A DNA stretch of 64,000 bases, taken from NCBI GenBank assembly GCA_947457885.1, contig CANGXU010000001.1:34471-98470 (forward strand), given 5' to 3'. This DNA is from Betaproteobacteria bacterium. Its GTDB lineage: Bacteria; Pseudomonadota; Gammaproteobacteria; Burkholderiales; CAIKXV01. Of the stretch, positions 1-64,000 are shown piece after piece. The notes under the pieces were generated by a model, which was given only the letters and a program-made list of their open reading frames with translations, had not been told where the DNA came from and did no database searches. Position numbers and translations under genes: made by a program. Numbering within the stretch: the first letter of the stretch is position 1; each line of letters opens with the position of its first letter.

Positions 1-2105
1 GTACCGAGCTTGTCGACTCGGCTCTCTACACGATCGTAAAGGTGCTGCTCGAGGCGATCGTGTTCGTGATTGTCATCCTCATGGTGTTTCTCGGCGACAT
101 CCGGTCCAGCCTGATCGTCGTGGCGACGCTTCTGCTGACGCCGCTGTTCACCTTCATGGTGATGAACCAGTACGGCATCTCGGCGAACCTGATGTCGCTC
201 GGCGGGCTGGTGATCGCGATCGGCCTGATGGTCGACGGCTCGGTCGTGGTGGTCGAGAACACCTTCAAGCGGCTGGGCGAGGCGCGCGACTCCGGTGAGA
301 ACCGGCTGCGCATCGTGCTGCGCGCCGCGGGCGAGGTGGGCGTGCCGGTGGTGTTCGGCGTTGGCATCATCATCGTCGTGTTCATGCCGCTGCTGACCCT
401 GACCGATATGGAGGGCAAGATGTTCGGTCCGCTGGCGCAGGTGATCGGGATCGCGCTGGCGATTTCCCTCGTGCTGTCGCTGACGCTCACGCCCATCCTC
501 GCTTCGTACATGCTCAAGGGCGGTGCCGACCACGACACGTTCGTGATCCGGATGATCAAGCCTGGCTACCTGCGCCTGCTCGACTGGTCGGTTGCACACG
601 AAAAGTCGGTGGTCGCGATCGCGATCGGCCTGCTCGCGGCTGCCGGCGCAGCGTTTCCGTTCCTCGGCACGGCCTTCGTCCCGGTGATGCAGGAGGGCGC
701 GGTGACGCCGCAGATCATCCGCGTGCCCTCGGTGTCTCTGGAGGAGTCGTTGCGTACCGAGTTCGAGGCGATGAAGCTGGTGTCGCAGGTGCCGGGCGTG
801 AAGATGGCGGTATCCACGCTCGGCCGGGGCGAGAGCCCGGCCGACCCCGCCGGGATGAACGAATCGAGCCCCGTGGTGAGCCTGCTGCCGCCCGATGAGC
901 GCCCGGAGGGCTTCAAGCGCCAGTCCGACATCGAGCGCCGGATCCGCGAAGTCCTGTCCGTGTTGCCCGGCGTGCAGCTGGTGATGAGCCAGCCGATCCA
1001 GGAGCGGGTCGACGAGATGGTGACCGGCGTGCGCTCGCAGGTCGCGATCAAGCTGTTCGGCGAGGACCTCGCCGTGCTGCGCGAGAAGAGCGAGGAGATC
1101 GCGCGCGTGCTCAACGGCATCGAGGGTACGCGTGACCTCAGGCTGGACCGGGTTGGCGGCCAGCCTTACCTGACCATCGATATCGATCGTACGGCGATCG
1201 CGCGCTACGGCATCAATGTGGCCGACGTGCACGATGTGATCGAGACGGCGATCGCCGGCCGCCAGGCTACCGAGGTGTTCGAAGGGGAACGCCGCTTCGC
1301 AGCCGTGGTGCGTTATCCGGAGCCCTACCGCGACAGCATCGAGGCGATCGGCAATATCCTGTTCACTTCACCGAACGGCGCGATGGTGCCGCTCAAGAGC
1401 CTGGCCACGATCACGGTGGTCGACAGCGCACCGGTGATCGCGCGCGAATCGGGGCGTCGCCGGATCGTGATCGGCTCCAACGTGGCCGGTCGCGATCTGG
1501 GCGGCTACGTCGCCGAGGCCCAGGCACGGATCGCGGAAAAGGTCGACTTGCCGGACGGTTACACCCTCGAATGGGGTGGCCAGTTCGAGAACATGGAGCG
1601 GGCGCTGGGCCGACTGTCGGTGATCGTGCCGATCACGGTCGCGACCATCTTCTTCCTGCTCTTCATCCTCTTCAAGTCCCTGCGCTGCGCCGCCCTGATC
1701 ATCCTCGTGCTGCCGTTCGCCTCGCTGGGTGGCATCTTCGGCCTGCTGCTGTCGGGCGAGTTCCTGTCGGTACCGGCGTCGGTCGGATTCATCACGCTCT
1801 GGGGTATCGCGACCCTCAACGCGGTAGTGCTGGTCGAGTACATCCGGCACCTGCGCGGCGAAGGACTGGACGTACGCGAGGCCGTGGTCGAGGGCTGCAA
1901 GGCGCGTCTGCGGCCGGTGCTGATGACTGCCTCGGTGGCCATGCTCGGGTTGATCCCGATGCTGTTCGCGACGGGCCCCGGTTCTGAAGTGACCCGTCCG
2001 CTGGCGGTGGTGGTGATATCCGGCCTGGTTACCTCGACGTTGCTGACGCTGGTGGTGGTCCCGGCTCTGTTCAAGTGGTTCGACGAGAAGCCGATCGAGG
2101 CTTGA
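1..2105 (+). CDS. Heavy-metal-efflux type RND inner-membrane pump, CzcA/CusA family (5' end cut by window edge)
   Basis: Frame is open from base 3 (TELVDSALYTIVKVLLEAIVF...) to the stop at 2103-2105. RND hallmarks are present: ISANLMSLGG..AIGLMVDGSVVVVEN, large periplasmic loops and a C-terminal TM bundle. The GTG at 42 in the ORF track is internal. Confidence 0.9.
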   Translation, partial: TELVDSALYTIVKVLLEAIVFVIVILMVFLGDIRSSLIVVATLLLTPLFTFMVMNQYGISANLMSLGGLVIAIGLMVDGSVVVVENTFKRLGEARDSGENRLRIVLRAAGEVGVPVVFGVGIIIVVFMPLLTLTDMEGKMFGPLAQVIGIALAISLVLSLTLTPILASYMLKGGADHDTFVIRMIKPGYLRLLDWSVAHEKSVVAIAIGLLAAAGAAFPFLGTAFVPVMQEGAVTPQIIRVPSVSLEESLRTEFEAMKLVSQVPGVKMAVSTLGRGESPADPAGMNESSPVVSLLPPDERPEGFKRQSDIERRIREVLSVLPGVQLVMSQPIQERVDEMVTGVRSQVAIKLFGEDLAVLREKSEEIARVLNGIEGTRDLRLDRVGGQPYLTIDIDRTAIARYGINVADVHDVIETAIAGRQATEVFEGERRFAAVVRYPEPYRDSIEAIGNILFTSPNGAMVPLKSLATITVVDSAPVIARESGRRRIVIGSNVAGRDLGGYVAEAQARIAEKVDLPDGYTLEWGGQFENMERALGRLSVIVPITVATIFFLLFILFKSLRCAALIILVLPFASLGGIFGLLLSGEFLSVPASVGFITLWGIATLNAVVLVEYIRHLRGEGLDVREAVVEGCKARLRPVLMTASVAMLGLIPMLFATGPGSEVTRPLAVVVISGLVTSTLLTLVVVPALFKWFDEKPIEA

Positions 2106-2175
2106 CCGGCCTGGGTGTCCCGGCAGGGTGACAGCGCGGGGCCCGTGCATGGCATGCTTCCGGAGAGGAGACGCG

Positions 2176-2550
2176 ATGAAGGAGATAAAGGCGATCGTGC
2201 GGCCTGCGCGGTTCGATCGGGTGAGCGACGCGTTGCGCAAGCTGCCCGGCTTTCCGGGCATGAGCGTCGGCAAGGTCGAGGGTTGCAGTCGATTTCCCTC
2301 CGGTCAGAATCCGCGCAATCCCAAGGAGGCGCTGACCGATTTCTCCAGCAAGATGCGCATCGAGATGGTCTGTCCCGACGAGATGGTCGATCCGATCATG
2401 CGGCTGATCGCCGAACACGGGTTCACCGGCCAGGCGGGCGACGGGCTGGTATGGGTCACCGACGTCCTGCACCGGGTGCGCCTGGTCGAGAAGGAGCGCG
2501 ACCTCGCGGCGCTGGAGGCGCCCGCGTCACCCGATATCGGCCCGGATTGA
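2176..2550 (+). CDS. PII (GlnB)-like signal-transduction protein with divergent T-loop
   Basis: ATG at 2176 is preceded by GGAGAGGAG. MKEIKAIVRPARFDRVSDALRKL matches the GlnB N-terminus (MKKIEAIIKPFKLDDV...). The T-loop region is replaced by GCSRFPSGQNPRNPKE with no Tyr. It lies 70 bp downstream of the RND pump. Confidence 0.8.
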   Translation: MKEIKAIVRPARFDRVSDALRKLPGFPGMSVGKVEGCSRFPSGQNPRNPKEALTDFSSKMRIEMVCPDEMVDPIMRLIAEHGFTGQAGDGLVWVTDVLHRVRLVEKERDLAALEAPASPDIGPD

Positions 2551-2582
2551 CGGGCAGCGCCTGCTCCGGCCCGCCGCCCGGT

Positions 2583-3452
2583 TCAGTGGCGGGTGGGGCT
2601 GCCGGGCGATCGCATACCGCCGACGAAGAGCTGCGCCGCATCGACCGGGTCGAGGCGGTAGGCCCGATTGCAGAACTCGCAGGTCACTTCGACATGACCC
2701 CGTTCGGCGAGCACCGACTCGACCTCCTCCGGCCCGAGCATGGTGAGCATCGATTCGACGCGCGCCTTCGAGCATGCGCATCGAAAGGCGAGCGGCTGGG
2801 GCTCGAACAGGCGAACGTCCTCCTCATGGAACAGCCGCCGTACGACGTCCAGAGGCGCGAGGCCGAGCAGTTCCGCTGCTTCGACCGTGCTGGCCAGCAT
2901 GCAAACCCGGTCCCAGCGGTCGGCATCGTCGTCGGCCGACTCGGGCAGCCGCTGCAGCAGCAGGCCGCCGACCCGCATGCCGTCGGCCGCCACGGTGAGC
3001 GCAGTCTCGATCTGTTCGGAGTGCCTCATGTAGTGCATCAGCATCTCAGCCACGTTGTCGCCGACGACCTCGACCACGCCCTGGTAGCTCTGGGAGCCGT
3101 CCGGCTGGATCAGCGTGATCGCACAGCGCGCATCGCGCAGCAGGTCTGCGAAGCCGGCCTGCTCGGGCAGCGCATCCCACTTCGCCGTGGCCCGTAACGT
3201 GCCGGCGCTCGTGCATTCGACCACAAGCAGGCGCAGTGGCCCGCTGCCCTGGACCTGCATCAGCATCGCGCCGTCGAACTTGAGCGTCGCAGACAGCAGC
3301 GCGCTCGCAGCCATCATTTCGCCCAGCAGGGTCTGCAGCAGCGGCGGGTACTCGTGGCGCTCGAGCACCGCGCGCCAGGTCGCGTCCAGCTGAACGATCT
3401 CGCCGCGGATCGGTGCACCTTCGAACATGAACCTGCGTATGGAATCTGACAT
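2583..3452 (-). CDS. hslO: Hsp33 redox-regulated chaperone
   Basis: Start MSDSIRRFMFEGAPIRGEIVQL at 3452 (the ORF-track start at 3809 is a spurious extension). C-terminal zinc centre CACS...CEFCNRAY is present. Confidence 0.92.
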   Translation of the reverse strand: MSDSIRRFMFEGAPIRGEIVQLDATWRAVLERHEYPPLLQTLLGEMMAASALLSATLKFDGAMLMQVQGSGPLRLLVVECTSAGTLRATAKWDALPEQAGFADLLRDARCAITLIQPDGSQSYQGVVEVVGDNVAEMLMHYMRHSEQIETALTVAADGMRVGGLLLQRLPESADDDADRWDRVCMLASTVEAAELLGLAPLDVVRRLFHEEDVRLFEPQPLAFRCACSKARVESMLTMLGPEEVESVLAERGHVEVTCEFCNRAYRLDPVDAAQLFVGGMRSPGSPTRH

Positions 3453-3466
3453 CGTAGCCCCGTCGT

Positions 3467-5791
3467 TCAGTGGGTGCCGCTGCCGGCGGGGAGGTCGCCG
3501 CCCGGCTGTATGTCGGGCACCAGCACCAGCGCCGCCAGCGGCGGCAGTTTCAGCCACATCGATGCAGGCTGGCCCGACCATGGTTCGGTCGACGCGTCGA
3601 CAAAGCCCGCATTGCCCAGGTTGCTGCCGCCATAGAGCGACGCGTCGGTGTTGAGTATCTCCCGGTAGCGCCCGGCCTGCGGTACGCCGAGCCGGTGCGC
3701 AAGGCGCGGCACGGGGGTGAAGTTGAGCGCGACCACCGCATGCCGGCCGTTGCGGGCGCGGCGGATGAAGGTCAGCACCGACTGCTCCGCATCGTTGCAG
3801 TCGATCCACTCGAAGCCGGCGGATTCGAAGTCGAGCTGGTGCAAGGCGGGTTCATCGCGATACAGCCGGTTCAGGTCGCGCACCAGCGAGTGGACGCCCT
3901 GGTGCCACTGCAGCGCGAGCAGCGGCCAGTCGAGTTCGCGCTGGGAGTTCCATTCGCGCCCCTGCGCGAACTCGTTGCCCATGAACGACAGCTTGCGCCC
4001 CGGCGTAGTGGACTGCAGCGCGAGCAGCAGGCGCAGGCTGGCAAACCGCTGCCAGTCGTCGCCAGGCATCCGGTCCAGCAGCGACCGCTTGCCGTGTACT
4101 ACCTCGTCGTGCGACAGCGGCAGCAGGAAGTTTTCGCTGTACGCGTACAGTTGTCCGAAGGTCAGCCGATCGTGGTGGTAGCGCCGGTGGACCGGATCGA
4201 GGCGCATGTACGACAGCACGTCGTGCATCCAGCCCATGTTCCACTTCATCGAGAACCCGAGCCCGCCGAGCCAGGTCGGGCGCGACACCATTGGCCAGGA
4301 GGTGGATTCCTCTGCGATGGTCAGCGCGCCGGGGTACTGCCCGTGCACCATCGCGTTGAGTTCGCGCAGGAAGTCGATCGCGCCGAGGTTCTCTCGGCCA
4401 CCGAAGCGGTTGGGCAGCCACTGGCCAGGCTCGCGCGAGTAGTCGAGGTAGAGCATCGAGGCGACCGCGTCCACGCGCAGCGCATCGAAGTGGAACTCGG
4501 CGAGCCACCACGCGGCCGAGGAAAGCAGGAAGCTGCGTACTTCGTTGCGCTCGAAGTTGAAGACACAGGTCCCCCAGTCGGGGTGCAGCCCGAGACGCGG
4601 GTCGTCGTGCTCGTACAGCGCGGTACCGTCGAAGCGGGCCAGCGCGAAGGGGTCGCTGGGGAAATGGCCGGGCACCCAGTCGAGGATTACGCCGATGCCG
4701 GCGCGATGGCAGCAATCGACCAGGTACTTCAGGTCGTCCGCACTGCCGAAGCGACTGGTTGGCGCGAAATATCCGACGCTCTGGTAGCCCCAGGATTCGT
4801 CGAGCGGGTGCTCGGTCAGCGGCAGGAACTCGATGTGCGTGTAGCCGAGGTCGCACACGTACGGCAGCAGTGTCTCGGCCAGTTCGCGGTAGCCGTAGAA
4901 GCGGCCGTCGGGATGGCGCCGCCAGGATCCGGCGTGCACTTCGTAGACGTTCATCGGACGTTCCAGCCACGGCGCATGTGCCCGCTGTTCCATCCAGGTA
5001 CTGTCGCGCCATTCGTGGCTGCCGCACGCCGGCGTGACGCTGGCGTTGCCAGGCCGGACTTCGCAGGCGCGCCCGTACGGATCGCTGCGGGTGAACACCG
5101 CCCCTGTGTCGCGGTTGCGGATCTCGAAGCGGTAGAGCACGCCCGCCGGCAGGTCCGGCATGAACAGCTCCCAGACGCCGGAGGCACCGCGCGGACGCAT
5201 CGGATGCACAGTACCGTCCCACTGGTTCCATTCCCCGACCAGGCTGACCCGCTCGGCGTTGGGTGCCCACACCGAGAATCGGTAGCCGGGAACGGCGCCT
5301 GCGGGCGCCGGCACGCAGCCGAGCGTCTGCCATGCCTGGGTCAGCCGTCCTTCGTTGAACAGGTACAGCTCGTCATCGGAGATCTGCGCGGCGAACGAAT
5401 ACGGATCGCGCCATTCACGCTGCGTACCGTTGTCGAAGGCTGCGCGCAGTCGGTAAGGCCACGCCGGCGCAGCGCTGCCGTGCCACTCGAACAGGCCGCG
5501 CCTGTCCCGGCAGGCGAGCAACTCGCCGGCGTCCGCCGCCGCGCCGCCCGCCTGCGCACTCAGCAGCCGCACCTCGCGTGCCCGTGGTTCGTAGACGCGG
5601 ACCACCCATTTCATGCCGTCAGGATGCAGGCCGAGCAAGCTGAACGGATCATGCAGCCTGCCTTGCAGCAGGCGCTCGAACGCACCCTCGGGGCCGTGCA
5701 TGGGGTCGTCGCAGGCCGGAACGGTCGGAGCCGGAGCCCGGTCCGTCGAATCCAACATTCCGTTGACTTGCGTCGGCAGGTCGTGTCTCAT
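3467..5791 (-). CDS. glgB: 1,4-alpha-glucan (glycogen) branching enzyme
   Basis: GH13 GlgB motifs are present: [51 protein letters not shown]. The ORF-track N-terminus (to 6301) overlaps glgC antisense. Likely start is the ATG at 5791 (MRHDL), alternative 5758 (MLDSTD). Confidence 0.93.
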
Positions 5792-5831
5792 GGTCGTGCC
5801 TAGCATACAGGACTGTTCCGGGCCCTCCACC

Positions 5832-7160
5832 ATGATGGTCAACCCAGAAAACAGAGAACGGGCCGCGGCTGCGATCGCGCTGGCTGAGGGGGCTTCGACC
5901 CCCCGTTTCGTGAGCCAGCTCACGAAGAATGCGTTCGCACTGATCCTCGCCGGCGGGCGGGGCTCGCGGCTGAAGCAGCTCACCGACTGGCGCGCGAAGC
6001 CCGGCCTCGCGTTCGGCGGCAAGTTCAAGATCATCGACTTTGCACTGTCGAACTGCGTGAACTCCGGTGTGCGGCGTATCGGCATCGCTACGCAGTACAA
6101 GTCGCACAGCCTGATCCAGCACATCCAGCGTGGCTGGAGTTTCCTCGATGGCCGCTTCGACGAATTCGTGCAACTGCTGCCGGCGCAGCAGCGTGTGGAA
6201 GAGGCCTGGTATCGCGGTACGGCCGACGCGATCTTCCAGAACCTGGACATCCTGCGCGAACACGCACCCGAGCATGTCGTCGTGCTGGCCGGCGACCACA
6301 TCTACAAGATGGATTACGGCAAGCTGCTGGCCTGGCACGTGAGCCGCCAGGCCGACCTCACCGTTGCCTGCGTCGAGGTGCCGCGTCTCGAGGCCCGCGG
6401 GTTCGGCGTGATGCATGTCGACGAGAACGACCGGGTCACCGAATTCCTCGAAAAGCCCGACGATCCGCCGTCGATCCCTGGCGACCCCGAGCACGCGCTC
6501 GCCAGCATGGGCGTGTACGTGTTCAACGCGGCCTTCCTGTACGAGCAGGTGGTCCGCGATGCCGACGAGCCGAAGTCGACGCACGACTTCGGCAACGACA
6601 TTCTGCCGCACCTGGTGCCGCGCTATCGGGTGTTCGCGCACCGTTTTGCCGACAGTTGCGTGCGCGCGCCGGGCGAGTTGCCCTACTGGCGGGACGTCGG
6701 CACGATCGATGCGTTCTGGGAAGCGAACCTCGAGCTGACGCGCGTCACGCCCGCGCTCAACCTTTACGACAGCCGATGGCCTATCTGGACCAACCAGGAG
6801 CAGTTGCCACCGGCCAAGTTCGTGTTCGACGAGGACGATCGGCGCGGCATGGCCGTGGATTCACTGATTTCGGGCGGTTGCATAATCAGCGGCTCGCTGG
6901 TGCGCGGATCGCTGCTCTACTCCAGCGTGCATGCACATTCCTATTCGTCGGTGGAGCACTCGGTGCTGCTCTCGGGCGTCGATGTCGGACGGCATGCGAA
7001 GCTGCGCCGCGTGATCGTCGACGAGGGCGCCCGCATCCCCGAGGGCATGGTGATCGGCTACGACGCTGCCGAAGACCGCCGGCGCTTCTACGTCTCCGAA
7101 GGCGGGGTGACGCTGGTCACCGCCGAGATGCTCGGTCAGCCGCAGCGCCGCGGGCGCTGA
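5832..7160 (+). CDS. glgC: Glucose-1-phosphate adenylyltransferase (ADP-glucose pyrophosphorylase)
   Basis: [43 protein letters not shown] and [17 protein letters not shown] are near-identical to the E. coli GlgC core. Start is at ATGATG 5832/5835. Confidence 0.95.
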
Positions 7161-7167
7161 GCGGCAG

Positions 7168-8862
7168 ATGGTCCAGCGTCTCGACCTCGTGCTGTTCTGG
7201 CACATGCACCAGCCGGACTACCGCGATGCGGCCACCGGCGAGTGCCTGCTGCCCTGGGTGTACCTGCATGCGCTGAAGGACTACAGCGACATGGCCGCCC
7301 ACTTCGAGCGGCACCCGGCGATGCGCGCCGTGGTCAATTTCGTACCGGTGCTGACGCGGCAGGTCGACGACTACCTTGCCCAGTTCGCCAGTGGCGAGTT
7401 CCGCGATCCGCTGCTGCGTGCACTGGCGATCGAGGATCCGGCGCAGCTCTGCGCGCGCGACCGGGCGCAGGTGCTGGACCTCTGCTTCCGCGCCAACCCG
7501 CGCACGATGATCGAACCGTTCGCCGGCTATGCACGGCTGGCCGAACTTCACCGTCGCTGTACATCCGACGGCGTCGACCTCACCGACTATCTGTCCGGCA
7601 GCTACCTGACCGACCTGGTCACCTGGTACCACCTTGCCTGGACGGGCGAGACGCTCCGCCAGGAGCAGCCGCTGCTTCGGCGGCTCTTCGCGCAGGGGGC
7701 GGGCTACGGCCCCGGCGAGCGGCGCGCGCTGCTGTCCCTGGTCGGCCGCGAACTCGAGCGGGTGCTGCCGCGCTGGAAGGCGCTCGCCGAGCGTGGGCAG
7801 GTCGAACTGTCCACCACCCCGGACTGCCACCCGCTGGCGCCGCTGATGTTCGATTTCGGCGCTGCCCGCCAGACGCAGCCGCGGGCCGCACTGCCACGGT
7901 CGCTGGCCTATCCCGGCGGTGCAGAACGAGTCGCAGCGCATGTCGATCGCGCATTCATCGAGCACGAGGCACGCTTCGGTACGCCTCCCACCGGGACCTG
8001 GCCGGCGGAAGGCGCACTGTCGTCCAGCGTCGTCGACGCGCTTGCGGCACGCGGCAGCCGCTGGGCTGCCAGTGGCGAAGCGGTCCTGATGAACAGCCTG
8101 CGGATCGGGGCGGTCGAGGTGCCCGACCGTGCCGCAGCCTTGTACCGGCCCTACCGGATGAACCATGCACCCGGGCTGCAGCTGTTCTTCCGCGACGATC
8201 GGCTGTCCGACCTGATCGGGTTCGACTATTCGCGCCGCCACAGCGGCGAGGCGGCCGCCCAGTTCGTGTCGGAACTGGAGGCGATTGCCGCCAGTTGGGT
8301 CGGAGATGTACCGCCGGTGGTCAGCGTCATGCTCGATGGCGAGAACGCGTGGGAGCACTTTCCCTACAACGGACACTACTTCCTGGACGAACTCTATCGC
8401 CGGCTGTCGTCGCATCCGGTGATCCGGCCGACGACGTTCGAGGCATTGATCGCGCGCGATGTTCCGGTCGCACCGCTCCCGGCACTCTGCGCCGGCAGCT
8501 GGGTCTACGGAGACTTCGCCACCTGGGTGGGCGCGCCGGAGAAGAATCGCGCCTGGGACCTCCTGGTCGATGCTCGAGCCGCGTACCTGCAGGTGGCCGG
8601 AACGTTGCCGGACGCGCAGCGGAGCGAGGCGACCCGGCGGCTGTCCATCTGCGAAGGGTCCGACTGGTTCTGGTGGTTCGGGGACTACAACCCGCAGCAG
8701 ACGATCGCGAGTTTCGATTCGCTGTTCAGACTGCATGTCACCCGGCTGTACGAATCGCTCGGCCTGCCAGCGCCTGCGACATTGTCGGAGCGCATAAACG
8801 GTGCTGCCGTCGGCGGCGAAGCCGAAGGTGGCGGGTCGATGCGCCGGAGCTCGGCGGGCTGA
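7168..8862 (+). CDS. Glycoside hydrolase family 57 protein (alpha-glucan acting)
   Basis: N-terminus LDLVLFWHMHQPDYRD...LPWVYLHALKDY is the GH57 signature. MLDGENAWEHF and EGSDWFWWFG are also present. Starts 7 bp after the glgC stop. Confidence 0.88.
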   Translation: MVQRLDLVLFWHMHQPDYRDAATGECLLPWVYLHALKDYSDMAAHFERHPAMRAVVNFVPVLTRQVDDYLAQFASGEFRDPLLRALAIEDPAQLCARDRAQVLDLCFRANPRTMIEPFAGYARLAELHRRCTSDGVDLTDYLSGSYLTDLVTWYHLAWTGETLRQEQPLLRRLFAQGAGYGPGERRALLSLVGRELERVLPRWKALAERGQVELSTTPDCHPLAPLMFDFGAARQTQPRAALPRSLAYPGGAERVAAHVDRAFIEHEARFGTPPTGTWPAEGALSSSVVDALAARGSRWAASGEAVLMNSLRIGAVEVPDRAAALYRPYRMNHAPGLQLFFRDDRLSDLIGFDYSRRHSGEAAAQFVSELEAIAASWVGDVPPVVSVMLDGENAWEHFPYNGHYFLDELYRRLSSHPVIRPTTFEALIARDVPVAPLPALCAGSWVYGDFATWVGAPEKNRAWDLLVDARAAYLQVAGTLPDAQRSEATRRLSICEGSDWFWWFGDYNPQQTIASFDSLFRLHVTRLYESLGLPAPATLSERINGAAVGGEAEGGGSMRRSSAG

Positions 8863-8905
8863 TCCGCGCGCCGCTGCCTGGTCACTGCCGGCGTATCGAG
8901 TGGCT

Positions 8906-10594
8906 TCAGTTTGCAGCGACTGGCGCAGGATCGCGCCGGTAGACTCGGTACAGTTCCCTCCGGTCGCCCGGTCGCGCGCCTTCCCAGACCTTCACCCAGG
9001 GATCACCACGTGAATCGGCGTCTCCCGCCCATCCCTGCCAGAGCAGGACGTTGCATGCCTGCGCAGCGAGTGGCGTACGCTCGATGCGCTGGGTCTTTAC
9101 GCCTGCGAAGTAGTCGAGCAGCGCGCGCTGGCTCTCGCCCAGGGCCTGGCTGGCCACGCAGCCCTCGGCGGGCAGGTGCACCTTCACCTCCTCGATCATC
9201 CCGCGGTAGGTCTTGCCGTGGTCGATGAACGCGAGGAGGAACAGGTTGGTGAGGATCCAGAACAGCGTCAGACCTGATGCCCAGTTGATGATCGCGCGAC
9301 GGTTCGAGCGCCCGATGCGCCAGACCAGCCCGATCCAGAGCAGCGTTGCCGCCGCGCCGACGACGAGCGTCAGCGGGTCGAAGCGGGCGTCGAAGCCGGG
9401 GTGGAGTTCTGACAGGCGGGCCGCGAGTGGTGCCGGCCATCCGGTCATCAGCGCGCCATAGACTGTCCACAGCACGATGGCCAGCAGGCCGAAGGTCATG
9501 ATGCCGAACCAGTCGAGGAAGTTCGCCGCGCTCCGCTTGAGGGCGTCGATGGAAGCGGCTGCCAGCAGCGACAGCGGCAGCAGCATCGGCATGGCGTACA
9601 GTTCGCGCGCGTCGGCCGACAAAGACAGCGTCACGAAGGTCACGACGAACAGCAGTACCGGAAGCTGCAGTTGCGGTGTCACGAACGCATCGCGCCCACG
9701 CTGCCAGAGTACCCATGCTGCCAGCGGCAGCGCTGGCCACGCGTACCAGAGCAGCATCACGAAGTACTCGCCCGGAGCCGATTCCGGTCCGATGTCGTTC
9801 AGCCCGAGGAAGCGGCCATAATTGTTCGCCAGGAACCATTCGTTGAAAAGGTCGGGCGAGCGGGCATGCAGCGCCGCTGGCCAGATCGTCACCCATGGCA
9901 GGATCGCCAGGCCTGCGGCCAGCAGCACGAGCAGGTAACCGCGCCTGCGCCAGGTCGAGAACGCGACAGGCAGCAGCAGTGCGCACAGCCCCAGCAGGCT
10001 GGGCGCGAGCATCCCCTTGGCCATGAAGCCGAGTCCGGCACCCGTTCCTAGAGCGATGCCGGCCAGCACCGGCCGGCGGGCGCTCAGGCACAGTCCGTAC
10101 AGGCCGATCGCGAATCCGGCGAGCAGCGCGGTATCGGTGATCATCTGGTGTGCGCGGATCAGCAGTCCGACGCAACCGATCAGGGCGAGGGGCGCGACCC
10201 AGCCGTGCTCGCGGCCGTAGAGTTCCCGTGCCGAAAGCGCAACGAAAAAGAGCACGATCGACAGATAGAAGCCCGTGGCGAGGCGAGCTGCGTCGTGCAG
10301 TTCGAGCACGCCACCAAACAGGGCTGAAAACGCGGCTGCCGTGATGAAGAAGACCGGTGGCTTCTCCATGAACGGCTCGCCGGCCAGCGTGGGTACCACC
10401 CAGTCGCCGGTCTGCAGGATGTGCAGCACCAGGCCGAAAGTCCACGCTTCGTCCGGCTTCCAGGGATCATGCGGAAACAGGCCGGTGAAGATCCAGACCG
10501 CGCACAGGGCGATCGTGAACAGTGCATGAAGCCGGTCGCTCGGCTCGGCGGATCGGGCGCCCGGGGTGGCGTACAGGCGGGGATCAGGAACCAT
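8906..10594 (-). CDS. ArnT/PMT-like (GT39/GT83 type) polytopic membrane glycosyltransferase
   Basis: 562 aa with about 12 hydrophobic segments. The N-terminal loop PHDPWKPDEAWTFGLVLHILQTGDWVVPTLAGEPFMEKPPVFF is typical of lipid-linked-sugar transferases. Acceptor is unknown. Confidence 0.75.
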   Translation of the reverse strand: MVPDPRLYATPGARSAEPSDRLHALFTIALCAVWIFTGLFPHDPWKPDEAWTFGLVLHILQTGDWVVPTLAGEPFMEKPPVFFITAAAFSALFGGVLELHDAARLATGFYLSIVLFFVALSARELYGREHGWVAPLALIGCVGLLIRAHQMITDTALLAGFAIGLYGLCLSARRPVLAGIALGTGAGLGFMAKGMLAPSLLGLCALLLPVAFSTWRRRGYLLVLLAAGLAILPWVTIWPAALHARSPDLFNEWFLANNYGRFLGLNDIGPESAPGEYFVMLLWYAWPALPLAAWVLWQRGRDAFVTPQLQLPVLLFVVTFVTLSLSADARELYAMPMLLPLSLLAAASIDALKRSAANFLDWFGIMTFGLLAIVLWTVYGALMTGWPAPLAARLSELHPGFDARFDPLTLVVGAAATLLWIGLVWRIGRSNRRAIINWASGLTLFWILTNLFLLAFIDHGKTYRGMIEEVKVHLPAEGCVASQALGESQRALLDYFAGVKTQRIERTPLAAQACNVLLWQGWAGDADSRGDPWVKVWEGARPGDRRELYRVYRRDPAPVAAN

Positions 10595-10813
10595 TCAGGA
10601 CCATTCGGTATCCGGGCCATGACCGGGGGCCGGTCCTGGATGCCAAGCCCCGTGCCGGAAGGGTTGCGTGCGCCTCGCCGGACGGATGTGCGCGCAAGCC
10701 CTTCGGAGCCGGCGCAGGAATCGACTACAGATTCGAAGGGGAAGGGATGGACGGCGCTGCCCGAAGCATCTGCGCCGAGCGCAGTACATGCGGCTGCACC
10801 GTCCCGTGCCGCA

Positions 10814-11023
10814 TCAGGCCGCTTTCCTGGCGTATTTCTGGCGGAACTTCTCGACGCGGCCTGCCGTATCGAGGATCTTCTGCTTGCCGGTGTAGAAAGG
10901 ATGGCAGGCAGCGCACACCTCGACCTGCAGGTCTTTGGCGAGCGTCGAACGTGTCTTGAAGCTGTTGCCGCAGCTGCAGGTGACCGTGATCTCGGAATAC
11001 GTCGGATGGACTTCGGCTTTCAT
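10814..11023 (-). CDS. rpmE: 50S ribosomal protein L31 (zinc-binding type A)
   Basis: [49 protein letters not shown] matches E. coli L31, including the CxC...CxxC motif. Real start is at 11023 (the ORF-track start at 11215 is spurious). Confidence 0.96.
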
Positions 11024-11138
11024 GGGGAGACCCTTCGTTCTCTGTTCTTCGGCACTCTGTCTGCCGCAAAACCGCGAATGATAACAGGGGCATAGGCTTT
11101 TGGCCAATCCCCTTGCCGACAGCCGGCGCGGCCGATGC

Positions 11139-11468
11139 CTACAGGTGGCTGTCGATGAACGCGGTGAGCTGCGACTTAGACATCGCACCGACCTTGGTCG
11201 CCTCGACTGCACCACCCTTGAACAGCATCAAGGTCGGGATGCCGCGCACGTTGTATTTCGTCGGGACACCGGAATTCTGGTCGATGTTGACCTTCGCCAC
11301 CTTGAGTCGGCCGGCGTATTCGCCTGCGACGTCGTCGAGCACGGGTGCGATCAGCTTGCACGGACCGCACCATTCGGCCCAGTAATCGACCAGGACGGGG
11401 GTTTCGGACTGGAGCACGTCGTGTTCGAACGTGGCGTCGCTGACGTGGAGGATCTGATCGCTGCTCAT
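11139..11468 (-). CDS. trxA: Thioredoxin 1
   Basis: 109 aa with the WCGPC active site and a full-length match to TrxA ([21 protein letters not shown]). Confidence 0.97.
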
Positions 11469-11659
11469 GGCAACCTCGTTGCGTTGTTGTACCGGATGCG
11501 GGACGTCGACAGGCAGGGGGATGCGGTGCCTTGCTGCCCCGAAGCGTAGCCGAAAAAACGTCCGCCGCGTGCAGGTGCCTGCAATCGGGCCTGCCCGGCC
11601 CGGTCGCTGATAACATATCGACCTGCCGAAGCACGGACCAGAGAGAGGATTGCCGCACC

Positions 11660-11983
11660 ATGGCTTATGTCGTCACCGAAAGCTGCATCAAGTGCAAGTA
11701 CACCGACTGCGTCGACGTGTGCCCGGTGGATTGTTTCCGTGAGGGTCCGAACATGCTGGTGATCGACCCGGACGAGTGCATCGATTGCACCCTCTGCGTC
11801 GCCGAGTGCCCGGTCGAGGCGATCTTCGCGGAAGACGACGTGCCGGACGGCCAGCAGGACTTCATCAAGCTGAACGCCGAACTGGCGAAAACATGGAAAC
11901 CCCTGATCGAGAAGAAGGACGAACTGCCCGGGGCGGACGAGTTTTCGAAGCTGAAGGAAAAGCGGCAGTATCTCGAGCGCTGA
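11660..11983 (+). CDS. fdxA: 7Fe ferredoxin (Azotobacter FdI type)
   Basis: [54 protein letters not shown] at 11660 follows GAGAGAGGA. The ORF-track start at 11531 is upstream junk. Confidence 0.95.
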
Positions 11984-12005
11984 TCGCGCTTCGTACCGGT
12001 CTCGG

Positions 12006-14891
12006 GTGCCCGGTCAAGGCGACATGAGCGAGGGCACCAGCGACCCGGCGGCTGCGCGGCCGATACTGCTGCGCCTGCCGTACTCCGGGTTCCTCAAGCA
12101 CGCCGCGACGGCGATCGTCGAGCGGCACCGCGACTGCTGGCCCGACCTCTCGGGACTGCTGGTCCTCGTCCCCGACCTCCATGCGGCCGGGGACGTGGCG
12201 CGTGCCTTGTCTGCGGCTGGCGGTGGCGCCCTGTTGCTGCCGCGCATCACCACGCTGCATGCGCTTGCCGCGACGGCGCCGGTCGCGTTGCGGGTTGTAC
12301 CGCAGTCGGTGCGCGAAGTGGAACTGTATTCGGCGCTCGCGCGGCGCCAGCCGTTCGCGGGCGCGGATGTCTGGGCGCTCGCCGCGGAACTGGTCGCGCT
12401 GTTCGACCGGATGACCCTGGCGCGCAGCCCGGTCTCGGCCGACCTGCAGACGTTCACCGCGACGCTGCGCGAGGCTTATCGCGCCGGGCACAGTCGGGCG
12501 CTCGAGTACGAAGCCTCGCTCGTTCACGAACTCTGGTGGGCACAGGTGGCCCATGCGGGCGACGTCGATCGTGCGCATGCCGCCGGCGTCGGCGGTACGA
12601 ACGGGCCGGCCGTCGATGCGGCCACCGCGCTTTCCCTGCGGCTGGCGGCAATCGCCGAAGCGATCGATACTCCCGTCCACGCGCTTGCGCTGGAGGATAC
12701 GCAGGGCGTCGAGGCGGCTTTCCTCGATGCCTGTGCGCGGCGGGTGGCGGTGCTGCGTATCGAACCGGGTGGCATCGAGGGCGGCGATGCCCTCGATGCC
12801 ACGCTCGACCTGGCATGGCCGCCTGCGACCGCCTTCGACGCCGGTACGCCCGGCCTTTCGATGCGCGACCGGGCAGGGCGCCTGGCCGCGGCGGTACAGT
12901 GCAGCCCGCTCGCAGGACGGCTGCGGTTCGCCCCGGCCGCGTCGCTCGAACAGCAGGCCGCAGTGATCGATGTCGCCGTACGCCGCGCGTTGCTGGATGG
13001 CCGCGGTCGCATCGGCGTGGTCGTGCTGGACCGGCTGGTCGCGCGCCGCGCGCGCGCGCTGCTCGAACGTGCCGGAGTGCCGGTTTCCGATGAGGCCGGA
13101 TGGCTGATGTCCACCACGGTTGCTGCCGCCTGTGTCGGACGCCTCCTCGACGTGGTGGCCAGTCGAGGCTACTACCGCGACCTGGTCGACCTGCTGCGCT
13201 CGCCGTTCGTGTTCGCCGACCTCGCTGCCGACCGGCGGCAAGCCGCCGTTGCCTGCATCGAGCGTACGCTGGCGCGCCATGACCTCGCGCAAGGCGTGGT
13301 GTCCATGATCCCTTTGCTCGCCGCGGTCGACGATCCAGCGGCGGCGCTGGCCCATGACCTGCTGGTGCGCATGTCCGGCGCGATCGCGCTGCTCGACGGC
13401 GCCGCGAGGCGGCCGCTGGCAGCGTGGCTGGAGGCGCTGGCCGACGCATTGTCGGCACTCGGTGCGTACGAGGCGCTTGCCTCGGATGCTGCCGGCGGCG
13501 ACCTGCTCGAACTGTTCGCGGTGCGGCGGGCCGAACTCCAGTCCAACACGTGGCGGGTGAACTTCGGGCAGTGGCGGTCGTGGATCGCGCGTACGCTTGA
13601 AGGCGCGACCTTCCGTCCCGATGATGGGCGCGGGCCGGTGGTGTTCACCTGGCTCGCGGCGAGCCGCCTGCGCAGCTTCGACTGCCTGGTGTTTGCCGGT
13701 GCCGACGCCGGGCACCTGCCGGCGGACGATCCACCCGGCAGCTTCTTCAACCAGCAGGTGCGTGCACGGCTCGGCCTGCCGACGCGGGCTCGGTTGCATG
13801 CCGAACTCGAGCGCAGCCTGCGCCTGGCGATCGCCGCGTCGGCCGAGGTGCTGGTGACGTGGCAGGCGCTGGTGTCCGGGGAGCCTGCGCTGCTCTCGCC
13901 GTGGTTCGCGCGGCTGCAGGCATTGCACCATCGTGCGTGGCCGCATACCCCGCTGCTGTTCGAGGTGGCGATCGCTCGGGCTGCGGTGGCTGCCCCGCCC
14001 GGTGAGTTCCCGGTGCAGGCTCCTGTGCGCGCCGGTGCGCCGGCGGCGACCGTCCCATCCGCGCTCGCACCCCGCCGTCTGTCGGTCAGCGCGTACGAGG
14101 TGCTGATCGCCTGTCCCTACCGCTTCCATGCGCAGAACCTGCTCGGACTGCGTACGACCGACGAGGTCACCGAAGCGCTCGAAAAGGCGGACTTCGGTGA
14201 AATGATCCACGGCATCCTCGCCGCGTTCCATGACGAGGTCTCGCGCGTGACCGACCTCGGGGAAGCGCTTGCGATCGAACGCCTGCAGGCGCTGTCCCGC
14301 GAGCGTTTCGCACAGTCGATGGAGCGCAATTTCCTCGATCGCGCATGGCTTGCGCGCTGGATGGCGGGCATTCCGGCGTATGTCGACTGGCAACTCGGCC
14401 GGGAGGCCGCTGGCTGGTCGGTGCGCGAGTCCGAGGCCGATCGCGTGCTGTCGGTCGAGACGCCGTCGGGGCGTACGATCCAGTTGCGCGGGCGTCTCGA
14501 CCGTATCGATGGTCAAGCCGACGGCGCCGGTGGCTGGCTGCTGTCGGTGGTGGATTACAAGGCCCAGTCGACGGAAGTCCTCAGGAAGCGCGCCGAGGAT
14601 CCTGCCGAGCATGTGCAGTTGCCGTCCTACGTGCTGCTGGCCGGCGGCGCCGCGGTCGAGACGCTGTTCCTGTCGATCCATGGCGATTCGGTGACGGCGC
14701 TGAAGAGCCCGGGCGATCCGCAGTCGGCCGCACGATCGAACCTCGAGCGGCTGGGACGGCTGGCCGACCGCATCCACGACGGCATTCCGATGCCCGCCAA
14801 CGGCATCGAGGCGGCATGCAGTCACTGCGACATGCGTGGCCTGTGCAGGCGCGACCACTGGTCGGTGCCGCGCGAAGGGGAGGGGCGATGA
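12006..14891 (+). CDS. addB: AddB-type PD-(D/E)XK nuclease subunit of AddAB helicase-nuclease
   Basis: 961 aa with no Walker A motif. C-terminal nuclease motif GRLDRID...VVDYKAQS is flanked by Fe-S cysteines (ACPYRF ... CSHCDMRGLC). The stop overlaps the addA start (ATGA). Alternative start is at 12024. Confidence 0.8.
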   Translation: MPGQGDMSEGTSDPAAARPILLRLPYSGFLKHAATAIVERHRDCWPDLSGLLVLVPDLHAAGDVARALSAAGGGALLLPRITTLHALAATAPVALRVVPQSVREVELYSALARRQPFAGADVWALAAELVALFDRMTLARSPVSADLQTFTATLREAYRAGHSRALEYEASLVHELWWAQVAHAGDVDRAHAAGVGGTNGPAVDAATALSLRLAAIAEAIDTPVHALALEDTQGVEAAFLDACARRVAVLRIEPGGIEGGDALDATLDLAWPPATAFDAGTPGLSMRDRAGRLAAAVQCSPLAGRLRFAPAASLEQQAAVIDVAVRRALLDGRGRIGVVVLDRLVARRARALLERAGVPVSDEAGWLMSTTVAAACVGRLLDVVASRGYYRDLVDLLRSPFVFADLAADRRQAAVACIERTLARHDLAQGVVSMIPLLAAVDDPAAALAHDLLVRMSGAIALLDGAARRPLAAWLEALADALSALGAYEALASDAAGGDLLELFAVRRAELQSNTWRVNFGQWRSWIARTLEGATFRPDDGRGPVVFTWLAASRLRSFDCLVFAGADAGHLPADDPPGSFFNQQVRARLGLPTRARLHAELERSLRLAIAASAEVLVTWQALVSGEPALLSPWFARLQALHHRAWPHTPLLFEVAIARAAVAAPPGEFPVQAPVRAGAPAATVPSALAPRRLSVSAYEVLIACPYRFHAQNLLGLRTTDEVTEALEKADFGEMIHGILAAFHDEVSRVTDLGEALAIERLQALSRERFAQSMERNFLDRAWLARWMAGIPAYVDWQLGREAAGWSVRESEADRVLSVETPSGRTIQLRGRLDRIDGQADGAGGWLLSVVDYKAQSTEVLRKRAEDPAEHVQLPSYVLLAGGAAVETLFLSIHGDSVTALKSPGDPQSAARSNLERLGRLADRIHDGIPMPANGIEAACSHCDMRGLCRRDHWSVPREGEGR

Positions 14892-17800
14892 GCGACCAGC
14901 ACGAACTGGTCCGTACCGCGCTGGATCCGCAGCACTCGGTGGTAGTCTCCGCCTGTGCCGGCAGCGGCAAGACCTGGCTGCTCGTCTCGCGCATGTTCCG
15001 GCTGCTGCTCGACGGTGCGCCGCCTTCGTCGATCCTGGCGATCACCTTCACCCGCAAGGCTGCGCAGGAAATGACGGCACGGCTCGACCGGCTGCTGCAG
15101 GATGCGGCGATGGCCGATGACGAAGTCCTCGACCGGCTGCTGCAGGAGCGCGATGTCGCGCTGCCCGCCGATGCCGTCGCGCGCGAGGCGCTGCGAGAGC
15201 GCGCACGCTGCCTGTTCGAACGCGTGCTGACGGCGGAGCCGCCGCTCACCGTCTCGACCTTCCATGGCTGGTTCCTGCAGCTCGTGCAGCGCGCGCCGCT
15301 CGAGGCCGGGACGCTGTCCGGGCATTCGCTGACCGAGGAGGGGGCGGCGCTGGTCGCCGAGGCGATGCAGCGGTTCGGCGCGAAGGCGGCACGCTCGGCA
15401 CCGCTGGCGGCCGCGCTCGACCAGCTGTTCGCGCAGTGCGGGCTCGAGCCGACGCAATCGATGCTGCGCTCGTTCATCGCCAATCGCGCCTCCTGGTGGG
15501 CGATGACGCGGGACGAGGCCGAGCCGCTGCAGGCCATCATCGGCGTGCTCGCCAAGGCGCTGCCCGCGCCGCTCTGCGATGACCCTTCGATCGACCTGCT
15601 GCTGCCGGAACGCGGCGACGAAGGGCTGCTGCGCGATCTTGAAGCCTATCGCGAACTGCTCGCGCGCAACAACACCGGCAAGAACGACAACCAGCGGGCG
15701 GCGCTGCTGGACGAGGCCGCGGCATGTGCAGACCCGCTGCGCTGGCATGGGCTGGTCCGCGCCGCCCTGTACACCAAGGGAGGCGACGGTCCCCCGTTCA
15801 AGTACGAGGCGAACGACACGCGGCGCAATCGCCTCGGGGTCGAAGGGGAGGCGCGGTTCCTCGACCTGTTCGCTTCGATCACCACGCGGCTCGATGCACT
15901 GGCCGCGCTGCTGTGCGAGCAGCAGTCCTACCGCTTCAACGTGGCGACCTTCACCTGCGCGGTCGCGCTGCTTGCCGAGTACGACGCGGTGAAGCAGCAG
16001 CGCCAGGCCATCGATTTCGCGGACCTCGAGCAGCAGGCCTGCCGCCTGCTGACCGACGACGACCATGCCGCCTGCGTGCATGCCCGGCTCGATGCGCGCT
16101 ACCGGCACCTGCTGCTCGACGAGTTCCAGGACACCAACCCGCTGCAGTGGATGGCGCTGCGCGCATGGCTCGACGCGGCGCAGGCGGCGGGCGAGAAGCC
16201 CACGGTGTTCCTGGTCGGCGACCCGAAGCAGTCGATCTACCGTTTCCGTGGTGCCGAGGCGCTGCTGTTCGACGCCGCGCGCGACTTCCTGGTGGCGCAC
16301 TTCGACGCGCGCGTGCTCGACCAGGACCGCTCGCGTCGCTGCAGCGGTCCGGTGATCGACCTGGTCAACGCGCTGTTCGAGGGGCACGGGGTATTCGCCG
16401 GTTTCCGCACGCACGAGGCGTTCGACCGGCGCAAGCCCGGATGCGTCGAAGTACTGCCGATGATCGGCAAGGCCGATCCGAAGCCGCGCACGCCGGCCGA
16501 TGCCGGCGTCACGTTGCGCGATCCGCTCGATGGCCCGCGCGCAGAGGCAGAGGACCTGCGTGTCGCGCAGGAAGCGGCGCAACTGGTCGAGGGTCTGCGC
16601 CGCTGGCGGGGCCATGCGGTGATCGGCGACGATGGCAACCCGCGGCCGGCGCGCTGGCGTGACATGCTGGTTCTGGTGCGCACCCGCGGCCGGCTCGACG
16701 TCTACGAGCGCGCATTGCGCGATGCCGGCATCCCGTGCAGCAGCTCGCGCCTGGGCGGACTGCTCGATACGCTCGAAGTCCGCGACATGGTCGCGCTGCT
16801 ACGCTTCCTGGTGGCGCCGCACGACGGGCTCGCGCTTGCGCACGTGCTGCGCTCGCCGGTGTTCTCGCTGGCGGATGCCGACCTCGTCGAGATCGTGTCG
16901 TTCGGTGCCGTGCCGGCGGCAGACGGCAGCGTGCAGCCGTGTGCGCCGCCCGACCTGTACCGCAGGCTGTGCGAGCGCGCGGCGGCACCGGGCGCAGGTG
17001 CCTGTATCCGGCGGGCGGCCTCGCTGCTCGGGCGCTGGTTCGGGCTTGCGGGTACTCGGCCGGTTCACGACCTGCTCGATGCTGTCTTCTTCGAGGGCGA
17101 CGTGCTGGCGCGCTATCGTGCGGCCGTGCCGGTCAGTGCCGCTGCTTCGGTCGAGGCCAACCTGCATGCGTTGATCGAGCATGCACTGTCTGCAGACGCC
17201 GGCCGCTTCCCGACGCTGGCGCGTTTCGTCGACGATCTGCGCGACCTCGCGGATCTGCCGGCCCAGGAGGCGCTCGACGAGCCGGTGGCCGGCGACGCTG
17301 GCGAGGCGGTTCGCTTCATGACCATTCATGGGGCCAAGGGGTTGGAGGCACCGATCGTCTGGCTGCTCGATACGGCATCGAAGAGTCCGCCGCAGCGCGG
17401 CTACCAGTCGCTGGTCGAATGGCCGGCCGATGAACCGTCGCCGGCGCACTTCTCCTTCTGGACGCGCGAGGCAGCGATGTGCGCCGTGCAGCGCGACGTG
17501 TTCGAGCGAGCGAAGGCACGCGCCGCGCGCGAGGAAATGAACCTGCTCTATGTCGCGGTGACGCGGGCGAAGCAGGTGCTGGTGGTCAGCGGTCATCATC
17601 GTAGCGGCGCAGACAATGCCTGGTATCCGCTGCTGCGCCAGGCGGTGCTCCGGTTGCGCGGCGACTCGGAAGATCCGGGCGGCGTACTCGGGTTCGGACC
17701 GGGCTTGCCGGTGCCGTCCGGCATGGCCGGGGGGGGCTGCGCGGCGGCCGATGCCCTGCGCCCGCATGCCGGTTCGTGGCCTGCGCTCGACCCGGCCTGC

Positions 17801-18391
17801 GCCCCGGCGCCGGATCCGCGGATGAACACGCCGCTGGATATCTGCGTCCCGGCGACAGCGTCGCCGGCCGTTCTCAACCGCGCAGGGGTCCGCTACGGAG
17901 AACTGTTCCATGCGCTGATGGAGCACCTGACTGGATCGGCCCCGATGTGCGAGCCGATGACCGACGGGTCGATGGCCGCACGCATCGCGCGCCTGGATGC
18001 GCCGATGCGCGAGCGGCTGCGCGAAGCCCTGGGCGCTGGCGCGTCCGAATTCGATGCGTTGTGGCAGCAGGCGCTGCGCTTGCTGGCCAGTCCTTCGCTC
18101 GCATGCTTCTTCGATCCCGCGCTCTACCTGCGCGCGCGCAACGAAGTGCCCTACCTCGACGCGACCGGCGCATTGCGCAGGGTGGACCGGCTTGTCGAGT
18201 TCGACGACGCGGTCTGGGTGATCGACTACAAGACCGGCGACCCGTCGGCGCTGGCGCCATGGCTCGATGTGTACCTGGCGCAGGTCGGGGCGTATGCCGC
18301 TGCGATGGTGGCGCTGCACCCCGGCAAGTCCGTGTCCGCCGCGCTGATGCTCGGTGATGGCTCGCTGGTGCGCTGGACGCCTTCCGTATAA
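14888..18391 (+). CDS. addA: AddA-type UvrD/Rep superfamily-1 helicase with C-terminal nuclease
   Basis: Start MSDQHELV at 14888. Motifs: Walker A ACAGSGKTW, FTRKAAQEM, LLLDEFQDTNPLQW, GDPKQSIYRFRGA, TIHGAKGLE, and C-terminal VWVIDYKTG. The ORF-track start at 14345 lies inside addB. Confidence 0.85.
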   Translation: MSDQHELVRTALDPQHSVVVSACAGSGKTWLLVSRMFRLLLDGAPPSSILAITFTRKAAQEMTARLDRLLQDAAMADDEVLDRLLQERDVALPADAVAREALRERARCLFERVLTAEPPLTVSTFHGWFLQLVQRAPLEAGTLSGHSLTEEGAALVAEAMQRFGAKAARSAPLAAALDQLFAQCGLEPTQSMLRSFIANRASWWAMTRDEAEPLQAIIGVLAKALPAPLCDDPSIDLLLPERGDEGLLRDLEAYRELLARNNTGKNDNQRAALLDEAAACADPLRWHGLVRAALYTKGGDGPPFKYEANDTRRNRLGVEGEARFLDLFASITTRLDALAALLCEQQSYRFNVATFTCAVALLAEYDAVKQQRQAIDFADLEQQACRLLTDDDHAACVHARLDARYRHLLLDEFQDTNPLQWMALRAWLDAAQAAGEKPTVFLVGDPKQSIYRFRGAEALLFDAARDFLVAHFDARVLDQDRSRRCSGPVIDLVNALFEGHGVFAGFRTHEAFDRRKPGCVEVLPMIGKADPKPRTPADAGVTLRDPLDGPRAEAEDLRVAQEAAQLVEGLRRWRGHAVIGDDGNPRPARWRDMLVLVRTRGRLDVYERALRDAGIPCSSSRLGGLLDTLEVRDMVALLRFLVAPHDGLALAHVLRSPVFSLADADLVEIVSFGAVPAADGSVQPCAPPDLYRRLCERAAAPGAGACIRRAASLLGRWFGLAGTRPVHDLLDAVFFEGDVLARYRAAVPVSAAASVEANLHALIEHALSADAGRFPTLARFVDDLRDLADLPAQEALDEPVAGDAGEAVRFMTIHGAKGLEAPIVWLLDTASKSPPQRGYQSLVEWPADEPSPAHFSFWTREAAMCAVQRDVFERAKARAAREEMNLLYVAVTRAKQVLVVSGHHRSGADNAWYPLLRQAVLRLRGDSEDPGGVLGFGPGLPVPSGMAGGGCAAADALRPHAGSWPALDPACAPAPDPRMNTPLDICVPATASPAVLNRAGVRYGELFHALMEHLTGSAPMCEPMTDGSMAARIARLDAPMRERLREALGAGASEFDALWQQALRLLASPSLACFFDPALYLRARNEVPYLDATGALRRVDRLVEFDDAVWVIDYKTGDPSALAPWLDVYLAQVGAYAAAMVALHPGKSVSAALMLGDGSLVRWTPSV

Positions 18392-18416
18392 TCCACCCTC
18401 ACCGACGGATCCGACC

Positions 18417-19370
18417 ATGCCCGGAACAGATGCTGCCGCCGCGCCCGCTGTCGCCCCTCCCGCGCCGCGCCTGCTGAACGTGCTGGGCTGCGGCAAGGCT
18501 GGCCGGGCGATCGCGCGCCTGCTCCGCGACCAGGGCCTGTGCACGCTCGGCGACATCGCTAATCGCAGCCTCTCGAGCGCTGCGTCGGCTGTGCAGTTCA
18601 TCGGTGCCGGCACGCCGAAGACCTGCGCCGATTGCATGGATTCCGCGGGTCTTTGGCTGATCGCGACCGGCGACGATGCGATCGCGCCGGCGGCAGTGGC
18701 GCTGGCCGCCAGCGGACGCCTGCGCCACGGAGATGTCGTGTTCCACCTCAGTGGCGCGACCGCGTCGGCTGCACTCGAGCCCTGCGCCAGGGCCGGCGCT
18801 GCAGTTGCAAGTGTGCATCCGGTGAAGAACTTCAGCGACCCGCAGGCCAGCGTGCGCACCTTCGACGGCACCTGGTGCGGTTGTGAGGGCGATCCAGCCG
18901 CGCTGGCATGGCTCGAGCCGGCGTTCGAGCGCCTCGGCGCCCGGCGGTTCGCGATCGATGCGCGCTACAAGGCGCTCTACCACGGCGGGGGGGCGTTCGC
19001 CTGCAACTTCATCCCGGTGCTGATGGAACTGGCGATGCGTTGCGAGGAGCGCGCCGGCATCCCGCGCGCGGTCGCGCTCGACATGTTCGAGCCGATCGCC
19101 CGCGAGACGCTGGATGCCGTGTTCCGGCAGGGCATCGCACCGGCCCTCGCCGGGCCGGTTTCGCGAGGCGACGCCGGGACCGTCGCACGCCATCTCGCCG
19201 CGATGGGCGAGTGGGATCCGCAGGTGGCGCGGGTCTATGCACACCTGGGCGATATCGCGGTCGACATCGTACGGTCGCTCGGCCGCGTGGACGACGATCG
19301 CCTTGAAGCCACGCGCGCAGCGATGCGCTCGCTGGCCGGGCTTGTTCCTTCTACGGACACGCCATCATGA
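18417..19370 (+). CDS. DUF2520-type Rossmann-fold protein (predicted NAD(P) oxidoreductase)
   Basis: N-terminal LNVLGCGKAGRAIARLL dinucleotide fold. C-terminal ...GPVSRGDAGTVARHL is typical of DUF2520. ATG at 18417 lies 25 bp after the addA stop. Confidence 0.7.
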   Translation: MPGTDAAAAPAVAPPAPRLLNVLGCGKAGRAIARLLRDQGLCTLGDIANRSLSSAASAVQFIGAGTPKTCADCMDSAGLWLIATGDDAIAPAAVALAASGRLRHGDVVFHLSGATASAALEPCARAGAAVASVHPVKNFSDPQASVRTFDGTWCGCEGDPAALAWLEPAFERLGARRFAIDARYKALYHGGGAFACNFIPVLMELAMRCEERAGIPRAVALDMFEPIARETLDAVFRQGIAPALAGPVSRGDAGTVARHLAAMGEWDPQVARVYAHLGDIAVDIVRSLGRVDDDRLEATRAAMRSLAGLVPSTDTPS

Positions 19371-20371
19371 GCGACATCCATTCCGGCGTCGTCGCGGTGC
19401 ATGCGCCCGGCGAGGGCATCCGTGCGCGAGTGCTGCAGGCGATCGCGGACAACCGGACGCCGGGGTTGCATTTCGTCGGTCATTTCATGGGCACTACCTG
19501 GGACGAAGTGACGCCCGAGCACGCGCGCCTGTCCATCGAGACCGCACCGCACTCTACCGATGCCGGCGGCGAGGCCAACCTCGTGATGGTCACCACTCTG
19601 ATCGATATGGCGCTTGCCAACGCGATCCGCGCCGGCCTGTCGATGGAGGCCGGCATGCGGCTGGGCACGGTCAGCCTGCACGTCGCATTCACCGGCATAC
19701 CGCTTGCCGGCCGGCTGGAAGCGGTCGCGCGGTGCGAAGGCTGGGTCGAAGGCGCGCTGACGCGGCAGGGCATCGCGCACTGCCGCCTGACCGCCGGCGG
19801 GCGCGTCGCCTGCATCGCGTCGGGGACCTTCATGGAACTGCCGCCGCCGGTCGGCGTCACGCTGGCGCCGCTTCCCTGGCAGCCAGGGGGGATGCCCCCG
19901 GGCGGTACCATCACCACGCGCGACCTCGATGCCCGCGAGCGCGGTATCTGGAACCGGGTGGACGAGGCGCTCGGGCGTGCCGATGGTCGCACCTCGTTCG
20001 TCGAACACCTGTTCGCGCAGTTCCCGGTGCCGGATGGCGCGGGTCGCGCGCACTGCCGGATGCCTATGGGACTGCATGCCGGCAACCGCGTCGGCCATGC
20101 GCAGGGCGGCGTCACCTTTGCGCTGGCCGCGCGCACGGCCTGCGCCGCGGCTCCGGCCGGGCACCGGCTGGTCGAGGCATCGGCCTGGTATCTGAGTCCG
20201 GGGGAAGGGCGATCGTTGAAGGCTGCCTCGAAGGTGAGCCGTGCCGGGCGGCGGCTGTCGGTCGTGGACACTCTCGTCAGCGGCAAGGGCAACAGCCGCA
20301 CGCTCGAGATGGTGTCCACGCACTGCGCGTGCGACACCCCGGCGGCCGCGGGCGCCGGCGCGCCCGTCTGA
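19367..20371 (+). CDS. Tandem (double) hotdog-fold PaaI-family thioesterase
   Basis: Two PaaI-like halves (residues about 30-160 and about 200-320; the second carries GHAQGGVTFALA). The start overlaps the DUF2520 stop (ATGA). Confidence 0.7.
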   Translation: MSDIHSGVVAVHAPGEGIRARVLQAIADNRTPGLHFVGHFMGTTWDEVTPEHARLSIETAPHSTDAGGEANLVMVTTLIDMALANAIRAGLSMEAGMRLGTVSLHVAFTGIPLAGRLEAVARCEGWVEGALTRQGIAHCRLTAGGRVACIASGTFMELPPPVGVTLAPLPWQPGGMPPGGTITTRDLDARERGIWNRVDEALGRADGRTSFVEHLFAQFPVPDGAGRAHCRMPMGLHAGNRVGHAQGGVTFALAARTACAAAPAGHRLVEASAWYLSPGEGRSLKAASKVSRAGRRLSVVDTLVSGKGNSRTLEMVSTHCACDTPAAAGAGAPV

Positions 20372-20418
20372 ACGCACGGAGCACTGGTCGCGCGCCTGCG
20401 CCCGTGGCACGATCGCGA

Positions 20419-20859
20419 ATGGACTCCCTGCGCACCTACCTCGACCACTTCGTCGCCGACACGCTCGATCGTTGCACCCGCTGCGGCAAGTGCTACGAGG
20501 CCTGTCCGATGACGTCCTATGCCCCTGCACTGGCCGGGGTATCGCCGCCGTCGGTGGTCGAAGGATTGCTGCCGCTGCTCAGGGGCGGGCAGGGAACGGA
20601 TGAAGCCGTCGCCTGGGTGAAGATATGCACGCAGTCGTCGCGGTGCACCGAGGCGTGTCCCGAGGGCATCAACGCGATGCTGATGGTGCGCGTGGCACGC
20701 ATGGGGGCCCTCGGCTCCCTCGGCGGCGAGGCGCAGATGCAGGCCACGGAAGATCCACTGTTCTTCCGCAAGATCGAAGCGTTCGCCGCGACCCAGCTGA
20801 CTGCCGAGGAGATCGAGCAGTGGCATCGCGCCAGCCCCCGGGAGCGTACGGCATCATGA
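20419..20859 (+). CDS. HdrC-like 2x[4Fe-4S] ferredoxin-domain protein
   Basis: MDSLRTYLD... with CTRCGKCYEACP and CTQSSRCTEACP cluster motifs. In frame with the tail of track ORF 19114..20859. Confidence 0.75.
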   Translation: MDSLRTYLDHFVADTLDRCTRCGKCYEACPMTSYAPALAGVSPPSVVEGLLPLLRGGQGTDEAVAWVKICTQSSRCTEACPEGINAMLMVRVARMGALGSLGGEAQMQATEDPLFFRKIEAFAATQLTAEEIEQWHRASPRERTAS

Positions 20860-21761
20860 GCGAGAAGGTCGTGTTCTGGTATGGCTGCAACGTGGTGCGC
20901 CATGGCGACATCATCCACGGGTCGATCGAGATCCTCCGTGCGATCGGCCTGGAAGTGGCGCCGGTCGGCGGGCCGAGCTACTGCTGCGGCACGTCCAAGG
21001 ACGCCAACCTGCGAGCGGCCGATGGCATGGCGAAGCGCACCGTCGGCAAGTTCAATGACCTCGCGATCTGGCTCGCCGAAGATGCACCGGCAGTCCCGGG
21101 GCTCCTGTCGTCGCCCGATCCGGCAACCGCCCCGGCGACGGTCGTCACCTGGTGCCCGTCGTGCCATCGCCACATGAACCAGTTCATGGAGGGCTATACC
21201 GACCCGCAGTTCCCGATGTCGCATTTCACCCAGATCGTCCACGCGGGTCGCGAGAGGCTGCGCGAACGGCTGGTGCATCCGGTGAACCGGCGCGTCGTGC
21301 TGCACAGGCACTTCGGCTTCCGCGAGGTTGACGTGAATCCGCTGGTCGAGGACCTGCTGCGCCTGATCCCCGGCCTGGAACTGGTCGAGACCGATGTCGC
21401 AGTACCCGGCCACATGTGCTCGGCGCTCGTCTCGGTCCCGGCCGCGCTGAAGGATGTCACGCGCGGCGTCTGCAACCTCGCGCGCGAGGTCCGTGCCGAT
21501 GCCGTCGTGACGGTGTTCCATTCCTGCCAGCGGCTGCTCTGCGCGCTCGAGGGCAGCGAGCCTTTCCACGTCGTGAACTACGTATCGCTGCTCTGCGAGG
21601 CGATGGGCCTGCCGCTGGTCGACGAGTACAAGTCGTGGAAACTCGCCGGCAGCGAAGCGGCGGTGCTCGACCGCATCGGTGCAGGGCGGGTCGAGAAACT
21701 GGGCGAGGCATTCGTGCGCGAACAACTGCTGCCCGAACTGCTGCGGGCGCCCGCGAAGTAG
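20856..21761 (+). CDS. HdrB-like CCG-domain (cysteine-rich) Fe-S protein
   Basis: MSEKVVFWYGCNV...GGPSYCCGT...TWCPSCHRH is a canonical first CCG domain. The second repeat is degenerate. The start overlaps the HdrC-like stop (ATGA). Confidence 0.75.
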   Translation: MSEKVVFWYGCNVVRHGDIIHGSIEILRAIGLEVAPVGGPSYCCGTSKDANLRAADGMAKRTVGKFNDLAIWLAEDAPAVPGLLSSPDPATAPATVVTWCPSCHRHMNQFMEGYTDPQFPMSHFTQIVHAGRERLRERLVHPVNRRVVLHRHFGFREVDVNPLVEDLLRLIPGLELVETDVAVPGHMCSALVSVPAALKDVTRGVCNLAREVRADAVVTVFHSCQRLLCALEGSEPFHVVNYVSLLCEAMGLPLVDEYKSWKLAGSEAAVLDRIGAGRVEKLGEAFVREQLLPELLRAPAK

Positions 21762-21933
21762 ACCCGCAGGTGCCGCGTTCGTCGGCTTCGGCAGGTTCTC
21801 GAACGTAAGCAGACAGGCTGGCCGTGCGTGCAGGGGGGAGGCGGCGCAGGCTGTGTGCGCGGTCTGCGGGTCGTGCCGAAGAGGGTTGCGAAGCCCACCT
21901 CGGCTGCATGACGCGCGGCCCCGATGCGAATGA

Positions 21934-23085
21934 TCAGCTCGGCCAGGAGCGTGTCGACGGCAGGGGTAGATTCACCGTCGATCCGGTATCGGGACATGGT
22001 GCAGCCTGTCGTGCAGGCGGCATGCCTGCGAGGCTGCCGAAGCGGGCCCTGCAGGCATCCACCAGGCTGTCGATCAGCGACAGCTTCGCCGAGACGGGCC
22101 CGGTGAGCACAAAGGGGCAGGCATCTGCCGAGCCGAGGGAGCGCGACAGTTCGTTCGCGAACTCCGCCAGTGGCAACCAGCGGGCGAGCATCGTTTCGAA
22201 CCGTGTCGAGCCACGGTCGCCGCTGGATGGCAACCCGCCAGGCGACGGTACCGGGTTCACGCCCGCTTCGGTTGCCGACTGGAGCGTGTCGACGATCAGG
22301 AGGTAATGCGCCCAGGTTTCCGCCCAGTCTTCCTGCGGATGTGAAGTGGCGTACGCGCTGATGTACTGATCCGTCCAGCGGAACGGCTGGTTGCCGGCGT
22401 AGTAGGAAGCCAGTGCTTCCGCGTAGCCGCTGTCGATGTCGCCGAAGATCGCTTGCACCATGGCGGTGGCGCCGGGTACCTCGTGCAGCCGTGAAAGATA
22501 GTAGTGCCCGCTTTCATGCCGGAAGTGACCCAGCAGCGTCCGGCAGGGCTCTCCCATGCCCGTGCGCATGCGCTCCCGCTCGACATCGTCGGCCTCGGCG
22601 ATGTTGATGCTGATCACCCCGTCCGAATGCGACGTCATGAACCGGTTGCCGGGCACGATGTCGGCACCGAAAGCGAATCCCAGGCCCTCGGGCGACTCCG
22701 ATCGTGGCACCAGCGGCAGCCGAAGGGCGGCGAGTGTGAACAGCAGGCGGCGCTTGGCACGCTCCAGCCGTCGCCAGTATTCGAGGTGTACCGGCACCGT
22801 GAGCGACGGGATCTGCTGGGTGAAGCGGCAGGCGCGGCACAGCGTGCCGACTTCGTCTTCTTGCAGGATGCCATTGCAGATCGCGTAGTCGATCGAGTTG
22901 CTGCACGGCCTGTAACGCCGACCGGCCGGATCGCTCACGTCGCGCCATGAGCCGCCGCCTGCGTCGGCGAGGGATGCCAGGTGCATCAGGTCCGGTAGCA
23001 GGCCCAGACGCGCTCCGCACGCGAGGCACGACCAGTTGTCGAAATAGACTCGGCTGCCGCAGCGACCGCACCGATGGCGCAACAT
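21934..23085 (-). CDS. Zinc-ribbon plus HExxH putative zinc metallopeptidase (uncharacterised family)
   Basis: Start MLRHRCGRCGSRVYFDNWSCLACGARLG (zinc ribbon) at 23085. HESGH motif and WAETWAHY follow downstream. The ORF-track start at 23343 is spurious. Confidence 0.8.
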   Translation of the reverse strand: MLRHRCGRCGSRVYFDNWSCLACGARLGLLPDLMHLASLADAGGGSWRDVSDPAGRRYRPCSNSIDYAICNGILQEDEVGTLCRACRFTQQIPSLTVPVHLEYWRRLERAKRRLLFTLAALRLPLVPRSESPEGLGFAFGADIVPGNRFMTSHSDGVISINIAEADDVERERMRTGMGEPCRTLLGHFRHESGHYYLSRLHEVPGATAMVQAIFGDIDSGYAEALASYYAGNQPFRWTDQYISAYATSHPQEDWAETWAHYLLIVDTLQSATEAGVNPVPSPGGLPSSGDRGSTRFETMLARWLPLAEFANELSRSLGSADACPFVLTGPVSAKLSLIDSLVDACRARFGSLAGMPPARQAAPCPDTGSTVNLPLPSTRSWPS

Positions 23086-23102
23086 GTCCGTCGAGAACGC
23101 CG

Positions 23103-23345
23103 TCAGCCCGCAAGCGCCGCGGCGAACGAACGCCTGCGCACTTCCACTGCGGAGGGCTGCATCGAGTCCCGGTACTTCGAGACGGTCCGGCGCTCGATCA
23201 TGATGCCCTTGTCGGCAGTGATGCGGGCATCGTTGGCCGAGAGGGGCTGCCGCATCAGTACGCGCGCCGCCCGTGCCGGCGATTTCGCCCAGCACCATGG
23301 GCCACATCGCTGGTTGACGTGACGCACGATGCCAGGCCGCCACAT
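23103..23345 (-). pseudogene. Sigma-54 C-terminal (RpoN-box) fragment: 80-codon ORF, either an rpoN relic or a stand-alone HTH micro-protein
   Basis: Translation ...RQPLSANDARITADKGIMIERRTVSKYRDSMQPSAVEVRRR resembles the RpoN C-terminus (..KPLSD....L...GI.[14 protein letters not shown].S..RK). The ATG at 23345 overlaps the TGA of the upstream UPF0391 gene (TGATG). No other sigma-54 regions are present. Confidence 0.45.
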
Positions 23346-23512
23346 CAGAGCGGCGGCGAACGTCGGCCCAGGAGCGCGAAGATCACGGCCAGGATCAAGC
23401 CGATCACGAACAGCGTCCAGGCTATGCTGGATGCCGTGCCGGCGAGGCCGCCGAGGCCGAGCACGGCTGCGACGATCGCGATGATGAGGAACACTGCTGC
23501 CCAATGGAACAT
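23345..23512 (-). CDS. UPF0391/DUF1328 small membrane protein (YtjA-like), 55 aa
   Basis: Not in the ORF track (<60 aa). Minus-strand read: GGAAGGAG-N6-ATG, MFHWAAVFLIIAIVAAVLGLGGLAGTASSIAWTLFVIGLILAVIFALLGRRSPPL. The family signature ..FF.IALVAA.LGFGG.AG.A..IA is recognisable. Confidence 0.85.
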   Translation of the reverse strand: MFHWAAVFLIIAIVAAVLGLGGLAGTASSIAWTLFVIGLILAVIFALLGRRSPPL

Positions 23513-23529
23513 GGTCGACTCCTTCCGGG

Positions 23530-23709
23530 TTATCGGCGGCTTTGCAGTCGCGCAGCCGCCGGTTCGACAGCCACCGGGTAGCGCGGTGTGTCCGCGCTGT
23601 CCAGCAACCGTTCTGCACCGTGTTCGATGTCCTTGCAGATGCCCTGCGCGGTGTCGCAGCCCGCCAGGCCCTTCACCGCCGGCAGGATTTCCGCGAGGGC
23701 GATCGGCAT
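23530..23709 (-). CDS. Hypothetical 59-aa protein
   Basis: ATG at 23709 follows a GAGGAG SD with 5-nt spacing. Third-position GC is very high. MPIALAEILPAVKGLAGCDTAQGICKDIEHGAERLL... has no family I recognise. Ends 17 bp before the UPF0391 start. Confidence 0.5.
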   Translation of the reverse strand: MPIALAEILPAVKGLAGCDTAQGICKDIEHGAERLLDSADTPRYPVAVEPAAARLQSRR

Positions 23710-23838
23710 CCGGATCTCCTCGCGGGGGACCGCACGAAGCTTCGAGGGTCCCCGCTGAGCTTGCCGCAACGAGCGTGCCCGTCGAGGATCCTCAGTCAGG
23801 CGCGGACCCGGTTCCCCGGCCCGGGATCCATCGCTCGT

Positions 23839-25053
23839 TCAGCGGGCCTTCAATCGCCATAGCGATACCCGCTCGGCCGCGCGGGCTGCATGGAGCGGAT
23901 CGCGCGGATCGCCCGCCTTCGCATGCGTCGGCCGCGTATCGATACGTTCCACCACGGCCAGACCACCTGCGTCGATCATCGTCTCGAGCTCCGCCCGGCT
24001 GCGCAGGCCGAGGTGCTCGGCAAGGTCGGACAGGACGAGCCAGCCCTCGCCGTCGGGCGCGAGGTGGTCGGAAAGACCTGCTAGGAAGCCGCGCAGCATC
24101 CGGCTGTCCGGATCGTAGATCGCTTGTTCCAGTGCCGAACTCGGCCGCGCCGGAACCCATGGCGGATTGCAGACGACAAGAGGTGCTCGTCCGGGGGGGA
24201 ACAGGTCGGCGTCCACCACCTGTACCCTGCGCTCCAGGCCCAGACGCGCCAGGTTTTCGCGCGCGCAGGCGATGGCGCGCGGATCCTTGTCGGTCGCGAC
24301 GATCCGTTCGACGCCGCGGCGCGCGAGTACGGCCGACAGCACGCCGGTGCCGGTGCCGACGTCGAAGGCGAGCGGTACTCCACCTGTTGGCAACGGCGCC
24401 ATGGATACCAGCTCGACGTATTCGCCGCGGACCGGCGCGAACACACCGTAATGCGGATGGATACGCTCGCCCATGGCGGCGATTTCCACGCCGTTCCGGC
24501 GCCATTCATGCGCTCCGATCAGCCCGAGCAGCTCGCGCAGGGAGGCTACATAGGGCTCGTGCGCCGGGCCGTAGGCTTCCTCGCAGGCTGCGGCAACGTC
24601 AGGTGCCCGGCGAAGCGGTATCACGTGCCCCGGTTCGAAGGGAATCAGCAGCATTCCCAGCGTGTGCGCGCGCTGGGCCTGTGCCATCCGGTGCCGATGG
24701 AACGCCTCGGCCGGTGCCGGCGCCTCGGTGGCAGCGCTCAGTGCCGACTTCGCGCGGCCACGTGCCTTCGCCCGTGCGCGTGCCTTGACCTTCGCCGGCT
24801 TGCGATCGACCCGGCGTGCCAGCGCGATCAGCAGGTGTCGTGCATTCTGGAAGTCGCCCTGCCAGACCAGCGCCGTGCCCTCGCTCGCCAGCCGATAGGC
24901 GGTGTCGGCGGGTGTGGTGTCGTCGACGGCCACTACCCGTCTTGGTGGCGCAGTGCCGTTCTCCGACCGCCAGCGGACCGATTGCGGTCCATCGGGTCCG
25001 TTCCAGGCGAGGACGGGATGACCGGCGGCGGGAAGTTCGTGAGAGATCGTCAT
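23839..25053 (-). CDS. Class I SAM-dependent methyltransferase (NPPW motif) with uncharacterised N-terminal half
   Basis: Start MTISHEL at 25053. Motif I is FDVGTGTGVLSAVLA; motif IV is VVCNPPWVP. The N-terminal 170 aa include a KVKARARAKARGRAKS basic tract. Confidence 0.8.
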   Translation of the reverse strand: MTISHELPAAGHPVLAWNGPDGPQSVRWRSENGTAPPRRVVAVDDTTPADTAYRLASEGTALVWQGDFQNARHLLIALARRVDRKPAKVKARARAKARGRAKSALSAATEAPAPAEAFHRHRMAQAQRAHTLGMLLIPFEPGHVIPLRRAPDVAAACEEAYGPAHEPYVASLRELLGLIGAHEWRRNGVEIAAMGERIHPHYGVFAPVRGEYVELVSMAPLPTGGVPLAFDVGTGTGVLSAVLARRGVERIVATDKDPRAIACARENLARLGLERRVQVVDADLFPPGRAPLVVCNPPWVPARPSSALEQAIYDPDSRMLRGFLAGLSDHLAPDGEGWLVLSDLAEHLGLRSRAELETMIDAGGLAVVERIDTRPTHAKAGDPRDPLHAARAAERVSLWRLKAR

Positions 25054-25156
25054 GCCCCGAGTATGCGCGATGTGCGCGAGGCCCGGATGCTGGACAAAAG
25101 ACAGGCGCATGAGCATGATCGATGGCACAGAAAAAACGACCCTCAGGAGGATATGG

Positions 25157-26146
25157 ATGCCATCTGGAAGACCTGTTGCCGCTGTCGCGCGGCCCGTTCT
25201 GCTGTCGCTGCTGATGGCCTTCGGCGCGGTGCTGCCCGCGGCGCACGCGCAGCTCCAGTTCCCGGTCAAGCCCATCCGGCTGATCGTCGGCAGCGCAGCC
25301 GGCTCGGGTCCGGACATCATCGGGCGGGCGATGGCCGATCGGCTCGGCGAGACCTGGGGCCAGCGGATGATCGTCGACCCGCGCCCAGGTGCCGCTGGTG
25401 CCATCAGCGCGGACCTCGCGATGGCGGCCGTGCCGGACGGCTACACGATGATGATGCTCACGTCGCAGTTGTTCGTCGCATCGCAGGTGCTGACCGGCCT
25501 GAAGTTCGACCTGAGCCGCGATTTCCAGTCGATCGCGTTGATCGGTACCGTGCCGTTCGTCCTGCTGGCGAACACGCAGGTGCCGGCGAAGACGCTGAGG
25601 GAGCTCGTCGAGCTCGCCCGCAAGGCGCCTGGCACGCTACGTTACGGCTCCGCCGGCACGGGTGCGTCCGAGCACCTGTCGGGCGTCCTGCTGACCCAGT
25701 TGACCAGGACCGACATGCTGCACGTCCCCTACAAGGGCGTACCACAGGCGATCGCCGATGCGATGGCCAACGAGGTTCAGGTCACGTATGCGGTGGTGCC
25801 CGCGGCCATCCCGCACGTGCAGTCGGGTCGGTTGCGCGCACTCGGCGTGACGACGCCGGTGCGCGCGCCGCTGCTGCCCGATGTGCCATCCATTTCCGAA
25901 GTGGTACCGGGCTACGCGATGTACGGCTGGTACAGCATCGTCGCGCCGACCGGAACGCCCCCTGCGGTACTAAACCAGGCCAGCGCTGAAATGGTGCGGG
26001 TGATGAAGGAACCCGCATTCGGCGAGCGCCTGAAGGCGCTCGGCGTCGACCTGGTCGCCGGCGACCGGCAGGTGCTCGACAAATGGCGTTCCGAGGAACT
26101 CCAGCGCATCCGCGCGGTAGTCAAGATGGCGGGTGCAAGGCAATAA
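25157..26146 (+). CDS. Bug/TctC-family periplasmic tripartite tricarboxylate transporter substrate-binding protein (paralog 1)
   Basis: AGGAGG-N6-ATG at 25157. Signal peptide is followed by FPVKPIRLIVGSAAGSGPDIIGR...PRPGAAG...PYKG. Confidence 0.9.
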   Translation: MPSGRPVAAVARPVLLSLLMAFGAVLPAAHAQLQFPVKPIRLIVGSAAGSGPDIIGRAMADRLGETWGQRMIVDPRPGAAGAISADLAMAAVPDGYTMMMLTSQLFVASQVLTGLKFDLSRDFQSIALIGTVPFVLLANTQVPAKTLRELVELARKAPGTLRYGSAGTGASEHLSGVLLTQLTRTDMLHVPYKGVPQAIADAMANEVQVTYAVVPAAIPHVQSGRLRALGVTTPVRAPLLPDVPSISEVVPGYAMYGWYSIVAPTGTPPAVLNQASAEMVRVMKEPAFGERLKALGVDLVAGDRQVLDKWRSEELQRIRAVVKMAGARQ

Positions 26147-26265
26147 GCAGGCCCCGGGCTGGCGCTGTCGCCAGGCCCGGCGGTCAATCCGTCGGGGGGA
26201 AGTGCGGATCGTTGGTCAGGTGCATCTGCCCGGAGGCGGTGGTTTCATCGCGCCGGGTTTCATCG

Positions 26266-26448
26266 TCATCGATTTCGCCCGAGCCAGATGGTGGCCGCGA
26301 GCGACGCGAACATCACGCTCAGGATCACCCGCATCATCGGCCATGGCGCGTCCGGAGTTGCTTCGCCCGGCCACCCGGCGTAAGCCATGAACGCCCAGTA
26401 GAGGGAAAACGCGAGGCTGGTGACGGCGGCGATCTGCGGACGGGTCAT
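26266..26448 (-). CDS. Possible 60-aa two-TM membrane protein (hypothetical)
   Basis: Two hydrophobic helices (IAAVTSLAFSLYWAFMAYAGW; MMRVILSVMFASLAATIWLG) and high GC3. No convincing SD and no recognised family. Confidence 0.3.
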   Translation of the reverse strand: MTRPQIAAVTSLAFSLYWAFMAYAGWPGEATPDAPWPMMRVILSVMFASLAATIWLGRNR

Positions 26449-26467
26449 CGTTGGTGTATGTATGCAG

Positions 26468-26479
26468 TGTCACGTGACA
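26468..26479. promoter_or_regulatory. 12-bp perfect palindrome TGTCACGTGACA in a low-GC divergent intergenic patch
   Basis: Read directly from the sequence. It lies between the 60-aa ORF (minus) and the RidA-family gene (plus). Candidate operator. Confidence 0.25.
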
Positions 26480-26583
26480 ACAGGAGAGTGGCCGAGCCGC
26501 GCGCGCTTCGCAAGACCCTTGCCGAACGGCGGCCGATCGGCGACAAACAGGGCTCGTTCCTGCAGCCTGGCAAAGGAGTCAAG

Positions 26584-27066
26584 ATGGGTCTGATCGAGTC
26601 CAAGCTGGCCAGCATGGGCCTGTCCCTGCCGGCCACGCATCCGTATCCGAGTCCCAACCGAACGGCCGCGGTACGCGTCGGGAACATCCTGTTCCTTTCG
26701 GGGCACGGCACGGGACGGCAGGAGATGTCTCTCGGCATCAGACAATATGGCAAGGTCGGTGGTGATGTGACCGAGGCGGAAGCGCAGCTGTGTGCGAAGT
26801 CGGTCGCGCTGGCGATGATGTCGTCGATCAAGGCCGAGGTCGGCGACCTGGACAAGGTCCGTCGGGTCATTCGCCTCTACGGCATGGTCAACAGCGCGCC
26901 CGGCTTCGACCGGCAGTTCTCGGTGATCGACGGCGCGTCCGACCTCTTCTACGAACTGTGGGGGCCGGAGTTCGGCCGGCATGCCCGTGCGGCCGTCGGC
27001 ATCGCCGAGCTGCCGCGCGGTGCGGTGCTCGAGATCATGGGCGAGTTCGAGCTGCATCCCGGGTAG
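26584..27066 (+). CDS. RidA/YjgF/TdcF-family (endoribonuclease L-PSP fold) protein
   Basis: AAGGAG-N5-ATG at 26584. MGLIESKLASMGLSLP...GNILFLSGHG...ARAAVGIAELPRGAVLEIMGEFEL. Confidence 0.85.
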   Translation: MGLIESKLASMGLSLPATHPYPSPNRTAAVRVGNILFLSGHGTGRQEMSLGIRQYGKVGGDVTEAEAQLCAKSVALAMMSSIKAEVGDLDKVRRVIRLYGMVNSAPGFDRQFSVIDGASDLFYELWGPEFGRHARAAVGIAELPRGAVLEIMGEFELHPG

Positions 27067-27127
27067 GAGTCTTCCGCGCGCGGCCGGGAAGCGTTCCGGG
27101 CCGCCTCGTCAGGTCAAGCCGGGCTCG

Positions 27128-27538
27128 TCAATTCGACGCACCGGCATCGAAGACCAGGTCGATCGGCACCTGCAGTCCGGTGGCGAGGTGGTTGGTCTTG
27201 CCGGCGAGCGAGACGATGGCCAGCAGCTCCGCATGCTGCGCGTCTGTCATGCCTTTCGCGCGCGCCGCAGCGGTATGTGAATGCACGCAGTAGCCGCAGC
27301 CGTTTGCGATCGATACCGCGACATAGAGCATTTCCTTGACCAGCGGGTCGAGCTGCGTCGGCACAGCCATCAGGCCCTTCACCTCGGCCCAGGTGTTCTC
27401 GAGCAGTGTCGGGTCGAAGGCCAGCGTGCGCCAGAGATTGTTCACGAAATCGGTCTTTCGCGTGGCCCGGATGTCATCGAACACGGCCTTCACGCGCGGG
27501 TCCGCTTCCGGGTCGAGTGGCTGCCGGACGGTCGTCAT
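27128..27538 (-). CDS. Carboxymuconolactone decarboxylase / AhpD-like family protein
   Basis: Start MTTVRQPLD at 27538. AhpD-type CxxC motif in NGCGYCVHSHTAAAR. Confidence 0.85.
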   Translation of the reverse strand: MTTVRQPLDPEADPRVKAVFDDIRATRKTDFVNNLWRTLAFDPTLLENTWAEVKGLMAVPTQLDPLVKEMLYVAVSIANGCGYCVHSHTAAARAKGMTDAQHAELLAIVSLAGKTNHLATGLQVPIDLVFDAGASN

Positions 27539-27759
27539 TCGGTACGGCTCCTGCGAGGCGATCGGTTGAGACAGGGGGGCGTCGAAGGATAGCAAAGGCA
27601 GCCCGAGTGCAGCGACTGAATGCGCTGCCTGCCTGCAGGTCGTCGGGAGGGGATACATGCACGGGGCCAGTGCCCGGTGCGCGCCTGTGCGGTTGACGTC
27701 GCAACGACGCCCACACGATACTTCCGCTCCCTCCCCCCAAGCCAGGATGAACGCTTTCC

Positions 27760-29442
27760 ATGAACCAGGCCGCAGAACCCGTTGTCACCGAGTATTTCCT
27801 GCTGGAGAAAGACGTCGATGTGCCGATGCGCGACGGGGCGCGGCTGAAGGCAGACGTGTTCCGCCCCAAGGACGGCGGAAGGGTGCCTGCGTTGCTCAAT
27901 TTCGGGCCCTACCAGAAGGACAAGCCGTGGACACCTCCGGCGAACCTGGAGGAGAAGCCGAACGAATGGATGAACTGGGAGACGGTCAACCCCGAATGGT
28001 GGGTGCCGCGCGGCTATGCTTCCGTGCGGGTCGATGCCCGGGGCACCGGCCAGTCGCCCGGCCAGTACGACCCCTGGTCGCGCGCCGAGTCGGTCGATTT
28101 CCACGATGCGATCGAATGGGCAGCAGCGCAGCCCTGGTGTAACGGAAACGTCGGGCTGTCCGGAATTTCCTATTACGCGATCAACCAGTGGTTCGCCGCG
28201 AACCAGCAGCCGCCGTCGCTGAAGGCGATCGTGCCGTGGGAAGGTTTCGCCGACATCTATCGCGATGCGCTCTACCACGGCGGCATCCTGTCGCTGTTCA
28301 TGACCAACTGGTACACCGCACACCTGCTGCACCACACGCTCGGCCGGGCCTCGCAGATCAATCCCGATAACTGGCAGAAGAACACGCTGCACTTCTGGCT
28401 GACCAACAACCTGGACAGCGGCGCGTTCCACGGTGCGCAGGCGCGCTGGGAAGACATCAAGGTGCCGTTCCTGTCGGTGGGCAACTGGACCGGCATGGGC
28501 CTGCACCTGCGCGGCAACACGGAGGCCTACATGATGTCGAAGTCCCCGCACCGCAAGCTGCGCATGCAGGGCGGCACGCACGTGCATCCGTACTACTCCG
28601 AAGAGGGGCGCCAGGACCAGATCCGATTCTTCGACTACTGGCTCAAGGGCGTGCAGAACGGCGTGATGGATGAGCCGCCGGTCAAGCTGGCGATCCGCAA
28701 GGGCAGCGACAGGTACGACTGGCGCCTCGAGCACGAATGGCCTCTGGCGCGCACCCGGTGGACGAAGCTGTACTTCGACCTCGCGCAACCGTCGGTGGAC
28801 GACGTGCCGCTCAGCGGCACGCTGGTCGACAGCAACCCTGCGAACGCCAGCGAGTACACCTATGCGGCAACCGGCCTCGGCTCGATGGGATCGACCTCCG
28901 CGGCGTCGGCGCAGGTGATGGGCGGAGGCATCAAGCCGGGCATGGGCGTGGCCCTGGTCACGCCGCCGATGCCGGAAGACATGGAGGTTACCGGGCCGCT
29001 GGCAGCAACACTGTGGGTGTCGAGCAGCAGCGAGGACATGGACCTGTTCCTTACCCTGCGCCATTTCGACGCCGATGGTAACGAACTGATGGAGACCGGC
29101 CAGCAGGGTACGCCGGTGCCGGTGGCCAAGGGCTGGCTGCGCGTGTCGCACCGCGAACTCGACCCGGAACGGACGCTGCCCTACCGTCCCTACCACAAGC
29201 ACCGTAGCCGCCAGTTCCTGAAGCCCGGCGAGATCGTCCAGGTGCAGGTCGAGATCTGGCCGACGTCGATGGTGTTCGCGAAGGGCAGCCGTCTGCGGCT
29301 GGACGTCCAGCCGCGCGATGGCGTCGGCAGTCAGTCGTACATGCACTACCACGCCGATTACAACACGGGTACCAACACGCTCTACGCCGGTGGCGAGCGC
29401 GAGTCGTTCCTGCTGCTGCCGGTTATTCCGAAGGCGGACTGA
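27760..29442 (+). CDS. CocE/NonD-family (peptidase S15-like) alpha/beta hydrolase
   Basis: VPMRDGARLKADVFRP...YASVRVDARGTGQSPG...VGLSGISYYA plus a C-terminal jelly-roll domain. 560 aa. Confidence 0.88.
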   Translation: MNQAAEPVVTEYFLLEKDVDVPMRDGARLKADVFRPKDGGRVPALLNFGPYQKDKPWTPPANLEEKPNEWMNWETVNPEWWVPRGYASVRVDARGTGQSPGQYDPWSRAESVDFHDAIEWAAAQPWCNGNVGLSGISYYAINQWFAANQQPPSLKAIVPWEGFADIYRDALYHGGILSLFMTNWYTAHLLHHTLGRASQINPDNWQKNTLHFWLTNNLDSGAFHGAQARWEDIKVPFLSVGNWTGMGLHLRGNTEAYMMSKSPHRKLRMQGGTHVHPYYSEEGRQDQIRFFDYWLKGVQNGVMDEPPVKLAIRKGSDRYDWRLEHEWPLARTRWTKLYFDLAQPSVDDVPLSGTLVDSNPANASEYTYAATGLGSMGSTSAASAQVMGGGIKPGMGVALVTPPMPEDMEVTGPLAATLWVSSSSEDMDLFLTLRHFDADGNELMETGQQGTPVPVAKGWLRVSHRELDPERTLPYRPYHKHRSRQFLKPGEIVQVQVEIWPTSMVFAKGSRLRLDVQPRDGVGSQSYMHYHADYNTGTNTLYAGGERESFLLLPVIPKAD

Positions 29443-29514
29443 CCGGGCGGCCGGTGATCCGCGCGGGCGAGCGCGGGCAGGCGGGTTCCGATGACGTCGC
29501 CGGAACCGTCGCGC

Positions 29515-30456
29515 TCACCGATGCGAGCGCAGCAGCCGTCCCGGTACCGGCACCGGCGCGGTGAAGATGCAACCGGCTTCGGAATCGACGATGTAGAGGG
29601 TGCGCCCGTCCGGGCCGCCGTGTGCGACATTGGTCACCACGTCGCTTTTCGGCGAATCGATGCGCAGCACCGGCTCGCCACGGCGGTCGAACAGCCACAC
29701 CGCACCCAGGTCGGGGTGCGCCACGGCGAGTCCGTCCTCGGCATCGATCGCCATGCCGTCTGGACCGCGTCCGCCAGACAGCTGGATGAACATGCCCATG
29801 CGGGCAATGCCGCCAGCCGGATGGCGCGTGCCCTGCGTGAGCAGCGGTAGCCGCCACACCGCATTGGCCCGGGTCACCGCAACGTACAGGACGTTCTGTG
29901 CGTCATTCAGGACCAGCCCGTTGGGGCTGGGCAGGTTGTCCGCCAGGCGGTCGAGCGCGCCATCGGCGCGCAGCCGGTAGACGCGGCCGGTCGGGTCGTC
30001 CAGCGCGGTCTGTCCCTGGTCGGTGAAGTAGAGGTCGCCGTTGTCGGCGAAGGTCAGGTCGTTGATGCCCTTGAAGCGCTCGGCGCGATAGCTGTCGACC
30101 ACGACCTTGACCGCACCGCGCACGGGGTCGAGTTCGAGCAGGCCCTGTCGATAGTCGGCGACCAGGATCCGTCCGTCGGCATCGATCGCCAGTCCGTTCG
30201 GCTCGCCATCGTATTCGGCCACCAGCGTGAAGCTGCCGCCGGCATCGATGCGGAAGATGCGTCCGAACGGGATGTCGGTGACGTACAGGTTGCCGGAGCG
30301 GTCGAAGGCCGGCCCCTCCAGGAAGCAGCCGTGCTTCGGCACGCTGCGCCCGGACGCGATGCGCTCGGCGGACAGTCGCTTCCGCCGGAAGGCTGCAGGC
30401 AGTTCGGCGAAGACGCTCGCCGTGATGCGCGGCGGTGGGGCGAACAGGGTGGTCAT
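29515..30456 (-). CDS. SMP-30/gluconolactonase/LRE-family lactonase
   Basis: Six-bladed propeller repeats (EGPAFDRSGNLYVTD, PNGLAIDADGRILVAD, NDLTFADNGDLYFTD, PNGLVLN, PDGMAIDAEDGL). Confidence 0.9.
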   Translation of the reverse strand: MTTLFAPPPRITASVFAELPAAFRRKRLSAERIASGRSVPKHGCFLEGPAFDRSGNLYVTDIPFGRIFRIDAGGSFTLVAEYDGEPNGLAIDADGRILVADYRQGLLELDPVRGAVKVVVDSYRAERFKGINDLTFADNGDLYFTDQGQTALDDPTGRVYRLRADGALDRLADNLPSPNGLVLNDAQNVLYVAVTRANAVWRLPLLTQGTRHPAGGIARMGMFIQLSGGRGPDGMAIDAEDGLAVAHPDLGAVWLFDRRGEPVLRIDSPKSDVVTNVAHGGPDGRTLYIVDSEAGCIFTAPVPVPGRLLRSHR

Positions 30457-30480
30457 CGGGGTCGATCCCTCCTCGTCGGC

Positions 30481-31428
30481 TCAGAAGTGCGGTACCGCGT
30501 CAAGTTCGGCGCGCCGGTCGGAGCCCCGAGGCGCCGGATCGCCACCCAGCAGGTCGGCCTTGACCCGGCGGATATCCTCGAGGTGGGATCGCAGCAGGCT
30601 CGCCGCCTGCTCGCGCCGGCCACCCTCGATCAGGTCGAGAAGCTGCAGGTGTTCGCGCGCGGCGGCGACGAACGCACGCGTGTTGCCGAACGGCCGGTAG
30701 ACGATCAGCCGGCGCAGCCGGTTCGCACGCTGGCTCGCCTCGATGAAGAACGGGTTGCCGCAACAGCCGACGATCGTCGCATGGAAGCGGGTGCCGATGT
30801 CGAACCATTCATTGCTGGTGAGCCGTGGCGGCCGGGGTCCCACCAGTTCGCGCTGTTCCGCACGCACCCTGGCGAACGCGGTTGTATCGACCCGGTATCC
30901 GGGCTCGAGCAGCGCCGCCGGCTCGATCGCCAGCCGGAAGCGGTAGCTCGCCGCATGCGCCTCGGCCGAATCGAGCACTGGCAGGAATCGCCAGCCGTAG
31001 CCGGGCCGGCGTTCGATCCAGCGTTCCTGCGCCATGCGCGTGAGGTTCTGGCGCAGGACCGCGCCGGTGACCCGGTAGCGCTCGGCGAGCAGGGTCTCGG
31101 TGACGAACTCCGGCAGGCGGCCGGCCAGCCGGTCGGCTGCGATCTGCAGGTAGGGCCTTGCTGCTTCCGGCTCGGCCAGCAACTGTACGGTGCGCGCATG
31201 GGCTTCGCGGTCGCCGGTCACCACGAAGCCGCGGTTGGGTTCGCGTGCCGCCACGCCGCCTTCCTCGAGCAGTTGCAGCGCTCGCTCGATCGGCGACCTG
31301 GATACGTCGTGGCGCAGTGCGAGTTCGGCACTCTTCAGACGTGTACCGGGCGGCAGCGTGCCGGCACCGATCTCGGCCAGTATGCGGCGCGCGATGCGCC
31401 TGACCAGTGGCGTGGACGGGTGAGACAT
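30481..31428 (-). CDS. GntR-family regulator with two tandem wHTH modules plus an FCD effector domain
   Basis: wHTH-1 covers residues about 8-72 (LKSAELALRHDVSRSPIERALQLLEEGGV). wHTH-2 covers about 92-150 (TETLLAERYRVTGAVLRQNLTRMAQERWIERRPGYGWRF). The FCD-like helical domain runs to residue 315. Confidence 0.85.
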   Translation of the reverse strand: MSHPSTPLVRRIARRILAEIGAGTLPPGTRLKSAELALRHDVSRSPIERALQLLEEGGVAAREPNRGFVVTGDREAHARTVQLLAEPEAARPYLQIAADRLAGRLPEFVTETLLAERYRVTGAVLRQNLTRMAQERWIERRPGYGWRFLPVLDSAEAHAASYRFRLAIEPAALLEPGYRVDTTAFARVRAEQRELVGPRPPRLTSNEWFDIGTRFHATIVGCCGNPFFIEASQRANRLRRLIVYRPFGNTRAFVAAAREHLQLLDLIEGGRREQAASLLRSHLEDIRRVKADLLGGDPAPRGSDRRAELDAVPHF

Positions 31429-31485
31429 CAGGCCAGGTGCTCGGCAGGCATCGGCGCGGCGCAGGGCGGCTGGCAGCCTCGCGCT

Positions 31486-32568
31486 TCAGGCCGCGTCGAA
31501 GGCCTGCGCACGACCATCGGGCAGCACGACCTTCGCGCCGGCGGCTTCCTCGGCCAGCGCACGGATCACGTCGGCGGTGACCGGGATGCCGCTGACCGCG
31601 CGCCGGGCTGCGGTGCGCGCCTCGGGCTCGCCCGGGATCAGGATCTCGTCGCAGCCTTCCGCGCGCGGCATCGCCTTCACCCGGTCGACCATCTCGTCCA
31701 TCCGGTCGCGATACTGCTGCATCGGCATGAAGAGGTCGGGGCGGAAGGCAATGAACAGGTGGCCGACATCCTGCGGCCCCGAGAAATCGAAGTACAGGCT
31801 CTTCACGCCGGCGGCGAATGCCGAGCCGGTCAGCACGCCGGAGAAGATGTCCATCATGAACGCGATCGCAGAGCCCTTCACGCCACCGAACGGAAGCAGT
31901 ACGCCCTCGAACGCCGCCTGCGCGTCGGTGGTCGGCCGGCCTTCGTTGTCCAGAGCAAGCCCGAGCGGTATCGGTTCGCCCTTGCTCGCCGCGAGCCTGA
32001 TCTTGCCGCGCGCGATCACGGTCATCGCCAGGTCGAGCACGTAGTCGCCGCGCTTGCCGCCGGGTGCCCCGACCGCGAGCGGGGCGGCCCCGTGGAAGTT
32101 GGTGCGTCCGCCCCAGGCCGGCATGGCCGGGGACGAATTGGTGAAAGCCATCGAAACCATGCCGGCCTCGATCGCCTGCATCACGTACAGGGCTGCCATG
32201 CCGTAGTGCGTGCTGCGCCTGATGCCCACCAAGCCGATGCCGGTGGTGCGCGCGATGGCGATGGCCTCGTCCATCGCGCGATGGCCGACCACGAAGCCGA
32301 TGCCGTCGTCGCCGTCGATCGAGGCCACGGCCGCTGCCGGCCGATCGATCTTCAAGGAAGGCGTCGGGTTGATCGCCTTCGCGCGCAGCCGCTTGCAGTA
32401 GATCGGGATGCGCGCGACGCCGTGCGAGGCGAGGCCGCGCAGGTCCGCGGCGACCAGGTCGCGCGCGACGGTGGCGGCATCCTCGACCGGAAGTCCGTGC
32501 GCGATGAACATTCCAGTGCCGAAGGAAACCAGTTCGTCGGTGCTGAAGTATCGTGCGCTGTCGGTCAT
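31486..32568 (-). CDS. Ldh2-family (malate/L-lactate/sulfolactate dehydrogenase type 2) oxidoreductase
   Basis: ADLRGLASHGVARIPIY...RRSTHYGMAALY...FTNSSPAMPAWGG...LPFGGVKGSAIAFMMD. Confidence 0.9.
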   Translation of the reverse strand: MTDSARYFSTDELVSFGTGMFIAHGLPVEDAATVARDLVAADLRGLASHGVARIPIYCKRLRAKAINPTPSLKIDRPAAAVASIDGDDGIGFVVGHRAMDEAIAIARTTGIGLVGIRRSTHYGMAALYVMQAIEAGMVSMAFTNSSPAMPAWGGRTNFHGAAPLAVGAPGGKRGDYVLDLAMTVIARGKIRLAASKGEPIPLGLALDNEGRPTTDAQAAFEGVLLPFGGVKGSAIAFMMDIFSGVLTGSAFAAGVKSLYFDFSGPQDVGHLFIAFRPDLFMPMQQYRDRMDEMVDRVKAMPRAEGCDEILIPGEPEARTAARRAVSGIPVTADVIRALAEEAAGAKVVLPDGRAQAFDAA

Positions 32569-32621
32569 GGTGAGTGCGGGTCCGGAACGGGCGGTCGGCC
32601 GGGCAGCAATGGCGGTACGCC

Positions 32622-32653
32622 AGTTTGCATTTTCAAGCTTGAAAATGCAAACT
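32622..32653. promoter_or_regulatory. 32-bp perfect palindrome AGTTTGCATTTTCAAG|CTTGAAAATGCAAACT, candidate operator of the divergon
   Basis: Perfect dyad read directly from the sequence. It is AT-rich in a GC-rich genome. It sits 53 bp from the Ldh2 start and 24 bp from the hydrolase start. The GntR gene is in the minus-strand operon. Confidence 0.55.
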
Positions 32654-32677
32654 TGCTGGAGTCAACGGGAGGAATGC

Positions 32678-33556
32678 ATGTTCGAAGGCTTTCGCGAAAT
32701 GATGGTGCCGACCAGCGATCCGGAATGCCGGATCAAGCTGCGCGTCGGCGGCAAGGGTCCGGCGATCCTGCTGCTGCACGGCAATCCGCTCACCCATGTC
32801 ACCTGGTACAAGATCGCGCCGCGGCTGGCCGATCGCTACACCGTCGTCTGCGCCGACCTTCGCGGCTACGGCGACAGCGACAAGCCGCGCGGCCTGCCCG
32901 ACCACACGAACTACTCGTTCCGGCGGATGGGACAGGACATGGTCGACGTGATGAAGGTGCTGGGCTTCGACGAGTTCATGGTCGCGGGACACGATCGCGG
33001 CGCGCGCACTGCGCACCGGATGGCGCTCGATCATCCCGAGAAGGTGAAGAAGTTCGCCAGCATCGAGATCATCCCGACGCACTGGCAACTCAACAACATG
33101 AAGTGGACCTACGCGGCCCATTCGTACCACTGGTTCTTCTTCGCCCAGCCGTTCGACTTCCCGGAGAAGCTCCTCGAAGGCAAGGAGGAGTACTACATCC
33201 GACGCAAGTTCGCCAAGCAGGGGGAAGGCAAGTTCAGCGACGAGACGATGGCCGAATACGTGCGCTGCTGCACGCCCGAGCATATCCACGGCATGTCGGA
33301 AGACTACAGGGCCACCCTTTCGGTCGACTTTCCGCTCGACACCGCGGACTGGGAGGCGGGCAAGCGCGTGACCTGTCCGATGCTGGTGATGTGGGCCGAG
33401 AAGAGCCACACCCAGCGCGAGTTCAGCGCGATCGATGCATGGCCGCACTATGCGACCGACATCCGCGGTTTCCACAAGCTGCAGTGCGCGCACTATCCGA
33501 TGGAAGAGGCGCCGGACGAGACCTACGAGAAGCTCGCCGCGTTCTTGGACGAGTAA
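32678..33556 (+). CDS. Alpha/beta hydrolase, haloacetate-dehalogenase / epoxide-hydrolase-like subfamily
   Basis: GGGAGGA-N4-ATG at 32678. LLLHGNPLTHVTW, nucleophile elbow VAGHDRGARTAHR, then HW and YHWFF cap motifs and a C-terminal CAHYPMEEAP. Confidence 0.85.
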   Translation: MFEGFREMMVPTSDPECRIKLRVGGKGPAILLLHGNPLTHVTWYKIAPRLADRYTVVCADLRGYGDSDKPRGLPDHTNYSFRRMGQDMVDVMKVLGFDEFMVAGHDRGARTAHRMALDHPEKVKKFASIEIIPTHWQLNNMKWTYAAHSYHWFFFAQPFDFPEKLLEGKEEYYIRRKFAKQGEGKFSDETMAEYVRCCTPEHIHGMSEDYRATLSVDFPLDTADWEAGKRVTCPMLVMWAEKSHTQREFSAIDAWPHYATDIRGFHKLQCAHYPMEEAPDETYEKLAAFLDE

Positions 33557-33666
33557 GCTCGCAACCGGTAGTGCGTTCCTGCGCTGCCGTGGAGCCCGTC
33601 GGCCGTGCGAGGCAGGGCGCGGCAACCGGGCCCGGCGCGCGGACGTCGGCCGCAATGGAGGAATCG

Positions 33667-34683
33667 ATGGACACTGATTCGATGCACAACCCTGTGCGCC
33701 CGGTGGTGTCGGTGGCAGCCAGCGCGATCGCGATCGCAGCCACGCTGGCGCTGGCACTGCCGCTGGCCCCGGCCGCGGCGCAGAGCTATCCGGTGCGTCC
33801 GGTGCGCCTGATCGTGCCGTTCGCACCGGGCGCCGCCTCGGACATCACCGGCCGGCTCGTCGCGCAGAAGCTTTCCGAGGGCTTCAACCAGTCGATCGTG
33901 GTCGATAACCGGCCCGGTGCAGGCGGCAACATCGGCCATGACATTGCGGCGAAGGCGCCGCCCGATGGCTACACCATCGTGCTCGCCAACGAATCGCTGG
34001 CGATCAATGCATCGCTCACCCGGAAGCTGCCCTTCGACACGCTGCGCGACCTGGCTGCTATCAGTCTGGTGACGATCAACCCGAGGGTATTCGTTGCTTC
34101 GGCCGCGTCGTCGTTCGAATCGATCAAGGACGTCGTCGCCGCGTCGCGCACGAGGCCGAACAGCATACGGTACGGTTCGTCCGGCATCGGCACCGGTCCG
34201 CACCTGGCGGGCGCAATGCTCTCCAACCTTGCCAGGATCGAGATGATCCACGTGCCCTACAAGGGTGCGGCTCCGGCGCTGGCCGACGTGCTCGGCGGAC
34301 AGATCGAGATGATCGCGACCACCATCCTGTCGTCGCAGCCGATGATCCAGTCGGGCAAGCTGCGTGCGCTCGGTGTCACCTCTGCGAAACGTTCGGGTAC
34401 GCTGCCGAACGTACCGACCGTTGCCGAGAGCGGCGTACCCGGTTTCGAGGCCACGTCCTGGCTGATGCTGCTCGGGCCGGCGAAGATGCCGCGTGCGGTG
34501 GTGGCGCGGCTGCACGAAGAAACCGCGCGCTTCATCGAGCAGCCCGATGTGCGAAAGCGGGTCGCGGCCGATGGTGGCGAGCCTGTGGGTTCTTCGCCTG
34601 ACCAGGCAGCCGCCTACCTGAAGAGCCAGGTCGAGCGTTGGGGGCAGGTGATCCGCGCAGCCGGCGTGCAGCCGGAGGCCTGA
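33667..34683 (+). CDS. Bug/TctC-family substrate-binding protein (paralog 2)
   Basis: GGAGGA-N4-ATG at 33667 (alternatives 33655 and 33682). YPVRPVRLIVPFAPGAASDITGR...NRPGAGGNIG...PYKG. Confidence 0.9.
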   Translation: MDTDSMHNPVRPVVSVAASAIAIAATLALALPLAPAAAQSYPVRPVRLIVPFAPGAASDITGRLVAQKLSEGFNQSIVVDNRPGAGGNIGHDIAAKAPPDGYTIVLANESLAINASLTRKLPFDTLRDLAAISLVTINPRVFVASAASSFESIKDVVAASRTRPNSIRYGSSGIGTGPHLAGAMLSNLARIEMIHVPYKGAAPALADVLGGQIEMIATTILSSQPMIQSGKLRALGVTSAKRSGTLPNVPTVAESGVPGFEATSWLMLLGPAKMPRAVVARLHEETARFIEQPDVRKRVAADGGEPVGSSPDQAAAYLKSQVERWGQVIRAAGVQPEA

Positions 34684-34690
34684 GCCGGCG

Positions 34691-35956
34691 ATGGACGGGC
34701 CATGGCTCGGTTGTATCGCCGACGACTTCACTGGTGCCACCGATCTCGCCAGTACGCTGGTGGCGCAGGGCATGCGCACCGTGGTGCTGCCCGGAGAACC
34801 GCGTCCCGGATTTGCAGTGCCGCGGGCCGACGCACTGGTGGTTGCATTGAAGTCGCGCTCGATCCCGTCCGCGCAGGCGGTCGCGGCGTCGCTCGCGGCA
34901 CTGCGCTGGCTGCAAGAGGCCGGCTGCTCGCAGTTCTTCTTCAAGTACTGCTCGACGTTCGATTCCACAGATTCGGGCAACATCGGCCCGGTGGCCGACG
35001 CGCTGCTCGATGCGCTGGACTCGCGATTCACGCTTGCCTGTCCGGCGTTCCCCGCGAACGCGCGCAGCGTCTATCGCGGCTACCTGTTCGTGGGAGACCG
35101 GCTGCTGTCCGAGTCGGGCATGCGCGATCACCCGCTCACGCCGATGACCGACCCGTCCCTGGTCAGGGTACTGTCGCGGCAGATGCGCAGCGAGGCCGGC
35201 CTCATTGGCTTCGAGACGGTGGAGCAGGGCGCGCCCGCAGTGGTCGATGCCATCCGGGGCTTGCAGAGTCGCGGTGTCCGCATCGCGATCGCCGATGCAT
35301 TGACCGAGCGGCACCTGATGACGCTGGGGGAGGCCAGCGCCGGGCTGGCACTGGTCACCGGCGGCTCCGGCATGGCCATGGGGCTGCCGGCCAACTTCCG
35401 CGCGCGCGGCTGGGTGCCGTCGAAGGACAGCGCTGCCCTGCCTCGGGTTCACGGACCTTGCGCGGTGATTGCCGGCAGCTGCTCGACGATGACGCGCGAG
35501 CAGGTGGCCGCGATGTCGGCCTGGGCGCCGTCCTGGTTCATCGACCCGGCTGCGCTCGACGACCCGGATCGTGCAGTCGGGCAGGCCCTCGATTGGGCGC
35601 GGCCGAAGCTGGCCGCCGGACCGGTGCTGCTGTATTCGACCGCCGCGCCCGAGCGTGTGGCCGAGACGCAGCGGCTGCTGGGCGCCGACGCCGGGCCGTG
35701 CATCGAGCGGGTGCTGGCTGCGATAGCACGCGGACTCGTCGCGGCCGGTGTCAGGCGCCTGGTCGTCGCCGGCGGCGAGACCTCCGGTGCGGTGGTCGGA
35801 GCGCTGGGCATGCCGGCGCTGCGCATCGGACCGGTGATCGCGCCGGGCGTACCGTGGACGGCCGCCGAAGGCGGCGAGCCCATGTGGCTCGCGCTCAAGT
35901 CCGGTAACTTCGGTACTGCGGATTTCTTCCGCACCGCGCTCGACCTTGCCGGTTGA
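34691..35956 (+). CDS. otnK: Four-carbon acid-sugar kinase (DUF1537; 3-oxo-tetronate kinase, YgbK-like)
   Basis: Near-colinear match to E. coli YgbK: IADDFTGATDLAS, FFKYCSTFDSTDSGNIGPVADAL, YRGYLFVGDRLLSESGMRDHPLTPMTD, VVAGGETSGAVV. Confidence 0.88.
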   Translation: MDGPWLGCIADDFTGATDLASTLVAQGMRTVVLPGEPRPGFAVPRADALVVALKSRSIPSAQAVAASLAALRWLQEAGCSQFFFKYCSTFDSTDSGNIGPVADALLDALDSRFTLACPAFPANARSVYRGYLFVGDRLLSESGMRDHPLTPMTDPSLVRVLSRQMRSEAGLIGFETVEQGAPAVVDAIRGLQSRGVRIAIADALTERHLMTLGEASAGLALVTGGSGMAMGLPANFRARGWVPSKDSAALPRVHGPCAVIAGSCSTMTREQVAAMSAWAPSWFIDPAALDDPDRAVGQALDWARPKLAAGPVLLYSTAAPERVAETQRLLGADAGPCIERVLAAIARGLVAAGVRRLVVAGGETSGAVVGALGMPALRIGPVIAPGVPWTAAEGGEPMWLALKSGNFGTADFFRTALDLAG

Positions 35957-35989
35957 TCGCGAAACGCCCGTCGAAGAAAGAAGTTTGCC

Positions 35990-36625
35990 ATGTCGAACGA
36001 AGATCGCCTGCGCGACGAACTGGTGGTGCTCGGCCGTTCTCTGTACGACCGCGGGCTCGCGCATGGCTCGGCCGGCAACCTTAGCGTGAAGCTGTCCGAT
36101 GGCTGGCTGATGTCGCCGACGAATTCCTGCCTGGGCCGCCTGGATCCTGCCCGCCTGTCCCGGCTCGATGCGCAGGGCCGGCTGGTCGACGGCGACGCGC
36201 CGTCGAAGGAAACCTTCCTGCACCTGGCGATGTACGGCGAACGGGCGACCTGCGGCGCGGTGGTGCACCTTCATTCGGTGCATGCGGTCGCGGTGTCCTG
36301 CCTCGACGGACTCGACCCTCAGGATGCCTTCCCGCCGATCACCGCCTACGCGGTGATGCAGGTCGGGCAGTTGGCACTGGTACCTTACTTTCCGCCGGGT
36401 GACCCGGCGCTGGCCGAGGCGGTACGCAGCGTTGCGTCGAAGCACCATTCGATCCTGCTCGCCAACCACGGACCGGTGGTCGCTGGCAGCTCGCTGTCCG
36501 CTGCGGTGGGCGCCATGGAGGAACTCGAACAGACGGCCCGACTGGTGCTGCTGCTCGACGGTCATCGCACCCGGCTGCTGGATCCGGCGCAGGTCGCGGA
36601 TCTGCAGCGCAGGTTCCCCGGCTGA
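35990..36625 (+). CDS. otnC: Class II aldolase/adducin-fold 3-oxo-tetronate 4-phosphate decarboxylase (YgbL-like)
   Basis: GSAGNLSVKL..SPTNSCLGRLDPARLS..PSKETFLHLAMY..AVVHLHS..LLANHGPVVAG..MEELEQTARL parallels YgbL. Confidence 0.85.
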   Translation: MSNEDRLRDELVVLGRSLYDRGLAHGSAGNLSVKLSDGWLMSPTNSCLGRLDPARLSRLDAQGRLVDGDAPSKETFLHLAMYGERATCGAVVHLHSVHAVAVSCLDGLDPQDAFPPITAYAVMQVGQLALVPYFPPGDPALAEAVRSVASKHHSILLANHGPVVAGSSLSAAVGAMEELEQTARLVLLLDGHRTRLLDPAQVADLQRRFPG

Positions 36626-36630
36626 GCCTG

Positions 36631-36667
36631 CCCTGCGGCACAATAGGCACCGACAAGAACCGCAGGG
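36631..36667 (+). terminator. GC-rich hairpin 5 nt after the otnC stop (CCCTGCGG-N21-CCGCAGGG), possible terminator or attenuator
   Basis: 8-bp perfect stem read from the sequence. There is no U-tract, so intrinsic-terminator status is uncertain. Confidence 0.25.
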
Positions 36668-36726
36668 CGCGACTGCACCGCGCCTCGGCGCCAGGGCCTG
36701 CCAGAACCGTCCTGGCCTGCACGGAG

Positions 36727-37710
36727 GTGATACACGTGAGCAGGAGATCGTCATCCATCGTTGCGCTGGCCGCCATCGGATTGTGCGGGGCCGGCAATGC
36801 CACCGCACAGCCCGCCTGGCCTGCGAAGCCAGTGCGGCTCGTGTTGCCGTTTCCGCCCGGCGGTGGCACCGACATCCTGGGCCGGACGCTGGCCCTGCGC
36901 CTCGGCGATGCGCTGGGCCAGCCGGTGCTGACCGACAATCGCCCCGGTGCTGGCGGCAACCTCGGAGCCGAGATGGTCGCCCGGTCGGCGCCGGACGGCT
37001 ATACCGCCGTGCTGGTCGCACCAGGCTTCGTGATCAGCCCGAGCATGTACCGCAAGCTCGGCTTCGATCCGTTCAAGGACTTCGAACCGGTGTCGCTGGT
37101 CGCGTGGATCCCGAACCTGCTGGCGGTGCATCCCTCGCTGCCGGTGCAGAACGTGAAGGAACTGGTCGCCTATGCGAAGGCGAACCCGGACCGGCTGAGT
37201 TACGGCTCCGGCGGCGTCGGGACGTCGAACCACCTGGGTACCGAACTGCTCGCGGTACGCACCGGCACCCGCATGGTACATGTGCCGTACAAGGGCGCGG
37301 CCACCGCGATGATGGATACCGTCGCCGGCAACGTGCACCTGATCACGATCGGCACCGGTGCCGCGCTGGCGCAGGTCAGGGCGGGCAAGCTGCGTGCGCT
37401 CGCGACGCTCACCCCGGCCCGCGTGCCGAATGCACCGGAGATCCCGACCATCGCCGAGGCGGGCTTTCCCGGGCTTGAGGTACTGACGTGGTATGGCGTG
37501 TTCCTTCCGGCGAAGACGTCGAGGCAGATCGTCGATCGCATGAATTCGGAACTTTCGCGGCTGATGTTCGAGCCTGAGGTGCGCGAGCGACTGTCGAGCA
37601 TCGGCGCCGAGCCGATGAAGAGCACGACAGCCGAGACGGCCCGGTTCATCCGCGAGGAATACAAACGCTGGGCTGAGGTGATCAAGGCCGCGAAACTGCA
37701 GATGGACTGA
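36727..37710 (+). CDS. Bug/TctC-family substrate-binding protein (paralog 3)
   Basis: GTG start at 36727 or, with better SD spacing (GGAGG-N8), at 36736. WPAKPVRLVLPFPPGGGTDILGR...NRPGAGGNLG...PYKG. Confidence 0.9.
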   Translation: MIHVSRRSSSIVALAAIGLCGAGNATAQPAWPAKPVRLVLPFPPGGGTDILGRTLALRLGDALGQPVLTDNRPGAGGNLGAEMVARSAPDGYTAVLVAPGFVISPSMYRKLGFDPFKDFEPVSLVAWIPNLLAVHPSLPVQNVKELVAYAKANPDRLSYGSGGVGTSNHLGTELLAVRTGTRMVHVPYKGAATAMMDTVAGNVHLITIGTGAALAQVRAGKLRALATLTPARVPNAPEIPTIAEAGFPGLEVLTWYGVFLPAKTSRQIVDRMNSELSRLMFEPEVRERLSSIGAEPMKSTTAETARFIREEYKRWAEVIKAAKLQMD

Positions 37711-37714
37711 TGCG

Positions 37715-38752
37715 ATGACGATACCGAGATGTGGATGGCGGGTCCCGGCGGCTGCAGGCGCATGCGGTCGGCGGCAGGGCATGGAAGTGGGCGCGGCGCT
37801 CGCGCTCGCGTGCGCGATGCTGCCGGTGGCCAGTGCTTTCGCCGCGGGCACGGTGGCGTTCCCGACGCGCCCGATGCGGATCATCGTGCCCTTCGCGCCG
37901 GGCGGTCCGACCGATGTCGCGGCGCGGGTGATCGGGCCGAAGATGAGCGATGCCTGGGGCCAGCCGGTCGTCATCGACAACCGTGTCGGTGCGGGTGGCA
38001 ACATCGGCATGGCGCTGGCCGCGAAGGCACCGCCCGACGGCCATACGGTGCTGTTCACCAGCAGTTCGGTCGTGGTCAACCAGACGCTGTTCAGCAAGCC
38101 GGGCTACGACGTGTTCAAGGATCTGGTCGCGGTGACCCGCGCAAACACCACGCCCAACATCCTGGTCGTGCATCCCTCGGTTCCCGCGAAGAACCTGACC
38201 GAACTGATCGCGCTGGTGCGGGCCAATCCGGGCAAGTACAGCTATGCATCGCCCGGGACGGGTACCACCGGCCACCTCAGTTGCGAGATGCTTCGCGTGG
38301 CGACGAAGATAGATATTCAGCATGTACCGTTCAACGGGGCGGCACCCGCGGTGACTTCCATCGTGGGTAACCAGACGCCGATCGGCTGCCTCGGCCTTCC
38401 GCCGGCACAGCCGCAGCTGAAATCGGGTGCGCTGCGCCCGATCGCGGTGACCAGTGCCCAGCGCTGGAAGCAGAACCCCGACGTGCCGACGATGGTCGAG
38501 AGTGGCTTCCCCGGCTTCGTCAACGACCTGATGACCGGCGTGTTCCTGCCGGCCGGCACGCCTGCGGCGATCGTCAACCGGCTGCAGGCCGAGATCGCCC
38601 GCATCGTGATGCTGCCCGATGTGCAGGACCGGCTCGGCCCGCTCGGATTCGAACCGGTGGCCAATACCCCGGCCCAGTTCGCACGGCAGGTGCGCGAGGA
38701 GGTCGAGATGTATGGCAAGGTCATCCGCGAGGCGAACATCAAGTCAGACTGA
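37715..38752 (+). CDS. Bug/TctC-family substrate-binding protein (paralog 4)
   Basis: ATG at 37715 (alternative 37781). FPTRPMRIIVPFAPGGPTDVAAR...NRVGAGGNIG. Begins 4 bp after paralog 3. Confidence 0.9.
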   Translation: MTIPRCGWRVPAAAGACGRRQGMEVGAALALACAMLPVASAFAAGTVAFPTRPMRIIVPFAPGGPTDVAARVIGPKMSDAWGQPVVIDNRVGAGGNIGMALAAKAPPDGHTVLFTSSSVVVNQTLFSKPGYDVFKDLVAVTRANTTPNILVVHPSVPAKNLTELIALVRANPGKYSYASPGTGTTGHLSCEMLRVATKIDIQHVPFNGAAPAVTSIVGNQTPIGCLGLPPAQPQLKSGALRPIAVTSAQRWKQNPDVPTMVESGFPGFVNDLMTGVFLPAGTPAAIVNRLQAEIARIVMLPDVQDRLGPLGFEPVANTPAQFARQVREEVEMYGKVIREANIKSD

Positions 38753-38795
38753 CCCCGGGACCCTTCGTCCCGGCGCGTCCAACGAGGAGAATGAA

Positions 38796-39803
38796 GTGAA
38801 TACGAATCGACCCGCACGTCGAGCCATCCTTGCGACCGGTGCGCTGCTGGGCGCAGCTTCCCTGATGCAGACCGCACCCGTGTTCGCGCAGGGCAAGGCT
38901 GCGGACGTGTTTCCCTCCCGGCCGGTGCGCATGATCGTTCCGTTCGCGCCCGGCGGCCCGACCGATATCGTGGCCCGACTGCTCGGACAGCGCCTGGGCG
39001 ATCTCTGGGGCCAGACCGTCCTGATCGACAACCGGGCGGGGGCCGGTGGCAACCTCGGCGTGGAAATCGCGGCCCGTGCGGCACCCGATGGCTACACCAT
39101 CCTGGTCACGAGTTCGAGCTTCGTGGTCAACCCTGCGCTGTACGAGAAGCTGCGCTGGGATCCGTTCAAGAGCTTCGTGCCGGTGACCAATGCCGCGACT
39201 TCGCCGAACCTGATCGTCGTGCACCCGTCGGTGCCGGCGAAGTCGATGAAGGACCTGGTCGCGCTGGTCAAGTCCCAGCCGGGCAAGTTCAGCTATGCGT
39301 CGCCCGGCCTGGGCACCACGCCGCAGCTGTCCTGCGAGATGCTCAAGGCGATCGCGGGCGTGGACATCCAGCACGTGCCCTACGGCGGCGCTGGCCCTGC
39401 GACCACGTCGGTGGTGGGGAACCAGAATCCCGTGGGGTGCATGGCCCAGCCGCCAGCCGTGCCGCATGTGCAGGCCGGCAAACTGCGCGCGCTCGCCATC
39501 ACCAGCGCGAAGCGCTCGGCGAGCCTCCCCGATGTACCGACCATGGTCGAGCAGGGCTTCACGAACTTCGTCACCGACAACATGAACGGCGTGTTCCTGC
39601 CTGCCGGTGCAGCGCCGGCGCTGGTCGCGCGGCTGCATGCCGACATCCTCAAGGCGCTGGCCACGCCGGACCTGCGCGAGCGCTTGCAGGCGCAAGGGCT
39701 CGAGCCGGTGGGCGACACGCCGCAGGCCTTCGCGGCCTACGTGAAGCAGCAGATCGCGCAGTGGACGAAGGTCATCAAGGACGCCGGGATCAAGGTGGAA
39801 TGA
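38796..39803 (+). CDS. Bug/TctC-family substrate-binding protein (paralog 5), twin-arginine-like signal
   Basis: GAGGAGA-N5-GTG at 38796. VNTNRPARRAILATGALLGAASL... then FPSRPVRMIVPFAPGGPTDIVAR...NRAGAGGNLG. Confidence 0.88.
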   Translation: MNTNRPARRAILATGALLGAASLMQTAPVFAQGKAADVFPSRPVRMIVPFAPGGPTDIVARLLGQRLGDLWGQTVLIDNRAGAGGNLGVEIAARAAPDGYTILVTSSSFVVNPALYEKLRWDPFKSFVPVTNAATSPNLIVVHPSVPAKSMKDLVALVKSQPGKFSYASPGLGTTPQLSCEMLKAIAGVDIQHVPYGGAGPATTSVVGNQNPVGCMAQPPAVPHVQAGKLRALAITSAKRSASLPDVPTMVEQGFTNFVTDNMNGVFLPAGAAPALVARLHADILKALATPDLRERLQAQGLEPVGDTPQAFAAYVKQQIAQWTKVIKDAGIKVE

Positions 39804-40879
39804 TGAGGCCGATCGGCCTGGGCATCATCGGCGCGGGCCGCATCGGTACCCTGCGCGCACGGCTCGCAGCGAAGCACGCTGGAGTGCGGTTCATTGCGGT
39901 TTCCGACAGCGACCCGAAGAACGCGGCGCGTACGGCGGGGCTTTGCGGTGCCGCGCTGCACGGTACCGACAACGACGCGATCATCGACCATCCCGAGGTG
40001 GACGCGGTGATCGTGTCGACGCCGGAAGGCGAGCATCTGGCGCCGGTGCTGCGCGCGATCGCGGCGGGCAAGCCGGTGCTGGTCGAGAAGCCGGTCGCAC
40101 TCACGCTTGCCGATGCTGACCGGGTGATCGCCGCGGCGCAGAAGGCTGGCACCGACCTGCGGGTCGGCTACAGCCGCCGCTACAAGGACCGCTACCTGAT
40201 CGCGCGCGAACAGATCCTGCAGGGCCGTATCGGGAAGATCCTCGGCGCCTCGGCCCGCGTGTTCAACTCGCGCGCGCAGGCGCTGGCGATGATGGGGCGC
40301 AACCCCCATGCGACGCCGGTGGTCGATGCGCTGACGTACTACGTCGACCTGATCGGCTGGTTCCTCGACGGCGAGCCGTTGCGCGAGGTGTATGCCCGCG
40401 GTCAGAAAGGGGTGCTCGCAGCTGCCGGCCATGCCGCGGACGATGTCGACTTCGCGCTGCTGACCTATGAGCGCGGCACCGTCGTCAATCTCACCGTCAG
40501 CTATGCACTCCCATCGATGTACCCGGCGCTGGGCCATGCCGCGCGTGTCGAACTGATCGGCGACCAGGGCGTGATGATCCTCGACGACGACCACACCGAC
40601 CAGCTGATGTATTCCGAGAAGGGCATGCCGCACGTGTACCTGCCCGACCATAACGTCAATATGGTGTTCCTGCAGAGCGGCACGCCCGGCGATTGGGCGC
40701 TGGGGGAGTTCTGGGGGCCGATCGCCAACGAGACGAGGGCCTGGCTGGATTTCCTCGTGCTCGGATCGCCCTGTGTGCTGCCCGATGGGCGTACCGCGCG
40801 TGCGACACTCGAAGCGACGCTGGCAATCGAAGCCTCTGTCGCTTCTGGCGGCGCGATACACCTCCCGCTGGCCGGGTGA
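39800..40879 (+). CDS. Gfo/Idh/MocA-family NAD(P)-dependent oxidoreductase
   Basis: MMRPIGLGIIGAGRIG...VSTPEGEHLAPVLRAIAAGKPVLVEKP. The start overlaps the preceding stop (ATGATGA). Confidence 0.88.
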   Translation: MMRPIGLGIIGAGRIGTLRARLAAKHAGVRFIAVSDSDPKNAARTAGLCGAALHGTDNDAIIDHPEVDAVIVSTPEGEHLAPVLRAIAAGKPVLVEKPVALTLADADRVIAAAQKAGTDLRVGYSRRYKDRYLIAREQILQGRIGKILGASARVFNSRAQALAMMGRNPHATPVVDALTYYVDLIGWFLDGEPLREVYARGQKGVLAAAGHAADDVDFALLTYERGTVVNLTVSYALPSMYPALGHAARVELIGDQGVMILDDDHTDQLMYSEKGMPHVYLPDHNVNMVFLQSGTPGDWALGEFWGPIANETRAWLDFLVLGSPCVLPDGRTARATLEATLAIEASVASGGAIHLPLAG

Positions 40880-40890
40880 ACGGGAGACGG

Positions 40891-41871
40891 ATGAAGACGA
40901 TGCATGGTGCGAAAGTTCGGATGTCGACGGCGCTCGCGGTCGCCCTGGCGGCTGCGGCGCCCGTCGCCGCACAGCCGGCCTGGCCGTCGAAGCCGGTGCG
41001 GATGATCGTCGCGTTCGTCCCCGGCGGCGGCACGGATATCGTCGCGCGCATGCTGGCACCGCGCTTCGGCGAAGCGCTGGGGCAGACGATGGTGATCGAC
41101 AACCGCGGCGGGGCTGGCGGCAATATCGGCACTGAAGTCGCCGCTCGCGCGGCCGCCGATGGCTACACGCTCCTGATGGGCAACGTGGCGCCGAACGCGA
41201 TCAACGTCAGCCTGGCGCCGGTGCCGTTCGATCCGGTCAAGGATTTCGCGCCGATCTCGCAGGTGGCGATCACGCCGAACGTGCTGGTCGTGCACCCGTC
41301 GCTGCCGGTGAAGACGGTCAAGGAACTGCTCGCGCTGGCCCGGGCGAAACCCGGGGCGCTCGCTTTCCCTTCTGCCGGCAACGGCACGTCCTCGCACCTT
41401 GCCGGAGAACTGCTGAAGAACCTGGCGAAGATCGACATGCTGCACGTTCCGTACAAGGGCGGTGGTGCGGCGCTGGCCGACCTGATGGGCGGGCAGGTAC
41501 AGTTGATGTTCGCGACCACGCCGGCGGCGATGCCGCTGGTGAAAGCCGGTCGCCTGCGCGCGATCGCAGTCACGACCCGGGCGCGTTCCCAGGCCCTGCC
41601 CGAGCTGCCGACGATGATCGAGGCCGGGGTGCCGAACTATGACGCGGCAACCTGGTACGGCCTGCTCGCGCCGGCGGCGACGCCGCGCGGGGTGATCGAC
41701 CGGATGCATGCCGAGACGGTGAAGATCATCGGTACGCCGGACATGCGCGAGAAGCTCATTGCGCAGGGGTTCGAGCCGGTGGGCAGTTCGCCGGCGGAGT
41801 TCGCTGCGTACATCCAGGCGCAGATCGAGACCTGGGCGAAGGTGATTCGGGCGGCGGGCTTGCGGTCGTAG
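40891..41871 (+). CDS. Bug/TctC-family substrate-binding protein (paralog 6)
   Basis: GGAG-N4-ATG at 40891. WPSKPVRMIVAFVPGGGTDIVAR...NRGGAGGNIG...PYKGGG. Confidence 0.9.
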   Translation: MKTMHGAKVRMSTALAVALAAAAPVAAQPAWPSKPVRMIVAFVPGGGTDIVARMLAPRFGEALGQTMVIDNRGGAGGNIGTEVAARAAADGYTLLMGNVAPNAINVSLAPVPFDPVKDFAPISQVAITPNVLVVHPSLPVKTVKELLALARAKPGALAFPSAGNGTSSHLAGELLKNLAKIDMLHVPYKGGGAALADLMGGQVQLMFATTPAAMPLVKAGRLRAIAVTTRARSQALPELPTMIEAGVPNYDAATWYGLLAPAATPRGVIDRMHAETVKIIGTPDMREKLIAQGFEPVGSSPAEFAAYIQAQIETWAKVIRAAGLRS

Positions 41872-41900
41872 CGGCATGCTTCGGCTGCTTGTCGGCATGC
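41872..41900. terminator. Hairpin GGCATGC-N15-GCATGCC between convergent genes
   Basis: 7-bp stem followed by TT, located between the TctC paralog 6 stop and the DUF1993 stop. Weak. Confidence 0.25.
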
Positions 41901-41960
41901 CTTGCATGCGGAGGTTCGGTGGCCCGCCAGCCGGAACCGATCAGCAAGGCACGCCGCCTG

Positions 41961-42467
41961 TCAGCCCCTCCCGATGAAGTCGCCCTTGCCGATCGCCAGC
42001 CCGTTGTGCCGCAGCAGGTTGTACGCGGTCGTGTAGTGGAAGTAGAAGTTCGGCAGGATGAAGCCGAGCAGGTAGGCCTGGCCTTTCATGTCGATCGGGT
42101 ACTTGCCCATCATGTACGACACCTGCCGCTCTTCGCTGCCGTCGATCTGCGCGGCAGTGAAGGTGTCGATGTAGGCGATGGTCTTCTCCACGCGAGCCTT
42201 CAGGTCGGCGAACGACTGCTCGGTGTCGTCGAACTTCGGCGGCTCGGCGCCGGCGAGGCGGCCGATGCCGGCTTTCGCGAAGTCGGCCGCGACCTGAACC
42301 TGCCGGGTGAAGGTGAACATGTCGGGGAACAGCCTGGCCTGCAGCATCGCCGGCTCGGTGATGTTGCTGGCGGCGCAGTGCGCGGCTGCCTTGTCGAGGA
42401 TCGCTGCGAGGTTGGCGAGGCTGCGCTTGAAGACGGGGGCCGAGGCGGCGTACATCGAGATCGTCAT
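41961..42467 (-). CDS. DUF1993-family protein
   Basis: AGGAGA-N6-ATG at 42467. MTISMYAASAPVFKRSLANL...PNFYFHYTTAYNLLRHNG. The ORF-track start at 43061 is spurious. Confidence 0.8.
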   Translation of the reverse strand: MTISMYAASAPVFKRSLANLAAILDKAAAHCAASNITEPAMLQARLFPDMFTFTRQVQVAADFAKAGIGRLAGAEPPKFDDTEQSFADLKARVEKTIAYIDTFTAAQIDGSEERQVSYMMGKYPIDMKGQAYLLGFILPNFYFHYTTAYNLLRHNGLAIGKGDFIGRG

Positions 42468-42611
42468 GCGTATGTCTCCTGTGGTTGAAACGGGCTGGCC
42501 CGCAGGCGCGGTGGCTGGCTGCGGGCGAATAGTTCCCTGGCCGAGTATAGGCGCGTGGCTGCGGCACAGCCGCGAGCGCACGCGGGCCATGCCGGTTGCT
42601 ATCATCGCGCG

Positions 42612-43460
42612 ATGAGTGATGTCATCCAGATCACGTCGCGGGCGAACCCGACGTTCCAGCGGTTGCGGCGGCTGGCCACCGAACCGCGCGAGCGCACTCG
42701 TTGCAACCGAACGCTGCTCGAAGGCGATCACCTGATCGGGGCCTGGCTCGAGCGGGACCATCCGGTGGCTACCCTGGCGGTCGATGCGGCCGCGATCGAG
42801 CTGCCCGCGCGCTGGCCCGGCGTGACCCGTGCACTCGACGACGCGCGTGCCCGGCACATCGAGATACTCGCGTTTCCGGCCTCGCTGCTGGACCAGTTGT
42901 CGGGCCTCGACTCGCCATCCAGGCTGGTGGCCGAGATCATGCCGCGCGAGGGCGACCTCGATGCGATGCGCGGGCAGGATGTGGTGCTGCTCGACCGCAT
43001 CCAGGACCCTGGCAACGTCGGTGCAATCCTGCGCACCTGTGCCGCCGCTGGCGTAGGCCACGCGGTGGCCGGGCCCGGTACTGCGGCGTTGTGGTCACCA
43101 AAGGTGATGCGCGCCGCGATGGGTGCACATGCGCTGCTCAACCTCGCCAGCGTCGACGACCTGGCGCGATGCTGCCACTCGCTGGGTGTGCCGGTCTACG
43201 GGACCTCTTCGCATGCGATGGTCACGCTCGACTCGGTCGACCTGCAGTCGCGCTGCGCCTGGGTGTTCGGCCACGAGGGTGCCGGGCTCGGGGAGGCTGT
43301 CGAAGCCGCGATAGCCGAGTGCGGCGCGCTGGTGGCGATCGACCAGGCCCCCGACGTGGAATCCCTGAACGTCGCCGCTGCGGCTGCGGTCTGCCTGTTC
43401 GAGACGCGGCGCCAGCGGCGTGCCTCGGCCAGCAGCGGCCCGGGCTCCGGCGACTGCTAG
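42612..43460 (+). CDS. TrmH/SpoU-family RNA 2'-O-methyltransferase
   Basis: LLDRIQDPGNVGAILRTCAAAG...VFGHEGAGL...IDQAPDVESLNVAAAAAVCLFE (SPOUT knot motifs). Confidence 0.88.
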   Translation: MSDVIQITSRANPTFQRLRRLATEPRERTRCNRTLLEGDHLIGAWLERDHPVATLAVDAAAIELPARWPGVTRALDDARARHIEILAFPASLLDQLSGLDSPSRLVAEIMPREGDLDAMRGQDVVLLDRIQDPGNVGAILRTCAAAGVGHAVAGPGTAALWSPKVMRAAMGAHALLNLASVDDLARCCHSLGVPVYGTSSHAMVTLDSVDLQSRCAWVFGHEGAGLGEAVEAAIAECGALVAIDQAPDVESLNVAAAAAVCLFETRRQRRASASSGPGSGDC

Positions 43461-43490
43461 GCCCGATCAACCCTGGACGGAACGAACGCC

Positions 43491-44654
43491 ATGCGTATCA
43501 CCGACATCCGAGAAGTAGCCGTGCCGCTCAACTCCAGTCTTCGAAATGCGGTGTTCGACTTCAGCGAGATGACCACCTCTGTGGTCGCCGTGTACACCGA
43601 CCAGGTGCGCGACGGCCGGGCGGTGGTCGGCTATTCCTTCAACTCCACCGGCCGCTACGCGTGCGGGGCGCAGATGCGCGAGCGGTTCATCCCGCGCATC
43701 CTGAAGGCAGCCCCCGAGTCGCTGCTCGACGCCTGCGGCGGCAACATCGATCCAGGGAAGGTGCTCGCCGCGATGATGCAGCGCGAGAAGCCCGGTGGCC
43801 ATACCGAACGGTCGGTCGCGATCGGTACCATCGAAGTCGCGGTCTGGGATGCCGTCGCCAAGATCGAATGCAAGCCGCTGCACCGGGTGCTTTCCGAGCG
43901 CTACAGCGGTGGTATCGGGCTGGAGAAGATTCCGTGCTATGTCGGCGGCGGCTGGTACGAGCCCGGCAAGGGAATCCCCGAGCTGCTGGACGAGATCCGC
44001 ATGAAGTTCGGCCAGGGCTACGACGTGATGAAGATCAAGGTCGGCGGTGCCTCGCTCGAAGAAGACATCCGCAGGGTCGAGGCGGCGCTGGAACTGGTCG
44101 GCGACTCGCAGCGGCTCGCGGTCGACGCCAATGCCGGCTTCGACCGGGCCCGCTCCCTCGCCTATGCAAAGGCACTCGGCCGCTACCAGCTCAAGTGGTT
44201 CGAGGAGCCGACCGATCCGCTCGATTACGCGCTGCTGTCCGAGTTCTCCGGCACCTACGGCGCGGCGATCGGCACGGGCGAGAACCTCTTCTCGACGCAG
44301 GACATCGAGAACCTGATCCGCTTCGGCGGGCTGCAGCCGACGCGCGACTTCATCCAGATCGACGTGCCCCAGAGCTATGGCATCGTGCAGTTCGCGCGCA
44401 CCCTCGAGATGATGAAGCGGCACGGCTGGGACCGTAGCAGGGTGTTCCCGCACGGCGGCAACCAGATGACGCTGCATATCGTCGGCGGCTTCGGGCTGGG
44501 TGGCTGCGAAGCCTATCCCGGGGTGTTCGGTGCGTTCGCCGGTTTCGCCGATGATGCGCAGGTCGAGGCCGGCTGGTTGCGTCTGCCCGATCGCCCCGGC
44601 ATCGGCTTCGAGGCGCAGGATGCGCTCTACGCGATCATGAAGGCGATGGGCTGA
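43491..44654 (+). CDS. Enolase-superfamily (mandelate racemase subgroup) acid-sugar dehydratase, D-tartrate-dehydratase-like
   Basis: MKIKVGG, LAVDANAGF, WFEEPTDPLDY, GTGENLFS and PHGGNQMTLH are metal and acid/base ligand motifs. The overall pattern recalls the Bradyrhizobium D-tartrate dehydratase as I remember it. Confidence 0.8.
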   Translation: MRITDIREVAVPLNSSLRNAVFDFSEMTTSVVAVYTDQVRDGRAVVGYSFNSTGRYACGAQMRERFIPRILKAAPESLLDACGGNIDPGKVLAAMMQREKPGGHTERSVAIGTIEVAVWDAVAKIECKPLHRVLSERYSGGIGLEKIPCYVGGGWYEPGKGIPELLDEIRMKFGQGYDVMKIKVGGASLEEDIRRVEAALELVGDSQRLAVDANAGFDRARSLAYAKALGRYQLKWFEEPTDPLDYALLSEFSGTYGAAIGTGENLFSTQDIENLIRFGGLQPTRDFIQIDVPQSYGIVQFARTLEMMKRHGWDRSRVFPHGGNQMTLHIVGGFGLGGCEAYPGVFGAFAGFADDAQVEAGWLRLPDRPGIGFEAQDALYAIMKAMG

Positions 44655-44661
44655 GCATGCG

Positions 44662-45579
44662 TCAGTCGCCCTCGAGCAGCCCGAGGTAGCGGTCGATCGC
44701 GGTATGGTGGACGGAGGTGTCCTTCGTCGCACCGAGCTTCTGCTCGGCCTCGTTCCATACGCGTACCACCGTCTCGGCGAGAGCGGTCTGCATGCCGGTG
44801 GCGTCCGCCACTTCGAGCGCGGTGCGCAGGTCCTTGGCCATCAGCGCGAGACCGAAGCCGTCGGCATACGTGCCGGAAAGCACGAACGGCTTCATCTTGA
44901 CCAGCGTGCTGTTGTTCACGCCGGTCGAGGCGTTGATGATGTCGACCATCGTCGCGGGGTCGAGCCCGAAACGCGAGCCCGCGCGCACGGCCTCGCATGC
45001 AGCAAGGAGACCGGCGGCGGAGACGTAGTTGTTCAGCGCCTTGATCGCGTGGCCGGCGCCGAGGCCGCCGGCCACCATCGGCTTGCCCATCGGCGCGAAT
45101 ACCGGGCGCATCGCCTCGATTGCCGTGGCATCGCCGCCGACCATGATCGCCAGCGTGCCGTCCATCGCACGGCGCACGCCGCCCGACACCGGCGCGTCGA
45201 TGAATCGGATATCCATCTTCGCCAGCCGCTCTCCCAGCTCGCGCGTGCCCACCGGCGAGGACGAACTCATGTCGATCACGGTCGACCCCTTCTTCAGCGA
45301 ACTCGCGACCCCGCCGGTGCCGTCACCGGCTTCGCCGAGCAGCACCCGCTGCACCGTCCCGCCGTCGGGCAGCATCGTGATCACGACGTCGCAGGCGGCG
45401 CCGAGCGCCCCGGGCGAGCTGGCTGCCACCTGCCCGAGTTCCTTCGCCAGCGATTCGGTGAGCACGCGGTCGATGTCGAGAAGCAGCAGCCGGTGGCCTG
45501 CGCCCGACAGGCGGGTGGTCATCGGCCTGCCCATGTTGCCGAGGCCGATGAATCCGATCGTGAATTTTCCGTCCGTCAT
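44662..45579 (-). CDS. Beta-hydroxyacid dehydrogenase (3-hydroxyisobutyrate / tartronate-semialdehyde reductase / L-threonate DH family)
   Basis: IGFIGLGNMGRPM, FIDAPVSGG and GAGHAIKALNN signature motifs. Confidence 0.9.
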   Translation of the reverse strand: MTDGKFTIGFIGLGNMGRPMTTRLSGAGHRLLLLDIDRVLTESLAKELGQVAASSPGALGAACDVVITMLPDGGTVQRVLLGEAGDGTGGVASSLKKGSTVIDMSSSSPVGTRELGERLAKMDIRFIDAPVSGGVRRAMDGTLAIMVGGDATAIEAMRPVFAPMGKPMVAGGLGAGHAIKALNNYVSAAGLLAACEAVRAGSRFGLDPATMVDIINASTGVNNSTLVKMKPFVLSGTYADGFGLALMAKDLRTALEVADATGMQTALAETVVRVWNEAEQKLGATKDTSVHHTAIDRYLGLLEGD

Positions 45580-45597
45580 GAGTCCTCCAGATGCAGT

Positions 45598-46557
45598 TCA
45601 GCCGATCGGCAGTTCCGTGCCGATTCCGTTCGCGGCTGCGAGGTCGAGTACCCGGCGCCCGGTGTACAGGTCCTGCAGCGCCATGCCGTGCGATTCGTAC
45701 AGTGTCACCTGCTCGGGCGACGTGCGTCCCTGGCGGCGCCCGATGATCACGTCGCCCAGTGTCGGGATGTTCTCCCAGTAGACGATGCCAGCCTCCACCC
45801 CGGCGAGCAGGTCGCCGCATTCGCCGGCGGCCACCTCGACCGAGTCGACCACGATCAGGTCTGCGCGCTTGACGCTGGCGAGGTCGATTTCCCGGCGGTT
45901 CAGTGCATTGGCGCCGGTCGCGGCGATGAACTGGCCCGGCTCGAGCCAGCGTCCGTCGAACAGCGGTTCGTCCGACCGGGTCATGGTCACGATGATGTCT
46001 GACCCGCGCACCGTCTCTTCGCGCGAGGCAGCCGGCCGCACGGTGGTTCCGACTTTCGCCGACAGCTCTTCGCAGAATGCCTTCACCCGGTCTGCGCTGC
46101 GGCCGAACACCTTCACCTCGCGGATGTCGCGCACCGCACAGACGGCTTCGAGCTGGGTCACCGCATGCCGGCCCGACCCGAACAGCCCGACCACGGACGA
46201 TTCCGGGCGCGACAGGTATCTGGCCGCGACGCCGGTTGCCGCGCCGGTTCGCATCTGACCCATCCAGTTCGCTTCGAGGATCGCCTCGAGGTTGCCCTGC
46301 GCATGGTTGATCAGGTGGACGAGGAACGTGCGGGAGCGATCGGGCCGGACGTAGTAGGCCTTGTAGCCGATCGTGTTGATCTCCGGTGCCGCGCCCTGCA
46401 CGATGTGCAGGTGCCCGCCGGGCTGTCGTGTGCGCCGGCGGGGAATGTCGAAGGCCTTGCCGTGCGCGCGATCGATGAACGCCTGTTCGACGCGCTCGAT
46501 CGCCATCGGCATCGTCAGTACCGACCGGATGTCGGCTTCGCTGAGGTATCGGACCAT
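45598..46557 (-). CDS. Ornithine cyclodeaminase / mu-crystallin family protein
   Basis: GAGGAG SD then ATG at 46557 (MVRYLSEADIRSVL). MRTGAATGVAARYL and GLFGSGRHA are present. The 744-aa track ORF is an artefactual 5' extension. Confidence 0.88.
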   Translation of the reverse strand: MVRYLSEADIRSVLTMPMAIERVEQAFIDRAHGKAFDIPRRRTRQPGGHLHIVQGAAPEINTIGYKAYYVRPDRSRTFLVHLINHAQGNLEAILEANWMGQMRTGAATGVAARYLSRPESSVVGLFGSGRHAVTQLEAVCAVRDIREVKVFGRSADRVKAFCEELSAKVGTTVRPAASREETVRGSDIIVTMTRSDEPLFDGRWLEPGQFIAATGANALNRREIDLASVKRADLIVVDSVEVAAGECGDLLAGVEAGIVYWENIPTLGDVIIGRRQGRTSPEQVTLYESHGMALQDLYTGRRVLDLAAANGIGTELPIG

Positions 46558-46653
46558 GGGATTCTCCTCGTTGCGCGCACGATACCATCGGTGCGGCAAT
46601 CCACTAAACTCGGGCATGCTCAGCGCTTCCATCCAACCCGCTTCGCACGACGC

Positions 46654-47865
46654 ATGAACGACGGTCCAGCCGATCCATCCGCCGCCGGTCCGGCTGCCAG
46701 GCAGGCCGGTCCGCTGTCGGGCATCCGGGTGCTCGAGTTCGGCCAGATCGCAGCCGGCCCGTTCTGCGCGATGCTGCTGGCGGACCTCGGCGCCGACGTG
46801 GTGAAGGTCGAGAAGCCGGACGGCGGGGACGACATGCGTCGCTGGCCACCGCTGAGCGAAGGGCTGGATGGATCGGCTGGCCGCTACTCCGAGAACTTCG
46901 CATCGGTCAATCGCAACAAGCGCAGCATCGCGGTCGACCTGAAGGATGCCGGGGCCGTTGCCGGGCTGCGCCGGCTGGCGGCGGTTGCAGACGTCATCGT
47001 CGAGAACTTCCGGCCCGGCGTACTCGATCGGCTGGGGCTCGGTTACGACGCGCTGCGTGCGCAGAACCCGAAGCTTGTCTACACGTCGCTGACCGGTTAC
47101 GGACAGACCGGGCCGTATGCCGGACGCGGCGCCTTCGACGTGACGATCCAGGCTGTCAGCGGCCTGATGAGCGTCACCGGCGAGCCGGGGTGCGCTGCGG
47201 TAAAGGCCGGTGTGCCGGTCGGCGATTTCGTCGCGGGCCTCTATGCCGCCTACACGACCCTTGCGGCCGTGATGGTTGCACGAGCGAGCGGCCAGGGCAC
47301 CCGGATCGACTGCTCGATGCTGGGCGGGCTGCTCGGCATCGCTCAACTGCAGACCAGCGAGTTCTTCGGCACCGGCCGCGTTCCGCAGCCGCTCGGCTCG
47401 GCGCATCCGCGCAATGCGCCGTATCGCGGATTCCACGCGTCGGACGCGCCGTTCGTGATCGCCGCCGGCAACGACAAGCTGTGGCATTCGGTATGCGAGG
47501 CCGTCGGTCTCGAGGTACTGAAGAACGACGCGCGTTTCACCACGCAGGAGCAGCGTGCCCGCAACCAGGCCGAACTCTTCGATCTGCTGCAGCCGGTGTT
47601 CGGGACGAAGCCGGTGGCGTACTGGCTCGCCGAGTTCGACCGGCGGGGCGTGCCGTACGCGCCGATCAACGACTATGCGGAGATCCTCGACGATCCGCAG
47701 GTGGCGCACCTCGGGCTGGTGCATCCGATGACCTTGCCCAACGGCCGGCAGACCCGCACGGTCGGCTTCCCGGTACGGGTCGCAGGCTTCGATTTCCGTG
47801 TGTATCGCCGCCCTCCGGCCCTCGGCGAACACAACGACGAGGTGGAGCGCGAATGGCTCGGGTGA
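46654..47865 (+). CDS. Family III (CaiB/BaiF) CoA-transferase
   Basis: GIRVLEFGQIAAGPFCAMLLADLGADVVKVE...ENFRPGVLDRLGLGYD...GVPVGDF. Confidence 0.9.
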   Translation: MNDGPADPSAAGPAARQAGPLSGIRVLEFGQIAAGPFCAMLLADLGADVVKVEKPDGGDDMRRWPPLSEGLDGSAGRYSENFASVNRNKRSIAVDLKDAGAVAGLRRLAAVADVIVENFRPGVLDRLGLGYDALRAQNPKLVYTSLTGYGQTGPYAGRGAFDVTIQAVSGLMSVTGEPGCAAVKAGVPVGDFVAGLYAAYTTLAAVMVARASGQGTRIDCSMLGGLLGIAQLQTSEFFGTGRVPQPLGSAHPRNAPYRGFHASDAPFVIAAGNDKLWHSVCEAVGLEVLKNDARFTTQEQRARNQAELFDLLQPVFGTKPVAYWLAEFDRRGVPYAPINDYAEILDDPQVAHLGLVHPMTLPNGRQTRTVGFPVRVAGFDFRVYRRPPALGEHNDEVEREWLG

Positions 47866-48581
47866 CGCTGCTTGCGCAGCCCGAAGCGGGCGTATGCACG
47901 TTGCGCCTCGACCGCGCCGACAAGGCGAACGCTCTCGATGTCGAGATGGTCGACGCCATCGGGTCGGCGCTCGATGCCGTCGCCGCCGACCCGCCGCGGC
48001 TGCTGGTGCTCGAAGGCAGCGGACGTAATTTCTGCGCCGGTTTCGACTTCAACGGCTACGACACGCTCGGTGACGGCGAACTGCTCTGGCGCTTCGTGGC
48101 GATCGAGCAGATGCTGCAGAAGTTGCGCGCGATGCCCTGCGTGACCCTTGCCTTCGTACAGGGTGGTGCGTTCGGCGCAGGGGCCGACCTGGCCGCTGCC
48201 TGCACGTTCCGCGTGGGAGTGCCGTCCGCGCGATTCCGTTTTCCCGGCTTCCAGTTCGGCCTCGCGCTGGGCACGCGCGCACTGGCTGCCCTGATCGGAC
48301 AGCAGGCCGCGCGCGGGATCCTCCTGTCCGGCGAGGTGGTCGACAGCGCGCAGGCGCTGGCGATCGGGCTGCTGACCGCTGTCGTCGATTCGGCGGACGG
48401 TTTCGCGGCCGAGGTCGATACGATCAACGCCCGTTTCGGGCGGCTGGACGCCGCCTCCGTTGCGCTGGTGCTGCGCAACACCGCAGCACGGGACGCAGAC
48501 GGCGACCTTGCAGACCTGGTGCGCTCGGTCGCAAGGCCCGGCCTGAAGCAGCGGATCGCCGCCTACCGGGGCGAAGCCTGA
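47853..48581 (+). CDS. Enoyl-CoA hydratase/isomerase (crotonase) family protein
   Basis: MARVTLLAQPEAGVCTLRLDRADKANAL...GRNFCAGFDF...GGAFGAGADLAAAC. The start overlaps the CoA-transferase 3' end by 13 nt. Confidence 0.85.
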   Translation: MARVTLLAQPEAGVCTLRLDRADKANALDVEMVDAIGSALDAVAADPPRLLVLEGSGRNFCAGFDFNGYDTLGDGELLWRFVAIEQMLQKLRAMPCVTLAFVQGGAFGAGADLAAACTFRVGVPSARFRFPGFQFGLALGTRALAALIGQQAARGILLSGEVVDSAQALAIGLLTAVVDSADGFAAEVDTINARFGRLDAASVALVLRNTAARDADGDLADLVRSVARPGLKQRIAAYRGEA

Positions 48582-48672
48582 GCAGGGCCGGCGGACACGC
48601 GTCCGCTGCTCAAGCCGTGTCGACCACGGCCCGAAATTGCACGATGGATGTTTTCGAGATGAGGGATATACC

Positions 48673-49434
48673 GTGAACCGACTTCCCGCGGCACTGGCCG
48701 CACCCATACTGGCCATCCTGCTGGCGCTGGCGGGAGGTTCCGGCATCGCTGCCGCGCAGACCCCGGAAGACAACCTGCGCAAGCTGATCGAGGCAAAGAT
48801 GCCCGGCGAACGCGTGCGCGAGATCCGGCGGACCCCGCTGCCCGGCGTGTACGAGGTCGCGTTCGGCAATCGTCTCTTCTATACGGACGAGGGGCTGAAC
48901 TACCTCATCGTAGGCCAGATCATCGAATCGGCCACCAATCGCAACCTTACCGACCAGCGCCTGCGTCAGCTCACCGCGATCGACGTGAAGCTGCTGCCGC
49001 TCGACGCTGCGATCAAGACCGTCAAGGGCGATGGCAGGCGGACCCTGTACGTGTTCTCGGACCCGCTCTGTCCGTTCTGCAGCCAGCTCGAACAGGAACT
49101 GCAGAAGGTCACCAACGTCACGGTGTATACATTCCTCACCCCGGTCGAGCAGATGCGGCCCGGCTCGCGCAACCGTGCGCTCGAGATCTGGTGCTCGAGC
49201 GACCGCCGACGCGCCTGGGACGAGTGGATGCTGAAGCAGGTCGCCCCGGTCTCGAAGCCGACCTGTCGCAATCCGCTCGAACAGGTCGTCAAGCTTTCCG
49301 ACAAGCTCGGATTCACCGTGACCCCGACGCTGGTGTTCGCCGACGGCGCGGTGCTGTCTGGGATGATTCCGGCCGCCCAGATCGAGAAGTTCATGAATGC
49401 AGTGTCTCCGCCGCCCGCTCCAGCGAAGAAGTAG
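48673..49434 (+). CDS. DsbC/DsbG-family periplasmic thiol:disulfide isomerase
   Basis: GAGGGA-N6-GTG at 48673. Signal peptide, N-terminal dimerisation domain, and a thioredoxin fold with the CPFC active site (FSDPLCPFCSQLE). Confidence 0.85.
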   Translation: MNRLPAALAAPILAILLALAGGSGIAAAQTPEDNLRKLIEAKMPGERVREIRRTPLPGVYEVAFGNRLFYTDEGLNYLIVGQIIESATNRNLTDQRLRQLTAIDVKLLPLDAAIKTVKGDGRRTLYVFSDPLCPFCSQLEQELQKVTNVTVYTFLTPVEQMRPGSRNRALEIWCSSDRRRAWDEWMLKQVAPVSKPTCRNPLEQVVKLSDKLGFTVTPTLVFADGAVLSGMIPAAQIEKFMNAVSPPPAPAKK

Positions 49435-49510
49435 CGCATTCGCGTGGTCGGGCCGATCGGTTAGAATCGGAGCCACGACAGACGCGATTGCCGAGCGCGC
49501 AGTGGAAGTT

Positions 49511-49531
49511 TCGATGCCAGGGAGGCATCGA
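49511..49531 (+). promoter_or_regulatory. Hairpin TCGATGCC-AGGGA-GGCATCGA that sequesters the Shine-Dalgarno of the first MFS gene
   Basis: Perfect 8-bp stem. The loop plus 3' arm contain AGGGAGG, the only SD-like element before the ATG at 49537. Confidence 0.3.
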
Positions 49532-49536
49532 CCCGG

Positions 49537-50676
49537 ATGGTGTTGTATCTGACGATCGGCTTGCCCGTGCTTTGCATCATCGCACTCAAGGGCAGCACCG
49601 TGGTGGTTTCCCTCTACGCGCTCGAGCTCGGCGCGGGCTCGGCAACGATCGGCATCCTGATCGGGCTGTATGCGTTGTTCCCGACGCTGCTCTCGGTCGC
49701 ATCCGGGCGGTTGCTCGACCGGGTCGGCTACCTGCCGCCGATCGCCTGGGGCAGCGTCGGCGTCATCGGCGGGCTGCTGGTGCCGGTGCTGATGCCCAAC
49801 ATGATCGGGCTCGTGATCTCGGCGGCGCTGCTCGGTCTGTCGAACGTGTACTTCATCGTGCCGATGCAGAGCCTGGTCAACCGCATTGCCACGGGCGCTG
49901 ATCGCGCGCGCAACGTCGCCAACTTCAGTCTCGCGGTGTCCATCGGCCAACTGGTCGGGCCAGTACTTGCGGGCTTCCTCATCGACGCGATCGGCCACCG
50001 GTTCTCGTACCTTGTGCTGGCGATGCTGCCGCTGGGCACGCTCGCCATGCTCTACCGTATGCGCGATGCGCTGCCGCCGAAGCCGGGCGCCGATGGCCCG
50101 GTCGAGAAGCCCGACCTGCTCGGCATGCTGTCCAACCGCGGATTGCGCGCGATCTTCATCACCAGCGCGATCGCGGTAGCCAGCTTCGACCTGTACTCGT
50201 TCTTCCTGCCGATCTATGGCCACTCGATCGGTCTCTCGGCCTCTGCGATCGGGCTCGTGCTGGGCACGTTCGCCGCGGCCGCCTTCGTGATCCGCGCGAT
50301 CATGCCCTGGCTGATCAAGCGCATGGGCGAGGCCGGGCTGCTGGTGCGCTCGCTGCTGTTGTCGGGGATCGCCTACCTCCTGTTCCCGTTCGTCAGCAGC
50401 GTGTGGCTGCTCGCGCTGCTGTCGTTCGTACTCGGGCTGGGGGTGGGCTGCGGACAGCCCCTGACGATGATGATGTGCTACAACCGGGCCCCGCCGGGGC
50501 GCTCGGGCGAGGCGCTGGGCGTGCGCTTCACCATCGTCAACCTCACCCACATGACGATCCCGGTGCTGTTCGGCACGATGGGCGCGGCACTCGGTCTTCT
50601 CTTCGTGTTCTGGGCCAAGGGCGCGCTGCTGGTCGGTAGCGCTGCGGCCGGATCGGTCCTGGAGCGCCGGCGTTGA
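49537..50676 (+). CDS. MFS transporter (paralog A)
   Basis: 379 aa, about 12 TM segments, GRLLDRVG loop 2-3 motif. This is the only start codon in frame after the upstream stop at 49462. Confidence 0.88.
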   Translation: MVLYLTIGLPVLCIIALKGSTVVVSLYALELGAGSATIGILIGLYALFPTLLSVASGRLLDRVGYLPPIAWGSVGVIGGLLVPVLMPNMIGLVISAALLGLSNVYFIVPMQSLVNRIATGADRARNVANFSLAVSIGQLVGPVLAGFLIDAIGHRFSYLVLAMLPLGTLAMLYRMRDALPPKPGADGPVEKPDLLGMLSNRGLRAIFITSAIAVASFDLYSFFLPIYGHSIGLSASAIGLVLGTFAAAAFVIRAIMPWLIKRMGEAGLLVRSLLLSGIAYLLFPFVSSVWLLALLSFVLGLGVGCGQPLTMMMCYNRAPPGRSGEALGVRFTIVNLTHMTIPVLFGTMGAALGLLFVFWAKGALLVGSAAAGSVLERRR

Positions 50677-51869
50677 CCATCGTTCATGTGACGATGATCG
50701 TCATGCTCACCCACCTGGGGGTGATCGGTGCGAAGCTGCTGCTCGCCCTGTTCGCCATCGACCTTGGCGCCTCGCCGGTGCAGGTGGGCCTGACCTTCGC
50801 CCTGTTCTCGATCCTGCCGGCGATCTTCGCAATCAGCGCGGGGCGCTGGGTCGACCGCATCGGCGTGCGGGCGCCGCTGCTGATCGGCTGCGGCGGTGCC
50901 GGTCTCGCGATCACCGTGGTGTTCTTCGCGCCGGGACTGTGGGCGCTTTATCCCTGCGCGGCCCTGATCGGCGTGTTCTTCATGGTCTACGCGGTCGCCG
51001 GCCAGAGCCTGGTCGGCAGCCTCGGGGAGACAAGCGACCGCACGCGCAACTTCAGCTACTACTCGCTCGCGGTTGCCCTGGCCGGCGTGATCGGCCGGGC
51101 CGGCACCGGTGCGTCGATCGACCTGATCGGCCATCGCGCGACCGCGCTGGTGCTCGCGTTGGCTCCGCTGGCCGCGCTGGCCATGGCGTGGTGGCTGCGC
51201 TCGCGCACGCCGGTGGCTCTCTCCCCGTCGGAACGTCCGCCGCGCGCATCGGTCCGTGACCTGTGGAAGATCCCGGCGCTGCGCCGGGCGCTGATCGCGG
51301 CGGCGATCGTCGAGTCGGGCAATGAGCTGTTCGCGCTGTTCATTCCGCTCTACGGTTCATCGCTCGGGCTGTCGGCCACCTTCATCGGCATGCTGCTGGC
51401 GACCTATGCCGCTGCAACCTTCGTGGTGCGCATCGCACTGCCGCGCCTGGTCGCGCGTTTCGGAGAAGAGGGAGTGCTCTGCGGCGCCCTCGGCTGCGCC
51501 GCCCTGGTCGGCATGCTGTTGATCAGTACCGCGCAGCCCTGGGCGCTGCTCGCACTGGCTGCCGCGTTCGGGTTCTCGCTCGGCTGTGGCATGCCGCTGT
51601 CGATGGCGCTGACCTACGCGCGTGCCCCTGACGGGCGCGCCGCGGAGGCGATCGGCATGCGCCAGACGGTGAACAAGTCGATCGAAGTGACCGTTCCGGT
51701 CTGCTTCGGTGCACTGGCCGGAGTCGCCGGGCTGGCGCCGCTCGCGGTAGCCCTGAGCGTTGTGCTCGCGGTCGGCGCGGGCGTGATCGCACGCGACGCG
51801 CGCCGGCGCCCGTCGCCGCCAGGGCCGGCGCGGTCCAGGCCGCGATCAGGACCCGGGGCGCACCGATGA
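50673..51869 (+). CDS. MFS transporter (paralog B)
   Basis: Colinear with paralog A (GRWVDRIG). A TTG at 50673 overlaps the upstream stop (TTGA). Alternative starts are GTG 50688 and ATG 50694. Confidence 0.85.
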   Translation: MTIVHVTMIVMLTHLGVIGAKLLLALFAIDLGASPVQVGLTFALFSILPAIFAISAGRWVDRIGVRAPLLIGCGGAGLAITVVFFAPGLWALYPCAALIGVFFMVYAVAGQSLVGSLGETSDRTRNFSYYSLAVALAGVIGRAGTGASIDLIGHRATALVLALAPLAALAMAWWLRSRTPVALSPSERPPRASVRDLWKIPALRRALIAAAIVESGNELFALFIPLYGSSLGLSATFIGMLLATYAAATFVVRIALPRLVARFGEEGVLCGALGCAALVGMLLISTAQPWALLALAAAFGFSLGCGMPLSMALTYARAPDGRAAEAIGMRQTVNKSIEVTVPVCFGALAGVAGLAPLAVALSVVLAVGAGVIARDARRRPSPPGPARSRPRSGPGAHR

Positions 51870-53179
51870 AGTTCCTGTCCGACCAGCTTGCGCCCGGCGT
51901 GCGCCCGCGCGAGGCGGTGTCGTGGGCGATGTACGACTTCGCGAACTCGGGTTACACCACGGTGGTGGTGACCGCCGTGTTCAACGCCTATTTCGTCGGC
52001 GTGGTCGCCGCCGGCCATTCTTGGGCGACCTTCGCTTGGACGATGTCGCTCGCGGTGTCTTACGCCGCGACCATCCTGCTCGGTCCGCTGATCGGCACCT
52101 ATGCCGATCTGTACGGATGCAAGAAGCGGCTGCTCCTGTTCACCACCATCGGCTGCGTCCTCTTCACCGCTTCGCTGGCGCTGGTCGGTCGCGGCGATAT
52201 CTGGCTGGGTATTGTGCTGGTCGCGCTGTCGAACCTGTTTTTCAGCCTTGGCGAGAACCTCGCGGGGGCCTTCCTGCCCGACATCGCACGGCCGGAATCG
52301 CTCGGGCGGCTGTCCGGCTGGGGGTGGTCGGTCGGCTACCTCGGCGGGCTGGTCAGTCTGGCTGCAAGCCTTGCGTGGGTGTCGCATGCGCAGGTTGCCG
52401 GGCATGGCGGCGATGCCTTCGTGCCCGTGTGCATGCTGATCACGGCGGTCATCTTCGCGCTGGCCTCGCTGCCGGCCTTTCTGTTCCTGCGCGAGCGCAG
52501 CACCGTGCAGCCACCCGCGGCCGGCGATTCGATTCCGTGGCGGGCCGCCTTCACGCAGTTCGGGCACTCGCTGCGTTTGCTGCGCAGCTTCCCCGACCTG
52601 CGGCGCTTCCTCTGGTGCATCGTCTGCTACCAGGCTGGTGTGCAGACTGTGGTGGCGCTGGCCGCCATCTATGCCGAGCAGGTGCTGAAGTTCGAAACCG
52701 CCGACACGATCAAGCTTATCCTGCTGGTCAACATCACCGCGGCGGCCGGAGCGGCAGCCTTCGGGCAGGTGCAGGACCGGCTCGGACATGCACGCACGCT
52801 GGCGATAACGCTGTTCGGCTGGCTGCTCGCGATCGGACTCGCCTGGGCGTCGACCGGACCAGGCATGTTCTGGATCGCCGCGAACGTGGTTGGCATCTGC
52901 CTGGGCGCCAGCCAGTCCGCAGGGCGCGCACTGGTCGGCTACTTCAGTCCGGCCGAACGCCGCGCCGAGTTCTTCGGTCTGTGGGGCGTCGCGGTCAAGC
53001 TGGCCTCTATCCTCGGTCCCGTCAGCTACGGGCTGGTGAGCTGGGCCTCCGGCGGCGAACACCGCCTGGCGATGCTGATCACCGGCGCGTTCTTCATCGC
53101 CGGACTGGCCGTGCTGCGCTCGGTGGATGTGGCGCGCGGCCGTTGCCGGGCGCTGGTGCCGGCACCGATTCTGTCCTGA
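51866..53179 (+). CDS. MFS transporter, UMF1 (Atg22-like) family
   Basis: WAMYDFANSGYTTVVVTAVFNAYF is the UMF1 N-terminal signature. The start overlaps the upstream stop (ATGA). Confidence 0.85.
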   Translation: MKFLSDQLAPGVRPREAVSWAMYDFANSGYTTVVVTAVFNAYFVGVVAAGHSWATFAWTMSLAVSYAATILLGPLIGTYADLYGCKKRLLLFTTIGCVLFTASLALVGRGDIWLGIVLVALSNLFFSLGENLAGAFLPDIARPESLGRLSGWGWSVGYLGGLVSLAASLAWVSHAQVAGHGGDAFVPVCMLITAVIFALASLPAFLFLRERSTVQPPAAGDSIPWRAAFTQFGHSLRLLRSFPDLRRFLWCIVCYQAGVQTVVALAAIYAEQVLKFETADTIKLILLVNITAAAGAAAFGQVQDRLGHARTLAITLFGWLLAIGLAWASTGPGMFWIAANVVGICLGASQSAGRALVGYFSPAERRAEFFGLWGVAVKLASILGPVSYGLVSWASGGEHRLAMLITGAFFIAGLAVLRSVDVARGRCRALVPAPILS

Positions 53180-53293
53180 CCTGCACGAAGTCTGCCGGGA
53201 TGTCCGTGACATATGCCCTCGAAACAGGTGCGGCCTGATGTTAGCGTGAGAAGTTGAAGAGTCTTATGGCGGCGTCGCCGCTGCCCACGCGGA

Positions 53294-54841
53294 ATGGATG
53301 TCAAGATGTTCGGATGGACTGCCGACGAGCCGGACCACCCGCTGGCCGATCCGCACACGGCGCGCCAGATCATCAACGAGCTGCGCGGTGGAGACCCGGT
53401 CTCCCAGCTGGACGAAGCCATTGGTCACCTCGAGTCCCTGCCGCGCGTCGAGGGCTTCCGGCTGGTCAGGCTTTACGAGGTTATCGACCTGCTCGACCAG
53501 GCAGCCAAGCCGCACCAGCGGCGGATCACCGCCGACTACATCGGCGCATCACGCCTGGCGCACCATCAGGAGAACCGTCTCTGGAAGTCCGCTGCCGACT
53601 TCTGGCGCTCGCTTGCGCAGGCCTACCTGCGTTGCCTCGAGATCTTCCGGTCGAATCCGAAGGAGGCCCGCACCTTCGACGCGATGCTGCCGATCTGCTG
53701 CGCGCGCGTGATGCGGGCGCTCGGAGCCGAGGTGAAGTGGCTGTTCCTGCGTCACGGGCCGGTGCCGCAGCACCTGTGGTCGCATGCCTCCAGCGCCTTC
53801 GCGCTCGCGGAGGCCAGCGGTATCGCGCTGCAGCCGATCCGTGTCTACGAGGTCTCGCACAGCGATACGACGGTGCAGCAGGAATACCTGCGCCTGCTGG
53901 TCCTGGGGGCAGCCTCCACCGACACGCTGCATCCGGCGCAGTTGGAACTCGCCGAGCGCGCGATTGCGTGGTTCTCGCGCAGCTTCGTGCTGAGCGCGAA
54001 CCGCAGTGGCGAGACCACGCACTACGTCGATCTTGCTGCCCGGCGTCCGCCGGCACGGCTCATGCAGTCGGTGGCGCCAGCTCCCAGCCTGCGCTACTTC
54101 GGGATATCGAAGGCCCGTGCCGAGATCGTCTCGCTGCTGCGCGTGGTGAAAGAGCGGGAATTGATCCCCGAGTCGGTGCTCCTCGGGGAATTGCATTCTG
54201 TGCCGCTGGTCATCACGACCCTGGAACACCTGCTGCGCGAGTTCGGCGCCCGTGCGCCGGCGCGCATTCGCGAGCGCCGCGCAGGCGCCGTGCGCCTGAT
54301 GGTCGCCCACGGCTACAGGGCGGTGCTCGAAACCATCCAGCGCGATGCGCGGCGCGAGCCGCTGCGGTCGATCGACATCGAGACATGGATGGCCGCCGAC
54401 TCGAGCCCGGGCGGCTACGGCGCGACGATCCGCTACATGCGTGGTGACTGGGTGAAGCTGGGTGCGTTCGTGGGCATCAAGCTGGAAGAGGCGCCCTACT
54501 GGGGTATCGGTGTCGTGCGCCGGATCAACCGCGCGAACGAGACCGACCACCATGTCGGTGTACAGCTGCTGGCAGCAGCGGCGTTGCCGGTCGAACTCAT
54601 GCCTGCGCCGCAGGAGCCGACGGTCGACGCCGAGCCGCGGCACGCGCTGCTGCTGTCGGAGCGCCCGGACGAAAACGGTGAGGTCGACCTCGCGATCGAG
54701 GTTGGCGCCTTCTCGAGCAGCGTCCGCTTCATCGTCAGGATCAAGGACAAGCCCTATCTGCTGGTGGCTTCGCGTCTGGTGGAGGCGGGGGATGACTTCG
54801 ATATCGCCCGCTTCAGGGTGCAGCGCACCCAGGCTGCCTGA
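53294..54841 (+). CDS. Hypothetical 515-aa protein; C-terminal region with a PilZ-like RxxxR...DxSxxG pattern
   Basis: Clean ORF with good GC3. Residues about 320-430 read RIRERR / RDARR ... DSSPGGYGATI ... GIGVVRRI ... HVGVQLL. I cannot assign the N-terminal 300 aa. Alternative start is at 53306. Confidence 0.7.
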   Translation: MDVKMFGWTADEPDHPLADPHTARQIINELRGGDPVSQLDEAIGHLESLPRVEGFRLVRLYEVIDLLDQAAKPHQRRITADYIGASRLAHHQENRLWKSAADFWRSLAQAYLRCLEIFRSNPKEARTFDAMLPICCARVMRALGAEVKWLFLRHGPVPQHLWSHASSAFALAEASGIALQPIRVYEVSHSDTTVQQEYLRLLVLGAASTDTLHPAQLELAERAIAWFSRSFVLSANRSGETTHYVDLAARRPPARLMQSVAPAPSLRYFGISKARAEIVSLLRVVKERELIPESVLLGELHSVPLVITTLEHLLREFGARAPARIRERRAGAVRLMVAHGYRAVLETIQRDARREPLRSIDIETWMAADSSPGGYGATIRYMRGDWVKLGAFVGIKLEEAPYWGIGVVRRINRANETDHHVGVQLLAAAALPVELMPAPQEPTVDAEPRHALLLSERPDENGEVDLAIEVGAFSSSVRFIVRIKDKPYLLVASRLVEAGDDFDIARFRVQRTQAA

Positions 54842-54850
54842 ACGTCTGTT

Positions 54851-55549
54851 TCAGCCAGCCAGCACCCTGACCAGCCAGTCGCGGATATCGATTACTTCCT
54901 GAGGGTGCACCGAGTGCGGCATCCGGTACTCGTGCCATTCGACCGGGTAGCCCAGCGCCTGCAGCCGTTCGACCGACGCGTTCGCCATTTCGATCGGAAT
55001 GACAGGATCCGCCGTGCCGTGCGCGAAGAAGACCGGCACCTGCCGGTTGGCTTCTGCTGCTTCGGCCGGCAGCGACTCTCCCAGTGGCAGGTAGGTCGAC
55101 AGCGCCATGATCCCGGCCAGGCGGCGGGCATGGCGCAGGCCGGTCGCAAGCGCGATCGCGCCGCCCTGGGAGAAGCCTGCGATCGCGATCCGTTCAGACG
55201 CCACGCCGCGCCTTACCTCGCGCTCGATCAGGCGCTCGATGTGCGCGATCGACGCGCGCACACCAGCCTCGTCCGGACGGCGTGAGCGGCCTTCCAGGTC
55301 GCCGAAGGCCACGTCGTACCAGGCCCGCATCACATGGCCGTTGTTGATCGTCACCGGCTGCATCGGCGCATTCGGGAACACGAAGTTCACCGCCAGAGAC
55401 GGTGGCAGCCGCAACTCGGGCACGATCGCCTCGAAGTCGTGGCCATCGGCGCCCAGCCCGTGCATCCAGATCACCGCGGCCTGCGGGATCGAGCCTTTCG
55501 GCCCGGTGGCGAGTTCGATCGTTTCGAGCAGTTCGGTCGATGCCGACAT
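54851..55549 (-). CDS. Carboxylesterase/phospholipase-type alpha/beta hydrolase (esterase II-like)
   Basis: Start MSASTELLE at 55549. WMHGLGADGHDF, nucleophile elbow GFSQGGA, then HGTADPVIP and the catalytic His in MPHSV. Confidence 0.88.
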   Translation of the reverse strand: MSASTELLETIELATGPKGSIPQAAVIWMHGLGADGHDFEAIVPELRLPPSLAVNFVFPNAPMQPVTINNGHVMRAWYDVAFGDLEGRSRRPDEAGVRASIAHIERLIEREVRRGVASERIAIAGFSQGGAIALATGLRHARRLAGIMALSTYLPLGESLPAEAAEANRQVPVFFAHGTADPVIPIEMANASVERLQALGYPVEWHEYRMPHSVHPQEVIDIRDWLVRVLAG

Positions 55550-55557
55550 GGTGTCCC

Positions 55558-56163
55558 CTATTTCTTCTTCGGGCGGAATGCCTTGACCACCGCCTCGTTG
55601 GTTTCGATGTACGGCCCGCCAATCAGGTCCACGCAATAGGGAACCGCGGCGAAGATGCCTGGAACGACCGGCTTGCCGTCGCCATCTTTCAGGCCCTCGA
55701 GCGTCTCGCGGATGGATTTCGGCTGCCCTGGCAGGTTGATGATGAGCGCTTCGCCGCGGATCACCGCGACCTGTCGCGACAGGATCGCGGTGGGGACGAA
55801 CCGTAGGCTGATCTGGCGCATCTGCTCGCCGAAACCGGGCATCTCGCGATCGCCGATCGCGAGCGTCGCTTCTGGTGTCACGTCGCGCTTCGCCGGGCCC
55901 GTGCCGCCAGTCGTCAGCACCAGGTCGCAGCGTTCGACGTCCACGAGCTCCACCAGGGCCGCCTCGATCAGCGGACGCTCATCCGGAATCAGACGCGTGA
56001 CCGTGGTCCAGGGCGAGGCGAGGGCGACAGTGAACCATTCCTGCAGCGCGGGGATGCCCAGGTCTTCGTAGACGCCGCGCGAGGCGCGGTCGCTGATGGA
56101 AACGAGGCCGATGCGCAGCATGCGCGGCGGGGCGGGCGTGGGATCGGGTGACGGATCTGCCAT
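55558..56163 (-). CDS. mog: Molybdopterin adenylyltransferase
   Basis: LRIGLVSISDRASRGVYEDLGIPALQEW...LVLTTGGTGPAKRDVTPEAT matches E. coli MogA. Start is at 56163 (MADPS) or 56121 (MLRIG). Confidence 0.9.
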   Translation of the reverse strand: MADPSPDPTPAPPRMLRIGLVSISDRASRGVYEDLGIPALQEWFTVALASPWTTVTRLIPDERPLIEAALVELVDVERCDLVLTTGGTGPAKRDVTPEATLAIGDREMPGFGEQMRQISLRFVPTAILSRQVAVIRGEALIINLPGQPKSIRETLEGLKDGDGKPVVPGIFAAVPYCVDLIGGPYIETNEAVVKAFRPKKK

Positions 56164-56221
56164 GGTCGGGATCGAATCGGTGGCGGACCTGCGATCGTAA
56201 TCGGGATCGCCCGCGCGTGCC

Positions 56222-57241
56222 CTATTCGATCCGGATGCCGGCCTCTCGTCCGATCCGGCTCCAGCGCGCGAGCTCGGCGCGCAGGTATTCCCCGAAGGCC
56301 TCCGGCGTGCTTGCCACCGGTTCGGCCCCCTCGGCGGTGAGCCTCTCCACGGCATCGGGCTGGCGCAGGATACGGCCGATCTCGCTGCTCATGCGACCGG
56401 TGATTTCCTTTGCGGTGCCGGCCGGGGCGAGGATGCCCTGCCAGGCGCTGATCTCGTAGCCATCCAGCCCGCTCTCGGCGACGGTCGGCAACTGTGGTGC
56501 GAACGCGGTGCGCTTCGCGGTGGTCACCGCGATCGCGCGCAGCTTGCCGGTCTTCACGTGCGGCAGGAACTGGTGCGCGATGCCGAACGTCATCGATACC
56601 TGTCCGCCAAGCAGGTCGGTCAGGGTCGGCGCATTGCCCTTGTAGGGCACGTGGATCATGTCGGTCTTCGTGAGCCAGGTGAACATCGCCGCCGCCATGT
56701 GAGGCGAGGTGCCATGGCCGGAGCTGGCGTAGGTCAGCTGCCCGGGCCGTGCCCGGGCGAGTGCTGCGAGTTCCTTCACCGTCTTCACCGGCAGCGAGGG
56801 ATGTACGACCAGCATCAGCGGCAGCGACACCAGTTGCGTGACCGGCGCGAAGCTGCGTATCGGGTCGAAAGGCAGGTCCTTGCGCATCCCGGCATTGATC
56901 GGGAAGGCGATGGTCATCATCAGCATCGTGTAGCCGTCGGGCGGTGCCTTGGCCACGAGTTCGGCGCCGATCATGCCGCCCGCGCCCGGGCGGTTGTCGA
57001 CCACCACCGTCTGGCCGAGGGGTTCTGCCAGACGCTGCGCGACCAGACGGCCGATGTTGTCCGTGGTGCCGCCGGCCGCGAATGGAATCACCAGTCGCAG
57101 CGCTCTTGCCGGCCATGCCTGTGCGGGCGAGGGCTGCGCTGCGGCGACCGGCGCATCCGCGAGTGCGGCGAGCCCCAGCAGGGCCGCCGCCAGTACGGGT
57201 CCCGGGCGGGGTGAATGGCAGATGCCAGCGGGATCGCTCAT
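56222..57241 (-). CDS. Bug/TctC-family substrate-binding protein (paralog 7)
   Basis: WPARALRLVIPFAAGGTTDNIGR...NRPGAGGMIG...PYKGN. Confidence 0.9.
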   Translation of the reverse strand: MSDPAGICHSPRPGPVLAAALLGLAALADAPVAAAQPSPAQAWPARALRLVIPFAAGGTTDNIGRLVAQRLAEPLGQTVVVDNRPGAGGMIGAELVAKAPPDGYTMLMMTIAFPINAGMRKDLPFDPIRSFAPVTQLVSLPLMLVVHPSLPVKTVKELAALARARPGQLTYASSGHGTSPHMAAAMFTWLTKTDMIHVPYKGNAPTLTDLLGGQVSMTFGIAHQFLPHVKTGKLRAIAVTTAKRTAFAPQLPTVAESGLDGYEISAWQGILAPAGTAKEITGRMSSEIGRILRQPDAVERLTAEGAEPVASTPEAFGEYLRAELARWSRIGREAGIRIE

Positions 57242-57319
57242 GGTTGCGCCTCCTGGTGGGGTCGGGCGGCGGTCGTTGCCACAGCCTCGGAGTCCGATGC
57301 AGCCGCACGTTACGCAGAA

Positions 57320-57355
57320 GCCCGCAGGCCGTCAACGCGCCTCGACCCTGCGGGC
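57320..57355 (-). terminator. Hairpin GCCCGCAGG-N18-CCTGCGGGC just after the REC-GGDEF stop
   Basis: 9-bp perfect GC-rich stem starting 14 nt downstream of the stop codon on the minus strand, followed by TTCTGCG (weak U-tract). Confidence 0.4.
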
Positions 57356-57368
57356 CTTTGGGTAACGT

Positions 57369-58436
57369 TCAGCAGATGGTGGAGGCGGATGGCGCAGGGG
57401 CCTCGCGCAAGCCGGTACCGTCCTCGTCTGGCATGGCGGCGCAACCGCGGCCATTCATCTGCGCCCGGCGCAACCCGGCTTCGGCCAGCGAGAGCAGATC
57501 CTGAAAAGACTCTGCGCCCGGCGAACTGGCGGCCACGCCCAGGCTTATCGTGCACACCGCCGCGACATCGGAGCCGGCATGCGGGATGTCGAGTGCGCGT
57601 ATCCGACTCTCCAGCGCCTGTGCCAGTGCGAGCGCACCCGTGGCAGAGGTGTCCGGCAGGATGCACGCGAACGCGTCGCCTCCGTAACGCGCGAACGTAT
57701 CGCCGGCGCGCCGTATCCGACCTTCCAGGGCAGCTGCGATCAGCCGCAGGCAGTCGTCGCCGGCCGGGTGTCCGTAATGCTCGTTGTATTGCCGGAATCG
57801 GTCCACGTTGATCATGAGCATGGCGAGCGACGTGCCGCTGCGCTGCGCGCGCGCGAACTCGTGCTCGAGCCGCTCGTCGAAGCAGCGCCGATTTGCGGCA
57901 CCGGTGAGTGCATCGGTGCGGGTCAGCTCGCGCAGCATGTCGGACTGTCGCTTGATCGTGAGGTAAGCCTTTGAACGTGCACGGACGATCGCCGGGTTGA
58001 ACGGCTTGACGATGAAGTCGACAGCGCCCGCCGCGAGGCCGCGCACTTCCGCCGCGCTGTCGTCCTGACCGGTGACGAACATCACGGGGATGTCGCGCGT
58101 GGCCGGGTCGGCCTTCAGCCGTTCGCAGGTCTGGTAGCCGTCCAGCCCGGGCATCACCACGTCGAGCAGCACGAGATCGGGTTGTCTTTCCCGACATACC
58201 GTAAGGGCTGCCTCGCCACTCGTTGCCATGAAGACCTGATAGTCGCCGGAGAACGTGTGATAGAGCGCCTGCACGTTCAGCGGGTTGTCGTCTACGACCA
58301 GGATGCGCTGCCGTTCGTCGCGCGAATCCCGGGTGTCGGACTGCGGGGGCGTGGACCTGCGTGGCTCCGTGGATTCCATCTCGTCGGCGTGCTTCGGTAA
58401 AACCGTCTGCATCGGGTGCCTGAAACTCGCAAGCAC
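57369..58436 (-). CDS. Response regulator: REC domain fused to a GGDEF domain with degenerate GGDAF active site and intact RxxD I-site
   Basis: REC motifs: ILVVDDNP, LVLLDVVMPGLDG, VKPF. GGDEF domain: ...RRAGDTFARYGGDAFACIL. Codons GGA GGC GAC GCG TTC were verified on the minus strand at 57669-57683. Start is GTG 58436, ATG 58412 or ATG 58379. Confidence 0.88.
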   Translation of the reverse strand: MLASFRHPMQTVLPKHADEMESTEPRRSTPPQSDTRDSRDERQRILVVDDNPLNVQALYHTFSGDYQVFMATSGEAALTVCRERQPDLVLLDVVMPGLDGYQTCERLKADPATRDIPVMFVTGQDDSAAEVRGLAAGAVDFIVKPFNPAIVRARSKAYLTIKRQSDMLRELTRTDALTGAANRRCFDERLEHEFARAQRSGTSLAMLMINVDRFRQYNEHYGHPAGDDCLRLIAAALEGRIRRAGDTFARYGGDAFACILPDTSATGALALAQALESRIRALDIPHAGSDVAAVCTISLGVAASSPGAESFQDLLSLAEAGLRRAQMNGRGCAAMPDEDGTGLREAPAPSASTIC

Positions 58437-58470
58437 GGTGTCCAGTCCTGCATCGTGCCGCCGTGAGCGG

Positions 58471-59010
58471 CTATTCGTCCTCGATCAGGTCGCTGGCGGC
58501 GGGCGTGGCGATGATCGCGCGCAGCGTGCGAAAGAGTTCGCGATGGCTGCGCGGCGGTTTGTTCTGCGCGAACTCGCGCCGGGCATTTCGCATCAGGGTG
58601 CGCAGTTGCCGGACGTCGCAGCCAGGATGGGCTGTTGCCAGCTCGGTCAGCGCAGACGCAGCGGTAGCGTCGTCCATCAGCCGGTCGCGCCAGCGCTCGA
58701 TCGAATGCTGCAGCGCGACCTCGGCCGCGGAAGTGCCGTCCCAGATCGAGAACTGGGCCTCGATCGCGGTCGGATCGATGTCGCGCATCAGTCGTCCGAT
58801 GTACTGCAACTGGCGCCGGCGCGCCTCGTGACGAGTGATCGACTGGCATTCGCGCACCGCGTCGTAAAGCGACTCGGGAAGGCCGAGCCCCTGCAGCCGG
58901 TCCTTCGGCAGGTCGACCAGCCGCGCGCCGAGTGCCTGCAGGTCGTGCGCAGCCTGCTTCAGCCGGGTCTTGCTGGGCGGCAGCGGTGGCAGGGAATCGG
59001 TTTCGGTCAT
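58471..59010 (-). CDS. yjgA: YjgA/DUF615 ribosome-associated protein
   Basis: Start MTETDSLPP at 59010. SKTRLKQAAHDLQALGARLVDLP...RRRQLQYIGRLMR. Divergent from pmbA, as in E. coli. Confidence 0.85.
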   Translation of the reverse strand: MTETDSLPPLPPSKTRLKQAAHDLQALGARLVDLPKDRLQGLGLPESLYDAVRECQSITRHEARRRQLQYIGRLMRDIDPTAIEAQFSIWDGTSAAEVALQHSIERWRDRLMDDATAASALTELATAHPGCDVRQLRTLMRNARREFAQNKPPRSHRELFRTLRAIIATPAASDLIEDE

Positions 59011-59117
59011 GTCTGGGACGGACGTCGGCGCGTGCGTACGGTAGGTCGTGGGGTCACTGTTATCATAAGTATCGCCTTTCCAGCGCAAGATCGTGACCCC
59101 CGCGTGAGCCCCGAACG

Positions 59118-60458
59118 ATGAGCAATGCCCGATTCAGCCTGTCCGAAGACACCTTGAAGCAGATCGCCGCGGACGCGCTCGCCCATGCGAAGGTGCTCGG
59201 CGCCAGCGCGGCGGATGCGGAAGTGAACGACGGTTTCGGCCAGGGGGTGACCGTACGCGCGCGCGAGGTCGAGACGATCGAGTACACGCGCGACAAGTCG
59301 CTCGGCGTCACCGTCTACGTCGGCCGCAAGCGCGGTTCGGCCAGTACCTCCGATTTTTCCCCGAAGGCCATCCGCGACACGGTCGAGGCGGCGCTCACGA
59401 TCGCGCGCCATACGGGCGAGGACGACTGCGCAGGGCTGCCGGACGCCCACAGGCACCCGACGGCGCTGCCTGAACTCGACCTCTACCATCCGTGGGACGT
59501 ACCGGTCGAGACGGCGATCGAGATCGCCAGCCGCTGCGAGGCGGCCGCCCTCGACTTCGATGCTCGCATCACGAACTCCGAAGGTTCGAACATCTACACG
59601 CAGCAGTGGCATTTCGTGCACGCCAACTCGAATGGCTTCGTCGGCGGCTACCCGACCTCGCGCTACAGCCTGTCGTGCTCAGTGATCGGCGGACAGGGCG
59701 ACGAGATGCAGCGCGACGACTGGTACACCGCGGCGCGGCGCGAAGACGAACTCGAATCGGCCGAGGCCGTGGGGCGCCGTGCGGCCGAGCGCACCGTGCG
59801 CCGCCTGAATGCACGCAAGCTCGACACGGTGCAGGCACCGGTCCTGTTCGATGCGACGCTCGCCGGTGGCCTGATCAGCCACTTCGTGGGCGCCGTGTCC
59901 GGCGGCGCGCTGTACCGGAAGTCCACCTTCCTGCTCGACAGCCTCGGTACGCAGGTGTTCGCGCCGAACGTCAACTTGCGCGAAGCGCCGCACATGCCGC
60001 GGGGCCTCTCCAGCGCCCCGTTCGACGACGAGGGGGTGCCCACCGCCTCGCGCGATGTGGTCACTGCGGGCGTGGTGCAGGGCTACTTCCTCGGCACCTA
60101 TTCGGCGCGCAAGCTCGGCATGCAAAGCACCGGCAATGCCGGCGGCAGCCACAACCTCGTGCTGGAGAGCGGCACGCTCGACTTCGACGGCCTGCTCCGG
60201 AAGATGGGCCGCGGACTGGTGGTGACCGAACTGCTCGGCAGCGGCATCAATTCGGTGACCGGGGACTACTCCCGGGGTGCGGCCGGCTTCTGGGTCGAGG
60301 ACGGCGCCATCGCCTATCCGGTGCACGAGATCACCATCGCCGGCAACCTGAAGGAGATGTTCCGGGGCATCGTCGAGATCGGCAGCGACGTGCTCAAGCG
60401 CGGCTCCAAGACCACCGGCTCCATTCTGATCGACAACATGACCATCGCCGGCAACTGA
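59118..60458 (+). CDS. pmbA: PmbA/TldE metalloprotease modulator
   Basis: 446 aa with a full-length PmbA pattern (GVTVRAREVETIEY..., ...GDYSRGAAGFWVEDGAIAYPVHEITIAGNL). Confidence 0.93.
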   Translation: MSNARFSLSEDTLKQIAADALAHAKVLGASAADAEVNDGFGQGVTVRAREVETIEYTRDKSLGVTVYVGRKRGSASTSDFSPKAIRDTVEAALTIARHTGEDDCAGLPDAHRHPTALPELDLYHPWDVPVETAIEIASRCEAAALDFDARITNSEGSNIYTQQWHFVHANSNGFVGGYPTSRYSLSCSVIGGQGDEMQRDDWYTAARREDELESAEAVGRRAAERTVRRLNARKLDTVQAPVLFDATLAGGLISHFVGAVSGGALYRKSTFLLDSLGTQVFAPNVNLREAPHMPRGLSSAPFDDEGVPTASRDVVTAGVVQGYFLGTYSARKLGMQSTGNAGGSHNLVLESGTLDFDGLLRKMGRGLVVTELLGSGINSVTGDYSRGAAGFWVEDGAIAYPVHEITIAGNLKEMFRGIVEIGSDVLKRGSKTTGSILIDNMTIAGN

Positions 60459-60483
60459 CCGCCGCGCAGGAAGGTTCGGCGCC

Positions 60484-61353
60484 ATGCGCGCAAGGGGCTT
60501 GACCTGGATGGCTGGCCTGGCCGGCATGGGCGGCGTGCCGCCGCACGACAATGCGCGTGCCTATCTCTGGGAGCGGCGCCTGCACGGGGTGATGATCGCG
60601 GTCGCCCTGGTCGCGCTGCCGGCGGCGTTCATCGACGACGCTGCGGGCGATCCGCTGCTTCGCAGGATTGGCTTCGCGCTCGACCTGCTGATACTTGCGG
60701 CGTTCTCGCTCGAACTTTGCTGGATGCTGTATCTCGTGCGCCAGCGGCGCCGGTACCTGTTGCGCAACTGGCTCGACCTGCCGATCATCGCCGCGGCGGC
60801 AGTGAGCCTGGCAGGGCTCGACACCGGTTGGCTGGTGCTCGCACGGTTCGCACGGTTGGCACTGGTGGCGATGATGCTGGCGCGGCTGCTCGGCTCGCTT
60901 CGCAGCCTCTATTCGCCCGATGCGCTGCCGCTGGTGTTCGCGTTCGCGATCGTGTCCCTGCTGGTCGGCGGCGCCGGCTTCTACTGGCTGGAGCCGACCG
61001 TGCATTCCTATGCCGACGGGGTCTGGCTCGCCTTCGCGACCGGCACTACGCTCGGCTACGGCGACCTGGTGCCGACGGTACCATCGTCCCGGTTGTGGGC
61101 GGGGATCATGGTGCTGCTCGGCTTCGCGATGCTGTCGCTGCTGACTGCGACCCTGGTCACCGCGATCGTTGGCCAGGACGAGGCGAGACTGCGGCGCGAC
61201 ATGCACCACGACATCCGGATGCTGCGCGACGAGGTGCGGGCTCTGCGCGAACAGTTGCAGACGTCCGCGGGACTGCCGGACGCGGCCGCAGGCGCCGGTG
61301 AACCGCCGGCACCTCCACAGCAGCCCGGTGCTCCCTCGGGCGGCGGCAACTGA
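60484..61353 (+). CDS. Voltage-gated-type K+ channel family protein
   Basis: Selectivity filter TTLGYGD. S4-like arginine ladder (RFARLALVAMMLARLLGSLRSL). C-terminal coiled-coil-like tail. Confidence 0.88.
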   Translation: MRARGLTWMAGLAGMGGVPPHDNARAYLWERRLHGVMIAVALVALPAAFIDDAAGDPLLRRIGFALDLLILAAFSLELCWMLYLVRQRRRYLLRNWLDLPIIAAAAVSLAGLDTGWLVLARFARLALVAMMLARLLGSLRSLYSPDALPLVFAFAIVSLLVGGAGFYWLEPTVHSYADGVWLAFATGTTLGYGDLVPTVPSSRLWAGIMVLLGFAMLSLLTATLVTAIVGQDEARLRRDMHHDIRMLRDEVRALREQLQTSAGLPDAAAGAGEPPAPPQQPGAPSGGGN

Positions 61354-61378
61354 TGGCCTGTGTGGCAGGGCGCGCCCG

Positions 61379-62305
61379 ATGATCGTGCCCGGTTCGCTCT
61401 GGGTCGCCTGCACGGTGGCTGCCGCCGCCGGCCAGACGCTGCGCAACGCCATGCAGCACAGCCTGATCGGCACCGTAGGAACTGCGGGTGCGACGCATGT
61501 ACGCTTCCTGTACGGGCTGCCGTTCGCCTGCGTCTTCCTTGTTGTGGTCGCTGCGACCGGCGCGATCCGCGATCCCCAGATGGGGCCCGCGTTCTGGGCC
61601 TGGCTGGCGCTGGGGGCGCTGACCCAGGTACTGGCCACCGCGATGATGCTGGTGCTGATGCAGCAGCGCTCGTTCGTGGTCAGCACCGCGTACATCAAGA
61701 CCGAGCCGGTGCAGATCGCGTTGTACGGATTCGTGTTTCTCGGTGACCGGCTGGGGCTGCAGGCGATCGCCGGCGTGCTGGTGGCCACCGCCGGCGTGGT
61801 ACTGATGTCCTGGAAGCCGGCGCCGGCCGGTGGCAATGCGCAGGGCGGGCGGTCGGAGCCTGCCTGGCGCGCGGCGCTGCTCGGCATCGCCACCGGCAGC
61901 ATGTTCTCGATGTCGGTAGTCGGCTATCGCGGCGCGGTGCTGGCGCTCGGTGACGACCCGTTCTACGGTCGCGCCACGCTGGCGCTGGTGCTCGCACTGG
62001 TGCTGCAGGTGGCGCTGCTGTCGCTGTACCTGCGGCTGCGCGAGCCGGGCCGGCTGACCGCACTGGTGCGTGCCTGGAAGCCGTCGTTGCTCGCCGGCTT
62101 CCTCGGTGCCAGCGCCTCGCAGTGCTGGTTCCTCGCGTTCTCGCTGCAGACCGCGGCGGCGGTGCGCACCGTCGGGCTGGTCGAGGTGGTGTTCGCCGCT
62201 CTGATCTCACGCCGGGTGTTTGCCCAGCGCAGCGGCCTGCGCGACTGGGGCGGCATCGGGATGGTTGTGGCCGGCGTGGCCCTGCTGCTGGCGGGGACGT
62301 TCTGA
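61379..62305 (+). CDS. DMT-superfamily (EamA-like) membrane protein
   Basis: Start MIVPGSLW at 61379. About 10 TM segments in a two-fold internal repeat pattern. The ORF-track start at 61169 overlaps the K+ channel gene. Confidence 0.75.
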   Translation: MIVPGSLWVACTVAAAAGQTLRNAMQHSLIGTVGTAGATHVRFLYGLPFACVFLVVVAATGAIRDPQMGPAFWAWLALGALTQVLATAMMLVLMQQRSFVVSTAYIKTEPVQIALYGFVFLGDRLGLQAIAGVLVATAGVVLMSWKPAPAGGNAQGGRSEPAWRAALLGIATGSMFSMSVVGYRGAVLALGDDPFYGRATLALVLALVLQVALLSLYLRLREPGRLTALVRAWKPSLLAGFLGASASQCWFLAFSLQTAAAVRTVGLVEVVFAALISRRVFAQRSGLRDWGGIGMVVAGVALLLAGTF

Positions 62306-62307
62306 GA

Positions 62308-63345
62308 ATGCCATCGCTTCCGGTCCGCCAGCTGTGCCAGGTGGTGCTCGACAGCCTCTCGCGCGAATGGCCGTACCGTCCCGATGTCTGGCTCGAGTCG
62401 GCGCACGACTTCCGGTTGCCGCGCGACCGCCATCCGCTGTTTCACACCAGCTACGACTGGCATTCCTGCGTACACATGCACTGGAGCCTGCTGCGCCTGC
62501 TGCGGCTGCACCGCGACGCACTGGCACCGGCGCAGGTCGACGGCATCCGCACCCGCTTCGACCGGACGTTCACCGTGGCCGCCGTCTCCACCGAGGCGGC
62601 GCTGTTCGACCGGCCCGGCTACCGTTCATTCGAGCGGCCGTACGGCTGGGGCTGGCTGCTGGAACTCCATGCGGAACTGCACCGGCTAGCGGTCGATCCT
62701 GCACTGCCTTCGGTGCTGCAGCCATCTGCGCGGCGCTGGCTCGACACGCTCGAACCGCTGGCGCTGCGCCTGGCGCAGGCGATGGTCGACTACCTGCCGA
62801 AGCTCGGTCATCCGGTGCGTACCGGTACCCATTCGAATGGCGCGTTCGCCTGCGTGCTCGCGCTCGACCATGCACGCACCAGGGCGCATCCGGCGCTGCA
62901 GCGCGCGATCGGCGAGGCCGCGCATCGCTGGTTCGCACGCGACCATCGCTATCCGTCTGATTACGAGCCCGGCGGCGAGGACTTCCTGTCTGCAGGGCTG
63001 GTCGAGGCACTGTTGATGTACCGACTGCTCGACGGTTGCGGCTTCGCCGACTGGTGGTACCGCTTCTCGCCCTCGGCCGAGGCGCTGGGGCGCTGGCTGC
63101 TGCCGGTAGCCGTCGACCAGGCCGCCGATGCCCGCATCGTGCACCTGCACGGCCTCAACCTGTCGCGTGCCTGGTGCTGGCAGGCACTGCTGCCGGGGCT
63201 TCCGGGCGAACTGGCAGGGCCGGTGGCACGCGCGATCGATGCGCACTGGCAGGCCTCGCTCGCGGCGGCGCTCAGCGGCGACTATGCGGCAACCCACTGG
63301 CTGGCTTCATTCGTGTTGCTGGCCGAAGGCAGGGATCAACCATGA
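62308..63345 (+). CDS. DUF2891-family protein
   Basis: Start MPSLPVRQL at 62308, 2 bp after the DMT stop. HPLFHTSYDWHSCVHMHWSL and ERPYGWGW are typical of DUF2891. Confidence 0.75.
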   Translation: MPSLPVRQLCQVVLDSLSREWPYRPDVWLESAHDFRLPRDRHPLFHTSYDWHSCVHMHWSLLRLLRLHRDALAPAQVDGIRTRFDRTFTVAAVSTEAALFDRPGYRSFERPYGWGWLLELHAELHRLAVDPALPSVLQPSARRWLDTLEPLALRLAQAMVDYLPKLGHPVRTGTHSNGAFACVLALDHARTRAHPALQRAIGEAAHRWFARDHRYPSDYEPGGEDFLSAGLVEALLMYRLLDGCGFADWWYRFSPSAEALGRWLLPVAVDQAADARIVHLHGLNLSRAWCWQALLPGLPGELAGPVARAIDAHWQASLAAALSGDYAATHWLASFVLLAEGRDQP

Positions 63346-64000
63346 CCATCCGTTACGATGCGATCGTCGTCGGCACCGGGCCGGCCGGCGCGGTGGCCGC
63401 CGAGGCCCTCGGCCGCGCCGGCCGCCGCACGCTGCTGATCGAACGCGAACACCTGCCACGGGTCAAGACCTGCGGCGGGGGCGTCACCTGGAAGGCTGCA
63501 CAGGCGTTGGGGGTCGACCTCACGCCGCTGGCCGAACGCACCATCGGCACCGTCGAGTTGCACTGGCGGCTGAAGGCGTCGGCGACGATGCCCGGCCGCG
63601 AGCCGCTGGTGCACATGTTCCGGCGCAGCCGTTTCGATGCCTGGCTGGTGGAACGTGCGCTGGCCACCGGGCAGGTCGAACTGAAGGACGGCCTTGCGGT
63701 GAAGGCTGTCGAGGCCGATGCGCGCGGGGTGACCGTGCGCACCGCGCAGGGCGCGTTCGAAGCCGACTACCTCGTCGGCGCGGACGGCGCCGCCGGCCCG
63801 GTGGCGCGGTCGCTCGGGCTGATGCAGGAGCGTCACCTGCTGCCGGCGATCGAGCAGGACATCGTCGTCGATGCGAAGGTGATGGACCGCTGGCACGACC
63901 GGATGGCTCTCGATATCGGCACGTTGCACGGTTCCTACGGGTGGGTATTCCCGAAGGAAGACCACCTGAATATCGGGGTCGGCTGTTTCTCTACGCGCTC
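63342..64000 (+). CDS. FAD-dependent oxidoreductase, geranylgeranyl-reductase family (3' end beyond window)
   Basis: My own translation from the ATG at 63342 (ATGA overlap with DUF2891): MTIRYDAIVVGTGPAGAVAAEALGRAGRRTLLIERE...KTCGGGV...GADGAAGPVAR...YGWVFPK. Open to the window end, and absent from the ORF track for that reason. Confidence 0.85.
   Translation, partial: MTIRYDAIVVGTGPAGAVAAEALGRAGRRTLLIEREHLPRVKTCGGGVTWKAAQALGVDLTPLAERTIGTVELHWRLKASATMPGREPLVHMFRRSRFDAWLVERALATGQVELKDGLAVKAVEADARGVTVRTAQGAFEADYLVGADGAAGPVARSLGLMQERHLLPAIEQDIVVDAKVMDRWHDRMALDIGTLHGSYGWVFPKEDHLNIGVGCFSTR

Follow-up and report, generated by a model that had tools for sequence, protein, structure and literature searches.

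Second copies of rpoN are known from Burkholderiales and other Proteobacteria. Ralstonia solanacearum carries rpoN1 and rpoN2 (PMC4371752, PMC4676750), Burkholderia pseudomallei carries rpoN2 (PMC4745423), and these second copies can be dispensable for most sigma-54 functions (PMC4371752, PMC4676750, PMC4745423). Within sigma-54, the C-terminal RpoN domain has been characterised as a promoter-recognition module with some independence (PMC5095919), and double substitutions at residues 439-442 abolished DNA binding in a systematic mutant library (PMC2715252). Nothing relevant on RpoN-box proteins that are truncated or stand alone was found in the literature searched. Deletion-derived gene remnants, the class to which the feature described here very probably belongs, are already well known in bacteria, and it would be a further instance of them.

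We analysed a 64-kb stretch of DNA (the window) from a Betaproteobacteria genome, in which an 80-codon minus-strand ORF (ORF80) lies between a DUF1328/UPF0391 gene and a Zn-ribbon metallopeptidase gene (Table 1). The ATG of ORF80 and the TGA of the DUF1328 gene have one base in common (the A of TGATG, in the context ...CTCTGATGTGG), and 17 nt separate the ORF80 stop from the peptidase ATG at 23085. Some gene callers start ORF80 at Met31, which gives a 50-aa form. Rfam and tRNA scans of the window returned no matches, and scanning for sigma-70 promoters and terminators was uninformative near ORF80.

The likeness of ORF80 to sigma-54 was confined to its C-terminal part. The Pfam model PF04552 (Sigma54_DBD) matched with 24.7 bits (gathering score 22.8; E=2.2e-5), and the match was limited to ORF80 residues 34-71, corresponding to model positions 121-160 of 160. 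Seven NCBIfam sigma-54 models also matched (top E=2e-6). All of the 23 PDB matches obtained at E up to 10 were sigma-54 chains (top E=0.002), and ORF80 residues 32-70 aligned to the HTH and RpoN box of Aquifex aeolicus (2O8K/2O9L/2AHQ) and E. coli (2MT3) sigma-54. A tblastn comparison with the intact orthologue showed 59-61% identity across 66-67 aa (E ~3e-15). The RpoN box of ORF80 reads ERRTVSKYR against ARRTV(A/S)KYR, so that eight of nine residues are kept; the first A, invariant in 35 sigma-54s, is E. Other parts of sigma-54 were not detected. ORF80 had no match to PF00309 (Sigma54_AID, Region I) at E<=10 and none to PF04963 (Sigma54_CBD), and residues 1-356 of the intact orthologue had no tblastn match anywhere in the 64-kb window. 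Neither a sigma-54 region besides ORF80 nor a GAFTGA-type activator motif was found within the window. The DNA-binding region itself (PF04552: ELH, -12 HTH, RpoN domain) is incomplete in ORF80, and the codons bordering the -12 HTH are out of frame. GC3 was 0.86 in codons 31-80 and 0.73 in codons 1-30, with 0.76-0.85 in the neighbouring genes. A first-pass annotation, made from the letters of the window, had already given the ORF coordinates, the shared base of TGATG, the 17-bp gap, both neighbours, the RpoN likeness of the C-terminus, the lack of activator-interacting and core-binding sigma-54 regions in the window and the high GC3 over the RpoN-box half. All of these were borne out, and the PF04552 search that it had proposed was positive.

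Genomes carrying the same peptidase were then compared. A peptidase scan of GTDB species genomes covered at least 80 loci, with 40-48% identity among the matches listed, and did not reach the true relatives; at these loci, neither an rpoN-like sequence beside the peptidase nor a short ORF80 homologue was found. A protein search with the peptidase as query yielded a closer series at 75, 68, 66, 65, 61 and 60% identity, and the true relatives were found by this search plus look-up of their contigs. In four of them (L093, L094, L097 and L098), a full-length sigma-54 gene (478-492 aa here and 473-496 aa over six related metagenome/MAG loci, with AID, CBD and DBD) is located directly upstream of the peptidase gene. 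In L106, the last 203 rpoN codons were seen, ending 8 nt before the peptidase gene. L099 and L100 contain the entericidin-DUF1328-rpoN series, with a full-length rpoN, without the peptidase gene, and their flanks are those of the window: CMD, YjgF, TctC and MTase on one side, and CCG, Fer4 and 4HBT_3 on the other. Since the flanking genes of the relatives are 79-95% identical to those of the window, L099 and L100 are close relatives of the window lineage. By TctC, MTase and peptidase alike, the nearest relative is L093. All these sister lineages are uncultured Betaproteobacteria/Burkholderiales known from metagenomes only. The first-pass annotation had proposed looking for an intact ORF80 beside the same neighbours in related genomes; a full-length rpoN occupies the site there instead.

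Table 1. Features of the ORF80 locus in the window and of the corresponding rpoN genes in relatives
Feature	Position	Strand	Evidence or remark
Sigma-54-type -24/-12 promoter-like element GGGCACGCTCGTTGC (GGGCAC-N5-TTGC)	23766..23780	-	Upstream of the operon; sole match in 64 kb
Entericidin-like gene, first in operon	23530..23709	-	tblastn, 52-67% identity to entericidin genes of relatives
DUF1328/UPF0391 gene, 55 codons	23345..23512	-	PF07043, E=3e-12; NCBIfam PRK13682, E=8e-22; TGA directly beside the deletion junction
ORF80, mosaic 3' remnant of a probable accessory sigma-54 (rpoN) gene	23103..23345	-	Read 23345->23103, 80 aa; TGA at 23105-23103; PF04552 match; colinear with the 3' third of intact rpoN in L093, L094, L097 and L098
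Block A, ancestral (EARW)FVRNVNQR	23308..23342	-	Right after the 5' deletion junction; in ORF80 frame from IVRHVNQR on
Block B, ancestral AMRPMVLREIADT, leading into the -12 HTH	23273..23310	-	Out of frame; reads CGPWCWAKSP in ORF80
Block C, ancestral (S)ARAVRALIRQIITAED, helix 1 of the RpoN domain	23224..23278	-	In frame; blastn, 55 nt, 71% identity
Block D, last 41 codons, degenerate RpoN box ERRTVSKYR, ancestral stop	23103..23228	-	In frame
Zn_ribbon_DZR_6 + Peptidase_Mx metallopeptidase gene, 383 aa, intact	21934..23085	-	PF15887, E=3e-81; PF10005, E=2.5e-22
Transglutaminase-like gene remnant, 67 nt	21867..21933	-	Gene is 3' of the peptidase gene in relatives; tblastn, 75% identity to L097 residues 230-249; blastn, 82% over 67 nt to L094 5281-5347
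Full-length rpoN in L093	4549-5985		Between DUF1328 and peptidase genes
Full-length rpoN in L094	2016-3494		Between DUF1328 and peptidase genes
Full-length rpoN in L097	4506-5984		Between DUF1328 and peptidase genes
Full-length rpoN in L098	4446-5903		Directly upstream of peptidase gene; upstream context differs

The canonical rpoN of Burkholderiaceae is only ~50% identical (51%) to the gene found at this site and is located in the classical kdsD-kdsC-lptC-lptA-lptB-rpoN-hpf-ptsN-hprK locus, while the members of a sigma-54 clade with 54-100% identity lie in contexts other than lptB-rpoN-hpf. Thus, the gene lost from the window lineage appears to belong to a separate accessory clade (a paralogue) and not to represent the housekeeping lptB-rpoN-hpf copy. 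The housekeeping rpoN is presumably located elsewhere in the genome, which would make the lost gene a second copy. Like the accessory rpoN2 genes, the ancestral gene encoded a full AID-CBD-DBD sigma-54 outside the lptB-rpoN-hpf locus. Unlike the rpoN2 genes studied so far, it formed an operon with entericidin, DUF1328 and Zn-ribbon peptidase genes in an island of stress-type genes, and it was destroyed in the window lineage.

Nucleotide comparison with the intact genes indicated that ORF80 consists of four colinear stretches of ancestral DNA, designated blocks A-D. In a global alignment with cheap gap extension, the 5' part was broken into too many pieces, and the blocks were taken from blastn and local alignment. 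The 22-nt core of block A (23329-23308) shows 86-91% identity in four relatives, and against L094 the block can be followed over 34 nt if one 1-nt indel is allowed. Block B was matched by blastn over 38-45 nt with 80-82% identity; by tblastn it corresponds to residues 357-371 of L093 RpoN, in a frame other than that of ORF80. For block D the blastn identity was 78-80%, and the alignment continued through the intergenic spacer into the peptidase gene. The offsets between the blocks correspond to deletions of ~1040, 76, 131 and net 30 nt, in total ~1.28 kb, by which ~84% of the gene was removed. The ~1040-nt deletion comprises the spacer after the DUF1328 gene and roughly the first 320-335 codons, and the CBD was removed with it. 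The 76-nt deletion precedes block B and the 131-nt deletion follows it; their sum is 207 nt, so that these two frameshifting deletions cancel and the frame is restored, and ~10 ORF80 codons in between read the ancestral sequence out of frame. The 30-nt net loss is in frame, precedes block D and has short repeats (GCC-CGN) around it. Its placement is ambiguous, with either RHPLSDVKVA or IITAEDARH plus one more codon missing, and both placements were scored for invariant positions; under either one, the first helix of the HTH is shortened or replaced. The three internal deletions total 237 nt, a multiple of 3.

The first-pass annotation had noted a faint resemblance of MWRPGIV-RHVN to the ...FFSSHV segment of RpoN, but it comes from the ancestral FVRNVNQR, ~90 codons further upstream. 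The alignment of HVN with SSHVN, which was also produced by tblastn with E. coli RpoN, was rejected on the nucleotide evidence. In the relatives, the base after the TGA of the DUF1328 gene is C or G, a spacer of 35-82 nt separates this gene from rpoN, and there is no ATG at the junction. Since the relatives have TGAC or TGAG plus a spacer, the TGATG overlap, and with it the ORF80 ATG, was created by the deletion junction and is not an evolved feature. Of the start coupling suggested earlier, the overlap is therefore real; its evolved character is not upheld, as it is an accident of the junction.

Constraint was analysed in the 51 codons still in the ancestral frame. A Tajima-type test with three outgroups assigned 11-12 private replacements to the window lineage and 0 to its sister L093 (chi2 = 11-12). 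Pairwise dN/dS between the window and L093, L094 or L097 was 0.20-0.22, as against 0.03-0.04 between the intact genes of these three relatives. A three-taxon decomposition, made with few codons and a dS of about 1 that approaches saturation, gave omega ~0.35 for the window branch and 0.04 for the L093 branch. The dN/dS check proposed in the first-pass annotation had a value near 1 as the mark of decay: relaxation was detected, and the branch value is below 1. The same relative-rate test was balanced for the peptidase (14-18 vs 17-29; dN/dS 0.19-0.28), TctC (6-10 vs 8-14) and MTase (13 vs 13-18), and a lineage-wide acceleration is excluded by these controls. The peptidase is still under normal constraint. 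As a rough estimate from these rates, constraint on the remnant would have been absent over about one third of the window branch, counted from its divergence from the closest sampled relative. The window-branch dN/dS of ~0.35, being below 1, would fit a mix of constrained and neutral time, and there may be weak ongoing constraint.

In a set of 35 sigma-54s that spans 48-100% identity and includes canonical copies, 20 positions of the C-terminal domain are invariant. ORF80 has changed or lost 7-9 of them: G421, S425, A431V, L455T, A463E (where the RpoN box begins) and E440/D448, with or without P445/S447. In addition, 12-13 ORF80 residues were never seen at their columns in the 35 proteins, and the helix-2 positions equivalent to 439-442 are altered. 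A natural RpoN domain is part of a ~400-500-aa protein and forms a confident three-helix bundle after a beta-hairpin; ORF80 has no first part of this kind, and it differs further by the net 10-residue loss before the recognition helix and by the A-to-E change at the start of the RpoN box. AlphaFold with the family alignment gave ORF80 a mean pLDDT of 55, with ~50-55 over the HTH. With the same alignment, the intact protein P0128 reached 84-93 over the domain and showed the beta-hairpin and three helices; the beta-hairpin part is deleted in ORF80. Thus, no fold of ORF80 was predicted with confidence.

We then examined how widely ORF80 is distributed. A word-indexed search of 5.8 billion proteins returned one 90% cluster, that of ORF80, and nothing else. 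An exhaustive phmmer search of 1.84 billion representative proteins returned ORF80's own cluster and three eukaryote-like repeat proteins, and no short stand-alone homologue was found among them. The three repeat proteins were rejected as homologues, their matches being multi-stretch repeat artefacts. At least a dozen metagenome contigs, which come from independent samples, have ORF80 among their called genes. All 12 contigs that were fetched (L001-L005, L086-L092) carry it with an open frame, and they are >99.8% identical over 3.2 kb, a level at which the intact frame has no statistical power and within-population dN/dS is impossible. Across them, a single polymorphism (S65P) was found within ORF80. 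These results indicated that ORF80 is confined to one species-level population.

These comparisons showed where ORF80 comes from and where its breakpoints lie, that its frame is a mosaic, that constraint on it is relaxed and that it is restricted to one lineage. ORF80 is in all likelihood a non-functional deletion remnant (pseudogene fragment) of a redundant accessory sigma-54 gene. Its peptide presumably has no sigma-54-related function. In the proposed course of events, four deletions (~1040, 76, 131 and 30 nt) in the window lineage would have removed ~1.28 kb of the rpoN region, and the remaining 243 nt would have been fused straight to the DUF1328 stop, the fusion creating the ATG. Region I and the core-binding domain are missing from the product, as are the extra-long helix with the -12 HTH and the initial third of the RpoN domain; it therefore cannot act as a sigma factor (no core binding, no activator response). 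The residual RpoN-box segment is degenerating. The loss may have proceeded by successive deletions of a redundant paralogue while the island was dismantled. The frame could have stayed open because stops are rare at 68% G+C and the C-terminal part keeps the ancestral codon structure; by our own estimate, ~17% of random 80-codon stretches are stop-free at the composition of the window, and many long spurious ORFs were listed in it. Since the 237 nt lost in the internal deletions leave the frame unchanged and the ORF80 start overlaps the DUF1328 stop, the ORF80 peptide may well be translated. The first-pass annotation had considered a young rpoN relic: the relic is supported by the full-length syntenic gene in relatives, and 'young' has to be qualified in view of four deletions and 12 replacements.

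ORF80 resembles other bacterial pseudogene fragments in having intact syntenic orthologues, multiple deletions, of which at least one is repeat-flanked, and a frame disruption. It also resembles them in its accelerated replacement, in its restriction to one lineage and in that neighbours from the same island were lost or truncated too. It differs from the usual fragments in being uninterrupted, with its start fused to the upstream stop. Because it is an uninterrupted ORF with a start, gene callers annotate an 80-aa or 50-aa protein with Sigma54_DBD, and such remnant ORFs, called as 'Sigma54_DBD' proteins by annotation pipelines, should not be read as new regulators. The points counted against the remnant reading were the 12/12 open frames, the possible translation of the peptide, the kept RRTVSKYR, the GC3 of 0.86 and the branch dN/dS below 1.

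Three other explanations were weighed against the deletion remnant. A chance similarity in GC-rich DNA, or a metagenome mis-assembly, has next to no probability. It could appeal to the single-sequence phmmer search with ORF80, which found no sigma-54 among 1.84 billion proteins at library-wide E<=0.001; however, the profile matches exceed the curated threshold, the identity of 59-61% over 66-67 aa is to the syntenic gene, and the nucleotide colinearity runs into both neighbours. As the same structure was present in the 12 fetched contigs, which come from independent samples and assemblers, ORF80 is real and no product of mis-assembly. The 12 contigs, the nucleotide colinearity and the tblastn E of ~3e-15 together refuted this explanation. 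A stand-alone RpoN-box micro-protein that binds -24 elements and competes with sigma-54 had been put forward in the first-pass annotation. Such a product, of 80 aa or of 50 aa from Met31, would fold as a small HTH and damp sigma-54-dependent promoters, for instance that of its own operon; we consider it very improbable. Isolated RpoN domains of 63-84 aa do exist as solved structures (2O8K, 2AHQ, 2MT3), the RRTVSKYR core is kept, some gene callers predict the 50-aa form and a sigma-54-type promoter-like site is kept upstream of the operon. However, ORF80 occurs in one species-level population and has no conserved family, and its N-terminal third is a frame-scrambled mosaic. The deletions have taken the beta-hairpin, and what should be helix 2 is either shorter or a replacement. 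Changes or losses affect the invariant residues A431, L455 and A463 as well as E440 and/or D448, and the altered positions include the equivalents of 439-442, where double substitutions abolish DNA binding (PMC2715252). The pLDDT of ~50-55 over the HTH region and the replacements accelerated 12:0 likewise speak against it. It is equally hard to credit that the remnant was later recruited as a regulator, which would be translated via TGATG, recognise GG-N10-GC and compete, for example, at the GGGCAC-N5-TTGC site of its own operon.

A third explanation concerns the reading frame and leaves the peptide without meaning: the frame would be kept so that ribosomes loaded at the DUF1328 gene reach the peptidase start by termination-reinitiation, formerly via rpoN. 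As regards the peptide, this translational relay is compatible with the remnant reading. The peptidase is normally constrained and must therefore be expressed, and its own Shine-Dalgarno sequence is weak or absent (-1.8 kcal/mol in the window, +0.7 in L094). Its start lies 15-19 nt past the upstream stop both in L093, L094 and L097 (rpoN) and in the window (ORF80). ORF80 itself is not preceded by a Shine-Dalgarno sequence (0.0), and its ATG overlaps the DUF1328 stop. The DUF1328 gene has a strong one (GGAG), and its start region GGAGTCGACCATGTTC is conserved even though the DUF1328 protein evolves faster in the window lineage (relative-rate 9:1). The cancelling of the frameshifting 76- and 131-nt deletions would also be expected from a relay. 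However, an in-frame sum has a one-in-three chance of arising anyway, open frames are cheap at 68% GC, and in L098 the gap is 97 nt and the Shine-Dalgarno sequence is better, which means that the coupling is not universal. The argument is moreover post hoc, and we regard the relay as unlikely. It nevertheless provides a testable idea, that remnants may stay open because translation must be relayed to a downstream gene.

The deletion remnant lies in an island that is itself reduced in the window lineage. In the sister lineages, the operon (entericidin - DUF1328 - rpoN - Zn-ribbon peptidase) is part of an island of small stress-type genes, which also encodes Transgly_assoc, lipocalin and DUF883 proteins. 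Its further members vary between relatives: a transglutaminase-like protein, AsmA and a holin-like protein are each encoded in some, and L093 has an NtrC-type enhancer-binding protein. The pattern GGGCAY-N5-TTGC occurs in these islands 3-6 times per 13-17 kb, against 0.07-0.13 expected, and 0 of 200 shuffles reached the observed number. Most of these sites are located just upstream of a gene or operon. The one such site in the window (23780-23766) aligns with the site before the entericidin gene of L093, L094 and L097. This accessory sigma-54 island of the relatives, with a -24/-12-type site before nearly every unit, is of greater interest than ORF80; the island lies mostly outside the window, which represents a degraded state of it. 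The Transgly_assoc/lipocalin/DUF883 block is missing from the window, and so are AsmA and the enhancer-binding protein, which are present in some relatives. The entericidin-like gene had no Pfam match; its signal peptide looks degenerate, it has a 16-aa C-terminal extension, and its relative-rate count was 11:0, so that both small genes before ORF80 evolve fast in this lineage, unlike the peptidase gene. The absent block and the transglutaminase-like remnant show that the island as a whole is decaying in the window lineage. Between the peptidase and CCG genes, the window has only ~170 nt, in which the 67-nt transglutaminase-like remnant is found.

We scored a sigma-54-type -24/-12 motif, GGGCAY-N5-TTGC, in which G replaces the usual T before GG. 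Over whole loci, it occurred six, three and four times in the related metagenome loci L093, L097 and L099, respectively, where 0.07-0.13 copies were expected. The majority of these sites lay immediately 5' of a stress-type gene or operon, and the units behind them were entericidin-DUF1328-rpoN-peptidase, Transgly_assoc, DUF883-lipocalin, AsmA and GDSL lipase. This enrichment and positioning suggest that, in uncultured Betaproteobacteria, small general-stress-like proteins form the regulon of an accessory sigma-54.

An NtrC-type enhancer-binding protein of 544 aa is encoded in L093; the counterpart position in L097 holds just a 111-aa ORF, which may be another truncated gene, here in a relative with an intact rpoN paralogue. 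The rpoN gene of L101/L102 adjoins a divergent enhancer-binding protein gene and a two-component system, and a related peptidase gene in L104 also has an enhancer-binding protein gene beside it. Judged from these two gene arrangements, the putative association of the peptidase and stress genes with sigma-54 control thus reaches past the closest relatives.

Within the window operon, the entericidin-like gene showed 52-67% identity to the entericidin genes of the relatives, and a Pfam search did not recognize its product. The protein has lost its N-terminal Arg, carries E, P and K within the signal-peptide core, and has a 16-aa extension at the C-terminus. The relative-rate test gave 11:0, indicating that this gene is possibly decaying too. 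The DUF1328/UPF0391 protein also changed more quickly in the window lineage, where it gathered 9 private changes against the 1-3 of L093. All relatives share an identical sequence, GGAGTCGACCATGTTC, across the Shine-Dalgarno and start region of its gene.

The peptidase gene had a weak or absent Shine-Dalgarno sequence in L093, L094, L097 and the window, and in all four the preceding (rpoN) frame terminated 15-19 nt before the peptidase start. This combination suggests that the peptidase may be translated by termination-reinitiation. The peptidase is followed by a transglutaminase-like gene in L094, L097 and L106, of which the window keeps a remnant. Between the position of this remnant and the CCG gene, the relatives carry an extra gene block that is absent from the window; it contained Transgly_assoc, lipocalin and DUF883 in every case, and some relatives additionally had AsmA and an enhancer-binding protein there.

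Coordinates of features in the window and in related loci
Feature	Locus	Position	Strand	Remark
Transglutaminase-like remnant	window	21867-21933	-	second gene remnant, ~22 codons
Spacer, upstream frame/peptidase	window	23086-23102		
DUF1328/UPF0391 gene	window	23345-23512	-	
Entericidin homologue	window	23530-23709	-	first gene of operon, 59 codons
GGGCAY-N5-TTGC site	window	23766-23780	-	single copy retained, position orthologous to relatives' site
TctC/Bug paralogue	window	25157-26146		
TctC/Bug paralogue	window	~33.8-34.7 kb		
TctC/Bug paralogues	window	36.8-39.8 kb		three consecutive
TctC/Bug paralogue	window	40.98-41.87 kb		
TctC/Bug paralogue	window	56.2-57.1 kb		
TctC/Bug regions covering the four preceding entries	window	33784-41868; 56231-57115		
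111-aa ORF	L097	10816-11151		HTH_8 match
Accessory rpoN, further clade member	L101/L102	8001-9491		77% identity to L097 copy
Peptidase beside enhancer-binding protein	L104	3428-6050		peptidase 60% identical; BON and DUF1328 genes close by

The window also contains at least seven paralogues of the TctC/Bug family of periplasmic binding proteins; many such paralogues are typical for Burkholderiales genomes.

Follow-up and report, generated by a model that had tools for sequence, protein, structure and literature searches.

A distant, compact betaproteobacterial relative of Pseudomonas FimW with a cryptic PilZ-type domain and a probable role as a c-di-GMP receptor

The gene and its genomic neighborhood

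The gene analyzed here lies in a stretch of betaproteobacterial DNA of 64,000 nucleotides (the window, meaning that stretch at its full length). Translation of positions 53294-54841 on the plus strand gave a single open reading frame (ORF) of 515 aa, as the original prediction had described, with a GC3 of 0.85, a value that fits the window GC of 68% and is thus expected of a true coding frame. The translation start is probably the ATG at position 53306 (511 aa) rather than the one at 53294, because all homologs open with MFGW and the database protein P0001 is 511 aa long and 100% identical to the window protein over those 511 aa; the four residues gained by starting at 53294 (MDVK) were found in no homolog. 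Residue numbers given below nonetheless follow the 515-aa numbering (start at 53294). The gene and the spacer in front of it are placed as follows.

53306..54841, plus strand: FimW-family gene (see below) as it probably extends, with 511 aa and the stop codon
53180..53305, plus strand: upstream spacer of 126 bp, 59-60% GC, running from the third MFS transporter gene to the FimW-like gene

Upstream of the spacer are three MFS transporter genes on the same strand (49537-53179), with overlapping stops and starts, and on the downstream side a convergent Abhydrolase_2 gene ends, with its stop codon, 9 bp from the FimW-like gene. The earlier remark that the gene is preceded by the lowest-GC intergenic stretch of this part of the window is roughly right, in that the lowest 100-bp GC of the spacer (0.54) ties for the minimum across 45-62 kb. 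Both a consensus sigma-70 promoter and a terminator were sought in these 126 bp, and neither was found.

Relatives with 65% and 39% identity retain the order MFS (ATG22-like), FimW-like gene and, further along, Abhydrolase_2 and MoCF, followed at some distance by DarP and PmbA; members further removed no longer show the core MFS-FimW-like-Abhydrolase_2 arrangement. We weighed whether the gene forms an operon with the MFS genes before it and left this as a minor option, given this loss of adjacency and a spacer lacking promoter and terminator consensus sequences. No pilus gene, fimX or other PilZ gene was seen among the larger ORFs scanned in the 64-kb window, and neither fimX (PAS-GGDEF-EAL) nor a pilus gene adjoined the homologs in the loci inspected. 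The response-regulator-GGDEF gene to which attention had been drawn, which reads GGDAF and lies 2.5 kb from the FimW-like gene, is real (57369-58436, minus strand), but its proximity carries no weight, since it is not conserved beside homologs. We rejected a functional link to it; in the closest long homologous locus other regulators stand in its place.

Extent of the family and its representation in domain databases

A word-indexed homolog search recovered 44 relatives of ~510 aa, and when 1.84 billion representatives were searched exhaustively with a profile, 5,542 cluster representatives (clusters at 50% identity) matched at E <= 1e-3, 1,060 of them at E <= 1e-30. The protein is therefore an orphan in the sense that it has no obvious operon partner, but not in the sense of lacking relatives. 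Two further word-indexed searches (profiles A1 and A3) neither extended the family nor returned informative names. In the NCBI and JGI records that were looked up, the named members come from metagenome-assembled genomes (MAGs) of Rhodocyclaceae, Burkholderiales, and other Betaproteobacteria, and all are called "hypothetical protein." A tblastn search of plasmids gave no match, and sequence and profile searches against PDB chains gave chance-level matches only.

The original prediction had proposed a PilZ-like pattern in the C-terminal third and suggested checking it with the PilZ (PF07238) and PilZN models. The window protein matched neither: hmmscan against our Pfam copy and NCBIfam returned only a spurious match to Phage_Bbp19 (E = 0.1), and for PF07238 not only was the gathering threshold not reached but there was no match even at E <= 10. 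Across 91 members of the family, PF07238 was nevertheless the only Pfam family to match more than one sequence (10 members, best E = 1e-3). The first 300 residues, which had been left without a family in the proposal of a novel architecture, correspond to the Pfam family FimW_N (PF27104), which is present as a precomputed match on P0001 and on all of the full-length homologs listed; this model is newer than the Pfam copy used for hmmscan. FimW_C (PF27125), the other Pfam family named for FimW, is given in the precomputed matches only for P0036 and P0244 and is not listed for P0001 and its near relatives, that is, the clade of the window protein; despite this, the C-terminal region aligns with the C terminus of P. 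aeruginosa FimW in hhalign.

Relationship to Pseudomonas aeruginosa FimW

To place the window protein relative to this prototype, we made use of the published record and of metagenome contigs. FimW (PA4958) of P. aeruginosa is described, in three articles, as a c-di-GMP-binding effector counted among the PilZ-domain proteins, its first report as a c-di-GMP effector being credited there to Laventie et al. in 2019 (PMC11656802, PMC12564702, PMC10212136). [quoted passage not shown] What fimW mutants of P. aeruginosa look like is debated, with twitching near wild type in some reports and no visible pili in another. PA4958 (FimW) adjoins PA4959 (FimX) (PMC10335732), and quantitative PCR (qPCR) primers for PA4958 are printed in PMC7814656.

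The forward primer was found in ten loci of metagenome contigs, six of which also contained the reverse primer. In one of them (L021), a 607-aa ORF contains exact matches to both primers at a distance of 309 bp from each other; it is preceded by motB-motA-HDOD-rhodanese-psd and followed by a gene for a 691-aa PAS-GGDEF-EAL protein (fimX) and by serB. Because of the exact PA4958 primers and the adjacency to fimX, we identify this ORF, at the level of sequence and gene order, as P. aeruginosa-type fimW. The order motB-motA-HDOD-rhdA-psd-fimW-fimX-serB is one that we take to be PA4953-PA4960, a reading also backed by the primer matches and by the identities of PA4958 and PA4959; searching the literature for the numbers of the PAO1 loci near PA4958 gave no result. 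A scan of species genomes seeded with P0244, a distant family member with FimW_N as well as FimW_C, recovered a further ortholog in Pseudomonas sp. FEN, in the order motB-motA-HDOD-rhodanese-psd-[gene]-serB...parC and with no adjoining fimX. Adjacency to fimX is a trait of P. aeruginosa and not one of the family at large.

Comparisons by three methods show full-length, colinear homology between the window protein's family and FimW. In hhalign, a profile of 91 family sequences aligned with the L021 FimW at a probability of 99.4% (E = 6.8e-22) over 487 columns, covering profile positions 17-516 and FimW residues 25-581, and with the Pseudomonas sp. FEN ortholog, itself 62% identical to the L021 FimW, at 99.5% (E = 2.5e-22). 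A hidden Markov model (HMM) of 185 family sequences recovered the L021 FimW by hmmsearch with a score of 124.7 bits, the match covering profile positions 14-504 of 509, and BLASTP with the window protein alone gave two colinear segments (E = 2e-6 and 6e-6). The claim of a novel architecture is therefore not supported, the homology to P. aeruginosa FimW running from end to end. The domain order is common to both: a helical N-terminal domain, an RxxxR motif, a PilZ barrel with (D/N)xSxxG and VVR(R/W), and a C-terminal beta domain. P. aeruginosa-type FimW itself has no PF07238 match at E <= 1e-4 in the same Pfam copy, as the window protein has none at E <= 10, so it is in the family as a whole that the PilZ domain is cryptic.

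The two proteins differ in several respects. Their identity is only ~17-30%; the window protein has 511 aa as against the 607-aa ORF of P. aeruginosa-type FimW; the loop between strands 1 and 2 of the barrel (see below) spans ~25 residues here and ~90, i.e., ~65 more, in P. aeruginosa FimW; and where P. aeruginosa-type fimW lies in the order psd-fimW-fimX-serB, the genes around the FimW-like gene here encode MFS transporters and an alpha/beta hydrolase. Judged by sequence, the window protein is a distant, compact betaproteobacterial relative of P. aeruginosa FimW with an architecture that has already been described.

Domain layout and predicted fold

The regions delineated in the protein by these alignments and by AlphaFold are as follows.

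53351..54241, plus strand: FimW_N domain, mostly helical, residues ~20-316 (precomputed PF27104 match; AlphaFold helices with pLDDT >90)
54278..54604, plus strand: PilZ-type beta-barrel, residues 329-437 (AlphaFold strands; Foldseek matches)
54314..54349, plus strand: inserted helix, residues 341-352, between barrel strands 1 and 2 (AlphaFold)
54638..54826, plus strand: second, C-terminal beta domain, residues 449-511, of five strands and without a c-di-GMP motif

The full-length AlphaFold model, built on a 32-sequence alignment, has a mean pLDDT of 89.9 and a pTM of 0.86, and a separate model of the C-terminal 200 aa (residues 316-515) has a pLDDT of 88.3. The FimW_N region aligns in hhalign with residues 25-320 of P. 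aeruginosa FimW and is presumed to be an output or interaction domain; Foldseek found no convincing structural relative for it in the PDB, returning only low-probability matches to helical repeats.

For the C-terminal part, the models contain a PilZ-like barrel, and the top Foldseek matches of both models in the PDB are almost all c-di-GMP-binding PilZ proteins. They include PA0012/TssZ (8u0i; target-normalised TM 0.75, probability 1.00), the PilZ domain of YcgR (5y6g; probability 0.99), BcsA (4p00), Alg44 (4rt0), the CeSA PilZ domain (4i86), MotI/DgrA (5vx6), MrkH (5ejl and 5kgo), VCA0042/PlzD (2rde), and PlzA (7mie). The E values are modest (3e-3 to 4e-3 at best) and the identities are 5-18%; it is the consistency of this list, not any single score, that supports the predicted fold.

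Two kinds of known PilZ proteins are instructive for comparison. With the PilZ domains of PA0012, Alg44, BcsA, and YcgR (target-normalised TM 0.5-0.75, Foldseek probability 0.96-1.00), the predicted domain has in common the barrel, an RxxxR motif before strand 1, and (D/N)xSxxG; unlike them, it scores under the PF07238 threshold, carries an extra helix after strand 1 and before strand 2, has only 11-18% identity to them, and is fused to a large helical N-terminal domain that all four lack. With YcgR, MotI, MrkH, VCA0042, and PlzA, it shares the presence of two consecutive beta domains, here in the C-terminal 200 residues. The alignments with MotI, MrkH, VCA0042, and PlzA extend over 205-219 columns with an rmsd of 11-15 A, a deviation implying that the relative orientation of the two domains is not common to both. 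The order is also reversed, the motif-bearing PilZ barrel coming first here and the motif-less PilZN domain coming first in the YcgR type. The YcgR-type PilZN-linker-PilZ layout is accordingly not found in the window protein, in which hmmscan matched no PilZN family and a 300-residue helical domain stands upstream instead.

Position and conservation of the c-di-GMP motifs

Two motifs of the PilZ type and a signature of the family were located in the C-terminal part.

54263..54277, plus strand: RxxxR (R324-I-R-E-R328), directly before strand 1
54398..54415, plus strand: (D/N)xSxxG (D369-S-S371-P-G-G374), at the strand 2/3 turn
54509..54523, plus strand: GVVRR signature (G406-R410), on barrel strand 5

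The short strings on which the PilZ proposal had been based are all present in the translation: RIRERR at 324-329, RDARR at 350-354, DSSPGG at 369-374, GIGVVRRI at 404-411, and HVGVQLL at 419-425. In the alignments with the L021 FimW, the R324/R328 pair falls on ERTFQR, DSSPGG on NHSPGG, and GVVRR on AVVRW. In the AlphaFold model, strand 1 starts at residue 329, right after R324/R328; D369 and S371 close strand 2, and G374 opens strand 3.

We assessed conservation in an alignment of 185 diverse family members. R324 and R328 are each kept in 179 of the 185 homologs, S371 in 174, G374 in 180, and R409 and R410 in 181 each. Position 369 is D or N in 181 (94 D, 87 N), a near-equal split that matches the expectation from the PilZ consensus (D/N)xSxxG. 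The motif pair is thus retained across the family, as the original prediction would require, the exceptions that lack the motifs being a few very distant members (e.g., P0043). Of the two RxxxR-like strings that it had named, the first contains the conserved R324/R328, but RDARR is irrelevant, as it is unconserved among homologs and sits in the inserted helix.

PilZ domains typically have about 20-30 residues between RxxxR and (D/N)xSxxG. Here the gap from R328 to D369 is 40 residues and lies outside that range, a departure that had been a stated worry from the outset and that is accounted for by the helix at 341-352 between strands 1 and 2; the strand 1-2 loop varies in length across the family and is gapped in alignments. 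Taken alone, the motif pair is weak evidence and not beyond chance, because 3.7% of shuffled versions of this Arg-rich protein contain RxxxR followed 12-60 residues on by [DN]xSxxG; for [DN]xSxxG considered on its own the figure is 10%. We accept the pair as real because of its conservation, the predicted fold, and the homology to FimW. With the family-wide motifs, the fold matches to PilZ receptors, and the weak but recurrent PF07238 matches taken together, the proposal of a C-terminal PilZ-type c-di-GMP module holds up well at the level of sequence and structural models.

Proposed function and alternative explanations

The product of the gene is likely a cytoplasmic FimW-family receptor for c-di-GMP, comprising a FimW_N domain of ~300 residues, a PilZ barrel, and a small C-terminal beta domain. 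From the homology, the fold, and the motif conservation presented above, we infer ligand binding and an output along the following lines. In the PilZ structures of VCA0042, PA4608, YcgR, and Alg44, c-di-GMP is held between the RxxxR linker and the (D/N)xSxxG face. By analogy with such solved complexes, the ligand would be clamped by R324 and R328 on the linker before strand 1 and by D369, S371, and G374 on the barrel. Binding may then alter the arrangement or the oligomeric state of the protein, upon which FimW_N could engage a partner. The most likely output would be to control an envelope machine at the cell pole, for example type IV pili, by analogy with P. aeruginosa; since the identity is only ~17-30%, fimX is missing, and the gene setting is different, we regard pilus assembly as the output here with roughly even expectations for and against.

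Two alternatives bear on whether the domain binds c-di-GMP at all. A pair of motifs that arose by chance in an Arg-rich protein of unrelated function would fit the shuffle frequencies given above, but the column-wise conservation of the motifs, their location on a predicted PilZ barrel, and the homology to FimW effectively refute this explanation, to which we assign a negligible probability. Some PilZ proteins are adaptors that do not bind c-di-GMP, among them P. aeruginosa PilZ (PA2960) and the type II PilZ proteins of Xanthomonas, and the window protein might likewise have a PilZ-like fold that has passed beyond ligand binding and serves as an adaptor. The 40-residue motif spacing with its inserted helix, the lack of an above-threshold PF07238 match, and the loss of the motifs in some distant members would be in keeping with this. 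Against it, the window protein has both motifs unbroken, and 94-98% of the 185 diverse homologs retain them; the D/N alternation at position 369, typical of binding-competent PilZ domains, is present; and the prototype FimW, which shares these motifs and whose loop is longer still, is reported to bind c-di-GMP (PMC11656802, PMC10212136). We therefore consider a nonbinding adaptor improbable, if less so than a chance pair.

A more substantial alternative retains the assignment as a FimW-family c-di-GMP receptor and departs from the FimW prototype in the output, which would be unrelated to type IV pili and might instead concern regulation of a transporter or of another part of the envelope. It would be in line with the retention of the ATG22-like MFS gene, the FimW-like gene, and the convergent Abhydrolase_2 gene in the window and in the homologs at 65% and 39% identity, with the lack of fimX or a pil gene near the window gene, and with the divergence from the Pseudomonas prototype, including the missing long loop. 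The MFS adjacency is, however, lost in distant members and may be plain lineage synteny, as MoCF, DarP, and PmbA are also kept; the 126-bp gap before the gene provides no evidence of cotranscription with the MFS genes; and FimW_N, in which the output function presumably resides, shows conservation along its whole length with its counterpart in Pseudomonas FimW. An output of this kind is accordingly a serious contender, though on balance an unlikely one.

Implications

The PilZ domain described here is a cryptic one, missed by both PF07238 and NCBIfam and correctly rediscovered from raw sequence. P. aeruginosa FimW has already been studied as the prototype of this family, for which Pfam has a curated entry, so no new class of receptors is established. 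The more immediate value lies in annotation: members of this family of ~5,500 clusters, mostly entered as "hypothetical protein" at NCBI, can be renamed FimW-family c-di-GMP receptors. The compact form, which lacks the ~65-residue extra loop, could be an easier structural target for studying how binding is coupled to output in FimW. We further suggest, tentatively and as something we hold to be less probable than its opposite, that the compact clade, with its short loop, no fimX, and a position always behind an ATG22-like MFS gene, could couple c-di-GMP to processes beyond type IV pili. If this is true, FimW_N would serve as an output domain of general use in a family of receptors that is widespread and for the most part lacks annotation.

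Gene neighborhood of the FimW-like gene

Features near the FimW-like gene (53306-54841, plus strand), which encodes a predicted c-di-GMP receptor, are the following.

49537-53179, plus strand: three consecutive MFS transporter genes, of which the third is ATG22-like
54841-54851: 9-bp gap between the convergent stop codons of the FimW-like gene (plus strand) and an Abhydrolase_2 gene (minus strand)
57369-58436, minus strand: response-regulator-GGDEF gene with a GGDAF motif

Stop and start codons overlap within the MFS triplet at 50673/50676 and 51866/51869, and the triplet, or at minimum its ATG22-like member, is also found immediately 5' of the FimW-like gene in the relatives with 65% and 39% identity. 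At the 3' end, no terminator-like hairpin was detected between the two convergent stop codons. The position of the GGDAF regulator beside the FimW-like gene is not kept in homologous loci. The active site of this regulator is degenerate, with GGDAF in place of GG(D/E)EF, and an RxxD string (RAGD) is located five residues upstream of it, at the usual place of the inhibitory I-site relative to a GGDEF-type motif. Given this combination of a degenerate motif and an RAGD at the I-site position, the protein may be a catalytically inactive c-di-GMP binder rather than a cyclase.

Other genes in the window

Elsewhere in the window we identified the genes listed below.

3467-8862: glycogen/alpha-glucan metabolism genes, one for a GlgB-type branching enzyme (minus strand) and one for a GH57 glycoside hydrolase (plus strand)
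11955-18391, plus strand: two large adjacent ORFs, a putative helicase-nuclease pair
25043-26146, plus strand: TctC-family gene
37682-38752, plus strand: TctC-family gene
38610-39803, plus strand: TctC-family gene
40654-41871, plus strand: TctC-family gene
56222-57331, minus strand: TctC-family gene

The glycogen/alpha-glucan genes adjoin an AcrB-type RND pump gene, only the 3' part of which is present at the window start. The two large ORFs resemble an AddAB/RecBCD-like pair of helicase and nuclease: a PD-(D/E)XK nuclease domain is found in one of them, and UvrD helicase and PD-(D/E)XK domains are combined in its partner. Expansion of the TctC family (tripartite tricarboxylate transporter receptors of the "Bug" type) is typical of Burkholderiales-like Betaproteobacteria, and the presence of five paralogs in these 64 kb agrees with the closest protein matches, which carry Rhodocyclaceae/Betaproteobacteria names.

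FimW loci in Pseudomonas

The published qPCR primers for PA4958 (FimW) lie 309 bp apart in the metagenome locus recovered with them (L021, 6561-6869), versus a printed product of 256 bp (PMC7814656, Table 1); because of this mismatch, the size column of that table, in which the printed sizes also show a repeating pattern, looks shifted or unreliable. Two Pseudomonas loci were compared.

L021, 6358-8181: P. aeruginosa-type FimW
L014, 6001-7698: FimW ortholog of Pseudomonas sp. FEN

The two proteins are 62% identical and share a psd-fimW-serB setting, whereas fimX is present in L021 only. Thus, the fimW-fimX pairing is not universal, even inside Pseudomonas.
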